Shown here in pieces: positions 1-51,731 of a DNA stretch of 51,731 bases; position 1 is the stretch's first letter, and the number at the start of each line of letters is the position of its first letter. The notes beneath the pieces are model-generated. The model ran no database searches. It saw nothing but the letters and a program-made list of their open reading frames with translations, and was not told where the DNA came from. The DNA lies in the IMG/VR virus record IMGVR_UViG_3300045988_035990. The stretch is one strand, 5' to 3'. The position numbers and the translations under genes were made by a program. This DNA is from a virus.

Positions 1-39
1 TCTTTCAGATTCCACCTCGCAGTGGACACCCTTGCTATT
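1..39. repeat. terminal direct repeat, copy 1 of 2
   Basis: Bases 1-39 (tctttcagattccacctcgcagtggacacccttgctatt) are identical 39/39 to 51693-51731. The repeat sits exactly at both window ends. Confidence 0.95.
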
Positions 40-111
40 GGCTATACAATTCCCGCTATTAGGGCTTATTAGGGACTTGCACCCATTAGAATAAGCTCAT
101 GCCGAGCATAC
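1..111 (-). ncRNA. group II intron (class C-like), 5' part of domain I, continuing at 51692 across the junction
   Basis: The minus strand from 111 reads GUAUGCUCGGCAUGAGC (a GUGYG-like 5' end), then GGGUGCAAGUCCC and GCAAGGGUGUCCACUGCGAGGUGGAAUCUGAAAGA. I recognise these as conserved domain I strings of bacterial IIC introns. It begins right after a hairpin plus U7 terminator. Confidence 0.7.
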
Positions 112-112
112 C

Positions 113-142
113 AAAAAAACGCCCGAAATTGTTAAAATTCGG
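113..142 (-). terminator. rho-independent terminator downstream of int and the att-like region
   Basis: Minus strand CCGAATT-ttaac-AA(T)TTCGG hairpin (123-142), then gcg plus T7 (119-113). Confidence 0.7.
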
Positions 143-146
143 ACGT

Positions 147-167
147 TTCGTGTACATTTTCGTGTAC
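147..167 (+). repeat. two direct copies of TTCGTGTAC (putative integrase arm-type sites)
   Basis: ttcgtgtac at 147-155 and 159-167 with 12-bp spacing. The same doublet recurs at 332-352. Confidence 0.6.
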
Positions 168-331
168 GTTTTGCGTAAGACCTTGATTTTCAAGGTTTAT
201 TGCGGAGAGAGAGGGACTAAAACCCGCAATCCTTTCTGATGTCAGAAAATGCCAAAAACCTAATACACAGGGTTTTTCATTTTTATCGTGGTGTTTTATA
301 ATACCACACAATGCCATTTTACCCCTTTTAA

Positions 332-381
332 TTCGTGTACATTTTCGTGTACGCCTTATTTCTTTACTTATTTTCGTGTAC
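332..381 (+). repeat. three direct copies of TTCGTGTAC (putative integrase arm-type sites)
   Basis: ttcgtgtac at 332-340, 344-352 and 373-381, immediately downstream of the int stop codon (390). Confidence 0.6.
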
Positions 382-389
382 ACCGGACT

Positions 390-1664
390 TTATAACTTGT
401 TGAAGCGTTCCATCGCCTTTGCTTTCAATTCGTCAACAATTGCCATATAAGGTTTCATTGCTTTCATGTCTGAATGCCCCGTCCATTTCATAATCACTTC
501 GGATGGGATGCCAAGTTGTAACGCCGTGACTACAAAAGTACGCCGACCGCAATGTGTTGTAAGCAACGCCCACTTTGGAAATACTTGTTCGTGTCGTTCG
601 TGTCCTTGAAAGTACACGATTCGTGTCGGTTCGTCAATTCCGCAAACTTGCCCCATGACTTTCAATTGTGCGTTCATCTTGACGTTGGAGATTACAGGCA
701 ACGCCAAATCGCCTTTGATGTTGTCATTCTTGTATTTGTCAAGGATGGCTTGTGCGTGGTCGTTGAGTTCGATGCGCAATCCGTCATGCGTCTTTTGTGT
801 GACCACATCAAAGAATCCATCCTTGATGTCGGTGCGTTTCAGCTTTGCAACGTCCGAATATCGTAACCCGGTGAAGCAGCAGAACAAGAACACATCGCGC
901 ACACGCGCAAGGCTTTGTTGTGTCACGGCAAATTCCCATGATTCAAGGCGTGATATTTCGTCACGGGTTAAATATATGATTTCCTTGTTCCCGTCAACGC
1001 CTTTCATTTTTGGTTTGAATGTTTCATGCAAGTTGCCTTGATAATATCCTTTTTGATGCGCCCAGCGCAAAAACCACCGGAAGAACGCAAGGTTCTTTGC
1101 AATGGTCGTGTTGCGCATATCCTTTCGCAAAAGCGCGTCAACATACCCTTGCATCTTTTGTTCGGTCAACGATGGAAACGACAACTTGGCATCATACGTT
1201 GCGATGTGATGCCGGAGGGCGGCAAACTTTTCAAACGTCCCGTCCGTCCATTGGTTTTTCTTGCCCATTTCGCGCGTGAACATATCGAACACCTTGAAGA
1301 AATTTTCATCCGGCGATGGCAATGTGTCGTTCAATTGCGTTTTGCGCCCAACCATATCATTGAACAAGTCTTTGATTTCGCCCGGTGTCGGCACGCGCTT
1401 TTCAATGAGTTCGTAACGCGCAAAGATTTCGTTGCAAACGGATGTCCATTCGTCAATGGTTCGGTTGATGTCATCGCACACCGGACACGATGGCAACGCG
1501 CGCATGGTGTCGGTGTTCCAATCGGCGGCATCAATGTTTTGCCGCAATGGAAAATCCAACGGGCGTTCGCCATGCAACGTGACGCGCATTCGGATGGCAA
1601 GATTTGTCGTTTGCCCGGCGGCGCGCTTGTGCAACAAGAACTTTATTCCTTTTTTGATGTGCAT
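390..1664 (-). CDS. int: tyrosine recombinase / phage integrase
   Basis: 424 aa. Catalytic signature FTGLRYSD...HCGRRTF...WTGHSDMKAMKPYMAI (R, HxxR, H, Y). Long N-terminal arm-binding-type domain typical of Bacteroidota integrases. Confidence 0.9.
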   Translation of the reverse strand: MHIKKGIKFLLHKRAAGQTTNLAIRMRVTLHGERPLDFPLRQNIDAADWNTDTMRALPSCPVCDDINRTIDEWTSVCNEIFARYELIEKRVPTPGEIKDLFNDMVGRKTQLNDTLPSPDENFFKVFDMFTREMGKKNQWTDGTFEKFAALRHHIATYDAKLSFPSLTEQKMQGYVDALLRKDMRNTTIAKNLAFFRWFLRWAHQKGYYQGNLHETFKPKMKGVDGNKEIIYLTRDEISRLESWEFAVTQQSLARVRDVFLFCCFTGLRYSDVAKLKRTDIKDGFFDVVTQKTHDGLRIELNDHAQAILDKYKNDNIKGDLALPVISNVKMNAQLKVMGQVCGIDEPTRIVYFQGHERHEQVFPKWALLTTHCGRRTFVVTALQLGIPSEVIMKWTGHSDMKAMKPYMAIVDELKAKAMERFNKL

Positions 1665-1954
1665 TTTGATGAATCTTTATTTGATAGCATATCACCAACA
1701 CCAAGCAGCAACCACGCCGGATTCACGCCGCAATCTTTGCAGATTGCAGAAAGCGCATCCAAATCAATAACCCGGTACGTCATCGCGTCCGTTCCCAATG
1801 TGTTGCGCAACAACGAATATTTGGTGCGGTTGAAATTATGGTCGCGACAAAAGCCTTTCAACCCGGAAATCTTGCCGGATTGAATCGCCAATTCAAGGGC
1901 TTGGAAAAAGCGCGCTTGGATTGCGTTTGCTTGTGGGTTGATGTATTTTTTCAT
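1643..1954 (-). CDS. HTH DNA-binding protein (CI-repressor-type HTH; regulator or excision cofactor)
   Basis: 103 aa, overlaps the int start. The segment GLKGFCRDHNFNRTKYSLLRN...ICKDCGVNPAWLLLG looks like an HTH. Confidence 0.5.
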   Translation of the reverse strand: MKKYINPQANAIQARFFQALELAIQSGKISGLKGFCRDHNFNRTKYSLLRNTLGTDAMTYRVIDLDALSAICKDCGVNPAWLLLGVGDMLSNKDSSKCTSKKE

Positions 1955-2391
1955 TTGCTTGTTCGCTTGACTTTTATTGTTTGATTCTGATTCGCGGTTT
2001 TCCCTATTATATATAAGGTGGCGTTTTCGTTTACGGAAAAGTCAAATTTGATGGTCAAATTCCATCCGCGCGGTTCTTTGATTTCCGCCGTGCGTGTTTC
2101 GGGATGGTAAGTCCATTTTCCTTGCGTCAATATTTCCTTTTTCCCATCCTTGATTTGATATTTCGTGAACGCGTCCGGGCGTGCAAATTCATAAACGCAA
2201 CCCGTGCCGGATATATCCACAAAGTAACCATCGGAACATTTATAAGCATATTCCGTCCATGTGCCGGATATGTCCGACAATACAACTTGCGGTTCGTCAT
2301 CGCCATCATCGTTCAAGGATGACGAACAAGAACAAGCCATGTTCACCAGCATCAAGGCGAACACCAACCATGTATATTTCACCTTTTGCAT
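1951..2391 (-). CDS. lipoprotein (moron in the lysogeny module)
   Basis: 146 aa. Signal peptide with lipobox LVNMAC, followed by an acidic stretch SSLNDDGDDE. Confidence 0.65.
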   Translation of the reverse strand: MQKVKYTWLVFALMLVNMACSCSSSLNDDGDDEPQVVLSDISGTWTEYAYKCSDGYFVDISGTGCVYEFARPDAFTKYQIKDGKKEILTQGKWTYHPETRTAEIKEPRGWNLTIKFDFSVNENATLYIIGKTANQNQTIKVKRTSK

Positions 2392-2570
2392 AACGCCATT
2401 TTCTTTTTGTAGTTATCAACCATTTGCGTGAACAATACTTTGTCCACGTCCGTTTCCGTTTCGCCTTTCAGCGAAGCCAATTCCAACGCATCAAAGATTT
2501 CATTCGGCATAACCGAATAATAAGACGGGTTGCCGTAATAATCGGCGACCTTGATTTTTATTGCATCCAT
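2379..2570 (-). CDS. hypothetical protein
   Basis: 63 aa ORF packed between the lipoprotein and repressor genes on the same strand. Confidence 0.45.
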   Translation of the reverse strand: MDAIKIKVADYYGNPSYYSVMPNEIFDALELASLKGETETDVDKVLFTQMVDNYKKKMALCKR

Positions 2571-2571
2571 A

Positions 2572-2955
2572 TCATTGTTGTTTTGTTAGATTGTCAATTA
2601 TAGCCAACAGGCGGTCAATGTGCGCTTGCGCGTTCTGCAAAGATGTTTCCTTTGCCGCAAGCAATTCAACCAGCTTGGAGAGTTCAGCAGTAACCCCGGC
2701 GTTTCCGCCTTGGATGTTGTTGTTGCCCATCACGTTCGTTTGTTCAACGTTGCCGCCGAAATACGTTTGCGGTTTCAGACCACGCAATAATGCGTGCTTG
2801 CTTTCGGGAATTGTCGTGCCGGATTCCCAATTTTGAACCGTCCTTTCACTTACACCAAGCCTTTTTGCAAGTTCGGCTTGCGTAACGCCCAAATGTGCGC
2901 GAATTTCCTTAATATCTAAATCGTTCATAATCAATGACTTATTCAAATGAAACAC
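2572..2955 (-). CDS. XRE-family HTH repressor (CI-like)
   Basis: HTH LGVTQAELAKRLGVSERTVQNWESG. Divergent from the early operon. An alternative start is MNDLDIK. Confidence 0.8.
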   Translation of the reverse strand: MFHLNKSLIMNDLDIKEIRAHLGVTQAELAKRLGVSERTVQNWESGTTIPESKHALLRGLKPQTYFGGNVEQTNVMGNNNIQGGNAGVTAELSKLVELLAAKETSLQNAQAHIDRLLAIIDNLTKQQ

Positions 2956-3000
2956 TTTTTAACACGCATAAAGCGAAAATTTACACGGAATATTGCGTGA

Positions 3001-3012
3001 TTTCGCGAAACA
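3001..3012. promoter_or_regulatory. operator-like palindrome TTTCGCGAAA(CA), copy 1
   Basis: Perfect 10-bp palindrome tttcgcgaaa. The 12-mer tttcgcgaaaca is repeated at 3097-3108. Confidence 0.5.
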
Positions 3013-3017
3013 TTGCG

Positions 3018-3025
3018 TATCTTTG
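3018..3025 (+). promoter_or_regulatory. Bacteroides-type -7 box TATCTTTG (rightward early promoter)
   Basis: Matches TAnnTTTG. Lies between the two operator copies, facing gene 3154. Confidence 0.5.
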
Positions 3026-3047
3026 CAAACGTAAACGGAAAACATTG

Positions 3048-3055
3048 CAAAGGTA
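3048..3055 (-). promoter_or_regulatory. Bacteroides-type -7 box TACCTTTG (leftward repressor promoter)
   Basis: Plus-strand caaaggta is TAccTTTG on the minus strand, upstream of the repressor gene. Confidence 0.4.
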
Positions 3056-3096
3056 AAGCAAAAATGAACGCAAAACAATAGCAAATTTACGTCATT

Positions 3097-3108
3097 TTTC
3101 GCGAAACA
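3097..3108. promoter_or_regulatory. operator-like palindrome TTTCGCGAAA(CA), copy 2
   Basis: Identical 12-mer to 3001-3012. Confidence 0.5.
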
Positions 3109-3142
3109 CCAGCAATAACCCCGAAATATTAACAAAATAAAA

Positions 3143-3156
3143 CTTTCGCAACAATG
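3143..3156 (+). promoter_or_regulatory. CTTTCGCAACAATG start-codon motif, copy 1
   Basis: ctttcgcaacaATG, with the ATG being the start of ORF 3154. 3135-3155 is identical over 21 nt to the minus-strand copy at 29369-29349. Confidence 0.6.
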
Positions 3157-3492
3157 ATGAATTTCAACATTACAATCGTAAAGAACGATGATTTCAAGAC
3201 CGTGGGATTCCACGTTTATGCAGAAAAGAAACAAATCTTTTCTTGGGGACTTGCAAGTGATATGTATTACAACAAGAAAATCGCCGTAAATCCCGAACAC
3301 CTTGACAAGGTGATGGAACTTGTAAATATCAAAACCAAGATTGCGGGTCTTGAAGAATCAAAGCATGATTGGTTTGACATCGCAAAAGAAAATGGCGTTG
3401 CCCTAAATCGCGGTTACAAGTTCACCAAGATTGAGGAAAAGACAAACAACTTGAACAAGCGTTTGTTGAACATCATCAATTCATTCAAGTAA
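3154..3492 (+). CDS. hypothetical early protein
   Basis: 112 aa, the first gene of the rightward operon. Confidence 0.6.
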   Translation: MMNFNITIVKNDDFKTVGFHVYAEKKQIFSWGLASDMYYNKKIAVNPEHLDKVMELVNIKTKIAGLEESKHDWFDIAKENGVALNRGYKFTKIEEKTNNLNKRLLNIINSFK

Positions 3493-3500
3493 TAACAACC

Positions 3501-3519
3501 GGGGTGGCACGCCCACCCC
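3501..3519 (+). terminator. GC-rich intergenic hairpin without a U tract
   Basis: ggggtgg-cacgc-ccacccc, 9 nt after the stop codon. Confidence 0.4.
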
Positions 3520-3527
3520 ATTAAATA

Positions 3528-3541
3528 CTTTCGCAACAATG
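3528..3541 (+). promoter_or_regulatory. CTTTCGCAACAATG start-codon motif, copy 2
   Basis: ctttcgcaacaATG, with the ATG being the start of ORF 3539. Confidence 0.6.
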
Positions 3542-3937
3542 ACAATCCAAGAATTTCAATCAAGAACACAAGTTTCGGTGGATGTTTCCGAATTTTTATC
3601 CATCACCACGGTGTATATGCAATCCGATGTTGACAAGGACACGTTTTGCAAGATGTGGCGCAAGATGAACGCAACACGCGTGATGGCTGCAAAGGAGCAA
3701 GCCAAGAAGCAACAAACCATTGACAAGGTGTTTTCAATGGTGATGATGGCAAATCCGGAATGGACGGACGTTGAACATTATAATGACATCGCCGTTGCCG
3801 TTCTATCCGGCAAGGACAAAGCCTTGATTGAATCAATCGGCATTTCGCTTGTAAGCGAACCGGACAACAACGGATTCCGTCATTTCAAAAGATTTAGTGA
3901 ATTGCGTCCGGAAATCAACGCATTCTTGAAAGCATAA
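3539..3937 (+). CDS. hypothetical early protein
   Basis: 132 aa ORF. Confidence 0.6.
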   Translation: MTIQEFQSRTQVSVDVSEFLSITTVYMQSDVDKDTFCKMWRKMNATRVMAAKEQAKKQQTIDKVFSMVMMANPEWTDVEHYNDIAVAVLSGKDKALIESIGISLVSEPDNNGFRHFKRFSELRPEINAFLKA

Positions 3938-3944
3938 TAATCAC

Positions 3945-3962
3945 GGGCGGTTCACGCCGCCC
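3945..3962 (+). terminator. GC-rich intergenic hairpin without a U tract
   Basis: gggcgg-ttcacg-ccgccc just after the stop codon. Confidence 0.4.
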
Positions 3963-3977
3963 ATAAATCACATATAT

Positions 3978-4196
3978 ATGAGTAAAGAACAATTTTCATT
4001 CAACAAAGGATGGTTGCAGTTACGCCAAGGCGATATTGCAGCGTGCCGCAAAGAATTGATGGTCGTGTTCAACGTGACAACACGCGCCGCGTTCTTGCAG
4101 CGATTGAAAGGCAACGTCATCCCGAACGTGCTTGAAGCGCATAACGTGGAAAAGGTGTTTGCCAAGTACGGCATCAAAGACGTGTGGGGGGCTTGA
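3978..4196 (+). CDS. hypothetical protein
   Basis: 72 aa ORF. Confidence 0.5.
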   Translation: MSKEQFSFNKGWLQLRQGDIAACRKELMVVFNVTTRAAFLQRLKGNVIPNVLEAHNVEKVFAKYGIKDVWGA

Positions 4197-4198
4197 TT

Positions 4199-4585
4199 AT
4201 GGATGCCGTAAAACTTACCAAACGCGAATCCGAAATTGCGGAATTGTTCGCATGGGGCGCAAGCAAAAAGGAAATTGCAAATCGCCTGTTTATTTCGGAA
4301 CGAACCGTTGAGAATCACGCCCGGCGAATCTTTGAGAAAACCGGATGTTCTAAGGTCAACGAGTTATCCGCGTGGTGGTTTTGCACAACATTCCACATAT
4401 CATTCAGCTTGTCGCCCATCAAACGCAAGTTCATCGCGCTTTGTTTCCTTGCGATGCTTTTGCCAACGATATTCAACAACGACAATGTGGTTGTAAGAGT
4501 GCGAACCGCACGATGCAGAGCAACCCGCGTTCAGCGTTCACGCCGTGACAATGACAATGGAACGGCAGATTTTCAAATCTTATAA
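4199..4585 (+). CDS. LuxR/GerE-type HTH regulator with a hydrophobic C-terminal segment
   Basis: LTKRESEIAELFAWGASKKEIANRLFISERTVENHARRIF, followed by FIALCFLAMLLPTIF. The ORF track starts at 4184; the ATG at 4199 avoids overlap with the previous gene. Confidence 0.7.
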   Translation: MDAVKLTKRESEIAELFAWGASKKEIANRLFISERTVENHARRIFEKTGCSKVNELSAWWFCTTFHISFSLSPIKRKFIALCFLAMLLPTIFNNDNVVVRVRTARCRATRVQRSRRDNDNGTADFQIL

Positions 4586-4596
4586 ATACGCATAAT

Positions 4597-4785
4597 ATGG
4601 AAAAGTTTAATTCAGCAATACAATTGGTGTTCGCCGCGTTCATCGTCCTGTTTGGATTTGGCACAATGATTCGTTGCATCATCGCCGGAAGTGATTTCTT
4701 CTATATCATCATGTTTGCGTTGATGGGAATCATCGGGCGCGCAATGTTCCGGGTTTTGCTTAAAGAATACAAGGAAGCGAAATGA
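4597..4785 (+). CDS. small membrane protein
   Basis: 62 aa with two hydrophobic helices. Confidence 0.5.
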   Translation: MEKFNSAIQLVFAAFIVLFGFGTMIRCIIAGSDFFYIIMFALMGIIGRAMFRVLLKEYKEAK

Positions 4786-5060
4786 TGGAGATTACAAGCG
4801 ACACACGAATCATTGATTTAACCGTTGGGCAACTGATGGATTTGTTCGCTAAGGCGCAAGCACCAGCGACACAAGCGCAACCGAAAGAAGAAAAACGCCT
4901 TGTGTATGGTATCGCCGGAATCGCACAAATATTCAATTGCAGCATGACAACGGCAAACCGAATCAAGGCATCCGGGCGAATAGATGACGCGATAACCCAG
5001 CACGGGCGCATCATCGTTGTGGATGCCAACAAAGCGTTACAATTATTCAACAATAAATAA
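4782..5060 (+). CDS. excisionase-like / HTH_17-type DNA-binding protein
   Basis: GIAGIAQIFNCSMTTANRIKASGRIDDAI resembles the MerR/excisionase-type HTH common in Bacteroides mobile elements. Confidence 0.45.
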   Translation: MMEITSDTRIIDLTVGQLMDLFAKAQAPATQAQPKEEKRLVYGIAGIAQIFNCSMTTANRIKASGRIDDAITQHGRIIVVDANKALQLFNNK

Positions 5061-5061
5061 T

Positions 5062-5073
5062 ATCGCAACAATG
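5062..5073 (+). promoter_or_regulatory. (A)TCGCAACAATG start-codon motif, copy 3 (partial)
   Basis: atcgcaacaATG, with the ATG at 5071 giving the conserved N-terminus MKQVTLKSITLCNFKG. Confidence 0.5.
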
Positions 5074-7029
5074 AAACAAGTAACATTAAAATCCATCACC
5101 CTTTGCAATTTCAAGGGTGAACAGGAACGGACAACGACATTCAATCCGGATGTCACGACCATTTCCGGCGGAAACGGACTTGGCAAGTCAAGACATTTTG
5201 ACGCGTTCATTTGGCTTTTGTTCGGCAAGGACGCGCACGACCGCAAGGATTATGAAATCAAGACCCGTGTCAACGGCGAAGAATTGCACAAGTGCGAATG
5301 TAGCGTGACGGGTGTCATCATCGTGGATGGTGAAGAAATCACCTTGAAGCGCGCTTTCGTTGAAGATTGGGTAAAACCACGCGGACAGGTTGAACAGGTG
5401 TACAAGGGCAACCACACGGAATGTTGGTGGAACGAAACCCCGGTCAATGTCGGCGAGTATGACAAGCGCATTCAAGCCATCGTTGATTCATCCGTTTTCA
5501 AGATGATAACCAATCCGGCGTTCTTTGTCGGCATGAAGTGGCAATTGCAGCGTGAACAATTATTCCAGCTTGCCGGAAGTGTGACCGATGAAGAAATTGC
5601 CGCGGACAACCCCGATTTTGTCAAGTTGTTGGATGCCATATCCGGCAAGTCGCTTGCCGACTACAAAAGGGAAATGGCAGCGCGCAAGAAACGCTTGAAC
5701 GAGGAATTGAAGCAGATTCAACCGCGCATTGACCAAACGCACAAGATGATGCCCGAACCGGAAGATTTCGCCGCCCTTGAATCCCAGCTTGCCGACATTG
5801 ACAAGGAAATCGCCGACACCGACAACGCGATTGCAGATGTGAACAAGGCGATTCGCAAGCAATATGAAGCGGAACAAGCCAAGCAAGCCCGCGTGAACGA
5901 GTTGACCACACAGGCGCAACAAGTAGTGTTTGACGCAAAGACAAAGGCACAGGATGCCGCGTTTGAAGCCAACGCACAACGCCGCGAGATTGCCAACGAA
6001 ATCAAGACGTTGCAATCACAACTTGACACGAACAAGCGCAATTGCGCCACAATACAAGTTGACATCGCCCGCATTCATCGTGACATTGACAAGTGCAAGG
6101 GAGAACAAGACACGTTGCGCGAATCATGGCACAAGGAGAACGCCAAGGAGTATTCCGGCGAAACAACTTGCCCACATTGCGGACAAGCATTGCCGGATGA
6201 TATGATTGCGAAAGCAAAGGACGTTTTCGACAAAGCCAAGATTGGCAACTTGACCGACATCACGAACAAGGGAAAGCACCTTGGCGAAAAGATTGCGCAA
6301 CTTGAAGCGGATGCAGCCGAAAAGCAAAAGTCCGTTGACGCGTATCGCGAGGAAAACAACGGATTGGATGAACGTATAAAATCCGCACAAGCAACGCTTG
6401 AAACCTTGCCGGAAAAGGAGACCGCCGAAGTTGTCCCCGATAATATCCCGGAATGGGTGGAACTGCAAAAGCAGATTGCCGACATCAAGGCGACCATCAC
6501 AACCGACAACACGGGCGTTGACACAAGCGCGTTGCAAGCATCCAAGAAAGAATGGATGACCAAGCGCAACGATGTTTCAACCCGTCTTGCCAAGCGTGGC
6601 GCAATCGAAAGATGCAACAACGAGATTGCCGACCTTGAAGCGCATGGAAAGGAAGTCGCCCAGCAAATCGCCGACATCGAACGCGAAGAATACACGGTTG
6701 AACAATTCAACAAGACAAAGGTTTTGGAATGCGAAAAGCGCATCAACGCCAAGTTCCATTTCGTGACTTTCCGGTTGTTCGATTACACCTTGGATGGCAA
6801 TCCGGTTGAAACGTGCATCCCATTATGCAATGGCGTTCCGTATGGCAGCGCGAACACCGCAAGCCAAGTGAATGCCGGACTTGACATCATCAACGCCTTG
6901 TGCGCGTTCTATGGTGTATGTGCGCCGATATTCATTGACAACCGCGAATCGGTGAACGAAATCATCCCGGTTCAATCACAAGTTATAAACCTTGTCGTGA
7001 CAAACGACAATAAATTAACAATAAAATAA
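5071..7029 (+). CDS. SMC/Rad50/SbcC-like AAA ATPase (recombination)
   Basis: Walker A GGNGLGKS, a long coiled coil with a CPHCGQ zinc-hook-like motif, and a C-terminal IFIDNRE. The ORF track starts at 5017 (GTG). Confidence 0.75.
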   Translation: MKQVTLKSITLCNFKGEQERTTTFNPDVTTISGGNGLGKSRHFDAFIWLLFGKDAHDRKDYEIKTRVNGEELHKCECSVTGVIIVDGEEITLKRAFVEDWVKPRGQVEQVYKGNHTECWWNETPVNVGEYDKRIQAIVDSSVFKMITNPAFFVGMKWQLQREQLFQLAGSVTDEEIAADNPDFVKLLDAISGKSLADYKREMAARKKRLNEELKQIQPRIDQTHKMMPEPEDFAALESQLADIDKEIADTDNAIADVNKAIRKQYEAEQAKQARVNELTTQAQQVVFDAKTKAQDAAFEANAQRREIANEIKTLQSQLDTNKRNCATIQVDIARIHRDIDKCKGEQDTLRESWHKENAKEYSGETTCPHCGQALPDDMIAKAKDVFDKAKIGNLTDITNKGKHLGEKIAQLEADAAEKQKSVDAYREENNGLDERIKSAQATLETLPEKETAEVVPDNIPEWVELQKQIADIKATITTDNTGVDTSALQASKKEWMTKRNDVSTRLAKRGAIERCNNEIADLEAHGKEVAQQIADIEREEYTVEQFNKTKVLECEKRINAKFHFVTFRLFDYTLDGNPVETCIPLCNGVPYGSANTASQVNAGLDIINALCAFYGVCAPIFIDNRESVNEIIPVQSQVINLVVTNDNKLTIK

Positions 7030-7036
7030 TAACATT

Positions 7037-7843
7037 ATGGCAGATTCAGCACAACAAGCAATTGCCCCTATCAATGAAAAGGGCGTTTGCAATTACAATG
7101 TCGCCGGACAAGACGTAAGATTGTCTTATCAAATCGTTCGCGATTACTTGGTGAAAGGCGGTGGCAAGGTTTCCGACCAAGATTTGGTTCAGTTCATAAG
7201 CATTTGCAAGTTCAATCAGCTTAACCCGTTCTTGGGTGAAGCCTACCTTGTCAAATACGGCACAACGCCCGCGACAATGGTTGTCAGCAAGGAAGCGTTG
7301 TTGAAGCGCGCCGATGCTTGCGAAAATTATGAGGGCATCGAAGCCGGAATCATCGTCATTCGTGATGGCAAGGTCGTTGAATTGGAGGGTTGTTTCTTTG
7401 CCGACAACGACAAGTTGGTTGGCGGATGGGCAAAAGTCTATCGTTCCGACCGCCGTTATCCAACCGTTGCCAAGGTTCGCTTGGATGAATACGACAAGAA
7501 ACAATCGGTTTGGAAAGAAAAGCCATCAACGATGATTTCCAAGGTTGCCAAGGTTCAAGCCTTGCGCGAAGCGTTCCCGGCGCAATTGGGCGCGATGTAC
7601 ACCGCCGAAGAAAAAGGCATCAAGGATGCCGATTATGTGGAAATCAAGGACGAAGTGGAACAGGACAAGCGCGACCACGCCAACAAGAAACACATCGTTA
7701 TTGAAGCATCATCCGCAACATCCCAAGTCGTTGACAAGGAAACGGGCGAAATAAACCACGATAATAACGCGGCAAGGGAAACGCCCACCGATAACGCGAA
7801 AGTGGCGGAAAACGCAAATAACGCCCCAAATCCGGGGTTTTAA
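7037..7843 (+). CDS. recT: RecT-family single-strand annealing protein
   Basis: LNPFLGEAYLVKYG and KVQALREAFP, motifs typical of RecT. Confidence 0.75.
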   Translation: MADSAQQAIAPINEKGVCNYNVAGQDVRLSYQIVRDYLVKGGGKVSDQDLVQFISICKFNQLNPFLGEAYLVKYGTTPATMVVSKEALLKRADACENYEGIEAGIIVIRDGKVVELEGCFFADNDKLVGGWAKVYRSDRRYPTVAKVRLDEYDKKQSVWKEKPSTMISKVAKVQALREAFPAQLGAMYTAEEKGIKDADYVEIKDEVEQDKRDHANKKHIVIEASSATSQVVDKETGEINHDNNAARETPTDNAKVAENANNAPNPGF

Positions 7844-7863
7844 TCACTTAAACCGAAAGGCAA

Positions 7864-8604
7864 ATGGAATTGAAAATATTGGGTTCATCCAGCAAGGGCA
7901 ATTGTTACTTGCTTGACAACGGCAAGGAAGCGTTGATGATTGAATGTGGAATCGCTTTCAAGAACGTACAAAAGGCGGTTGATTTCGACATCACACGAAT
8001 CAAGGCTTGCATCATATCGCACGAACACGGCGACCATGCAAAGCACGTCAAACGTTGCCTTGATGCCATGATTCCTTGCTATATGTCGGACGGGACAAGA
8101 AACGCCATTGGGTTGGCATCGCATCCATTGGCACACGCAATGACCGAAAACGTGTTGTACAAGATAGGAAATTTCGGTGTTTTGCCATTTTGCACCGAAC
8201 ACGATGCCGCCCAGCCTTTCGGGTATCTGATAGCGCATCCCGAATGTGGCACGGTTTTATTCGCGACCGACACATATTATCTGCAATACACGTTCGATGG
8301 CTTGAATAACATTCTTATTGAATGCAACTATCGCCAAGACATCTTGGATGCCAACGTGGAAGCCGGGTTGATTCCGGCAAAGTTACGGGCAAGAACGATG
8401 AAAAGCCATTGCAGCTTTGAAACGTGCAAGGAGATATTGCAAGCGAACGACCTTTCAGAAGTTCACAACATCGTGTTGATTCACCTTTCCGATGGCAATT
8501 CAAACGCCGTTGAGTTCCAGCAAGGAATCGCGGATTTGACACACAAGGTTGTCACCGTTGCCCGTTCGGGAATGACTATCAATTTCAACAAGTCACCATT
8601 TTAA
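7864..8604 (+). CDS. metallo-beta-lactamase-fold hydrolase/nuclease
   Basis: HEHGDH motif, and its position after recT. Confidence 0.7.
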   Translation: MELKILGSSSKGNCYLLDNGKEALMIECGIAFKNVQKAVDFDITRIKACIISHEHGDHAKHVKRCLDAMIPCYMSDGTRNAIGLASHPLAHAMTENVLYKIGNFGVLPFCTEHDAAQPFGYLIAHPECGTVLFATDTYYLQYTFDGLNNILIECNYRQDILDANVEAGLIPAKLRARTMKSHCSFETCKEILQANDLSEVHNIVLIHLSDGNSNAVEFQQGIADLTHKVVTVARSGMTINFNKSPF

Positions 8605-8616
8605 CAATAAAGAAAA

Positions 8617-9240
8617 ATGAAAAAGTACATTATCAAAAACGCGGATGGAAGCGAGCAAAGCGAAATGCAAGCCATCCACAAATCACGCAAAGAAGCCGGG
8701 GAAACCTTGATGGACTACATTTGCGACCACAACGAAGATTTGGACGTTGACGATGACGATTATTTGTCGCCGTTTGATTTCGCCCTTGAAGAAGTTGAAT
8801 GCAAGGAAGTGAACGAAGTAATCACGGACTTTGAGAGCGCAAGAAAAGCCCTTGGTGGCAAGCCGAACGCGGACTTTACCGTTGCAAAGAAGATTCTTTC
8901 CGGAAACGTTGTCCAACTTGAAGATGTCGCAAGACTTGTGACCGACATCAACCCCAAGCACATTGAAGCGTTGATTGCCTTAAACAAGTTGTTCACCATC
9001 GCACAGGCATGGAACAAGGAAGATGGATTTGTACCCGATTTCTCGGATTGGGAACAAGGCAAGTGGTTTCCTTGGTTCGTGTATGACAATGATGCTGCGG
9101 GGTTCGTGTGCGCGAGTACGTCTCGCGCGCCTGCGTCTGCGACTGCGAGTTTCGGTTCTCGGCTTTGCTTCAAATCGTCCGCGCGCGCCGCGCAATTCGG
9201 CAAGCAATTCGCCGACCTTTACAACAAGGTTTTCTTGTAA
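8617..9240 (+). CDS. remote DGR target protein (small, acidic, no signal peptide) carrying VR2
   Basis: 207 aa. The C-terminal AAGFVCASTSRAPASATASFGSRLCF is encoded by a repeat of the TR. Confidence 0.8.
   Translation: MKKYIIKNADGSEQSEMQAIHKSRKEAGETLMDYICDHNEDLDVDDDDYLSPFDFALEEVECKEVNEVITDFESARKALGGKPNADFTVAKKILSGNVVQLEDVARLVTDINPKHIEALIALNKLFTIAQAWNKEDGFVPDFSDWEQGKWFPWFVYDNDAAGFVCASTSRAPASATASFGSRLCFKSSARAAQFGKQFADLYNKVFL
9096..9170 (+). repeat. DGR variable repeat 2 (VR2)
   Basis: 75-nt ungapped alignment to TR 47164-47238. There are 15 mismatches, all at TR adenines. Confidence 0.85.
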
Positions 9241-9241
9241 T

Positions 9242-9260
9242 GTGTTTCACTATAAAACAA
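9242..9260. promoter_or_regulatory. GTGTTT-N7-AAACA palindromic motif, copy a
   Basis: gtgtttcactataaaacaa directly after the stop codon of 8617-9240. Confidence 0.5.
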
Positions 9261-9282
9261 ATTAGCAATAAACAACAAGACA

Positions 9283-9546
9283 ATGGGCAAGGATATTGCC
9301 AACCCAATCCAGCGTGAACAGTTCATCAAGGACAACGCGGATGCGTGCGAGAACAAGGGTTACATGAAAGCGTACACCCCGGAAGAACTGCAAGGACACA
9401 AAGAGAAACTTGCGAACGTTTCCATTGAGATTTCCGAAATCGAAAACGAGATTAAGGAAATCAAAAAGGAGTACGCCGAACGCTTGAAGCCCTTGAAAGA
9501 GGCACGCGAAAACATGGTTTCCAACATCAAGGCGAAAGCCGAATAA
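9283..9546 (+). CDS. hypothetical protein (coiled-coil)
   Basis: 87 aa ORF. Confidence 0.55.
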   Translation: MGKDIANPIQREQFIKDNADACENKGYMKAYTPEELQGHKEKLANVSIEISEIENEIKEIKKEYAERLKPLKEARENMVSNIKAKAE

Positions 9547-9723
9547 GTGAACGAAATTTGTTATCGTTTCACCGACCGCGATGCCAAGATGACGGAGTAT
9601 TACAACCGCGATGGCGACCTTGTGGAAATGCGCCCGGCAACCGCCGAAGAGTTGCAGCCAACACTATTTATGAACGCACAATATATGAACACCGCCGCCG
9701 TAAAGGATGGCACAAACGATTAA
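9547..9723 (+). CDS. small hypothetical protein (GTG start, or ATG at 9589)
   Basis: An open frame fills the gap between 9546 and 9727. It is too short for the ORF track. Confidence 0.3.
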   Translation: MNEICYRFTDRDAKMTEYYNRDGDLVEMRPATAEELQPTLFMNAQYMNTAAVKDGTND

Positions 9724-9726
9724 AAT

Positions 9727-10461
9727 ATGAACAACGAGAAAATGAACATCAATCTTGCACCGGGAATGAATGAAATCATCATCCGCGAGGGTGCAGCACC
9801 CAAGGTTCTTGACCCGAAAGCCCCGGTCAAGATGAACATCAACGGAACAATCGGCGCGCCCGTGGAGTTCTTGAAGAAGCGTATCAACGCCGGACAATTT
9901 GAGCAGAAGAATTGCCACATCATCGTTGACCGCGAGAAAATCACCATCGAACTTGTGGTGAACGAATCCGATGAATACACGCGTGGCACAATCAAGGGAA
10001 CATTGCAGTTCCATCCCAAGTTCATTGAATTTGGCATCAACACGGGCAAGGTGTGGTCGCCGTTTGACTTTTCGATGTTCTGCAAGATGAACCGCACGTT
10101 CTTTGCAGACAAGAACGTGAACATGACCTTGGTTTCGGCGTGCAAGAATTTCACGGCAACCGTGAACAACGCCATCGAAAGAAGCATCAAGGAGAACGGC
10201 GACCGGACGGACAATTTCGCCCAAGTGGTCAATTCCAACTTGCCGGAATCGTTCACGCTTTCAATCCCTGTTTTCAAGGGTGGCGACAAGGAGAACTTGG
10301 AGGTGGAAACATTCGCCAAGATTGACGGACGCAACGTTGCATTCGTGTTGATGTCGCCGGGTGCGGAAGAAACACTTGAAACATTGCGCGACACCGCGAT
10401 TGACAAGGAACTTGAAGCAATCAAGGAGATTGCCCCGGAAATCGCAATCATCGAAATCTAA
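9727..10461 (+). CDS. hypothetical protein
   Basis: 244 aa ORF. Confidence 0.6.
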   Translation: MNNEKMNINLAPGMNEIIIREGAAPKVLDPKAPVKMNINGTIGAPVEFLKKRINAGQFEQKNCHIIVDREKITIELVVNESDEYTRGTIKGTLQFHPKFIEFGINTGKVWSPFDFSMFCKMNRTFFADKNVNMTLVSACKNFTATVNNAIERSIKENGDRTDNFAQVVNSNLPESFTLSIPVFKGGDKENLEVETFAKIDGRNVAFVLMSPGAEETLETLRDTAIDKELEAIKEIAPEIAIIEI

Positions 10462-10473
10462 CAACAAGGCAAT

Positions 10474-10505
10474 CCCGCCGCCTTTCCATCCGGTCGGGTG
10501 GCGGG
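10474..10505 (+). terminator. GC-rich intergenic hairpin
   Basis: cccgcc...ggcggg stem flanking tttccatccggtcggg. Confidence 0.35.
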
Positions 10506-10528
10506 AAAGCCTTTAAAACGCATTCAGC

Positions 10529-11386
10529 ATGAAAGATTCATATTATTTCCAGCATGACTACAACGCGCGAAACGACCCCAAGTTGCAAGACGTGTTGATT
10601 GAATTGGGCGTTGAGGGCATCGGCATTTATTGGTGTATCATCGAACAACTATATGAGCAAGGCGGAACGTTGCCGTTGCGTTACTGCAAAAGCATTGCAT
10701 TTGCATTGCATGTGGATTACAAGACCGTTGAACGACTTGTGAACAATTACGGATTATTCGCCAATGATGGTGAAAATATGTGGTCGGATAGTGTTTTGAA
10801 GCGTTTAGACAAGCGAAAGGATATTTCCGACAAGCGCAAGCAAGCGGCAATCGCAAGATGGCGGCAAAACCTTGACAATCAACGGCAAACGACAATTCAA
10901 GATGGTAATGAAGAAACGTCTGGAGATACACAAGCAATACAAACGCAAAGCACAAGCAATGCAAATGCAGAACATAAAGAAAAGGAAAGAAAAGAAAAGA
11001 ATAATATATCTACTAACGTAGATACGTCAACTTTCGTTGACGCGCCGGAGCAAAAAAGGGAATTTTCGGTTGATTATTCAAGATTGTTGGCATTATGGAA
11101 AGAACAATGTCCGTCATTCCCACAACCACGTTCCCTTGCTGATGATGACAAACGCAAGATTCGGCAAAGGTTCGGCGAAATGATGACCGCAAAAGACCCG
11201 GAAACGGCATACCAGCGCATCAAGACGATATTCCAAACCGTCAACGCGTCCGATTTCTGCAAAAAGGGAAAATGGTGTACATTCCGGTGGATATTCACGA
11301 ACGCGACAAATTGGCGCAAGGTTGAAGATGGCAACTATATAGACCGCCCCGGCGGAAACAATAAAAGAGCAAACGAAGAATGGTGA
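10529..11386 (+). CDS. replication organizer (DUF4373 / Lin1244-like N-terminal domain)
   Basis: N-terminus MKDSYYFQHDYNARNDPKLQ...GIYWCIIEQLYEQGG. Confidence 0.7.
   Translation: MKDSYYFQHDYNARNDPKLQDVLIELGVEGIGIYWCIIEQLYEQGGTLPLRYCKSIAFALHVDYKTVERLVNNYGLFANDGENMWSDSVLKRLDKRKDISDKRKQAAIARWRQNLDNQRQTTIQDGNEETSGDTQAIQTQSTSNANAEHKEKERKEKNNISTNVDTSTFVDAPEQKREFSVDYSRLLALWKEQCPSFPQPRSLADDDKRKIRQRFGEMMTAKDPETAYQRIKTIFQTVNASDFCKKGKWCTFRWIFTNATNWRKVEDGNYIDRPGGNNKRANEEW
10929..11042. other. origin-like cluster inside the replication organizer gene
   Basis: cacaagcaatRcaaa twice (10929-10943 and 10951-10965), a purine/A-rich tract at 10975-11004, and the inverted repeat cgtcaac/gttgacg at 11025-11042. 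Confidence 0.3.
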
Positions 11387-12132
11387 ACAACGAGAACAAG
11401 AAACCGACAATGCCAAGCATCGAACAGGTGTTGAACGCGATTCGGCAACGCGATATGTTTTCCGGATTCCAGCGTTACCAATACACAAAGCCGGGTTGGT
11501 ACGACCTTGACAACGCGATGAAGATAATTGAAGCAATCGGAAAAAGCCGGAATCCGGCGTTCGTCATTGACGATGAAAACCGATTCGCATTTGAGAATTT
11601 CATCAAATGGGCGCATTGCGACACGTCAATGAAGTGTCTTGACCCTGTATCGGGACAAGTCATCCCCGGCAGACTGAAACGCGGAATCTATATCGCCGGA
11701 AACACCGGAACGGGCAAAACGTGGTGCATGGAAATCATGCAAGCGTACATCCAAGCTATCGGAATCAAGGTTTTATGGCATACCGACAACGACCCGCGCC
11801 CGTTGTATTGGCGCACAATACGCGCCGATGGTTTGTGTGACGTGTGGGCGGAATCCGGCAACATTCAGCAATACAAGACCGCGCCGATGCTTGCCATTCA
11901 AGACCTTGGCAACGAACCGCCGGAAACGCTTTACATGGGCAACCGTCTTGATGTGGTGCGTTACGTTATCGAATACCGGGGTGATATGCACGCCGAAATG
12001 ACTTTCATCACATCGAATTTGAGGATTGGCGGCGAAATCCTCAAAGAACGGTATGGCGACCGCGTATCAAGCCGATTGCAAGAAATGTGCAACTATCTTG
12101 TGATAAAGGGCAAAGACCGCCGCAAACTTTGA
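11380..12132 (+). CDS. DnaC/IstB-like helicase loader ATPase
   Basis: Walker A GNTGTGKTW and TFITSNL. Confidence 0.7.
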   Translation: MVNNENKKPTMPSIEQVLNAIRQRDMFSGFQRYQYTKPGWYDLDNAMKIIEAIGKSRNPAFVIDDENRFAFENFIKWAHCDTSMKCLDPVSGQVIPGRLKRGIYIAGNTGTGKTWCMEIMQAYIQAIGIKVLWHTDNDPRPLYWRTIRADGLCDVWAESGNIQQYKTAPMLAIQDLGNEPPETLYMGNRLDVVRYVIEYRGDMHAEMTFITSNLRIGGEILKERYGDRVSSRLQEMCNYLVIKGKDRRKL

Positions 12133-12163
12133 TTTGGATTACTAACAATGAAAATTTACAATT

Positions 12164-12943
12164 ATGAATGAAATCATCCAATCAAGCGTTTACAAAACGC
12201 AAAAGGGAACGCCCGTGACCGATTCCGTCAAGGTTGCACAGGTGTTCGGCAAGATGCACAAGAACATAATGAAGTCCATCCGCAACATCATGGGGTCGGC
12301 TCAAAATTTAGCCAACGAACATTGGTTTGCCGAAACCACATACACGGATGCACAAGGGAAGCGGCAACCCATGTTCTTGATGAACCGCGATGGCTTTTCC
12401 TTGCTTACAATGTCATTGACCGGAGAAAAGGCAATGGCATTCAAGGTGGCATTCATCAACGCATTCAACAAGATGGAGGAAACAATAAAGGAACTTGCAC
12501 CAGTAGCCCCGGCGATTCCTCAATCGTTCGCACAGGCTTTGCGCCTTGCAGCGGAACAGGCGGAAACAATCGAAAGCCAACAAAAGCAGATTGAAGCGCA
12601 AGCCCCGAAAGTGGCATTCGCGACTGCCATCATCAATTCCCCGTCATCGTGCGGGATTGATGAACTTGCAAAGATTCTGAAACAAAACGGCGTGGATTTC
12701 GGAGAAATCCGGCTTTTCCAATGGTTGCGCGACAACGAATATTTGTGCAGCGTTGGAACGGCACGAAACCAGCCAACACAAAAAGCCCTTGACCTTGGCT
12801 TGTTTGAACTGAAACCGCAAACGTGGACAAACCCACGGACGGATGAAGTGATGACCACCACGCGAACAATGGTGACAGGAAAAGGCAAGGAATATTTCAT
12901 CAACAAATTCATCTATAATGCAGAGAGGAAGAAAAGCCAATGA
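12164..12943 (+). CDS. Rha-family regulator with a KilAC-type antirepressor C-terminus
   Basis: VTDSVKVAQVFGKMHKNIMKSIRNI (Rha) plus IDELAKILKQNGVDFGEIRLFQWLRDNEYL (KilAC-like). Confidence 0.7.
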   Translation: MNEIIQSSVYKTQKGTPVTDSVKVAQVFGKMHKNIMKSIRNIMGSAQNLANEHWFAETTYTDAQGKRQPMFLMNRDGFSLLTMSLTGEKAMAFKVAFINAFNKMEETIKELAPVAPAIPQSFAQALRLAAEQAETIESQQKQIEAQAPKVAFATAIINSPSSCGIDELAKILKQNGVDFGEIRLFQWLRDNEYLCSVGTARNQPTQKALDLGLFELKPQTWTNPRTDEVMTTTRTMVTGKGKEYFINKFIYNAERKKSQ

Positions 12944-13527
12944 AAATTTATGTATCGGGCAAGATTACGGGCTTGCCTATCGAAGAAGCAAAGCAACGGT
13001 TCGCCAATTCGCAAGCGTTGCTTGAATCAATCGGGTTTGAAGTTGTGAACCCGTTGGAATTTGGGTTGTGTGACGAAAAGGCATCTTGGGAATCGCACAT
13101 GGTCAAGGACATCGAATTGTTGTTTGGTTGTGATGCCATTTACATGATGGACAATTGGACGGGAAGCACGGGCGCGGGCATTGAATATGACATCGCCTTT
13201 CGTCTTGGCAAGGATATTTGGTTTGAATCCAGCTTTGCCCGTGACAATCGCAACGTGATGCGCATCCAAAACGCCATCCACGAAGTGATGGGCTTGAAGT
13301 TTTCGGATTATATCACTAAGTCGCGCAAGCGTGATGGGTTTTATGCGCGCATGATATTCGTTCATCATTGCCGGGCAATGAAGATGAAGTTGACGAAGAT
13401 TGCGCAATACGTCCATCGCGACCATTCATCCATGTTGCACTTGTTGAAGAAGTACAACGATGATATGCGATTCAACCCGCCGTTTAGAGATTTAGCCACG
13501 AAAGTGAATGATATATTAAATAGATAA
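12940..13527 (+). CDS. DUF4406 (nucleoside deoxyribosyltransferase-like) fused to a DnaA domain IV-like HTH
   Basis: MKIYVSGKITGLP...CDAIYMMDNWTGSTGAGIEYDIA, then MIFVHHCRAMKMKLTKIAQYVHRDHSSMLHLLKKY. Confidence 0.6.
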   Translation: MKIYVSGKITGLPIEEAKQRFANSQALLESIGFEVVNPLEFGLCDEKASWESHMVKDIELLFGCDAIYMMDNWTGSTGAGIEYDIAFRLGKDIWFESSFARDNRNVMRIQNAIHEVMGLKFSDYITKSRKRDGFYARMIFVHHCRAMKMKLTKIAQYVHRDHSSMLHLLKKYNDDMRFNPPFRDLATKVNDILNR

Positions 13528-13533
13528 GTTACA

Positions 13534-14603
13534 ATGCACAAATTTGATTATCGTTGGACTTTGGCGGATGCCCATTTCACCAAAGACAAAGGCACGGTTT
13601 TTTCGTGCTTTGCTTGTGGGGGGGTAGTTCTATGGGCTACAAGTTAGCCGGATTCGATGTGATAGGATGCAACGAAATAGACCACCGCATGATGTTCACA
13701 TATTGCAAGAATCACAATCCGCGTTTCCCTTTCCTTGAACCGATTCAGACATTCAAGGATAAACAGGATTTGCCGCCGGAGTTATTCAACCTTGACATCT
13801 TGGATGGTTCACCGCCTTGTTCAACATTCAGCATGGCGGGAAGCCGTGAAGAAGCATGGGGAAAGATGAAGAAGTTCCGGGAGGGACAAGCCGAACAAGT
13901 TCTTGATACGTTGTTTTTCGATTTCATCCAGCTTGCAAAGCGGTTGCAACCGAAAGTCGTTGTTGCGGAAAACGTGAAAGGATTGTTGCTTGGTAGCGCG
14001 AAAGAGTATATGACAAACATTTATCGTGGCTTTGATGATGCCGGATATTATGTGAACCATTACTTGCTTGATGCCCAAACGATGGGTGTTCCTCAAAGGC
14101 GGCAACGTGTGTTTTTCGTGTGCTTGCGCAAAGATTTGGTCGGGTTCGTTCCTTGCGAACAAACGTTGTTTGAAACCTTGCCAAGATTGAATATGAATTT
14201 CAATGAAGCGGTAATTCCTTTCAAGGATGTTGCCGATGGCATGGGTGATGGCGTTGATTCACCGAAAATGCGCAAATGTTGGGAATTACGCATGGATGGC
14301 GATTCGGATTTGTCAAACGCAAATGAACGAGAGTTCGGGAAAAGTGGAATGTTCAACAATCAATATGTCTATCCGGACAAGGTTTCGCCAACGCTTGCAG
14401 CGCGAAAAGATTGCTTGATACGTTTTGACATACCAAAGTATTTGAGCGCATCCGAAGTTTGTTGCATTTCGTCATTTCCGCAAGATTACGAATTTGGGGG
14501 TCAAATACCCCATTACGTTTGCGGAATGAGCGTTCCACCCGTGATGATGGCACAAGTGGCATCCCGTATATATGACCAATGGTTATCAAAAATTAGAAAA
14601 TAG
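13534..14603 (+). CDS. DNA (cytosine-5)-methyltransferase, frame interrupted at a G7 tract (13618-13624)
   Basis: The ATG at 13534 encodes ...GTVFSCFACGG, then the frame is lost. The downstream frame (ORF 13554-14603) carries GGSSMGYKLAGF, GSPPCSTFS, AENVKGL and QRRQRVFF. Confidence 0.8.
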
Positions 14604-14607
14604 GATT

Positions 14608-15372
14608 ATGAACAAAGTTGAATTATTCAATGACCATTTTCAGAATTTCAAGGTTTATGGCATACCAAAGGCGCAATTGATTATTGCCGACCCGCCATAT
14701 AACCTTGGAAAGAACGCATACGCCAGCAATCCATCGTGGTATGTTGACGGGGACAACAAGAATGGGGAATCGGACAAAGCCGGAAAGGAGTTTTTCGACA
14801 CCGACAAGGATTTCCGCCCGGCTGAATTTATGCACTTTTGTTCGCAAATGCTTGTGAAAGAGCCAAAGGAATCCGGAAAAGCACCTTGCATGATTGTGTT
14901 TTGCGAGTTTGAACAACAATTCAAATACATCGAACTTGGCAAGCAATATGGGTTCAACCATTACATCAACCTTGTGTTCCGAAAGAATTTTTCCGCACAG
15001 GTATTGAAAGCCAATATGCGAATCGTTGGAAATTGCGAATATGGCGTGTTACTATATCGCGACAAGTTGCCAAAGTTCAACAATGATGCCGTTGGCGGTG
15101 GAATGGTGTTCAATTGCATTGATTGGGGACGTGACACCAAAACGCCAAAGGTACATCCGACACAAAAGCCCGTGCCATTGTTGCAATACCTTATCCGCAT
15201 ATTCACCGACCCCGGCGATGTTGTCATTGACCCGTGCGCAGGAAGCGGTTCAACGCTTTTCGCCGCAAAGGAACTTGGGCGGCGCGCATACGGATTTGAA
15301 ATCAAAAAGGACTTTTTCAAGGCGGCACAAGAAAAGGTTTTGAGCCGCCCTATTCAAGCAAGTTTGTTCTAA
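14608..15372 (+). CDS. N6-adenine or N4-cytosine DNA methyltransferase (beta class)
   Basis: DPPY (IIADPPYNLG) precedes VIDPCAGSGST. The ATG at 14608 follows the upstream stop codon. Confidence 0.8.
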   Translation: MNKVELFNDHFQNFKVYGIPKAQLIIADPPYNLGKNAYASNPSWYVDGDNKNGESDKAGKEFFDTDKDFRPAEFMHFCSQMLVKEPKESGKAPCMIVFCEFEQQFKYIELGKQYGFNHYINLVFRKNFSAQVLKANMRIVGNCEYGVLLYRDKLPKFNNDAVGGGMVFNCIDWGRDTKTPKVHPTQKPVPLLQYLIRIFTDPGDVVIDPCAGSGSTLFAAKELGRRAYGFEIKKDFFKAAQEKVLSRPIQASLF

Positions 15373-15385
15373 TAAATATAAAATT

Positions 15386-15958
15386 ATGAAGTTATTATTT
15401 TTCGACCTTGAAACAACAGGAACAAACCCCGGAAGAAACGGAATCCATCAAATTTCCGGTCAAGTCGTAATTGACGGAATCGTGAAAGAATCGTTTGATT
15501 TCCACGTCCAGCCAAACCCGAAAGCAGCCATTGAGGATGAAGCCTTGGCGGTTGCGGGTGTTACCCGTGAACAAATCGCGAAATATCCGGCGATGGGTAC
15601 GGTGTACCGTCAATTTGTCGCAATGCTTGGCAAGTACGTTGACAAGTACAATTCAAAGGACAAGTTCTTTTTGGTTGGGTACAACAACGCCGCATTCGAC
15701 AATCAATTCTTGCGCGGATTTTTCTTGCAGAACAACGACAAGTTCTTTGGTTCATGGTTTTGGGCAAATTCAATGGACGTGATGGTTCTTGCGACCGTGT
15801 ATCTTGCAAACAAGCGCACGGAAATGGAGATTTTCAAGTTGTCAACGGTTGCGGCAACGCTTGGCGTGCAAGTGGATTGTGATTCGTTGCACAATGCAAT
15901 GTATGACATCGAATTGACAAAGGCGGTGTTTGACATCGTGACGGTCATTAACATTTAG
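15386..15958 (+). CDS. DEDDh 3'-5' exonuclease (DnaQ-like)
   Basis: FFDLETTG, GYNNAAFDNQFL and HNAMYDIELT. Confidence 0.75.
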   Translation: MKLLFFDLETTGTNPGRNGIHQISGQVVIDGIVKESFDFHVQPNPKAAIEDEALAVAGVTREQIAKYPAMGTVYRQFVAMLGKYVDKYNSKDKFFLVGYNNAAFDNQFLRGFFLQNNDKFFGSWFWANSMDVMVLATVYLANKRTEMEIFKLSTVAATLGVQVDCDSLHNAMYDIELTKAVFDIVTVINI

Positions 15959-15963
15959 AACAT

Positions 15964-15977
15964 CTTTCGCAACAATG
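15964..15977 (+). promoter_or_regulatory. CTTTCGCAACAATG start-codon motif, copy 4
   Basis: ctttcgcaacaATG, with the ATG at 15975. Confidence 0.55.
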
Positions 15978-16136
15978 AAAACTTTATTTCTTGATGTCAT
16001 GTTGAATGACCGATTTGTTTGCACGTTGAAATACAAGTTTTGTCCATTGTTCCCAATCGAACTTGACGACTTGAAGAAGTTCATCGAAAGCAAACGCCCA
16101 TCGTTAAAGGGCAAAGATTATCGAATTGCATTCTAA
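15975..16136 (+). CDS. small hypothetical protein (53 aa)
   Basis: An open frame fills the gap. It is preceded by the start-codon motif and is too short for the ORF track. Confidence 0.4.
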   Translation: MKTLFLDVMLNDRFVCTLKYKFCPLFPIELDDLKKFIESKRPSLKGKDYRIAF

Positions 16137-16138
16137 TA

Positions 16139-16150
16139 TTCGCAACAATG
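16139..16150 (+). promoter_or_regulatory. TTCGCAACAATG start-codon motif, copy 5
   Basis: ttcgcaacaATG, with the ATG being the start of ORF 16148. Confidence 0.55.
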
Positions 16151-17275
16151 AAAACAACAAATGAAAGGATATTCGCCAACGACATAAAGATGTCATATTG
16201 GCAACAAGATAATTGCATGAGGTGCGCCAAGGCGGTATGGTACAACACCCAGCTTGGCAGATGCCCGAAATACAAATGCGCATTGCAACGCGACATGGAA
16301 GCGCAAGCAGCCGGGGACATGGAAATCAACGAAAGGTCATTCAACGCGTGCCACAACGCCAAGATTTGCCCTTTCATCAAGCCAAAGGAACAAGAATCCG
16401 CGCCGGGCGATGAAATCCTTGATTTCTCAAAGGGTGAATCCATGTTCAACGAAACGGCGGTGTTCAATCAAATTGAACAAGCACCGGAAATTGAACACGG
16501 ACACGAAGAAAAGCCAATGACAGCACCGGAAGCACCAAAGGAACACAAACAAACGCCGGAAGAACTGAAAGCGGCGGAAAAACGGATGTATGACACCATC
16601 TTTGAAAAGGAGATTGTGAACAACATCAATGGTTTGTCGCCGATGATGACCGAAAAGCAATTCAAGGAGAGTGTGCGCCATGATACCGATTGGATGATGA
16701 AAACATTCACGTTCAACGAAAACATGATGATTGCTTTCGTGCCATTGGTCATTTCGCATTTGGCGTGGGTGTATGCCGAAAAGGTGATGAAGTATTGCGC
16801 CGAACACAAGATTCCGGAAACCGTCAAGTTGTCCCGTGCCGTGAAGCACGTCCGCCAAGAATATGTTGATTCCTTGAAAAAGGATTTGGATGCAAGACAC
16901 ATCCAGCGTATAGAAAAGCAGACGGAAGAATTTTTCAAGGAGTACACAAGCGATTTCACGATATTTTGGTATTGTGTCAATTCGCAGTATAAGAAGCAAT
17001 TTCCGGGCGACATCTACAAGGACATGAAAACGGATGCGTTCCTTGGTGTTCTTATGTGTCGTTTCCTTGTTGACCACAACAAGCGCATGGACAAGATAAT
17101 TGAAGCCAAGATGGGATTTGCCAAAAGCATCAAAAACCCATACATGGATAAGTTGGAAACCTGTTTGGATGCGTATTGCGGAAACCAAGTCATCGAATGT
17201 GACACCAACATCAAGGCGTGCTTGAAAGTCCTTGAAAAGAACATCAACGAGATTGATTTTGAAATAACCTGGTAA
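16148..17275 (+). CDS. hypothetical protein (Cys-rich N-terminus)
   Basis: 375 aa ORF. Confidence 0.6.
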   Translation: MKTTNERIFANDIKMSYWQQDNCMRCAKAVWYNTQLGRCPKYKCALQRDMEAQAAGDMEINERSFNACHNAKICPFIKPKEQESAPGDEILDFSKGESMFNETAVFNQIEQAPEIEHGHEEKPMTAPEAPKEHKQTPEELKAAEKRMYDTIFEKEIVNNINGLSPMMTEKQFKESVRHDTDWMMKTFTFNENMMIAFVPLVISHLAWVYAEKVMKYCAEHKIPETVKLSRAVKHVRQEYVDSLKKDLDARHIQRIEKQTEEFFKEYTSDFTIFWYCVNSQYKKQFPGDIYKDMKTDAFLGVLMCRFLVDHNKRMDKIIEAKMGFAKSIKNPYMDKLETCLDAYCGNQVIECDTNIKACLKVLEKNINEIDFEITW

Positions 17276-17300
17276 GTTTAACACAATAAATTTTGAAAAC

Positions 17301-18047
17301 ATGAATTTCAACAAATTGGCAAAAGAATCCCATGCCAACGCCGTGAAGCACGGATTTTGGGAAAAGCGAGAGAGCAACGAGCATTGTTTGATGCTTGTCG
17401 TTTCGGTGATTGGCGAAATGGTTGAAGCGCATCGAGCCGGGAAGCGCGCCAACCTTGAAGCCTACAATGAACCATTATTGGGAGGTTGCGCGCCGTTCAC
17501 GTCATTCATCAAGGACACCTTGGAAGATGAAATGGCGGACGTTGCCATTCGTCTTGGCGACCTTGCCGGAGCGTTGGGCGTGGATTTTGACAAAATGAAT
17601 CCTTGCAAGTATCATCGCGCGTTTGACAAGTTCACATTCACGGAAAACGCATTTGCCTTGACCAAAGGTTTGTGCCGTGACATCATCGGCATTGAAAAGC
17701 GCATCCAATTCGGTTTGGAGTACGTCACAAAATGGGCGAAGTCCATCAACGTTGATTTGGATTGGCACATTGGCGAAAAGATGAAGTATAACGCAACGCG
17801 ACCGCCGAAACACGGCAAAGCTATTAACCAAGTGCAATGCAAATGCACAACAAAAGCATTGCTTATGCGGTATATCGTCATAACCGAAAACCCAATGACC
17901 GGGGAACGCACAACGGTTGAAACCAAGGATTTTGAATCCTTGCGGATTGACCAATCCCAAATCGTTGCCATCGTTGACAAGTCAGACCTGCAAGTGACTT
18001 ATGACGGGGAAACGTGGTGCAGTTATGAAAAAGTATATAACACTTAA
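17301..18047 (+). CDS. MazG-like nucleotide pyrophosphohydrolase with a C-terminal extension
   Basis: VIGEMVEAHRAGK and EDEMADVAIRLGDLAG. Confidence 0.6.
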   Translation: MNFNKLAKESHANAVKHGFWEKRESNEHCLMLVVSVIGEMVEAHRAGKRANLEAYNEPLLGGCAPFTSFIKDTLEDEMADVAIRLGDLAGALGVDFDKMNPCKYHRAFDKFTFTENAFALTKGLCRDIIGIEKRIQFGLEYVTKWAKSINVDLDWHIGEKMKYNATRPPKHGKAINQVQCKCTTKALLMRYIVITENPMTGERTTVETKDFESLRIDQSQIVAIVDKSDLQVTYDGETWCSYEKVYNT

Positions 18048-18061
18048 TTCAAAAAATCTTT

Positions 18062-18442
18062 ATGTTACAAATTGAAGTAATCGGAAACATCGGCGCGGAT
18101 GCCGAAATCAAGGAGTTTGGCGGCAAGAAATATGTGTCATTCAACGTGGCACATTCGGAACGCCGCAAGGATGCCAACGGCACAACGGTTGAATCAACAA
18201 CATGGGTGTCCGTTCTTTCGTTCGGCGATGGCGGCGGATTGACGCAGTATTTGAAGCGTGGCGCAAAGGTGTTTGTTCGTGGTCGTATGAGCGTGAAGCA
18301 ATACCAAGACAAGAACAAACATTGGCAAGTTGCCGTGAACTGCAATGCAAGCGAAATTCAGCTTTGCGACATCAAGGGCAACGGCAATGCAGCAGCCGCG
18401 CCCGCCGCGCAACCCGAAAACGCCGATGGCTTGCCGTTCTAA
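18062..18442 (+). CDS. ssb: single-stranded DNA-binding protein
   Basis: OB-fold pattern NIGADAEIK...TTWVSVLSFG...VRGRM, with an acidic tail ending DGLPF. Confidence 0.8.
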   Translation: MLQIEVIGNIGADAEIKEFGGKKYVSFNVAHSERRKDANGTTVESTTWVSVLSFGDGGGLTQYLKRGAKVFVRGRMSVKQYQDKNKHWQVAVNCNASEIQLCDIKGNGNAAAAPAAQPENADGLPF

Positions 18443-18930
18443 TGAAACACGACAACATCATTGCCATTGACCCGGACAAGGAAAAGTCCGGCGTGGCGTT
18501 CCTCAAAGTCAAGACAAGACAATTGGAGGTGACGAACCTTTCATTCCCTTTCTTGCTTGAATACTTGCAGCACGCGAAAGCGAAAAGGGATGAAACGGGC
18601 GAATCCTTGATTGTGGTCGTTGAAGCCGGATGGATGAACAAGAAATCTTGTTTCCATGCCGCACAAGGCAAACAGGCGGAAAAGATTGCAAAGGATGTCG
18701 GCGCGAACCATGAGACCGGACGCAAAATCATCGAAATGTGCGAACATTGGGGAATCGAAGTCTTGCCACACATCCCGTTGTTGAAGTGTTGGAAAGGCAA
18801 AGACCGCAAGATAACACATGAGGAACTTGCATCATTCACGGGAATAATGGGAAGAACGAATCAAGACGCACGCGATGCCGCGTTGCTTGCGTGGACTTAT
18901 GCCGGATTGCCCGTCCGCATGAAAGCATAA
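18442..18930 (+). CDS. RuvC-like Holliday junction resolvase
   Basis: IIAIDPDKEKSGVAF, VVVEAGW and RDAALLAW. The start overlaps the ssb stop codon (TAATG). Confidence 0.55.
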   Translation: MKHDNIIAIDPDKEKSGVAFLKVKTRQLEVTNLSFPFLLEYLQHAKAKRDETGESLIVVVEAGWMNKKSCFHAAQGKQAEKIAKDVGANHETGRKIIEMCEHWGIEVLPHIPLLKCWKGKDRKITHEELASFTGIMGRTNQDARDAALLAWTYAGLPVRMKA

Positions 18931-18965
18931 GTGGATAACTTTTTGATAACTTAATTCGATAAAGA

Positions 18966-18996
18966 GTGTTTTATAATGAAATACCCTTTATCTTTG
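18966..18996 (+). promoter_or_regulatory. palindromic motif (copy d, inverted) plus -7 box TATCTTTG
   Basis: gtgttttataatgaaatac at 18966-18984 and tatctttg at 18989-18996, upstream of the packaging module. Confidence 0.55.
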
Positions 18997-19030
18997 CATT
19001 GCATTTGCATAATATCAAAAAGTTACATAT

Positions 19031-19627
19031 ATGAAACCAATAAATTTCAAGCAATCTACTAAGGTATTGCAGAAGCCCGGCACATTGTCGGATTCGGAAT
19101 GTGGCACGTTGCCCGTTTGGTGTGATGGCAAACAATGTGTGTCATGTTGGAAGCCATCAATCAAGGAAAGAATCAACATCTTGTTCGGTGGCAAGGTATG
19201 GTTGGGCGTAATGTCCGGAAAGACACAACCGCCCGTTTTTGTCGCCGGGGAACGTGTTTTTCAGAAAACGCCGTTTTTAGCACATTTGAGAGCGTTTTTT
19301 ATTTCAGGTGGTGAAGTAGTCGCGAAAGCGTGCAAAAGCCTTGCAGAAGCCGCCCAAATGCCCGACAAGCGCAAGCATTACAAAGTTGGCGTGGTAATCG
19401 GTTTGATTGTGGGCGTTATTTCCGCGTTTTACGTTGGTTTGGCATGGGGCGCGTTGATTGGATTCATCGCCGGATGTATTGCCGGAGCAATCAAGGAATG
19501 GTGGGATTCAAAGGGACACGGAACGGTTGAATTGATGGATTTCGCATTCACCGCAATGGGCGCAGCGTCCGGCGCGTGCGTTTCCGTTCCTGTTATGATG
19601 TTGTTGCGCTTAATCATCCAGCTATGA
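19031..19627 (+). CDS. membrane protein
   Basis: 198 aa with glycine-zipper-like TM helices in the C-terminal half. Confidence 0.55.
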   Translation: MKPINFKQSTKVLQKPGTLSDSECGTLPVWCDGKQCVSCWKPSIKERINILFGGKVWLGVMSGKTQPPVFVAGERVFQKTPFLAHLRAFFISGGEVVAKACKSLAEAAQMPDKRKHYKVGVVIGLIVGVISAFYVGLAWGALIGFIAGCIAGAIKEWWDSKGHGTVELMDFAFTAMGAASGACVSVPVMMLLRLIIQL

Positions 19628-20175
19628 CGAAAATCATTGAAACCAACATCGAAAGTCTTGTGCCGGACAACAAGAATTTCAACAAGGGAACGGAATATGG
19701 CGACCGATTGATGGATGAATCATTGCGCAAATTCGGATTGGCACGTTCCATCGTTATTGACAAGAACAACCGCATCATCGCCGGAAACAAGACCGCAGAA
19801 AAAGCCGCCGACATTGGATTCACCGATGTTTTGGTTGTGGAGGTTGACGGAAACCAGCTTGTCGCGGTCAAGCGAAAAGACATTGACCTTGATTCCGCCA
19901 AGGGACGTGAACTTGCGCTTGCAGATAACGCCACAAGCAAAGCCAACCTTGCATGGGATGAATCCTTGATTGAAGAAGTTTCACAACAATGGGGTTTTGA
20001 ACCGCAAGAATGGGGCGTTGATGTTTCCATGCAAGAAGAACCCGAACAAGAAGAATCATCGGGGAAAAAGGAAATATCAACCCGGTTGATTGTTGAATGT
20101 GGCGATGTCACAAAGTTGTCATTGTTGTTTAGCGAACTGCAAGACCGTGGCTTTTCGGTCGAACTGAAAGAGTGA
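19624..20175 (+). CDS. ParB-like nuclease domain protein
   Basis: SIVIDKNNRIIAGNKTAEKA and its position before the terminase genes. ATG at 19624. Confidence 0.55.
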   Translation: MTKIIETNIESLVPDNKNFNKGTEYGDRLMDESLRKFGLARSIVIDKNNRIIAGNKTAEKAADIGFTDVLVVEVDGNQLVAVKRKDIDLDSAKGRELALADNATSKANLAWDESLIEEVSQQWGFEPQEWGVDVSMQEEPEQEESSGKKEISTRLIVECGDVTKLSLLFSELQDRGFSVELKE

Positions 20176-20209
20176 TTAAAGTGATAAAATTCAACTAAAA
20201 AAGGCAATT

Positions 20210-20716
20210 ATGGCAAAGTACGGAAAAAAGATTGTTGACAAGATTGTCGGGCTTATCAAGTCGGACACATACACCATCGCCGAGATTTGCCGCCAAGTGG
20301 GAATAACACCAAAGACATTCCATCAATGGAAAGAAGAACATCCGGAGTTTGGGCAAATGATTGTGGATGCCAAGGATGAACGGATGCAATTCTTTGTGCA
20401 AGAAGCCAAGAAATCATTGTTGAAGAAGATACAAGGGTATGACGTAACGGAAACAAAGGTTGTCACCGTTCCCGGCAAGGTTAAAGACGAGAAAGGCAAC
20501 CCGAAACCGATTATCAAGGAGCAGACGAACACAAAGAAGCATATCCAAGCGGACACGGCGGCAATCATATTCACGTTGACCAATGGCGACCCGGAACATT
20601 GGAAGAACAAGCAGTCAACGGAAGTAACCGGGAAAGATGGAAAAGATTTGTTTGCAAGCAAGACCGATGAGGAATTGGCAAGCACAATCGAAGAACTACA
20701 AAGGAAATTGGAGTAA
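20210..20716 (+). CDS. terS: terminase small subunit
   Basis: N-terminal HTH IAEICRQVGITPKTFHQWK, directly upstream of TerL. Confidence 0.65.
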   Translation: MAKYGKKIVDKIVGLIKSDTYTIAEICRQVGITPKTFHQWKEEHPEFGQMIVDAKDERMQFFVQEAKKSLLKKIQGYDVTETKVVTVPGKVKDEKGNPKPIIKEQTNTKKHIQADTAAIIFTLTNGDPEHWKNKQSTEVTGKDGKDLFASKTDEELASTIEELQRKLE

Positions 20717-22194
20717 TGGCAGCAACAAGAAGCGAACGGATTCAGCTTATCCAAGCGATGCAAGAACGGCTTTATCGTGAAAGTCGTTCCGATTTGTTGC
20801 GCTTTACACTTGCCACGATGCCGACATTCCGCCCGGCTGATTTCCATCGCCGATATTATCACGTCTTATCCAAGTTTGCGGATGGTGGTGTGAAAAAGTT
20901 GATGGTGTTCATGCCGCCGCAGCATGGAAAATCCGAGGGTTCAACGCGCCGTTTGCCCGCGTACCTGTTAGGGCGCAACCCGGACTTGCGCTTGGCGGTC
21001 GTTTCCTATTCGGCAACCAAAGCAAAGAAATTCAACCGCGAAATCCAACGTGTGATTGACACGCCGGAATATCACGCCATATTCCCGGAAACAACACTTG
21101 GTCAATCCAGCTTTGCCGATGATTCCGGGCGTGGTTACATCCGTACAACCGAAGAATGCGAGATTGTGAACCATGTTGGCGGATTCAAGACGGTGGGCGT
21201 TGGTGGTGCGTTGACAGGTGAACCCGTGGACATCCTAATCATGGATGACATTTACAAGGACGCGAAAACTGCATGGTCGCCCATTGTCCGTGATAACATA
21301 TCCGATTGGTACGATACCGTTGCCGAAACACGTTTGCACAACGATTCGCGCCAATTGATTGTATTTACTCGATGGCATGAAGATGACCTTGCGGGCAAGT
21401 TGTTACGCGAACAAGGCGTTTATGATGCCAAGGACAACCCGAATGGATGGGTTGTCGTTGTGTATCAAGCCATCAAGGAGGGCGCGCCGACCGAATATGA
21501 CCCAAGACAAGAGGGTGAACCATTATGGGCGGAACGACACAACCTTGAAAAGCTGCAAGCCATCCGGAAGCGCAATCCGCAAGTGTTTGAATCCCTGTAT
21601 CAACAAGACCCGCAGCCGCGCGCCGGATTGATGTATGAAGCCGGATTCGTTGAATACCTTGTGCGCCCGGCAACGCTGCAATTGCAACGCCGTTGCTATG
21701 TGGACACCGCCGACACGGGCGCGGACTACCTTTGCGCCATCGTGTATGACGAAACGGAAATTGGCAATTATATCGTGGATGTGCTTTACACGACAAAGCC
21801 CGTTGAGTTCACCGAACCCGCCCTTGCCAAAATGTTGACAAAACACGGCGTGGCACAATGTATTGTCGAAGCGAACAACGGCGGTCGTCTATTCAAGAAC
21901 AACGTGGAAAGGCAATGCCGTTTGCTTGGCAATGGCAAGACCAAGTTCACGTCCTTTGCCCAGCGCGAGAACAAGGACACGCGCATTTATTCCCATTCGG
22001 CGATGGTTCAGAACTTGACGTTCATGCCGCAAGGATGGAAGCATTTGTTCCCGGAGTTTGCAAAGGCGATTTGTGGCTATCTGAAAGCCGGACGCAATGA
22101 ACATGATGATGCGCCGGACGCATTGACCGGGACAATTGAGAAACGCAAACAAGGCAAGCAAACGAGCGTTGCCGCCCTGTTTGGTCAAGGATGA
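20716..22194 (+). CDS. terL: terminase large subunit
   Basis: Walker A-like PPQHGKS, Walker B ILIMDD, and a C-terminal nuclease region. Confidence 0.85.
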   Translation: MAATRSERIQLIQAMQERLYRESRSDLLRFTLATMPTFRPADFHRRYYHVLSKFADGGVKKLMVFMPPQHGKSEGSTRRLPAYLLGRNPDLRLAVVSYSATKAKKFNREIQRVIDTPEYHAIFPETTLGQSSFADDSGRGYIRTTEECEIVNHVGGFKTVGVGGALTGEPVDILIMDDIYKDAKTAWSPIVRDNISDWYDTVAETRLHNDSRQLIVFTRWHEDDLAGKLLREQGVYDAKDNPNGWVVVVYQAIKEGAPTEYDPRQEGEPLWAERHNLEKLQAIRKRNPQVFESLYQQDPQPRAGLMYEAGFVEYLVRPATLQLQRRCYVDTADTGADYLCAIVYDETEIGNYIVDVLYTTKPVEFTEPALAKMLTKHGVAQCIVEANNGGRLFKNNVERQCRLLGNGKTKFTSFAQRENKDTRIYSHSAMVQNLTFMPQGWKHLFPEFAKAICGYLKAGRNEHDDAPDALTGTIEKRKQGKQTSVAALFGQG

Positions 22195-23678
22195 TAATTC
22201 AAAACAATAAAAATGATATGACGATACAAGAAATTTTTCAGCTTGCAACGGCAAACGATGTGATTTCCGAATTGAAGTCTTGCCGTTTCATTCCACAACC
22301 CGATGTGGAGAGTGCGAATAAAGCACTTGACCCGAAGTTGCATGATATTATGTCGCCGATATTGCGCCCGGACAAGCGCGTTCAAGTTTCGGCAGACAAT
22401 GAAGCGGATTCCGCGCAAAAGGTTATTTCAACCGATGGAGAAAGCACCAATTTCAAGACGGTACGCGTGGCGCGTGTCGCCGTTACACTCCAAAAGTTGA
22501 TTATCAAACGCGCGGTGTCATTCGTGTTCGGTAATTCCCCGGCATACAATTCAACGCCGGAGAACGAACAGGAAGAATCCGTTGCGCGCGCCCTTGACCG
22601 CATTTTGTATGGCGTTAAGTGCAAGTCGTTGAACCGCAAGATTGGACGTTCCATTTTCGGGTATAAGGAAGCCGCCGAATATTGGTATCCGGTTGAAAGC
22701 CCAAACACGAAATATGGCTTTCCATCGCAATTCAAGATGCGTTGTACAATCTTTTCGCCCGCCTATGGTGATACGCTTTACCCATATTTCGATGAAACGG
22801 GCGACATGGTGGCGTTTTCACGTTCCTTTGCCCGAACCCGTGATGGTGTTGTCACGAACTATTTTGAAACGTTCACGGACACCGAACATTGGTTGTGGGT
22901 AAATGGCGCGAACGGATTTGATTGCGTTGATGGTTATCCCAAAAAGACGGGCATCAACAAAATACCTGTAATATACGGACATCAACCGGAGTTTGAAACC
23001 GAGGATGTGAACGCGTTGATTGACCGATTGGAAACATTGTTGTCGAACTTTGCCGACACGAACGATTATCACGCAAGCCCGAAGATTTTCACGACCGGAC
23101 AAATCAACGGATGGGCGCAAAAAGGCGAATCCGGCGCGGTTATTGAGGGCGAGGAGGGCGCAACCATGCAATATGTGTCATGGCAGCAAGCACCGGAAGC
23201 GGTCAAGTTGGAGATTGACACGTTGTTGAAGCTGATTTACACCATCACGCAAACACCCGACATTTCTTTTGATGCGGTCAAGGGATTGGGCGCGATGTCC
23301 GGCGTGGCGTTGAAGTTGCTTTTCATGGATGCACATTTGAAAGTGCAAGACAAGTGCGAAATCTTTGATGATTACTTGCAACGCCGTGTGAATGTCATCT
23401 TGGAGTATATTGCGCAGATGAACACCAGCTTGTCGGATGCGTGCGAATCCATTATGATTGAACCCGAAATCATCCCTTACATGATTACGTCAGACATTGA
23501 CGATTTGAACTATTGGATGACCGCAAACGGCAACAAACCCGTTGTGTCGCAAGAAGAATCCGTCATCGGCGCGGGTATTTCCAAGAATCCGGAAAAGACC
23601 ATGAAGAAGTTGGAAGAACAGGACACGCGCGACAATTCATTCATCATCGGTGAACCGCAGTTGGAGGGCGATGCGTAA
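22191..23678 (+). CDS. portal protein
   Basis: 495 aa, immediately after TerL and before MuF. Confidence 0.65.
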   Translation: MIIQNNKNDMTIQEIFQLATANDVISELKSCRFIPQPDVESANKALDPKLHDIMSPILRPDKRVQVSADNEADSAQKVISTDGESTNFKTVRVARVAVTLQKLIIKRAVSFVFGNSPAYNSTPENEQEESVARALDRILYGVKCKSLNRKIGRSIFGYKEAAEYWYPVESPNTKYGFPSQFKMRCTIFSPAYGDTLYPYFDETGDMVAFSRSFARTRDGVVTNYFETFTDTEHWLWVNGANGFDCVDGYPKKTGINKIPVIYGHQPEFETEDVNALIDRLETLLSNFADTNDYHASPKIFTTGQINGWAQKGESGAVIEGEEGATMQYVSWQQAPEAVKLEIDTLLKLIYTITQTPDISFDAVKGLGAMSGVALKLLFMDAHLKVQDKCEIFDDYLQRRVNVILEYIAQMNTSLSDACESIMIEPEIIPYMITSDIDDLNYWMTANGNKPVVSQEESVIGAGISKNPEKTMKKLEEQDTRDNSFIIGEPQLEGDA

Positions 23679-23905
23679 TGCCACGTTATCCAAGAACAAC
23701 ACGAACCCCGGCAAAGGAACAGGCGAAAAAGCCACAATTCCGATGCCGGGATTGCGCGGAATCATACAATTGGCATTCCAAGGCGATTGATGGGCATTTG
23801 ATATTGTGCCGTTGTAAGCAAGACTACAAGACGGAACACGGGCGATGGTGCAAGTTCCTCAATGACCTACAATGTGAATATTTCAGACCAAGAAAGAATG
23901 AGTAA
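23678..23905 (+). CDS. small Cys-rich protein
   Basis: 75 aa with CRDC...CRCK. Confidence 0.45.
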   Translation: MPRYPRTTRTPAKEQAKKPQFRCRDCAESYNWHSKAIDGHLILCRCKQDYKTEHGRWCKFLNDLQCEYFRPRKNE

Positions 23906-24032
23906 AACGAACCTTTGCGACAACTGCAAACATTGGGCGCGTGCTTTTGGCAATTTTTATTGTTGCGTATGCGCCAAATGTCATCCGGGGGATGATGGGT
24001 TTTGGCGTTGTCGTTATCACATCAAGAAGTAA
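23898..24032 (+). CDS. small Cys-rich protein (44 aa)
   Basis: MSKTNLCDNCKHW...CCVCAKCHPGDDGFWRCRYH. Both ends overlap neighbouring genes. Confidence 0.35.
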   Translation: MSKTNLCDNCKHWARAFGNFYCCVCAKCHPGDDGFWRCRYHIKK

Positions 24033-26464
24033 TGGCAAAAAGGCAGAAAACAACACGATTTTCCATTCAAGGATGGGACGCAAGGCATTACAGGACAACG
24101 GACGCGTATGTTCAAGCCGTGCAAAGCCTGTATGACAAGGCGACAACGGCAATCACAATGGCGGCAGCACGCGGCAAGATTGACCCCGACAAGCCTTTTT
24201 CGTTCGATATGTACCCGTCCGTAAAAAAGGAGATGCAGCGCATCACGGAACAATTGGCATCCCGTGTGACAACCGTCATCGAATCCGGTTCAAAGAAACA
24301 ATGGCTTTTCGCTTGCGCCAAGAATGACGGGTTCATTTCATCCATCATGGACACATCTAAGTTGAGCAAGGCACGCTTGAAGAAGATGCAAGACCGCAAC
24401 TTGGATGCGCTTTCGGCGTTCCAAAGTCGCAAGGTGGAGGGAATGAACCTTTCGCAACGTGTATGGAAGTACGTTGACCAATACAAGGCGCAAATGGAAT
24501 CCGCCCTTGATGTCGGACTTGGCGAGGGAAGAAGCGCGGATGAACTTTCCCGCGATGTCCGGCAGAACTTGCGCGAACCGAACCGATTGTTCCGGCGTGT
24601 TCGTGACAAGCGCGGAAACCTTGTGTTGTCAAAGAATGCCCGTGCCTATCATCCCGGACAAGGCGTTTATCGTTCCAGCTACAAGAACGCGATGCGCTTG
24701 ACACGTTCGGAAATCAATATGGCGTACCGGGAAAGCGATTACCAACGATGGCAACAATTGGATTTCGTTGTTGGTTTTGAGATTCACCGGAGCAACCACG
24801 AACCATTGTGCAAGTGCGATATTTGTTCCAAATTGGTTGGACGTTACCCCAAGACATTCAAATTCAAAGGGTGGCATCCACAATGTATGTGTTACGCCAC
24901 GCCAATCTTGATGGATGAAGAAACATTCGATGCAAACGAACTTGGCGACCTAAAAGCAGCATTGCACGGCACGGAATACAAGCGTTTGCAAGCCAAGAAC
25001 ATTGTTTTGGAAATGCCAAAGGAGTTCACCGAATGGGTGGAACAACACATTGAAGCGCAAAAGGGATGGTCATCAACGCCTTATTTCATCCGTGACAACT
25101 TTGTTGATGGGCGACTTGACAAGGGCTTGAAAATAGAAATGCCAACGGTCAATGTGGATGTAATTGCGGCATATCAATCGCAAATTGCACAGGCGCGAGC
25201 AATGGCGAACAAATGGGGTTTGAATGGAAGTTTACATTCGCTTGATTCCGCCGTTGCGTCAAAAAACATCGCCGGAATACAAACGGCAATTTCAGACATT
25301 CAAAGTACGGCATCAAGAATGGAATCCGAGAATGCTGCAATCCGTTCAAGATGCTTGGAATGGGGTGTTGATGTCACGGAACTTGATATTGCCATTGCAT
25401 CTGGAAAGTCGGCAAAAATCATGTTGGCGTTTGATGTGTTGGATAAGCGTTGCGATGAAGTACAACGCGAATACAAGGCATATACGAACGATGCACAACG
25501 CACAATAAAGGCGGCAACGTCCATGAATGTTAATTCAAGTGATGTGCAAGCCGATATTGTAGCCGTTACAAATGACAAAAGCGGATGGGCATCGCTGAAA
25601 GCAATGATAATACAAAGGTTGAACGACTTGAAGAAGAAAATTGCAAATACATCATCAACGGCGATACATCCAGCATTAAAAACAAGATATACGACTCATG
25701 CAGAAGTAAATGACACATTCAAAAAAATAAATGCCGGATTAACTGAAAAATGGTTTGAACATGATGATTTGGATTTGCGCGTAGAAACCAATCCGGGGAA
25801 TAATGGTTCAACAAACATGAATGGAGTTTTGTTATTAAAGGCAGACCGAATAAGCGGGGTTATGTCTGCATTGGGAAAAATTGGGCAAGGCAAATGGGGC
25901 GACATCACCGATGTTGAAGCGGATGCAATGGCAACACTTTGGCATGAAATTACGCACAACAGGAACAAGCCGCAATGGATTGGTGGAGTATTCCAACGGG
26001 CGAATTTTTGCAACACGAATATGCAACGTTCATACATGGAACTTGCAAACGAATTTGTGGCGCGAAAGACATTACCGGAATTTTACAAGATTCTTGGTTG
26101 TCCGGCGACACCACATCCACAATATATGCAATCGCGCGCGTCAACGGGTTACAACCGGATGGTAACTAATTACGATTATGTTATCAAAAAATTGGGGCTT
26201 GATGCGAAAAAGGTTTTGGATGCCGTGCGTGAACATCTTTATGAAAAGCCATATTGTGACCAAAAAAACGGTTTGATTGATGGATTGGCAAAAGGTGGAA
26301 TCAAAGACAAACATGGCAAGCCATTGAAAAAATCCGTTCTTAACTCTCTTATCAAGACGATTGAATGTACCGATGCAACATATTCATGGAATGGTACAAA
26401 ATACGTTACTAAAAGCAAAGAACAAGTACTTGATGAATGGTTGGCAAATAATGACGTTATATAA
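24032..26464 (+). CDS. MuF / SPP1 gp7-like head morphogenesis protein with a long C-terminal extension carrying HExxH
   Basis: MuF core ...CKCDICSKL...GWHPQCMCYATPIL. C-terminal LWHEITHN at 25943-25957. The ATG at 24032 overlaps the upstream stop codon. Confidence 0.75.
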   Translation: MAKRQKTTRFSIQGWDARHYRTTDAYVQAVQSLYDKATTAITMAAARGKIDPDKPFSFDMYPSVKKEMQRITEQLASRVTTVIESGSKKQWLFACAKNDGFISSIMDTSKLSKARLKKMQDRNLDALSAFQSRKVEGMNLSQRVWKYVDQYKAQMESALDVGLGEGRSADELSRDVRQNLREPNRLFRRVRDKRGNLVLSKNARAYHPGQGVYRSSYKNAMRLTRSEINMAYRESDYQRWQQLDFVVGFEIHRSNHEPLCKCDICSKLVGRYPKTFKFKGWHPQCMCYATPILMDEETFDANELGDLKAALHGTEYKRLQAKNIVLEMPKEFTEWVEQHIEAQKGWSSTPYFIRDNFVDGRLDKGLKIEMPTVNVDVIAAYQSQIAQARAMANKWGLNGSLHSLDSAVASKNIAGIQTAISDIQSTASRMESENAAIRSRCLEWGVDVTELDIAIASGKSAKIMLAFDVLDKRCDEVQREYKAYTNDAQRTIKAATSMNVNSSDVQADIVAVTNDKSGWASLKAMIIQRLNDLKKKIANTSSTAIHPALKTRYTTHAEVNDTFKKINAGLTEKWFEHDDLDLRVETNPGNNGSTNMNGVLLLKADRISGVMSALGKIGQGKWGDITDVEADAMATLWHEITHNRNKPQWIGGVFQRANFCNTNMQRSYMELANEFVARKTLPEFYKILGCPATPHPQYMQSRASTGYNRMVTNYDYVIKKLGLDAKKVLDAVREHLYEKPYCDQKNGLIDGLAKGGIKDKHGKPLKKSVLNSLIKTIECTDATYSWNGTKYVTKSKEQVLDEWLANNDVI

Positions 26465-26467
26465 CAA

Positions 26468-26504
26468 CAAAGGTGGTAAGGAAGCAATGTCCTTTCCACC
26501 TTTG
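26468..26504. terminator. bidirectional hairpin between convergent genes
   Basis: caaaggtgg...ccacctttg outer stem with aagga/tcctt inner stem. Confidence 0.6.
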
Positions 26505-26510
26505 CCAAGT

Positions 26511-26768
26511 TTAATCAATTATTGTGCCTGTTTTTATCGCATCATTTTGAACGATTGCGGCATCCTTTTTTGCCACGCCATACATTGAACTTGCGGAATC
26601 AAACAAATCCTTGTTATTTGTAAGAATGGCATATTTCATCAGATGTTCGTATTTCGTAGAATCCGGGAATCCTTTGTAATACGATTCGGTGTAATCGCCA
26701 CCGATTATTTCCTTTCGCGTTTCTGCATCTTTGCAGAAGTCGAAAATTGTCTTTCCTTTTATTTTCAT
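26511..26768 (-). CDS. hypothetical protein (orphan cassette gene 8)
   Basis: 85 aa, overlaps the upstream gene. Confidence 0.55.
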   Translation of the reverse strand: MKIKGKTIFDFCKDAETRKEIIGGDYTESYYKGFPDSTKYEHLMKYAILTNNKDLFDSASSMYGVAKKDAAIVQNDAIKTGTIID

Positions 26769-27004
26769 TTTGCATTTGGGTTTTTGCGATTTGTTTTCTT
26801 GCGTTGAATCACCCCACGGCGGATGATTACCTTATTGTTGCGGTATGGCTTTTGTTCCGTGATGCCATAATTCCACAACCTTGAAGCAGACACGCCAAGT
26901 TCATGCGGCGTGAAATGGTCATATATGGCGGCGATTGAACCGAAATAATGGTTGTCATCGTCACCGAATGAAACATGATAAATCGTTTGTCCGTACATTG
27001 TCAT
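26765..27004 (-). CDS. hypothetical protein (orphan cassette gene 7)
   Basis: MTMYGQTIYHVSFGDDDNHYFGSIAAIY. ATGA overlap with the upstream stop codon. Confidence 0.55.
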   Translation of the reverse strand: MTMYGQTIYHVSFGDDDNHYFGSIAAIYDHFTPHELGVSASRLWNYGITEQKPYRNNKVIIRRGVIQRKKTNRKNPNAK

Positions 27005-27465
27005 TTGTTTAATAAGCCTTTGTATTCGCACGAATCACCAACAGGACAACCAACGCATCTTGCTTTTGTCGTATTTGACAAATGTTTCTTTGGGCAAATG
27101 GCATTCCCCAATGAATCATATTGGAACAAGTTTTGCAAAGGTATTCCCAATTGAAACCCGAAAATGCGAATCAAGTCACACACGTTTGAAATATATCCAT
27201 TGAACACCGTTTCCCATTCCCAATATGGCGCGGGGAACATATCAACATGAATCGGAATGCCATATTCGTTTGGAAAATGGACAATAAGGCGAAACGCGGC
27301 ACGTTCGGCATCGCCGTTCGGCTTTGTTAGTTCAATTAGTTGGTCGGATGATGTTTCCCAATACCCGACATGAATTGCACGCCCTTTGTATGCAAAATCC
27401 GGGCAATGTTTTTCTAAAAACAAAGCTATTTGAGAGCGCAATGAATTGTTTGCTTCAACATCCAT
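27001..27465 (-). CDS. hypothetical protein (orphan cassette gene 6, C-terminal Cys cluster)
   Basis: 154 aa with CPKK...CVGCPVGDSC. Confidence 0.55.
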   Translation of the reverse strand: MDVEANNSLRSQIALFLEKHCPDFAYKGRAIHVGYWETSSDQLIELTKPNGDAERAAFRLIVHFPNEYGIPIHVDMFPAPYWEWETVFNGYISNVCDLIRIFGFQLGIPLQNLFQYDSLGNAICPKKHLSNTTKARCVGCPVGDSCEYKGLLNK

Positions 27466-27477
27466 ATTATGTAATAT

Positions 27478-27819
27478 TTATATTTTACAATAATAACCCC
27501 TATATTTGAAAGCCTTTATCAATTCGTCAAGTTTAACGATACGGAAAGCACCGGATAAAGTTTCCTTCAAGGAACGTCCAACGATTTCATACGGTATATA
27601 CCCGGTTTCAATGTCAAGTGTTATTTCAACGATGTTGTTGTCATCAACGGCGCATATATAACCGCGTTTGTCGCATGGCGTAAACAAAAATCTTATTCGT
27701 TCCTTGTAACTACAATCCGGATATGACCATGAATCAACAACGCTTATATTCTTGACAACAAGATGGTCGCCATACGTCTTTTCCGGGGCGTTGATGCTTT
27801 TAATTTCGCAATATGCCAT
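27478..27819 (-). CDS. hypothetical protein (orphan cassette gene 5)
   Basis: 113 aa. Confidence 0.55.
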   Translation of the reverse strand: MAYCEIKSINAPEKTYGDHLVVKNISVVDSWSYPDCSYKERIRFLFTPCDKRGYICAVDDNNIVEITLDIETGYIPYEIVGRSLKETLSGAFRIVKLDELIKAFKYRGYYCKI

Positions 27820-27820
27820 A

Positions 27821-28402
27821 TTATTTATTTCTTATTGTTGAACCCGTGAAATCAAACCATTCGCGCGGTGAAGCGGTCGCCGCCTTTTTGACCTTGCGAT
27901 AAAAGCCTTTGTCCAGCTTGCGCAAACGACCCAACACATCGTGCGGTTGCCAACGGAAATCCGGCATCACCGGGTTGTTGGCGGAATAGATGCCGCCTTG
28001 CTTTGGTTCAAAGTGACCGAACGCCACAATCAACCCATCCTTGATGAACACCGTTTCCCGGATGCTTTTGTTGCCCTTGTGCGGCATCGTGACGTGGCGG
28101 CATCCATTGTAATATTCAACAATCCGGCGTTGCGTTTCCATTTGTTCCTTGACCTTATCCGCGCGCGTCTTGCGAAGCGCAAGAAGATTCACGGCGACAT
28201 CATGCCGGATGTGTGCAACATTGATTGGAGCATCCCCGGTTGCAACGGCGAATGGCAATGTGCCATCCACGAACATTTTCACGGCACGGGCAAAGTTTTC
28301 CTTGTCCGTTACTTTGTCGTGCAGTTGTTGCACGAAATCAACATCCAAGTCGTAGCGGCTTGCGATGGATTCAATTTCTTGTCTTTTATCCATGATTTCC
28401 AT
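27821..28402 (-). CDS. hypothetical protein (orphan cassette gene 4)
   Basis: 193 aa. Confidence 0.6.
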   Translation of the reverse strand: MEIMDKRQEIESIASRYDLDVDFVQQLHDKVTDKENFARAVKMFVDGTLPFAVATGDAPINVAHIRHDVAVNLLALRKTRADKVKEQMETQRRIVEYYNGCRHVTMPHKGNKSIRETVFIKDGLIVAFGHFEPKQGGIYSANNPVMPDFRWQPHDVLGRLRKLDKGFYRKVKKAATASPREWFDFTGSTIRNK

Positions 28403-28613
28403 TTTTTATTTGTTCTAATTCAACATACGTTGTCAATCCGCGTTCAACCCAGCTTTTCAACACGTCATCCAACGTTTCTTTTGTGCGGTTTCGATTGATG
28501 TAGTCCGGGCAATATGAATCATCTTTTGTTCCAACATCTTGCATGAAACAATGATTCCATTTGTACCAAAAGCAGTTCTTACAATATCCGTGATTCATGT
28601 TACCATATTTCAA
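28386..28613 (-). CDS. small Cys-rich protein (orphan cassette gene 3)
   Basis: 75 aa with CKNC...C...C. Confidence 0.5.
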   Translation of the reverse strand: MKYGNMNHGYCKNCFWYKWNHCFMQDVGTKDDSYCPDYINRNRTKETLDDVLKSWVERGLTTYVELEQIKNGNHG

Positions 28614-28965
28614 TGGGTTTTGGATATTTGCGCGCCTTTGTAATGGAAACGGCGCGATTCAAAGCCCGGTTAAACGATTCGTAATATCCGAACACCCATT
28701 GTTGTTGTGGATGTCCCTTGGTGAAGATTGGGCAACCATCGGCATCAACCGGACATCCGGGATTGTTGATGTACACCATGAATTTGCCATCGGTTGCGAT
28801 GATGGCAACCCATTCCAGCTTGTCAACGTAAGCAGAACCGCCAAAGTCCGTGCATTGTCCATCGTATGCGACCAATTCATGTTCAAACGTGGTAACGCCA
28901 GGCATACCCTTAAAAGCAGCCTTGAACGCCATACAACGCGGCGTGTAATAACTTGATTTTGCCAT
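28600..28965 (-). CDS. hypothetical protein (orphan cassette gene 2)
   Basis: The start MAKSSYY at 28965 follows the upstream stop codon. The ORF track extends to 29016. Confidence 0.55.
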   Translation of the reverse strand: MAKSSYYTPRCMAFKAAFKGMPGVTTFEHELVAYDGQCTDFGGSAYVDKLEWVAIIATDGKFMVYINNPGCPVDADGCPIFTKGHPQQQWVFGYYESFNRALNRAVSITKARKYPKPIEIW

Positions 28966-28966
28966 A

Positions 28967-29347
28967 TCACTTGTTGTTGATGATTGCCAATACCTTTTCG
29001 TAAATGTCCAAATCAAGGTCGGATGTTACCGATTCGATTTCGTAGTCATAAGGGATGCCCGTTGTTCCGATTTGTCCGGCGGGGTTAAGGGTCAAGCAGA
29101 TGGCGGCGGCATCGGTCGCGTCCATTTCATCCTTGGCGTTGTTGAACTCAATGATGAAGAACTTGTTTGCGTCAACATCGCATCCGTAGTCATCGCGTTC
29201 ATCCTTGGGGATGAATCTTGAACGTGTGCGGACGTTGTAAGACTTGACCTTGAATTTCCATCCCTTGTCAAAAGTCACCATCTTGTTCATGTATTCAGAA
29301 TCAAGAACTTGTTTGATTGCCTGTTTTACTTGCTTTTCAGTTGCCAT
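28967..29347 (-). CDS. hypothetical protein (orphan cassette gene 1)
   Basis: 126 aa, preceded on the minus strand by the start-codon motif. Confidence 0.6.
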   Translation of the reverse strand: MATEKQVKQAIKQVLDSEYMNKMVTFDKGWKFKVKSYNVRTRSRFIPKDERDDYGCDVDANKFFIIEFNNAKDEMDATDAAAICLTLNPAGQIGTTGIPYDYEIESVTSDLDLDIYEKVLAIINNK

Positions 29348-29360
29348 ATTGTTGCGAAAG
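29345..29360 (-). promoter_or_regulatory. CTTTCGCAACAAT(AT)G start-codon motif, copy 6 (minus strand)
   Basis: The minus strand reads aaataaaactttcgcaacaatATG. Confidence 0.55.
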
Positions 29361-29384
29361 TTTTATTTGTTTACCCGTTCGGGT

Positions 29385-29415
29385 GTGTTCCATTATGAAA
29401 CACGCCACAAAGATA
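29385..29415 (-). promoter_or_regulatory. leftward -7 box TATCTTTG plus palindromic motif (copy e) downstream of it
   Basis: Plus-strand caaagata at 29408-29415 is TAtcTTTG on the minus strand. gtgttccattatgaaacac is at 29385-29403. Confidence 0.5.
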
Positions 29416-29513
29416 ATAGATTTATTTAATAAAACAAACTTTTTCACCGAAAAAAATGCACTTGCAATGCAAATTTGTTGATAAGTCGGGCATAACTTGT
29501 GGTTTTTTTCGGT

Positions 29514-29542
29514 GTGTTTCACTATAAAACACTTTATCTTTG
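29514..29542 (+). promoter_or_regulatory. palindromic motif (copy b, perfect arms) plus -7 box TATCTTTG
   Basis: gtgtttcactataaaacac at 29514-29532 and tatctttg at 29535-29542, upstream of the head genes. Confidence 0.6.
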
Positions 29543-29577
29543 CCACGATTTGATTTACTAAATAAAAATTTGTTCGT

Positions 29578-30267
29578 ATGAAGAAAACCATTTTGGCATT
29601 ACTTGTGGCGAAGTTCCAAGGCGTGCGAAAGGATGCGTTGGGCGTGCTGGCGGGCGTTCTTGCTTTACAGGCAACCAACGAGGATGAAGCGAAAGCCCTT
29701 GTTGAGAAAGTCACCGATGCGCAAGTGACGGAATTTGCAAAGGACTATCGCGCCGATGTGGACAAAGAGGTGTCCGAAAGTAACAAGACGTTTGAAACAA
29801 ACTTGCGCAAGAAGTACGATTTCAAGGAGAAGCAGAATGAACCCGGCATCCCGCCAACCGAGAATCCGAACGACATTGCCGCAATTGTCAAAGAAGCCGT
29901 GGCAGCAGCCGTGAAGCCCTTTGAAGAAAAATTGTCCGGTTACGAAACCAAGAACATTGCCGAAACAAGGCTTGCGGCACTCAATGAGAAGTTGAACGGA
30001 TGCAAGGATGAAACATTCAAGGCGCAAACCTTGAAAGATTTCGCCCGAATGTCATTCGCAACCGATGATGATTTCACGCAATACTTGAACGACAAGGCGG
30101 CGGACATCGAAACCGCAAATCAAAACGTGGCGAATGCCGCCCTTGGTGGCGCAAGCGGAAAGCCCATGTTCGCACAGAAGAACGAAGATGGTATTTCCAA
30201 AGGCGTTGCCGATTATGTGGCAAGCCTTAAACCCGAAAACAACGAGTTATCGGGCAAAGAAGTTTAA
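29578..30267 (+). CDS. scaffolding protein
   Basis: 229 aa, charged and helical, positioned before the capsid genes. Confidence 0.55.
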   Translation: MKKTILALLVAKFQGVRKDALGVLAGVLALQATNEDEAKALVEKVTDAQVTEFAKDYRADVDKEVSESNKTFETNLRKKYDFKEKQNEPGIPPTENPNDIAAIVKEAVAAAVKPFEEKLSGYETKNIAETRLAALNEKLNGCKDETFKAQTLKDFARMSFATDDDFTQYLNDKAADIETANQNVANAALGGASGKPMFAQKNEDGISKGVADYVASLKPENNELSGKEV

Positions 30268-30285
30268 CCCATTAAATTGCAAATT

Positions 30286-30852
30286 ATGTCGTTGACAATT
30301 AAAAGAGCAAAGGACAACCGCGTTGTCAAGTGCATTTTGCACCGAATCGCGGACATCCCCGGCGGCGTGACGGTATCAGTCGCCAACCTTGGCGGTTCGT
30401 CATTGTTTGAGGGAACGCCAATTGGCAAGGGCAAGAATGGCGCGTTTGAGGTATGCAAGACCGCACAGGTTATCACCGTAGCGGATGCAGCCGCCACGAC
30501 CTATGAGGTTGCGAAAGGTCATCATTTCAAGGTGGGCGACCGATTTGCGACCGCAGATTGCAATGGTCAGACCATCACCGCCATTGACAAGTCCAACCCA
30601 GCAAAGGACGTTATCACCGTAGGCACAACGCTTGGCGCAATTGTCAAGGTTGGAACTTGCGCGTTTGAATCAAGCGGCGCGAACAAGACCTTGAAAGTTG
30701 TTCCGTGCGCCATCGCTGGAAGCAACGAAGATGTGGAACAGGGAAGCAACCTTTTCGTTTCCGCTTGGGTTCACGCCGTTGTAAGAGAGAGCAACGCGCC
30801 AATCGTGAATGCCGAAATCAAGGCATCCATTGCGTGTGTTTCTTATGTTTAA
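30286..30852 (+). CDS. putative head decoration protein
   Basis: Lies between the scaffold and major capsid genes. The ORF track start at 30277 is TTG; the ATG is at 30286. Confidence 0.4.
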   Translation: MSLTIKRAKDNRVVKCILHRIADIPGGVTVSVANLGGSSLFEGTPIGKGKNGAFEVCKTAQVITVADAAATTYEVAKGHHFKVGDRFATADCNGQTITAIDKSNPAKDVITVGTTLGAIVKVGTCAFESSGANKTLKVVPCAIAGSNEDVEQGSNLFVSAWVHAVVRESNAPIVNAEIKASIACVSYV

Positions 30853-30871
30853 CCCTTAAAACGTATTCGAT

Positions 30872-31978
30872 ATGCAGAAATCGTTAATGGTTGGACTTAA
30901 TGAAAAGGACATGGGCGCGGTTATTCGTACCTATGACCTTAAAGATTATTATTATCCAACCCTTTTCCCACTCAAGGAAACCAATTTCTTGACGTGGAAG
31001 ATGCTGGAAGCACAATCGGGCTTGAAGATTGCCGCCGACCTTGTTAGTCGTGGCGCGACAATTCCACGCAAGACCCGTGAAGCCATTTCACGCATCCAAG
31101 GTGACATCCCCAAGATTACCATTTCGCGCGAGAAGAACGAGGATGAATTGACCGAATATGACATCATGGTTGCCATGTCGTCAAACAACCCCGACTTGAA
31201 AGCACTTGTGGAGTTTTGGGCGGAAGATACCAAGTTTTGTTGGGATGGCGTTGCCGCCCGTGCCGAATGGATTGCATTGAAGCAAATTTCACTTGGCAAG
31301 GTGACATTCACCAATTCAAACAACGCGGCAATCGTCACCGAATATGACGTTGATTATCTTATCCCGGCGAAGCAGAAAATCGGCGTTTCCGTTTCATATT
31401 CAACAGGCACAGGCGCAAAGCCTTTGACCGTGGACATTCCAAAAGCCTTGAAGTTGGGCAAGAAACTCTATGGCGCAACTTACAAGTTCCTTTTTATGAA
31501 CGTTGACACATTCGAGAAGTTCGCATCCCAAGAGGAAGTTTACAAGAAGTGTGCGTCATTCGTTCAGAACGTTGTTGGTTCACAGGATGCGCCCGACCTT
31601 GCAACGGTCAATGCGTACCTTGCCAAGAAGAAAGAACTTTATCGCGGTTTGCAAATCATCGTGATTGACCAAGACATCACGCTTGAACTTGCGGACGGTT
31701 CGCGCTTGACGGAAAATCCGTTTGAGGATGACGTGATGTTATTCAGCGAAAGCAAGGTTCTTGGCAACACTTATTGGAAGAAACCAATTGACGCAAAGGC
31801 AATGCCCGGAAGCGTAGCCGAAAAGGTTATGCACGGACATACGCTTGTCAAGAAGTATTCCAATGAATCGCCCGTTCAAGAGGTTACGGAGGGAATTGCG
31901 AACCTTTTCCCCGCGTGGAATCTTGCCGGACGTTCCGTGTTGATGCAGACCAACGCAACAAGTTGGAAGAAAAACTAA
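30872..31978 (+). CDS. major capsid protein (lambda gpE-like)
   Basis: 368 aa. Supported by position, and the N-terminus ...YYYPTLFPLKETNFLTWK resembles capsid protein E family members. Confidence 0.7.
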   Translation: MQKSLMVGLNEKDMGAVIRTYDLKDYYYPTLFPLKETNFLTWKMLEAQSGLKIAADLVSRGATIPRKTREAISRIQGDIPKITISREKNEDELTEYDIMVAMSSNNPDLKALVEFWAEDTKFCWDGVAARAEWIALKQISLGKVTFTNSNNAAIVTEYDVDYLIPAKQKIGVSVSYSTGTGAKPLTVDIPKALKLGKKLYGATYKFLFMNVDTFEKFASQEEVYKKCASFVQNVVGSQDAPDLATVNAYLAKKKELYRGLQIIVIDQDITLELADGSRLTENPFEDDVMLFSESKVLGNTYWKKPIDAKAMPGSVAEKVMHGHTLVKKYSNESPVQEVTEGIANLFPAWNLAGRSVLMQTNATSWKKN

Positions 31979-32034
31979 CATTCGCCGCCGGGCGTGCGCA
32001 TAACACCCCGGCGGCATAAAAGCAAGATGGAAAT

Positions 32035-32349
32035 ATGACAAACAAAGAATACTTGATTAAGTCGTTGAACGGCATGAACCTTTCGGATGATGACATTGAC
32101 ATCATCTTGGTAAAAGCTGGATTGGATGGCGATGCAGACCTTGACATCAAGGCGTGCGACACGGCGGTTTACAAACGCTTTTCGGTCATCCTCAAAGGCA
32201 CGATGCAGAATGTGAGCGAGGGCGGATATTCCGTTTCGTGGAACATTGATGCCATCAAGTTGTTTTACAACGCCCTTTGCAACGAACTTGGCAAGGAAAA
32301 TGTGCTTGTCAACCGTCCGAAGATTCGCAACCGTTCAAATATGTGGTGA
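32035..32349 (+). CDS. head-tail connector protein
   Basis: 104 aa, called by position. Confidence 0.45.
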   Translation: MTNKEYLIKSLNGMNLSDDDIDIILVKAGLDGDADLDIKACDTAVYKRFSVILKGTMQNVSEGGYSVSWNIDAIKLFYNALCNELGKENVLVNRPKIRNRSNMW

Positions 32350-32350
32350 T

Positions 32351-32686
32351 ATGGCAAAGATTGTTCAATACCCGCATTTCCTATTCATTGGGGAAACCCC
32401 GGATGCCGTACAGGATGAAAAGGGTTATTGGTCGGAAAGCGAATCATCGCGCAAGTTTCTTTCCCGATGCCGGGAAGAAAGCGATGGCAGAAGTACGGAA
32501 TACCAAGTTGCCGGGGGCAAGTCCTACAAGGCAACATCCGTCATTCAGTTGCCCAAGTCTTGCCCAAAGGTAAACAAGGGCGCACGCGTCATCATTGCAA
32601 ACGATATTGATTGTTCGGACATCCGCATTTCCGGAATATGCTTGAACTTTGATGCGGCACAATTACATTCACGATTATGGCTATAA
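32351..32686 (+). CDS. head closure / adaptor protein
   Basis: ATG at 32351 right after the upstream stop codon, called by position. Confidence 0.45.
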   Translation: MAKIVQYPHFLFIGETPDAVQDEKGYWSESESSRKFLSRCREESDGRSTEYQVAGGKSYKATSVIQLPKSCPKVNKGARVIIANDIDCSDIRISGICLNFDAAQLHSRLWL

Positions 32687-33144
32687 AACCGAATTTCACA
32701 AAAGACGATGTGCGCAAGCGATTCGATGCGTTCTTGAATGAGATTGAGAAAAAGCAGATTGCCCGGTTGCAAAGACTTGGCGAAATGTGCTTGGTCGAAG
32801 CAAGGACAAACAAGGGTTACATGATGCAGACGGGCGCGTTGCTTTCGTCAACGGGTTACGAAGTCTTTGTTGATGGCGTTGCCATCCATTCCCAATTCGA
32901 TGCGGCAAGCGGCGCGGAAAGCAATGCAGCCGAAACGGGCATCAAGTCCGGACAAAGCATCGCGGAAACCATCGGAAAGGGGACAAAGGGCATTGCCCTT
33001 GTGGTTGTAGCTGGAATGAATTATGCCGCCTATGTCGAAGCGAAAGGATATAACGTGTTGTCAAGCGCGGAACACCTTGCAGAACGGGAATTGCCCCGAA
33101 TGTTGGAGAAACTTATTTCAAACATCAAACGTGCGGCAGAATGA
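32677..33144 (+). CDS. head-tail joining protein (HK97 gp10-like)
   Basis: 155 aa, called by position. Confidence 0.45.
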   Translation: MAIKPNFTKDDVRKRFDAFLNEIEKKQIARLQRLGEMCLVEARTNKGYMMQTGALLSSTGYEVFVDGVAIHSQFDAASGAESNAAETGIKSGQSIAETIGKGTKGIALVVVAGMNYAAYVEAKGYNVLSSAEHLAERELPRMLEKLISNIKRAAE

Positions 33145-33542
33145 TAGATTCATTTGAAACAAACGAAATATTGATTGGGTTGTTGCGTGGCAAGACATCC
33201 GCCAAGGGCGGTTGTTACCATGAGGGCGACCGACCGGATAATTCAACGGAAGAAGATATTGTCGTGAACACGGTTGATTTGGCGATTGATACCACCCCGC
33301 AAATTGGTACATCGAACGTCAACATCTATGTGAGCGACACGCCGAAGAAGATAAAAGGCAAGATGATGTTGTCCGCTAATAACCCACGATTGAAAGCCTT
33401 GGCAAGAGAAGTCACGGCAATCATCCGTAATTCGCGGATTCACGGAATCAAAGCAATACCCGGCACGATGTCAATCATGAACGAGCCGAACACCAAGCAG
33501 CATTTCGCAAACATCCGCATTGATTGGAATATTCAAATTTAA
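33141..33542 (+). CDS. tail completion protein
   Basis: 133 aa, called by position. Confidence 0.4.
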   Translation: MIDSFETNEILIGLLRGKTSAKGGCYHEGDRPDNSTEEDIVVNTVDLAIDTTPQIGTSNVNIYVSDTPKKIKGKMMLSANNPRLKALAREVTAIIRNSRIHGIKAIPGTMSIMNEPNTKQHFANIRIDWNIQI

Positions 33543-33554
33543 TTTTTCATAATT

Positions 33555-34058
33555 ATGGCAGATAGAGCATCAGTAATAACACTTGGTTTGTGTGAAATCC
33601 AAGTTGGCGCGGCAAGCGCGGCGGGTACAATGCCCGCGCAGATGGCGAAGATTGGCAAGACTTACAAGGACACTTGCAAGATGAACCAAGATGCCGCCGA
33701 TGTTACCGAACATTACGAGGAGGGCAAAGCCGCCCCGGAGGTTCGCAAGAAGTCGCGCAAGATGCCGACCTTGACGTTTTCCATGATGGATGCCAATGTG
33801 GATGACCTTGTGTCATACGTTGGCGGCGCAAAGGTTGGTGAAGATGGATGGGGTTATGATGGTGACGAGGTTGTTGCCAACAAAGCCATCAAGGTTGTAA
33901 CCGAACAGGGACTTGACTTTGAGATTCCCAACGGCGACATTGAAGCGGTTATCAACGCGGATATGAGCGCAAAGGGAATTTTCCTTGTTGATTTTACCGT
34001 CACACCTTGCGCGGTTACGGCTGGCAAAGCCTTGCGCGGCGTTCCTAAAAAGGGGTAA
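33555..34058 (+). CDS. major tail (tube) protein
   Basis: 167 aa, followed by a strong terminator and the chaperone pair. Confidence 0.55.
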   Translation: MADRASVITLGLCEIQVGAASAAGTMPAQMAKIGKTYKDTCKMNQDAADVTEHYEEGKAAPEVRKKSRKMPTLTFSMMDANVDDLVSYVGGAKVGEDGWGYDGDEVVANKAIKVVTEQGLDFEIPNGDIEAVINADMSAKGIFLVDFTVTPCAVTAGKALRGVPKKG

Positions 34059-34091
34059 GGCGCGGGGCATCATAACTAACAAGAAAACCCG

Positions 34092-34139
34092 AAGTCCCCG
34101 GAGGTAACGAAAACGCCTTTGGGGACTTTTTATTTTTTA
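34092..34139 (+). terminator. rho-independent terminator after the major tail gene
   Basis: aagtcccc...ggggactt stem followed by tttattttttat. Confidence 0.7.
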
Positions 34140-34144
34140 TCAAC

Positions 34145-34708
34145 ATGAGCAGCGAAAAAGACGAAAAAACACTACTTGAACAGGAACGCCGGGAGTTGAA
34201 CACAATCATCGGCAAGGGCGTTTCCTTTGAGGTCAAGGACGTGGAATTTGAAACCAAGACGCGCTTTTGGGGGTTGTTCAAGAAACACATCCCGCATGAA
34301 GTCACGCGCAAGTTCACAATCCAAGAACCCACGTTGTCAACGCTTGACCGACTTTCGGCTGAATGGGTGGAATTTGCAATTGACGAACAGGAATTGCAGA
34401 AGCCCGAAAGCATGAAAGCGGCGCGCACATTGGCGCATTTCCACGCAAGACGCGCGGCAAAGGTCGTTGCCATCGCCGCATTGGGTGAAGAACGATTGAT
34501 TCCCAAGCCTTGCAAAGCTGGCACGATATGGGTTGAGGATGAAAAGAGATTGGAAGAATTGACGGACTTGTTCGCCCGGAAAATCAAGCCATCCCGATTG
34601 CATCAGCTTTACAACATCGTGAACACCATGAGCAACTTGGGGGATTTTGTGAACTCTATTCGATTGATGTCAATCGAAAGAACCACCGTGCCGAATCGGA
34701 TAGAGTAA
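34145..34708 (+). CDS. tail assembly chaperone (G-like)
   Basis: 187 aa, immediately upstream of the tape measure gene. Confidence 0.6.
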   Translation: MSSEKDEKTLLEQERRELNTIIGKGVSFEVKDVEFETKTRFWGLFKKHIPHEVTRKFTIQEPTLSTLDRLSAEWVEFAIDEQELQKPESMKAARTLAHFHARRAAKVVAIAALGEERLIPKPCKAGTIWVEDEKRLEELTDLFARKIKPSRLHQLYNIVNTMSNLGDFVNSIRLMSIERTTVPNRIE

Positions 34709-34929
34709 AGCAAAGCGGGCTAAATTCCCCGCTTGGTCGCCGGGGTGCGATATGTGAGCATTTCGGTTGGACATACGATTATTTGCTACATGGCATTGCG
34801 TGGTCGGTTGTGCAACGCATGATGATTGACGCGCCAAGTTACGACAACACGGATGGCGAGGTTGAGGAAATCACGTTGACGCAAGAAAATAGTGATACAA
34901 TTTTGAATTATGTAAATTCTTTAATGTAA
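34543..34929 (+). CDS. -1 frame extension of the tail chaperone (GT-like product)
   Basis: The -1 frame is open from 34543 to the stop codon at 34927-34929 and encodes ...HFGWTYDYLLHGIAWSVVQRMMIDAPSY. Confidence 0.45.
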   Translation, partial: KEIGRIDGLVRPENQAIPIASALQHREHHEQLGGFCELYSIDVNRKNHRAESDRVKQSGLNSPLGRRGAICEHFGWTYDYLLHGIAWSVVQRMMIDAPSYDNTDGEVEEITLTQENSDTILNYVNSLM

Positions 34930-34933
34930 AAAT

Positions 34934-37900
34934 ATGGCAGATGTAAACGGGGGCGCATTGTCCTTTACGTCCATTATGGACAATGACCAAATGAACGCGG
35001 CGATTGAAGAAACATTGCGCCGTGTTCAAGGCTTTTCGGATGCCGTTGTTGGAAGCGGTGACACGATGGACAACACAACGCAAGAAATCGTTGAAAGCAT
35101 CCAAATCCAAAAGCGCGTCATCGAAGAATTGGAAAAGACCGTTGCGGACTTGAACGAACGCATCAATTCCGTTGAACCCGGCACGGCGCAAGATGCGTTG
35201 ATTGAACAAGCGAACGCGGCACGCGCGGAACTTGACGGGGAGAAACAAGGCATGGTTGCCTTGATTAACGAATTGAACAACTTGCAACGCGCCAATGAGG
35301 GTGCAGCATCAGCAAGTGAGGACATCCGCAACGGACTTTCCCAAATCGGCGCGGCGTGTGAAATGCACGAAAACGCGATTGCCGCCCTAAAAAAAGAATA
35401 TGAGCAAATAACCCAAACGATGAACGGCGCGTTGAAAAGCGGCAACGATAATGAATATCGTGCCTTGCGTGACCGCGCCCAAGCCATCAAGGGTGAAATC
35501 GCAACCCGCAAATCCTTGTTGAACGAGTTGCGCGAGCAATCAGACGCGCTGGAAGATGAAGCAAGCCGGATGGAACAGGCAAGGGCGGCAGCGGAAAACA
35601 CCGCACAAGCCCATGTTTCGTTGCGTCAGCAAATTCGCGCCTTGAAAGAAGAAATGGCGGATGCGGTTGCCAACGGCATTGACGAGCAATCCGAAGCATA
35701 CAAAAGGATGGTGAATGAACTTGGACGTTTACAGGACATCCAAGGCGACATCCAATCACAAGGAAGCGTTCTTGCAAACGATGAAGCGACATTTGCGGGC
35801 ATTTTGTCCGGCTTGAATGGTGTTGTTGGCGGATTCACGGCGGCACAAGGCGCGGTTGCTTTGTTTGCCGGAGAAAACGAAAATTTGCAAAAGATAATGT
35901 TGAAAGTGCAATCCCTTATGTCAATCACGATGGGATTGCAACAGGTGGCGCAAACCTTGAACAAGGATTCCGCGTTTTCCCTTATCACATTGAACAAGGC
36001 AAAGGAATGGTGGAATAACTTGTTGGCGGTCGGTCGTGGTGAACAAATCGCATCCACGGCGGCAACGGCGGCAGATACAACGGCAACCATCGCGTCCACG
36101 GCGGCAACAACCGGAAATGCGGCGGCAGAACAGGCGAGCAACACCGCAAAGACCGCAAGCGTTGGAGCATCAACGGGGGCGGCAGCAGCGCAAGCCGTAC
36201 AAACCGCATCGGCAACCGCCGGAACGGTGGCAAACATCGGACTTGCCGGAGCATTCCGCATGGTCGGCGCGGCAATCAAATCCATTCCGGTGTTCGGTTG
36301 GATTCTTGCCGGAATATCCGCGTTGATTGCGCTTGTGTCGCATTTCGTAAGCAAGGCGAACGAATCCAAGAAAGCAACCGAAGAATGGTATGATGCCATT
36401 GCGGAAAACGCTTACAAGCCCATTGCATCCATCATGGAGTTGTCCGACAATTGGAATGCACTTGGCAACGACCTTGAAGCCAAGAAACAATTCATTGAAA
36501 ACAACAAGAAAGCGTTTGAGGATTTGGGCGTTTCCGTTCGTGATGTGGTTGATGCAGAAAATGTCCTTGTTGCTAACAAAACGGCGTTCATCAATGCGCA
36601 AATCGAAAAGGCGAAAGCCACAATCTATTTGCAGCAAGCACAAGAAAAGGTCAAGGAACTAATCAAGAAAGAACAGGAATACAACGCGATGTCGGACACG
36701 AAATCCATGTGGGTTCAGACATCAACGTTCGGCACGGGTTATTGGGTGGAAACCGCCAACAATGAAAAGAAGAAAGCGAAAACCGCCCTTGATGGTTTGC
36801 GTGCGGAAATATCAAGAGGATTTCAGAACGCCGCCAACGCCGAAAGGAACGGATGGAATATCCTTAAAAAAGCCGGAATTGGTGCAACGCAAACGTACAC
36901 GAAAGGTTCACTTGGTGCGATTGAGCAAGCCATTCAGTTGAAACAAGAAGCCTTGAAACACCTTACAAATAACGATGATTACAAAAAGGCTATGGCGGAA
37001 ATTGAGAAATTGCAGAAGCAAGCCGACAAAATCACCGGAAAGACAACGACATCATCCGGGAGTGGTGGCAGCAGCAGCCATCATCGTTCATCCGGTGGAG
37101 GTGGCACGAAGAAAGATGCGTTCCTTGAAAAGCTGGCGAAATACAAAAGCGAATATTCCCGCTTTTTGAAATGGGTCAATTCCAACGACCCAATCATTCA
37201 GCAAGCGGCTAAAAAGGAATTTGGCGGGCTTTTGAAACAGGGTGCAACGTACATTGATTATTTGAAGAACCAACGCGACATCATCTTGCAAGTTGACGTT
37301 GCCAATCGTTCCAAGACGCAAAACAAGCAGTTGCGCCAACTGAATGATGCCATCGCGGAAGAAACAAAGAAAACCGTCCTTGAAGCGTTCAACAATGAAT
37401 TGTCGGATTCCCTGTCAAACGCAAAGACCGTCATAGAAATGTTGAACGTCATCGAAGCGAAGCGCAAGCAGCTTGCCAACGATGGAACGGAACTTGACAA
37501 CGCCGAAAAAGAAGCCCTTGACAATGCCGAAAAGCAAGCACAGGAAAAGGCGAAGCAACAAACGGACGCATTGTTGACCGAATACGCATCATTTGTGGAG
37601 CAGAAACGCCGCCTTGAAGAACAATTCAACGCCGACATGGAATTATTGACCCGCAAGCGCGCAAAGGCATCCACGGACGCGGAAAGGGCGGAAATCGACC
37701 AAGCAATCGCCAACCGAACAAAGAAGTACAACACGGACACAAGCAAGGTCGGCGATTATGATGCCATCTTGAACCAATATGGCGGATATGAGCAGAAAAA
37801 GGAACGCATCGCGGAACAATACGCCGAACGCCGCCGGATTGCAGAATTGAACGGCAACAAAGATTTGCTTGAAAAACTTGCAAAGGCGGAACAAGACGAA

Positions 37901-39349
37901 CTTTCCAAGTTGCAAAGCGACTTGATTAAAAATTCCGGAGATTGGCAAAACCTTTTCGGCAACCTTGACGAGTTGACAACAAAGACCATCAAGCAGCTAA
38001 TCGCCAAGATTGAGGGCATGAAAGCAACCATCGGCGTTGACTTGAATCCGCAAGACTTGAAAGCCTTGACCGACCAATTGAACAAGGCACGTTCGGAGGT
38101 TGAGAAGCGCAACCCGTTCACCACCCTTGGCGCGACGTGGAAGCGTCTAAAAGAAGCAACCAAGGATGGCAAGGGATTGGGAAGCGATGAAGCCAAGAAA
38201 GCGACCAAGGACGTTGCAACCGCCGTTTCCGGTTCGATTGACCTTATCAACGGAACATTCAACGCCGTAACGAACGGATTGCAAAAGATGGGCGTTTCGA
38301 TGGATGAAGAAACCCAAGCCATATTGGGCGACATCGGCGGCATCATGGATGGTGCAAGCCAAGTTGCGCAAGGTATCGCGACCGGAAACCCGCTTTCAGT
38401 CATTCAAGGTTCAATCGGCTTGTTGTCATCCGCCTTTGATTTGTTCAATTCGCGCGACCGCAAGGCAGAAAAGCAAATCAAGAAGCATCAAAAGGCAATC
38501 AAGCAGCTTGAAAACGCTTACAAGCAACTTGAATGGCAGATTGGCAAGGCGTTGGGCGGCGAGGTTTACAAGAACCAACAAGCAGCCATCCGCAACATGA
38601 AAGAGCAACAAGAACACTTGAAAGCATCATGGGAAGCGGAAGAAAGCAAGAAGAAAACCGACCACGACCGCGTGAATGATTTCAAGGAGCAATATGCGGA
38701 ACTTGGGCGACAAATCGAAGATATGATTGACGAAATATCCAACGACTTGTTGCAGACAACCGCAAAGGACTTTGCAAACGACTTGGGCGATGCGCTGGTT
38801 GAAGCATTCAGCAAGGGCGAAGATGCGGCAAAAGCGATGGAAACAACCGTCAATTCCGTTTTGAAAAACCTTGTCGTGAACCAATTGAAGAAGAAATTCT
38901 TGGAAAACCAATTGCAAGGCGCGTTGGATAAATTGGAAAAGGACATGGGTTATTGGAACGGCGATGATTTCGTCTTTGATGGATTGACACAAGCGGAGAT
39001 TGACCGATTCAAAAGCGCGGTCGGTGCGGCATCAAGCAATTTCAACCAAGCCTTGAAGCAATACGAAGAAATATTCAAGGACATGGGCTTGGATGATACC
39101 GATGAATCGTTGACCAGGGCGGCTAAGGGAATAAGCGAGGAATCCGCGAACATCCTTGCCGGGCAGATGAACGCCATCCGCATCAATCAGATTGACGCGA
39201 ACGAAGTCTTGCGCCAATCGTTGCAAGCATTGAATACGATTGCAATCAATACGTCATACAACAAGTATTTGTCGCGAATTGAACGCATCATCACAATATT
39301 GGAATCCAACCAAGGCGGAAACGCATTGCGTTCGCAAGGTTTGTCCTAA
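34934..39349 (+). CDS. tape measure protein
   Basis: 1471 aa, coiled-coil rich, with an Ala/Thr-rich hydrophobic central segment. Confidence 0.85.
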   Translation: MADVNGGALSFTSIMDNDQMNAAIEETLRRVQGFSDAVVGSGDTMDNTTQEIVESIQIQKRVIEELEKTVADLNERINSVEPGTAQDALIEQANAARAELDGEKQGMVALINELNNLQRANEGAASASEDIRNGLSQIGAACEMHENAIAALKKEYEQITQTMNGALKSGNDNEYRALRDRAQAIKGEIATRKSLLNELREQSDALEDEASRMEQARAAAENTAQAHVSLRQQIRALKEEMADAVANGIDEQSEAYKRMVNELGRLQDIQGDIQSQGSVLANDEATFAGILSGLNGVVGGFTAAQGAVALFAGENENLQKIMLKVQSLMSITMGLQQVAQTLNKDSAFSLITLNKAKEWWNNLLAVGRGEQIASTAATAADTTATIASTAATTGNAAAEQASNTAKTASVGASTGAAAAQAVQTASATAGTVANIGLAGAFRMVGAAIKSIPVFGWILAGISALIALVSHFVSKANESKKATEEWYDAIAENAYKPIASIMELSDNWNALGNDLEAKKQFIENNKKAFEDLGVSVRDVVDAENVLVANKTAFINAQIEKAKATIYLQQAQEKVKELIKKEQEYNAMSDTKSMWVQTSTFGTGYWVETANNEKKKAKTALDGLRAEISRGFQNAANAERNGWNILKKAGIGATQTYTKGSLGAIEQAIQLKQEALKHLTNNDDYKKAMAEIEKLQKQADKITGKTTTSSGSGGSSSHHRSSGGGGTKKDAFLEKLAKYKSEYSRFLKWVNSNDPIIQQAAKKEFGGLLKQGATYIDYLKNQRDIILQVDVANRSKTQNKQLRQLNDAIAEETKKTVLEAFNNELSDSLSNAKTVIEMLNVIEAKRKQLANDGTELDNAEKEALDNAEKQAQEKAKQQTDALLTEYASFVEQKRRLEEQFNADMELLTRKRAKASTDAERAEIDQAIANRTKKYNTDTSKVGDYDAILNQYGGYEQKKERIAEQYAERRRIAELNGNKDLLEKLAKAEQDELSKLQSDLIKNSGDWQNLFGNLDELTTKTIKQLIAKIEGMKATIGVDLNPQDLKALTDQLNKARSEVEKRNPFTTLGATWKRLKEATKDGKGLGSDEAKKATKDVATAVSGSIDLINGTFNAVTNGLQKMGVSMDEETQAILGDIGGIMDGASQVAQGIATGNPLSVIQGSIGLLSSAFDLFNSRDRKAEKQIKKHQKAIKQLENAYKQLEWQIGKALGGEVYKNQQAAIRNMKEQQEHLKASWEAEESKKKTDHDRVNDFKEQYAELGRQIEDMIDEISNDLLQTTAKDFANDLGDALVEAFSKGEDAAKAMETTVNSVLKNLVVNQLKKKFLENQLQGALDKLEKDMGYWNGDDFVFDGLTQAEIDRFKSAVGAASSNFNQALKQYEEIFKDMGLDDTDESLTRAAKGISEESANILAGQMNAIRINQIDANEVLRQSLQALNTIAINTSYNKYLSRIERIITILESNQGGNALRSQGLS

Positions 39350-39361
39350 ACTCAAAAAGAA

Positions 39362-39877
39362 ATGACAATGAACAACAAAGTAACAAAACATCTTGCCAAG
39401 GCAGCACAGGCGAACGGTATTTGCACGCCTTGGTTGAACGAGTTGAAAAGCCTTGATGACAAGGACGCGTTGGTGGATATGTACATTCGCGGCATTGATT
39501 TTTGCCTTGAACACGATTACCCATCCAACGATTTCATCCGTGAGAATTTCAAGGGCGTAATGGAGAAACACGGCGTGTTCCTTGATGATGCAATTGCATT
39601 GCAAGACCAATCCAAGTGCATTGCGCTTGGGGCGACAAATGGCAAAGTCACGGCAACCGGATATTCAGTTTCGGAAGTATGGGCAAAGCATGATTCCGCG
39701 TTGAATATCGTTGCAAAGGACAATGCCTTTGTCATGGTTGACGTGTACGACAACGCCGTTGTGAATGTCATCGCAAGCGACCGGGCGAAAGTTTGTGTGA
39801 ACCATCACGGCGGTAAAGTGATACATAAAGCCACGGGCGATGCCGTGGTGAAAATCCGGGAGAAGTCAAACAAGTAA
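39362..39877 (+). CDS. hypothetical tail-module protein
   Basis: 171 aa. Confidence 0.55.
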   Translation: MTMNNKVTKHLAKAAQANGICTPWLNELKSLDDKDALVDMYIRGIDFCLEHDYPSNDFIRENFKGVMEKHGVFLDDAIALQDQSKCIALGATNGKVTATGYSVSEVWAKHDSALNIVAKDNAFVMVDVYDNAVVNVIASDRAKVCVNHHGGKVIHKATGDAVVKIREKSNK

Positions 39878-39889
39878 ATTGAACCATTT

Positions 39890-41095
39890 ATGGACAACAA
39901 AAATATTATCTTTCAAATGCCATTCGATGAAAGCGATGGCGCGCTTGTCGCTTATGACTATTCATCGAACCGCGCCGATGGCGTTGTGTCCGGTGCGCAT
40001 TTCGTTCAAGGAAAGAATGGCAACGCCATTTCCTTTTCCGGCGATGATACTTGCGAGGTTGACAAAAGCGTATTGCCCACCCTTTCCGTTGACTTTTCAA
40101 TGTTGATGTGGGTGAATGGTGCGGAATGCGAGGTTGGCACGCCAACACAATTGATTTGGATGCTTGCTTTCGCCGGGCTTGACAATTACGTTGAAGTTCC
40201 CATCGAAGCGAAATCCGGAACTTGGTTTTCGCTTGCGCTGGTTAAACAGGGCGTAAAATATCGCTTTTATGTCAATTCATCATTGATTAAGGAGGTGACG
40301 AACGGCGGCACGCTGCAAGGCGTATCGCTTAACCAAGACCATTATGGCGGCGATTATGGCTTTGGCTTGCTGGATGATGTCAAGATGTACAATCTTGCAT
40401 TGTCACAACAAGACTTAATTTCGGAAATATCATCCGCCAAACAACAGGCATACACCATTGACGGACACGATTTCAAGGATTATGGAATCTATGTGTCGGC
40501 ATCCGATGGCTTGTTGTCGCGTCCGAAACTGAAAGACCCGTTGACGGTCAATTGGGACAACTATCATGGCGAAAGCGTGGATTTGATGCACAAGTTCATT
40601 GAAGCGCGCGACATCACGTTGTCTTGCTTTGTCAAGGCAGAATCAAAGATTGATTTCATCAAGCGCGTGAACGACTTTGCGCATCTATTCGACAAAAAAG
40701 GAACGAATCGCCTTGTCGTTGACGTGCATCCGGTGAAACCTTTGATTTACGAAGTTTACATCAAGGATGAAATCGAAGTTTCAAAGACTTGGAACGATTC
40801 GTTGATGGTCGGCACGTTCAAGTTGAAGTTGCGCGAACCCGAACCCGTCAAAAAGGTGTTGAAGCATATCCGTGTAAGCGAAGCGACAAAGACTTGCGAA
40901 ATCACCTTGACATCAACCAAGTATGTGAACATATATTGGGGCGATGGCAATGTTGATTATGACATCGCGGGCAAGGATGTGTCAGTACAACACGAATACA
41001 CCGAAAACGGCGATTATTTCCCCGTTGTCACGGGTTGCATTGATGAAATCACATCATTCACCACAAACGCCATTATCGTATGGGAGCGAATATAA
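39890..41095 (+). CDS. distal tail protein (Dit-like) with an N-terminal LamG/concanavalin-like domain
   Basis: N-terminal ...VSGAHFVQGKNGNAISFSGDD...FSMLMWVNG...YRFYVNSSL (LamG pattern). Position after the tape measure gene. Confidence 0.55.
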   Translation: MDNKNIIFQMPFDESDGALVAYDYSSNRADGVVSGAHFVQGKNGNAISFSGDDTCEVDKSVLPTLSVDFSMLMWVNGAECEVGTPTQLIWMLAFAGLDNYVEVPIEAKSGTWFSLALVKQGVKYRFYVNSSLIKEVTNGGTLQGVSLNQDHYGGDYGFGLLDDVKMYNLALSQQDLISEISSAKQQAYTIDGHDFKDYGIYVSASDGLLSRPKLKDPLTVNWDNYHGESVDLMHKFIEARDITLSCFVKAESKIDFIKRVNDFAHLFDKKGTNRLVVDVHPVKPLIYEVYIKDEIEVSKTWNDSLMVGTFKLKLREPEPVKKVLKHIRVSEATKTCEITLTSTKYVNIYWGDGNVDYDIAGKDVSVQHEYTENGDYFPVVTGCIDEITSFTTNAIIVWERI

Positions 41096-44000
41096 TTATC
41101 ACAAAACCGAATGGAAGCCGTGTGCCTATGGAATCAAGGGCAACGGCAACCGCCATCACCGCCGCAAAGCAGACTTGGGCGTTGAATGCAGAAGATACAA
41201 TTGCCATCACGGTTGTTTCCCCATTCCCGCAATCATACGGGATTGGGGACGTGATAACCGTGTTCGGGCGTGACTATCGTTTGAACCGCTTGCCAAAGGT
41301 CAGCAAAACAGGAATGCAAGAATACCAATATGATTTGGAGTTTGAGGGCATCCAATACGACCTTATGCGCGTGACGTATGACGTGAACATCAACACCACG
41401 AACAACCAATTACAGGATATCCAAGGCGATTCCTTGACGGGTGACTTGAAAAGGTTCATGGAGGTGTTGATAAGTAACGCAAACCGCGTATTCCCCGGCA
41501 AATGGGCGTTGGGAGTATGCCCGGAAACGGATGGCGACAATACTTTGACGTTTTCGGAATCAGACAATTGCTTGTCGGTGCTGCAAACCTTGTGTTCGGA
41601 AGATAAGTTTGGCGTTGAATTTGAGATTGAACGCGTCAACGGCGTTTATGTCATCAACATCAAAAAGACCATCGGACAAACCTTGCCTTTCGTGCTGGAG
41701 TACGGCAAGGGCAAGGGCTTATATTCCATTTCGCGTGAAAACGTTTCATCCTCAAACATCGTCACACGATTAAAGGTGTACGGAAGCACGGAAAACATCA
41801 CGTCAAAATATCGCGCCGACCGCCTTTGTATGTTTGGCAAGGACAAGGCATCATCTTACATCGAAAAGGCGGATGCCGTGGCGAAATACGGCATCTTTGA
41901 GGGTCGCAAGAATTTCGACATCAAGCCGACATTCACGGGCAAGGTCTCATCCGTTGTTGATGGCGATGTGTTGTCATTCATTGACACGTCATTTCCATTC
42001 GACATCAACGCAAAGAACGCATCCGGCGAAACCCTGTATTTGATTTCCGGGGTGTCCGCCAAGGTGCATTTCAATTCCGGAAACCTTGCCGGATATGAAT
42101 TTGAGGTTCACGCATACGACCACGCGACACGAAAGTTCACGTTGGTAAAGCAAACCGATGACCGGGGAAACGTGTTCCCATCTGAAACATCGCCCGCGTT
42201 CCAAATCGGCAAAAACGACACATACAAGGTGCTTGACATCGCTTATTCGCGTGACATCGAAGAAGCAGCAGAAAAGAAGCTGGCGGAAGAGGGCAACAAG
42301 TATTATGACCAAAATTCACAACCAAAGGTTCAATATTCGGTGAACGTGACAAAGGCGTTTATCGAAAACAAACTTGCGTTGTCGGATGGCATCACGAATG
42401 TATTTGCGCCGGGCGATTATTTGCCAATCAAGGATGATGAAATTGGCGTTGACAAGTCAATCCGCATCAAGTCATTCACGCGCAACGTGCTTGACCCATA
42501 CGATTATTCGTTGACCATTTCGGACACACAAACAAAGGGCGACATCACAACGCGCGTGATTTCCGACCTTGTGGACATTGACAAGGTGTTGACCATCAAC
42601 AACCTAAAAGACCCGGCACAGGCGCGCGCAAATTGGCGTTCATCGCGTGAAGTCTTGAACATGGTGTTCGACCCGGAAACGGGCGGTTATTACAAGGACA
42701 AAATCACGCCGGAATCCGTGGACACAATGATGTTGTCAGTTGGCGCGAAGTCAATGCAATTCGGCTTGATAAACACCGTCTTTGAACCGAACTTTAATGG
42801 AAACCCGAACTTGTTCAAGTGGAAAGGTGGCGTTCTTACACATTACACCATTGACCCCGACAAGGCGCGTTCGTGGGTGCTGGCGGATGGAACAACGGCA
42901 TTGCAACAGGATGTGCCATATTACATCTATGCAGTTTGCAACCGCGACAATTCAGCCGGAACAATGAGCATTTCGGCAACACAACACAAGGTTGAAGAAT
43001 TGCCGAACGTGTATTTCTTTCTGATTGGAATCTTGGGAAGTATTGACGCGGACACAAAGGTTCGTGCCATTTCCTTGACGTATGGTTTCACGACCATCAA
43101 CGGACGATTCATCAAGACCGGACGCATCGAATCGGCGGATGGTACAACATATTTCGACCTTGACCAATCCGAAATTGGCGGGCGAATCGTGTTCACGCAA
43201 AACGGGCAAGAAAAAACGCTTGAAGAACTTGGCAGCGAAGCAATGGAAAGCAAGGATTTCATCAACAACACATTGCCCGGAATCCTTGACGAAATCAAAG
43301 CGCAATTGGATGGTCAGATTGAACAACATTTCTATCAGATAGACCCATCCCCGCTTTCAACCGCGCCGGGTTCGGAAGCTGGTGTTCCGAATAGTGGATG
43401 GACGGATGCCAACACGAAAGAAAACCATCTTGGCGACCTGTATTATAACACGACATCCGGCAAGGTTTGGCGATATGTGAAGATTTCATGGCGACCAAAG
43501 CCGGGATATGCGCCCGGCACATTCTATGTGTGGCAAGAACTGCAAGATTCAGAACTTGCGCAAGCCATCGCGATTGCAAATGAAGCGTTGGAACTTGGCA
43601 AGGAAAAGAACCGCATCTTTACATCAACGCCCGTGACACCTTATGATGTCGGCGACTTGTGGGTTCAAGGTGCGACCGGGGACATCATGCGTTGTAAAAC
43701 GGCAAGGGAATCAGGCGCGTTCACATCATCGGATTGGGAAAGGGCAAGCAAATACACGGATGATTCCGCGTTGAAGAATTTCATCAACGGCGACTTTGCC
43801 AATGCCATTGACACGATGACCGAACAAATTGACGGAAAAATTGAAACGTGGTTTCAGACATCCGACCCGGCATCCAATTGGACAACGGACGCGGAAAAAG
43901 CCAAGCACGTTGGCGATATGTGGTACAATTCAAGCACAAAGTCGTTGAGTTGCTATCGTAAAACATTCCGCTTCGTCAATGGTACGGCAACGGTTGTCTA

Positions 44001-45129
44001 TGTTTGGCGAACAATCGAAGATAAAAAGGCGATTGATGCGTATGATGCAGCAAGCAAGGCACAGGACACCGCCGATGGCAAACGCCGTGTGTTCGTTGCG
44101 CAACCTTATCCACCTTATGATGTCGGCGACTTGTGGGTTGACGGGAAAGAATTGCGCCGTTGCATCACCGCAAGGGCATCCGGTTCGTGGAACACAAATG
44201 ATTGGGTTGTTGCCGTTTATTACGACAACACACAAACAACGATTGATGGCGGAATCGTCACATCCGGAACAATACAGGTTGCGGGCGACAACAAATCCAT
44301 CCTTGCCGGAATCACGGGAAACGGCACGGCATCCGATTCCATCCGCTTTTGGGCTGGAGCGTCATTCGAGAATCGCAAGACCGCGCCTTTCCGCGTCATG
44401 CAAGATGGTTCGGTTGTGATGTCAAAAGCGCAAGTGGAGGGCGTAATAAATGCAATAACGGGTTCAATCGGCGGTTTCCGAATCCAACAAGGTCAAATCG
44501 GATATGGTGGTTCAGACGAACAGGATGCGACAAATGGATTGGCGTTACTCCGTGATTTCATAAGGTTTAACAACGACAAACAATGTGTGTTGCTTGGTTG
44601 CCTGTCATCGCTTGGTTATCCTGTTAATGGTTTTTTGTCATTGACCGACAAAATGGGCACAACGCTTGAATTGCACCACGACAACCCATCAACGAGTGAT
44701 GCAAATAATGAACATTGGTATCATCCAAAAGCCCTTGGTGTATATGGCAATCAATACAATATTGGAAAAGTTGCGGCATTTGAAAATGGGTACATCGGGC
44801 AAGCGTACACGGACATTATAGAATTATGGTTCGGCATTACGCAAAAGTATCATTTCACCGCTAACACGACTAAATATTTGAATGTAAAGTTGCCAACATT
44901 GGCACAGGTGAACAATCAGACAAACAATGTCCCAACAATTTTTGACATCGAAATTGTGTGTGACCGAAACATGGGAAACCGAATAAGAGTTTCACCGCAA
45001 AGCGGATGCACGTTATACAACAACGATGGAAAATCTATTAGTGGAATTGACATGGAGCGTGGCGATTCATTGACGTTGCGTTATTACAATGGTGGATGGA
45101 TGGTTGTTAATAAACAATATACAACATAA
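41080..45129 (+). CDS. tail-associated / tail fibre protein (Tal-like N-terminus, large C-terminal fibre)
   Basis: 1349 aa. Contains an internal 160-aa tandem module (HxGDxxYN...PYDVGDLWV...RC.TAR.SG..DW twice). Confidence 0.7.
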   Translation: MGANIIITKPNGSRVPMESRATATAITAAKQTWALNAEDTIAITVVSPFPQSYGIGDVITVFGRDYRLNRLPKVSKTGMQEYQYDLEFEGIQYDLMRVTYDVNINTTNNQLQDIQGDSLTGDLKRFMEVLISNANRVFPGKWALGVCPETDGDNTLTFSESDNCLSVLQTLCSEDKFGVEFEIERVNGVYVINIKKTIGQTLPFVLEYGKGKGLYSISRENVSSSNIVTRLKVYGSTENITSKYRADRLCMFGKDKASSYIEKADAVAKYGIFEGRKNFDIKPTFTGKVSSVVDGDVLSFIDTSFPFDINAKNASGETLYLISGVSAKVHFNSGNLAGYEFEVHAYDHATRKFTLVKQTDDRGNVFPSETSPAFQIGKNDTYKVLDIAYSRDIEEAAEKKLAEEGNKYYDQNSQPKVQYSVNVTKAFIENKLALSDGITNVFAPGDYLPIKDDEIGVDKSIRIKSFTRNVLDPYDYSLTISDTQTKGDITTRVISDLVDIDKVLTINNLKDPAQARANWRSSREVLNMVFDPETGGYYKDKITPESVDTMMLSVGAKSMQFGLINTVFEPNFNGNPNLFKWKGGVLTHYTIDPDKARSWVLADGTTALQQDVPYYIYAVCNRDNSAGTMSISATQHKVEELPNVYFFLIGILGSIDADTKVRAISLTYGFTTINGRFIKTGRIESADGTTYFDLDQSEIGGRIVFTQNGQEKTLEELGSEAMESKDFINNTLPGILDEIKAQLDGQIEQHFYQIDPSPLSTAPGSEAGVPNSGWTDANTKENHLGDLYYNTTSGKVWRYVKISWRPKPGYAPGTFYVWQELQDSELAQAIAIANEALELGKEKNRIFTSTPVTPYDVGDLWVQGATGDIMRCKTARESGAFTSSDWERASKYTDDSALKNFINGDFANAIDTMTEQIDGKIETWFQTSDPASNWTTDAEKAKHVGDMWYNSSTKSLSCYRKTFRFVNGTATVVYVWRTIEDKKAIDAYDAASKAQDTADGKRRVFVAQPYPPYDVGDLWVDGKELRRCITARASGSWNTNDWVVAVYYDNTQTTIDGGIVTSGTIQVAGDNKSILAGITGNGTASDSIRFWAGASFENRKTAPFRVMQDGSVVMSKAQVEGVINAITGSIGGFRIQQGQIGYGGSDEQDATNGLALLRDFIRFNNDKQCVLLGCLSSLGYPVNGFLSLTDKMGTTLELHHDNPSTSDANNEHWYHPKALGVYGNQYNIGKVAAFENGYIGQAYTDIIELWFGITQKYHFTANTTKYLNVKLPTLAQVNNQTNNVPTIFDIEIVCDRNMGNRIRVSPQSGCTLYNNDGKSISGIDMERGDSLTLRYYNGGWMVVNKQYTT

Positions 45130-45130
45130 T

Positions 45131-45376
45131 ATGGAATATCAATTGGCAAAATACGTTCAAGGTGAACCCCTTGACTTGCGCCGGGTTGACAAAAGCCAAG
45201 GCGCGTATATTACGGAATTGAGAAATGCGGGGTTTCTTGATTTTGTGCCAAGCGAGCAGCCAACGGGCGAACCGGGAACGTCCGTGGTTGAATCGCTTGA
45301 TGTGGTGGATGGAAAGCTGGTGCAATCGTGGCGTGTCGTTGAAGATGCGCCACAAGAAACCGCATTGCCGGGCTAA
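45131..45376 (+). CDS. hypothetical protein
   Basis: 81 aa from the ATG at 45131. Confidence 0.45.
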   Translation: MEYQLAKYVQGEPLDLRRVDKSQGAYITELRNAGFLDFVPSEQPTGEPGTSVVESLDVVDGKLVQSWRVVEDAPQETALPG

Positions 45377-45399
45377 GTTGTGCCTAACTTATCCACAAC

Positions 45400-45432
45400 G
45401 TGTTTCACTATAAAACATATATTGTAAATTTG
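45400..45432 (+). promoter_or_regulatory. palindromic motif (copy c) plus -7 box TAAATTTG
   Basis: gtgtttcactataaaacat at 45400-45418 and taaatttg at 45425-45432, upstream of the DGR and lysis block. Confidence 0.55.
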
Positions 45433-45463
45433 CATTCAAGTTTTTAACGTAAAAAATTGAAGT

Positions 45464-45733
45464 ATGAACACAAGAAGCGGCGAAAGCGTTTCCGCGCAAA
45501 TCGGAAAGATGGGCGTGATTGACCTTGCGAACGGCAATTTCAGCCTTTCGGACGGTCAACCGTTCAACATCAAGAACGATTCTACAAGCCCCGTCAAATT
45601 GTCGGTGCAGCTTGCCGGAATGGATGATGGGGATTTCATCGAAACCAACTTTGAAAGTGGTTGGAATCCCGAAATCGTGAAAGTAATCAAGGCAACATCG
45701 TTGTCGGGTATAAACTTAAAATGGGGCTACTAA
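45464..45733 (+). CDS. hypothetical protein upstream of the DGR target
   Basis: 89 aa. Confidence 0.5.
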   Translation: MNTRSGESVSAQIGKMGVIDLANGNFSLSDGQPFNIKNDSTSPVKLSVQLAGMDDGDFIETNFESGWNPEIVKVIKATSLSGINLKWGY

Positions 45734-45734
45734 T

Positions 45735-47051
45735 ATGGGACTTTTAATCGGTGTCGGCAACACAAAGCCGACCTTTCCTTATGATTATTATTATGGCGTG
45801 GAATGGGACATCACGGTGTCCAATCCCAAGCCAACACGCGTTGGCAAGATGGAGTTGCACAAGGAATTGCCATTGCAAAACATGATGCGCAATTGCATCT
45901 TGGATGACAACGGCAAGGTTGTGTATTACCTTAACGCCAACGATTCGACAAAGCGCGACACAGGCGCGGCGGCAGACTTGACGGGCAAGGATGGCATGAT
46001 GGAAACGGAATTGCCGGATATGTACGTTCGTTTTGAAATGGATGGCAACAAATGTCGCCATTTGCAGAGTACACAACCATTGCCCGGATTCCATCTTTGG
46101 CGCAAAGGCTATGTTTCAAGCGTTGAAGCAACGGTTCAACGTTCAACAAACAAGCTGGCATCCGTTTGTTCAACCGATGTTGATTATCGTGGAGGCAATA
46201 ACAACGCAAGTTATGATGGAACGTATCGTTCATTCCTTGGCTTGCCCGCAACATCCATTTCATTGAATGATTTCCGCGCAAAGGCGCGCAATCGTGGTTC
46301 GGTGGAATGGAACGCGAATCTTTACAGGATGCACAAGATGTTGTGGTGGTTGTTCGTGGTTGAATATTGCACATTCAACACGCAAGACAAGTTCAATGCG
46401 GAACTTGACGAAAACGGATTCCATCAAGGCGGATTGGGTGATGGTGTTACAACATGGGATTGGGGTTCATGGTCAACGCACAATGGAAACAATCCAATCA
46501 TTCCATGTGGTGTTACAAATGCGCTTGGCAACCATTCGGGAACGGTTGACTATTCCGTTCATGGCGAAGATGATGCAGTAAAGAAAACATTCGCCGTGCC
46601 GCGTTATCGTGGTATTGAAAACCCATTCGGTCACATTTGGAAGTGGACGGACGGAATCAAGATAATCATCCAAAGCGAAGCGGCGGGCGGTTTATCCAAG
46701 ATGTACATTTGCTATGACCCATCCAAGTTCACAAATTCGGGTGTCGGCAATTATGAGTATCGCGGCGACATTTCGCGAAAAGAGGGATATGTAAAACAAC
46801 TTGTCCTTGGCGAAGATGGCGACATTATGCCGTTGGCGGTAGGTGCTGGAAGTACAACGTTCTTTTGCGACTACTTTTATACAAACATCCCGGCATCCGG
46901 AGAATCGGAACGTGGTGTTTTGTTCGGCGGTAATGCGAGGAATGGTGCGTATGCGGGGTTCGTGTGCGCGGTGACGAATGACGCGCCTACGGATGCGAGT
47001 GCGCATTTCGGTTCTCGGCTTTGCTTTGACCCGCAAATCGAAGCGGCTTGA
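45735..47051 (+). CDS. DGR target protein 1 (C-type lectin / FGE-like C-terminus carrying VR1)
   Basis: 438 aa ending ...GVLFGGNARNGAYAGFVCAVTNDAPTDASAHFGSRLCF. Confidence 0.85.
   Translation: MGLLIGVGNTKPTFPYDYYYGVEWDITVSNPKPTRVGKMELHKELPLQNMMRNCILDDNGKVVYYLNANDSTKRDTGAAADLTGKDGMMETELPDMYVRFEMDGNKCRHLQSTQPLPGFHLWRKGYVSSVEATVQRSTNKLASVCSTDVDYRGGNNNASYDGTYRSFLGLPATSISLNDFRAKARNRGSVEWNANLYRMHKMLWWLFVVEYCTFNTQDKFNAELDENGFHQGGLGDGVTTWDWGSWSTHNGNNPIIPCGVTNALGNHSGTVDYSVHGEDDAVKKTFAVPRYRGIENPFGHIWKWTDGIKIIIQSEAAGGLSKMYICYDPSKFTNSGVGNYEYRGDISRKEGYVKQLVLGEDGDIMPLAVGAGSTTFFCDYFYTNIPASGESERGVLFGGNARNGAYAGFVCAVTNDAPTDASAHFGSRLCFDPQIEAA
46911..47026 (+). repeat. DGR variable repeat 1 (VR1)
   Basis: 116-nt ungapped alignment to TR 47123-47238. 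There are 16 mismatches, 14 at TR adenines and 2 at TR thymines. Confidence 0.9.
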
Positions 47052-47059
47052 AAAGCCGT
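47043..47059 (+). other. hairpin downstream of VR1 (candidate DGR target-recognition structure)
   Basis: cggct(t)-gaa-(a)agccg stem-loop, 17 nt after the end of VR1, overlapping the stop codon. Confidence 0.4.
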
Positions 47060-47122
47060 AAATCGACCCGCAAACCGATAAACGGGATTTGAAAGAAAAA
47101 AGAAATAATGGTTGTCCGATGT

Positions 47123-47238
47123 CGTGGTGTTTTGTTCAGCGGTAATGCGAATAATGGTGCGAATGCGGGGTTCGTGTACGCGAATACGAATAACACGCCT
47201 ACGAATGCGAATGCGAATATCGGTTCTCAGCTATGCTT
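47123..47238 (+). repeat. DGR template repeat (TR)
   Basis: Rich in AAT/AAC codons: aat aat ggt gcg aat ... aat acg aat aac acg cct acg aat gcg aat gcg aat atc. Confidence 0.9.
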
Positions 47239-47403
47239 GTAAAATAATATAGTTGCTAATCGGAAACCATGCCAATCATCCCATCCGGGGATGGTAAGTC
47301 GGGAAAGGAAGCCCGGCGGCAAAAAATAGAATATGTTGAACGGTTTTGGTAGGGCGCAAGCCCGAAGAATCCTATTATTCAAGCAAACAAGAAACTTTCA
47401 AGA
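47239..47403 (+). ncRNA. DGR spacer RNA region between TR and RT
   Basis: Non-coding 165 nt with hairpins ccatcc/ggatgg, cggg..cccg and gggc-gcaa-gccc (GNRA loop). Confidence 0.5.
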
Positions 47404-48501
47404 ATGAAAAGAATTGGCAACCTTTATGAAAAGGTCATCGCGATTGATAACTTGAAACTTGCGGACGAAAAAGCCCGCAAGGGCAAGTTGCATTCCTATG
47501 GCGTGCAGCAGCACGACAAGAACAGGGAAGCGAACATTCTTGCATTGCATGAAAGTTTGAAAAACGGAACTTTCAAGACATCCCAATATCACGTTTTCAC
47601 AATTTTTGAACCAAAGGAACGGCAAATCTATCAATTGCCATATTATCCCGACCGCATCTTGCATCATGCGGTGATGAACATTCTTGAACCAATATGGGTG
47701 TCCGTGTTCACGCACGACACATATTCATGTATCAAGGAACGCGGCATTCATGCGTGCGCCATGAGCGTGAAAAAGGCTTTGAGAAAAGACCCGGTCGGCA
47801 CGAAATATTGCTTGAAGATTGACGTTCGCAAGTTTTACCCATCAATCAACCACGAAGTGTTGAAAGGTGTGGTAAGGCGGAAAATAAAAGATGGTCGCCT
47901 TTTGGCGTTGCTGGATGAAATCATTGATTCCAACATCAACACGGACATTCCGATTCGGGATTTTGTCACCGACCCAAACACCGGGGAATTGGTGGCAACG
48001 TCCTTGAACGGCGTGCCGATTGGCAACTATCTTTCCCAATACTTTGCGAACCTTTTCTTGGCGTATTTCGACCATTGGTTGAAAGAAGAAAAGCGCGTGA
48101 AGTATTATTGGCGTTATGCCGATGACATCGTTGTTCTTGCACCGGACAAGGAATCCTTGCACGCGTTGTTGCGTGACATACGGGCATACATGAAGCGTTT
48201 GCAACTGAAAGTGAAACGCAACCATCAAGTGTTCCCGGTTGACGCGCGCGGAATTGATTTCCTTGGATTCGTGTTCTATCACGACCACACATTATTGCGC
48301 AAGTCAATAAAACAAAATCTTTGCCGCCGGGTGGCGAAGTTGAACAAGCGCAAGAAACAACCCACAAAGGCAGCTTACAAGCAAGCCATTTGCAGTTGGT
48401 GGGGTTGGTGCAAGTATTCGGATTCAATTCATTTATTCGACAAACTTTCAAAATCGTTTCCTTATGAAATTAAATTCAATCGAACCAAACGCGCATTATG
48501 A
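47404..48501 (+). CDS. DGR reverse transcriptase
   Basis: RYADDIVVL (YxDD) and GVPIGNYLSQYFANLFL, which is the [LIV]GxxxSQ motif characteristic of DGR RTs. Confidence 0.9.
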   Translation: MKRIGNLYEKVIAIDNLKLADEKARKGKLHSYGVQQHDKNREANILALHESLKNGTFKTSQYHVFTIFEPKERQIYQLPYYPDRILHHAVMNILEPIWVSVFTHDTYSCIKERGIHACAMSVKKALRKDPVGTKYCLKIDVRKFYPSINHEVLKGVVRRKIKDGRLLALLDEIIDSNINTDIPIRDFVTDPNTGELVATSLNGVPIGNYLSQYFANLFLAYFDHWLKEEKRVKYYWRYADDIVVLAPDKESLHALLRDIRAYMKRLQLKVKRNHQVFPVDARGIDFLGFVFYHDHTLLRKSIKQNLCRRVAKLNKRKKQPTKAAYKQAICSWWGWCKYSDSIHLFDKLSKSFPYEIKFNRTKRAL

Positions 48502-48853
48502 CATTGCGCATGGTATGCCCGCCGTGCTGGAAAAGGACAATGACGGGTCGGTGATTTATCGCGTGAACATCGCCGAAGAAAAAGCCATTCCGGAGGGTGA
48601 AAAGGAAGCCCGCCCGATTGGTTGGTCATGTTATGAAGTGCGCACGTTCGCAAAGCCTACAAAGGCAAACTTGAAGCGTGTATTCATCCGTTCAGTCATT
48701 GACGAAACGGCGGAATTTGACCTTGTAAATTCGTACAACAAGCACGTCATTGGCATTGCGCCGGATGAAAAGGCGGTTGCCGAATACAAGGAATATTTGA
48801 AGTTTACCGAAGATTTGGACAACCAAATCATTTCGGATTTGTCACACATCTAA
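48464..48853 (+). CDS. hypothetical protein overlapping the RT 3' end
   Basis: 129 aa, with no resemblance to Avd four-helix-bundle proteins that I can see. Confidence 0.5.
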   Translation: MKLNSIEPNAHYDIAHGMPAVLEKDNDGSVIYRVNIAEEKAIPEGEKEARPIGWSCYEVRTFAKPTKANLKRVFIRSVIDETAEFDLVNSYNKHVIGIAPDEKAVAEYKEYLKFTEDLDNQIISDLSHI

Positions 48854-48863
48854 AAAGAAGAAA

Positions 48864-49268
48864 ATGCCACGATTTAGCGATTCTAACATTGAATCGGACG
48901 CAATAATTGGTAAGGGAATAGACCTTGAAGAACTTTTTGACCGCCGCATTGTCATTGAGAAAATCAAGATTGTACCAACCAAGTTTCCGGGAAAGAATGC
49001 GTCCGGTATGCGTATGCAAGTTGTCATCAATGCCGAATTTATGGACACGCCCGATTCGGACGGCGACTTTTTCAAAAAGGATGCCAACGGAAAGGCAATT
49101 GGAACGCGGCGTTCCGTGTTCACCGGGAGCGACAATTTGATGTCGGAAATGAAGCAAGTGCAATCGCAATGGAAAACCGAACGCGTTTCCCAAGGGTTGC
49201 CCGCCGTTGATTTCGTTGTGTTTGATACGACAATCGCGAAAGTTGGCAAAATGTTTCATTTTACATGA
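48864..49268 (+). CDS. hypothetical protein
   Basis: 134 aa. Confidence 0.5.
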   Translation: MPRFSDSNIESDAIIGKGIDLEELFDRRIVIEKIKIVPTKFPGKNASGMRMQVVINAEFMDTPDSDGDFFKKDANGKAIGTRRSVFTGSDNLMSEMKQVQSQWKTERVSQGLPAVDFVVFDTTIAKVGKMFHFT

Positions 49269-49278
49269 TTTTACGATT

Positions 49279-49887
49279 ATGACATCAAACATTCATTCAA
49301 CAATAGTTCCTATCTTGGCAAGATACATGATGACCGCATTCGGCGCGTGTTTCGCCATCATCAAGCCGACATTCCCGTTCATCTTTGTGTGTACGCTTGC
49401 GGTGCTTGCTGATTGTTACACCGCATGGTCGTTGAGCCGGAGAGTGAAGAAACGTTTTCCCGGTGCGAATGATGGAAAGTTCAAATCCCATTATGCCGGG
49501 CGCGTGTTCCGAACACTTATCAAGGTGTATGCCTTGACCGTCCTTGTTCACTTGATGGACGTGATGGTGTTCCCGGAAGTGTCTTTGCATTTGCCGCAAA
49601 TTGTAGCCGGGTCAGTATGCTTTTGGCAAGTGTGGTCAATGCTGGAAAACGAATCGTCTTGCAATGATGCGAAATGGGCAATCATCGCCCAACGCATCAT
49701 GGTTGACAAGACCGAACGCCATTTTGACATTGACTTGCATGAGTTGAAAGAACACAAACCAACGCCGCCGATGGATGGCGTGCCGTGTGCCAATACATTT
49801 TGCGTGTTCCGTGGTGGCGGTTCTTGCGACCCGCCAAAGTGTGAATTGTATGTAAAACCAAAAACAAACGATAATGGCGGACATTAA
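49279..49887 (+). CDS. holin (LL-H / holin_4_1-like) with a Cys-rich C-terminal tail
   Basis: Three or more TM helices and [18 protein letters not shown] at 49279. Confidence 0.65.
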
Positions 49888-50449
49888 GAATTTGATTCCG
49901 TTCATCCTCAAATGGGAGGGCGGATTTGCGAACGACCCGACCGACCGGGGCGGCGCAACCAACAAAGGCGTGACAATCGCGACTTATGAAGCGTATTGCA
50001 AGAAGGAAGGTTTGCCCCGTCCATCGGTGGCGGACTTGAAACACATTTCGGATGCCCATTGGCGTGACATCATCAAGACGATGTTTTGGGATAAATGGCG
50101 CGCCGATGACATCCATTCCCAAAAGGTCGCAAACATCCTTGTTGATTGGGTTTGGGCATCCGGCATTCACGGCATCAAGAAACCACAAGCATTGCTTGGC
50201 GTTGTCGCGGATGGTATCGTTGGCAACAAAACATTGTCGGCGGTCAACTTTGCCGACCCCGACCAACTTTTTGAAGCCATATTCAAAGAACGCGTGAAGT
50301 TCATCAATGGGATTGTTTCGCGTTCCGTTGTGGCATACGAAAAGAAGATTGGGCGCAAGGCAACTGAAAAGGAGTTGTTGAAGTACACACAAAAGCGGTT
50401 CTTGTCCGGATGGATGAACCGATTGAACGACATCAAAAAGTTGCGATGA
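49874..50449 (+). CDS. endolysin, glycoside hydrolase family 108 with a PG-binding domain
   Basis: [24 protein letters not shown] (EGG...DxxDxGGxTxxG). Confidence 0.8.
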
Positions 50450-50450
50450 T

Positions 50451-51017
50451 ATGAAACAGGCATTGAAATTCATCGCGCTTTGTCTTGTCGCGTTACTGAT
50501 TGCCGCGTGTTCGACATCGCGCAAGCTGGAGAAGAACACCGACAAGGTTGTTGCGGATAGTGTGTCGGAAAGCATTTCCAAGGTCGCGGATGTTTCCAAG
50601 GTCGTTGACACGACCAAGACCGAATCCGGGGAATCCATCATCACGGAAATAATCTTTTTCGGAGATTCAGCGCGCGCGCCGGATTTGCCCGAACTGATTA
50701 TTGACAAGGACGGAAAGATGACCATCAAGGGCGGAAAGGGCGTGAAAAGCATCAAGCAAACCGCCATCCGGTCAAACGTGGTGAAGAATGGAAAGACAAC
50801 GGAAAAGGAACGCAACACCACGACCAAGGACAAAGCGACCGTCCACAAGGAGAAGAAACACAACGAAGTTGCAAAGACAAGCAGACGTTCAAATGTATGG
50901 ACGTGGGCAATCGCCGCATCAATCGTTGCCGTTCCTGTCTTGTTCATGCGGTACAGAAAGCCAATATTGGCATGGTTGCGCAAGTTGCTTGCATCCATGC
51001 GCAAGGATTTGGAATAA
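50451..51017 (+). CDS. unimolecular spanin-like lipoprotein
   Basis: Lipobox LIAAC at the N-terminus and a C-terminal TM helix WTWAIAASIVAVPVLFM. Confidence 0.55.
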   Translation: MKQALKFIALCLVALLIAACSTSRKLEKNTDKVVADSVSESISKVADVSKVVDTTKTESGESIITEIIFFGDSARAPDLPELIIDKDGKMTIKGGKGVKSIKQTAIRSNVVKNGKTTEKERNTTTKDKATVHKEKKHNEVAKTSRRSNVWTWAIAASIVAVPVLFMRYRKPILAWLRKLLASMRKDLE

Positions 51018-51023
51018 ATTTTG

Positions 51024-51031
51024 TATCTTTG
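51024..51031 (+). promoter_or_regulatory. -7 box TATCTTTG after the last lysis gene
   Basis: Matches TAnnTTTG, 7 nt after the spanin stop codon. Confidence 0.35.
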
Positions 51032-51036
51032 CATCA

Positions 51037-51050
51037 CATTGTTGCGAAAG
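51037..51050 (-). promoter_or_regulatory. CTTTCGCAACAATG motif, copy 7 (minus strand, ATG followed directly by TGA)
   Basis: The minus strand reads ggggctttcgcaacaATGtga. On the plus strand it is the exact complement of the motif found at the start codons. Confidence 0.5.
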
Positions 51051-51078
51051 CCCCTTGCATCGCACGGGGAACAATGTT

Positions 51079-51111
51079 GAAGCCCGGTTCATCGCCGGGC
51101 TTCTTTCGTTT
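51079..51111 (+). terminator. rho-independent terminator of the lysis operon
   Basis: gaagcccgg-ttcatcg-ccgggcttc followed by tttcgttt. Confidence 0.75.
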
Positions 51112-51213
51112 GGTATGTACACGGATTTTCTTGTTTTTGGACAATCGGGTAGGAGGTAAATGCTAATCATAAAAGGCATTTACCTCCTATTTTCACATTT
51201 ACCGACCTCCCAC

Positions 51214-51245
51214 ACCACCGTACGTGCGGTTCCGCATACGGCGGT
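51214..51245 (-). ncRNA. group II intron domain V
   Basis: ACCGCCGUAUGCG-GAAC-CGCACGUACGGUGGU. The stem has the canonical 2-nt AC bulge and a CGC catalytic triad as in IIC introns. Confidence 0.8.
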
Positions 51246-51692
51246 TTCGTGCTTTCTCATCTTGCGATGTGTGGCAAGTTGTTTTCAGCTATCCCTATGA
51301 GTAGCGTCACTTCTATCCTATTGTCGGATTCCGTCCTATCGTCCTGGATAGAGAGTTCCTTTCGGACATCTGACGAGGTGTCTCACAAGGTAACATTCAT
51401 TTACTATTGCACTGCACGATTCAGTCCTTCCCTATAAGCACACGTGCCTTGGGTACTATGACCTCTGCTGACTTCTCACGGCAAGCTTTACTCCATGGCT
51501 TTCGTAAGCAACTAATCGTCATGTCCGTGAGACCTCCTCGGATAAGGGCTTATTCTTTCCATCTTATACCCACTTCATTTACACCAACCATTCCGAATAG
51601 CTATAGGACTTTGATTTGTTTGGCAATCTCATCCATGGTCAAATGCCTTATATGAAGTTTCTGTACGTTAGGTCAGATGTTTGCCGCCAGCT

Positions 51693-51731
51693 TCTTTCAG
51701 ATTCCACCTCGCAGTGGACACCCTTGCTATT
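51693..51731. repeat. terminal direct repeat, copy 2 of 2
   Basis: Identical to 1-39. Confidence 0.95.

Follow-up and report, generated by a model that had tools for sequence, protein, structure and literature searches.

Class C (IIC) group II introns of bacteria insert after terminators, and the rare ORF-less introns of bacteria usually accompany related copies that encode an intron-encoded protein (IEP) (Zimmerly & Semper, PMC4424553). In phages, group II introns were found in 20 of 29,015 curated genomes (0.07%) and in ~9,229 IMG/VR genomes; six of these phage introns are ORF-less, one IIC copy lies after a terminator, and trans-mobilization by a co-resident reverse transcriptase (RT) has been proposed for them (Merk, Jones & Eddy, NAR 2025, PMC12350094). 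HYERs, as the work of Liu et al. (Science 2024) is described in PMC11754743 and PMC12990946, are ORF-less multi-copy IIC introns with hydrolytic DNA and RNA cleavage. The element described here fits squarely within these three descriptions, of phage group II introns, of ORF-less IIC introns and of HYERs. Its initial annotation overstated the novelty of the locus, since the 2025 survey (PMC12350094) had already described phage group II introns, among them ORF-less examples and an IIC copy behind a terminator.

The window, i.e., the whole stretch of 51,731 nt that was analyzed, is a circular contig whose first and last 39 bases are identical. Positions 51693-51731 duplicate window 1-39 (intron nt 73-111) and are no biological repeat, the true length being 51,692 bp. 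With the overlap removed, the intron is 660 nt long; on the minus strand it runs from 111 to 1 and continues from 51692 to 51144. Its nt 1-111, the 5′ part of domain I (D1) with covarying helices, occupy window 1-111, with the 5′ splice site GUAUG at 111-107; nt 112-660, comprising the remainder of D1 and D2-D6, occupy 51144-51692 on the minus strand, as delimited by Rfam matches, empty sites and the consensus structure. Both ends, GUAUGC at the 5′ side and CCCGAU at the 3′ side, agree with the group II consensus (5′ GUGYG-like, 3′ AY). The initial annotation had proposed an intron of about 655 nt that ends near 51149; the location was right, and the length and the 3′ end are each corrected by 5 nt. 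The contig presumably ends inside the intron because the assembler broke at a multi-copy element or repeat, and many of the related loci likewise have contig ends inside the intron.

Three Rfam families match the minus strand above their gathering scores: RF02001 (group-II-D1D4-3) at 51718-51547 with 142.3 bits and an E-value of 1.5e-29, RF01998 (group-II-D1D4-1) at 51494-51424 with 45.1 bits, and RF00029 (Intron_gpII, D5-D6) at 51246-51144 with 50.4 bits. The 5′ end of a IIC D1 has no dedicated Rfam model, and an Rfam E-value scan of window 1-450 for this part of D1 yielded nothing beyond the truncated RF02001 match and sRNA matches due to chance. ORFs on the intron strand do not exceed 33 aa anywhere inside the element. 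Judged by its sequence, the element is a complete ORF-less IIC group II intron with six domains, and the proposal of such an intron across the window junction is borne out by the three Rfam families together with exact empty sites. A counter-case named in the initial annotation, that covariance models would give no significant match, is removed by these Rfam scores.

These empty sites were found with a gapped search pattern in which the terminator is followed by the downstream flank. Four viral contigs (L033-L036) lack exactly the 660 nt and read ...TTTCGGGCGTTTTTTTG joined directly to TGTCCAAAAAC... (also as ...TTTCGGGCGTTTTTTTG joined to TGTCCAAAAACAAG...), which fixes the 5′ boundary between 112 and 111 and the 3′ splice site after the U at 51144 on the minus strand. 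Since a shift of the boundary by one base in either direction fails to reproduce the empty-site sequence, the intron extends exactly from 111 to 51144. One of the four, the 50,780-bp contig L034, is 94.8% identical to the window across 13.8 kb and has position 51143 joined straight to 112. Because the flanks join exactly in these intron-less relatives, the two junctions at either end of the window represent one insertion at one site. The existence of intron-less siblings shows that the phage acquired a host retroelement recently. A search for the filled junction gave 0 matches in IMG/VR; the insertion therefore looks recent or rare, and for the element it may prove a dead end.

The intron sits behind a hairpin that resembles an intrinsic terminator (112-149, minus strand). 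Its 12-bp stem runs from 149 to 116, and a U7 run at 119-113 lies partly in the 3′ strand, where four of its bases complete the last four pairs of the stem. With the insertion point 4 nt past the hairpin, the original observation that GUAUGC directly follows a hairpin and U7 is confirmed. RNAfold predicts a folding energy of −15.5 kcal/mol for the hairpin (z −4.55); it was used in place of a simple terminator scan, which missed the hairpin because its loop is 10 nt long. IBS1 (UUUG, 115-112, minus strand) pairs with EBS1 (CAAA, intron nt 182-185, window 51619-51622, minus strand), which is presented in the loop of the hairpin GAUUGC-CAAA-CAAAUC and is supported by covariation. The first nucleotide of the 3′ exon, a U at 51143 on the minus strand, corresponds to IBS3 and is a T at 42 of 46 distinct sites. 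From the small size of D1 (~262 nt), the absence of an EBS2-IBS2 pairing is only suggested.

The hairpin had been described as the terminator of the integrase gene. This label does not hold: the tyrosine integrase gene (390-1664, minus strand; Pfam PF13102 and PF00589), although transcribed towards the intron, stops ~240 nt upstream of the hairpin, and an attP-like region (156-381, minus strand) lies in between. Three GTACACGAAAAT repeats at 156-167, 341-352 and 370-381 surround the attP-like core, a 16-mer (TCCCTCTCTCTCCGCA, 216-201) that matches the 3′ end of a tRNA-Ser(TGA) gene from Prevotella (L131) without a mismatch. ARAGORN detected no tRNA gene in the window, and the tRNA-like sequence is a 3′-end fragment only, consistent with an att core. 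After integration, the hairpin with its U7 run and the intron would adjoin the rebuilt tRNA-Ser gene, directly behind it; L131 carries an IEP-bearing intron in just such a place behind tRNA-Ser. The insertion is intergenic, has the same orientation as the integrase gene and interrupts no gene, and no splicing is needed for phage viability. Approximately 45 nt past the 3′ end of the intron, a perfect 9-bp G+C-rich hairpin (GAAGCCCGG...CCGGGCUUC, 51076-51100) is followed by a T-rich run on the plus strand and is probably the terminator of the convergent plus-strand gene at 50451-51017. A megablast search of window 36000-51143 against the INPHARED phages gave no match.

Domain and model searches revealed no group II IEP gene in the phage. 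The sole RT of the window (47404-48501) has an RVT_1 domain, lacks a maturase domain and reaches 121 bits on the group II RT/maturase model, compared to a cutoff of 300; as it also adjoins a TR/VR pair, its earlier identification as a DGR RT, and as the only RT, was correct. This DGR extends over 45735-48501 on the plus strand, with the VR (46911-47026) at the 3′ end of the ORF at 45735-47051, the TR at 47123-47238 and then the RT; 14 of 16 mismatches between TR and VR fall on TR adenines. We considered the DGR RT as the mobilizing enzyme of the intron and set it aside, given the missing maturase domain and the score below the group II model cutoff.

Alignment of 56 distinct ORF-less copies (alignment A1) gave an RNAalifold consensus of 174 pairs arranged as a six-domain wheel, and compensatory changes occur at 34 of these pairs. 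In this consensus, D1 spans intron nt 6-267. D2 (nt 268-334, window 51470-51536, minus strand) is of variant 'A', which is common to the IEP-bearing siblings L001 and L018, and is followed by J2/3 (AGCAGA, 51469-51464, minus strand) and by D3 (nt 341-381, window 51423-51463, minus strand), whose type is specific to the ORF-less lineage. In most family members the terminal loop of D3 contains the palindrome CACGUG (51446-51441, minus strand), which in one sub-lineage is replaced by GACACGGGUUGUC. D4 (nt 385-557, window 51247-51419, minus strand) is a structured, non-coding remnant; the initial annotation had correctly stated that it encodes no IEP, and its size, given there as ~190 nt, is about 173-177 nt. 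The assignment of D5 (nt 559-590) to window 51245-51214 on the minus strand, with a GAAC loop, a 2-nt AC bulge and a CGC triad, proved exact in the RF00029 alignment and in the fold: it reads A-CCGCCGUAUGCG-GAAC-CGC-AC-GUACGGUGG, the triad being CGC rather than AGC, and shows a compensatory change from G-C to C-G in 18 of the 56 copies. D6 (nt 592-658, window 51146-51212, minus strand) forms an extended hairpin with a bulged adenosine at window 51150, the putative branch point, which is invariant among the 56 copies. An optional insertion of ~22 nt in domain I (GGAGUUUCCUUGAGCUUAGCGAAA, A1 columns 226-247) is present in L087, L222, L241, L243, L264 and L265. The window copy has zero deviations at family positions that are conserved to at least 90% and for this reason looks intact.

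Relatives were gathered by scanning collections of viruses, genomes and metagenomes with sequence patterns, and all counts are lower bounds. We found at least 58 full-length ORF-less relatives of 82-99% identity at about 55 distinct flanks or sites, and the lineage occupies at least 53 distinct sites in human-gut metagenomes, in Prevotella/Bacteroidales genomes and in other phages. Named hosts among the matches listed are Prevotella and other Bacteroidales MAGs or isolates; one 1.76-Mb Prevotella contig holds at least three distinct copies (L134, L145, L187), and viral contigs hold at least five distinct sites. Among the matches listed, the copy closest to that of the window, L231, is 99.2% identical (three substitutions and a 2-nt indel) and lies at an unrelated site. 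A D5 pattern scan of genome contigs was too general, matching IIC introns of many phyla.

Of 53 distinct sites, 50 have an upstream stretch (45 nt) that folds at −10 kcal/mol or below; the mean is −19.5 kcal/mol, compared to −7.5 kcal/mol for random 45-mers. T makes up 65% of the tail, and the median distance from the hairpin to the start of the intron is 5 nt. Across 46 distinct sites, on average 3.52 of the four EBS1/IBS1 positions are paired compared to 2.80 ± 0.10 after permutation, a value reached in 0 of 10,000 permutations. EBS1 itself varies within the loop GC[NNNN]CA, where AAGA faces UCUU at 12 sites and CAAA faces UUUG at ten. This use of EBS1/IBS1 and EBS3/IBS3 is how IIC introns recognize their targets. 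Such retargeting across sites shows that it is the ORF-less form that has moved, and repeatedly.

Several loci deviate from the common arrangement. In L211 and L223, the 5′ end of a second intron lies within 1-2 nt downstream of an ORF-less copy, and in L244 an ORF-less copy lies directly after domain VI of an IEP-bearing intron, where the D6 hairpin seems to serve as the insertion target. L077 (Phocaeicola coprocola DSM 17136, ~7867-7180, minus strand) is an independent ORF-deletion derivative with the same D3 type and a different D4 remnant that retains the first ~25 IEP codons; ORF loss has therefore happened more than once. L002 (MT836950.1, ~2990-3460) is a decayed ORF-less copy with 77% identity, a 5′ deletion and no recognizable D5-D6, and it is still located behind a hairpin.

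The initial annotation had proposed a search of host genomes for IIC introns with ORFs and matching ribozymes, and such introns do exist. They are ~1.93 kb long, up to 97% identical to the window copy over nt 1-350 (D1-D2) and up to 94% over nt 558-660 (D5-D6), and diverge in D3-D4, where they encode a protein of 468 aa. Carriers are L011, L018, L028, L032 and L001 as well as L037, L093 and L131 in Prevotella genomes. The protein contains RVT_1 and GIIM domains, lacks an endonuclease domain and reaches 419 bits with the equivalog model for group II RT/maturases (TIGR04416). Among solved structures it matches IIC enzymes best, namely 7UIM (3e-121), the GsI-IIC RT (5e-116) and 5HHJ/5HHL, compared to 1e-47 for the IIA protein LtrA and 9e-36 in a further IIA/IIB comparison; by these scores it is a probable class-C-type RT/maturase. 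The siblings also follow hairpins, with matching EBS1. ORF-less and IEP-bearing copies share one contig in L244, L243, L275 and L180, once in direct tandem; these cases of co-residence come from relatives.

The window intron is a mosaic, with a 5′ segment of 350 nt that is 97% identical to the IEP-bearing L001 and a remainder that belongs to the ORF-less lineage. Of the three D2 variants in the family, two are common to IEP-bearing siblings, and D1-D2 of the window copy are of the L001/L018 type; within IMG/VR, the ORF-less D3 type was found in ORF-less copies only. As D3 is thus private to the ORF-less copies and D2 variants are common to the siblings, these sequence comparisons mark the family as a non-autonomous lineage of its own, in which 5′ segments are exchanged with IEP-bearing partners.

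The 5′ region of D4 is the primary IEP-binding site in characterized group II introns. ORF-less D4 retains ~100 nt homologous to the 5′ end of D4 in the IEP-bearing siblings, a stretch that runs across the former start codon and about 25 codons, and an identical 17-mer (GAUAGGACGGAAUCCGA, window 51340-51324) occurs in both. Mean pairwise identity among the ORF-less copies is 0.867 for D4 and 0.887 for D1; 51% of the columns are invariant in D4 compared to 38% in D1, and D4 contains five covarying pairs (RNAalifold, 56 copies). We infer that the D4 remnant is a candidate IEP-binding site.

In our view, the element is very probably an intact ORF-less IIC intron that acts as a non-autonomous retroelement and is mobilized in trans. 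Its RNA would fold into a six-domain ribozyme and recognize a single-stranded, terminator-like DNA hairpin, with four upstream bases pairing with EBS1 and one downstream base with EBS3, and the intron would then reverse-splice in right after the hairpin. An RT/maturase that the intron does not encode would copy it into DNA. This enzyme would come in trans from the ~1.93-kb IEP-encoding IIC siblings in the same Prevotella/Bacteroidales hosts, and the ORF-less RNA would offer it the retained 5′ part of the sibling D4, the usual IEP anchor. A supply in trans, which the initial annotation had regarded as necessary, is plausible because Prevotella genomes contain IEP-encoding siblings, and some contigs carry such siblings together with ORF-less copies. 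By this route, the window copy would have entered the phage recently, behind the hairpin and U7 run downstream of the integrase gene and attP. Catalysis, trans-mobilization by a sibling IEP, the role of D4 in IEP binding and read-through expression are all predicted from sequence.

An alternative, which we consider unlikely, is that the ORF-less RNA works as a protein-free hydrolytic endonucleolytic ribozyme of the HYER type, and that it was spread or kept for cleavage of RNA or single-stranded DNA, with its short recognition site as the guide, not driven by an IEP. As an ORF-less, multi-copy IIC element of ~0.6 kb, it corresponds to the published HYERs as described in PMC11754743 and PMC12990946, and its lineage has a D3 of its own that, within IMG/VR, is confined to ORF-less copies. 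Moreover, the D3 loop carries a palindrome, and HYER1 dimerizes via a D3 palindrome according to the description in PMC12990946. HYERs are ORF-less IIC introns with protein-free activities, and dependence on an IEP is hence a likely rather than a proven trait. However, the palindrome is absent from the GACACGGGUUGUC sub-lineage, and the invariant bulged A together with an intact D6 points to a lariat and to reverse splicing beyond hydrolysis alone. The 5′ segment of the sibling D4 has been retained under constraint, IEP-bearing siblings lie on the same contigs, and new DNA copies need a reverse transcriptase. The two readings are not mutually exclusive, and the conserved branch site, D4 and the co-resident IEPs favor retromobility in trans.

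It is far less probable that the element is a passive relic, left behind when a single deletion event in the phage or its host removed the ORF of an IEP-encoding intron, and is now immobile and decaying. IEP-less introns have generally lost retromobility (2015 review, PMC4424553), and ORF loss recurs in this family, as seen in the independent derivative L077 and in L002, which has decayed and lacks D5-D6. Yet the same ORF-less architecture recurs at 82-99% identity at at least 53 sites, whose flanks show that they are not duplications of a single locus; EBS1 has been retargeted to new sites, and D4 is conserved with covariation. The window copy shows no private substitution at conserved positions, and its 99.2% identical counterpart, L231, occupies another site. 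That the contig was falsely circularized or is chimeric through a host intron repeat, the counter-case already named in the initial annotation, has in its favor that the 39-bp circularizing overlap lies inside a multi-copy intron and that the intron is a mosaic (5′ 350 nt L001-like, remainder of the ORF-less lineage), but it is hardly credible given that four independent relatives without the intron carry its two flanks as one continuous stretch, joined exactly at the intron ends, and that the same mosaic recurs at 99.2% identity in the separate assembly of L231, the empty sites and this copy together excluding a chimera.

Beyond mobilization of an intact intron in trans, a broader picture can be drawn, which we offer as a speculation with rather little probability: the lineage could be a SINE-like parasite of autonomous IIC introns, with its own D3-D4 module, recombination with its partners, transfer among Prevotella strains by temperate phages, read-through behind tRNA-Ser in the lysogen and possibly an added HYER-type activity. 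If this were true, a protein-free ribozyme that cleaves DNA or RNA could benefit the phage or the element, e.g., against terminator-like single-stranded DNA of competing replicons.

Trans-mobilized or not, the intron explains an otherwise unannotated structured region of 660 nt and the contig ends within it. Current views are not overturned; the analysis adds the documentation of an empty site, the extent and activity of a Prevotella-associated ORF-less lineage, the identification of its partners and the place beside a phage attP. This natural lineage is abundant in human-gut Prevotella, is apparently active there and has RT/maturase partners that can be identified. It could thus serve as a convenient system for the trans-mobilization of non-autonomous group II introns and their phage-borne spread, and it offers compact Bacteroidota IIC ribozymes as HYER-like candidates.

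Compared with the bacterial IIC introns O.i.I1 of Oceanobacillus iheyensis, B.h.I1, GsI-IIC and the Eubacterium rectale IIC intron, the window element shares the small six-domain ribozyme with a CGC triad in D5, the insertion a few nt after intrinsic-terminator hairpins and the short EBS1/IBS1 and EBS3/IBS3 pairings. Its siblings encode an endonuclease-less RT/maturase that is closest to the solved IIC RTs. In contrast to these introns, the window element has no IEP ORF, its D4 is a 173-nt structured non-coding remnant, its D6 bears a long extra hairpin, and the hosts of its lineage are Bacteroidota (Prevotella) and their phages instead of Firmicutes. Relative to the phage introns surveyed in PMC12350094, the window copy resides in an uncultured temperate phage of Prevotella type, next to attP, its empty site is documented, and the ORF-less lineage to which it belongs is large, is actively transposing and has identified partners that bear an IEP.

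The likeness to HYERs, compared here by their descriptions in PMC11754743 and PMC12990946 only, lies in the ORF-less IIC architecture of ~0.6 kb (637 nt in HYER1), the multiple copies per genome, the short target-recognition site and the D3 loop palindrome as in dimeric HYER1. Unlike HYERs, the family of the window is known from sequence alone, keeps the branch-point A and an IEP-type D4 remnant, and co-occurs with IEP-bearing siblings. It also resembles ORF-less introns that are mobilized or spliced in trans, such as the cyanobacterial case in PMC4424553, where non-autonomous copies likewise exist beside the trans-acting IEP of autonomous relatives. Whereas cases of the cyanobacterial type are IIB/CL introns within a single genome, the IIC lineage described here spans many human-gut strains, species and phages.
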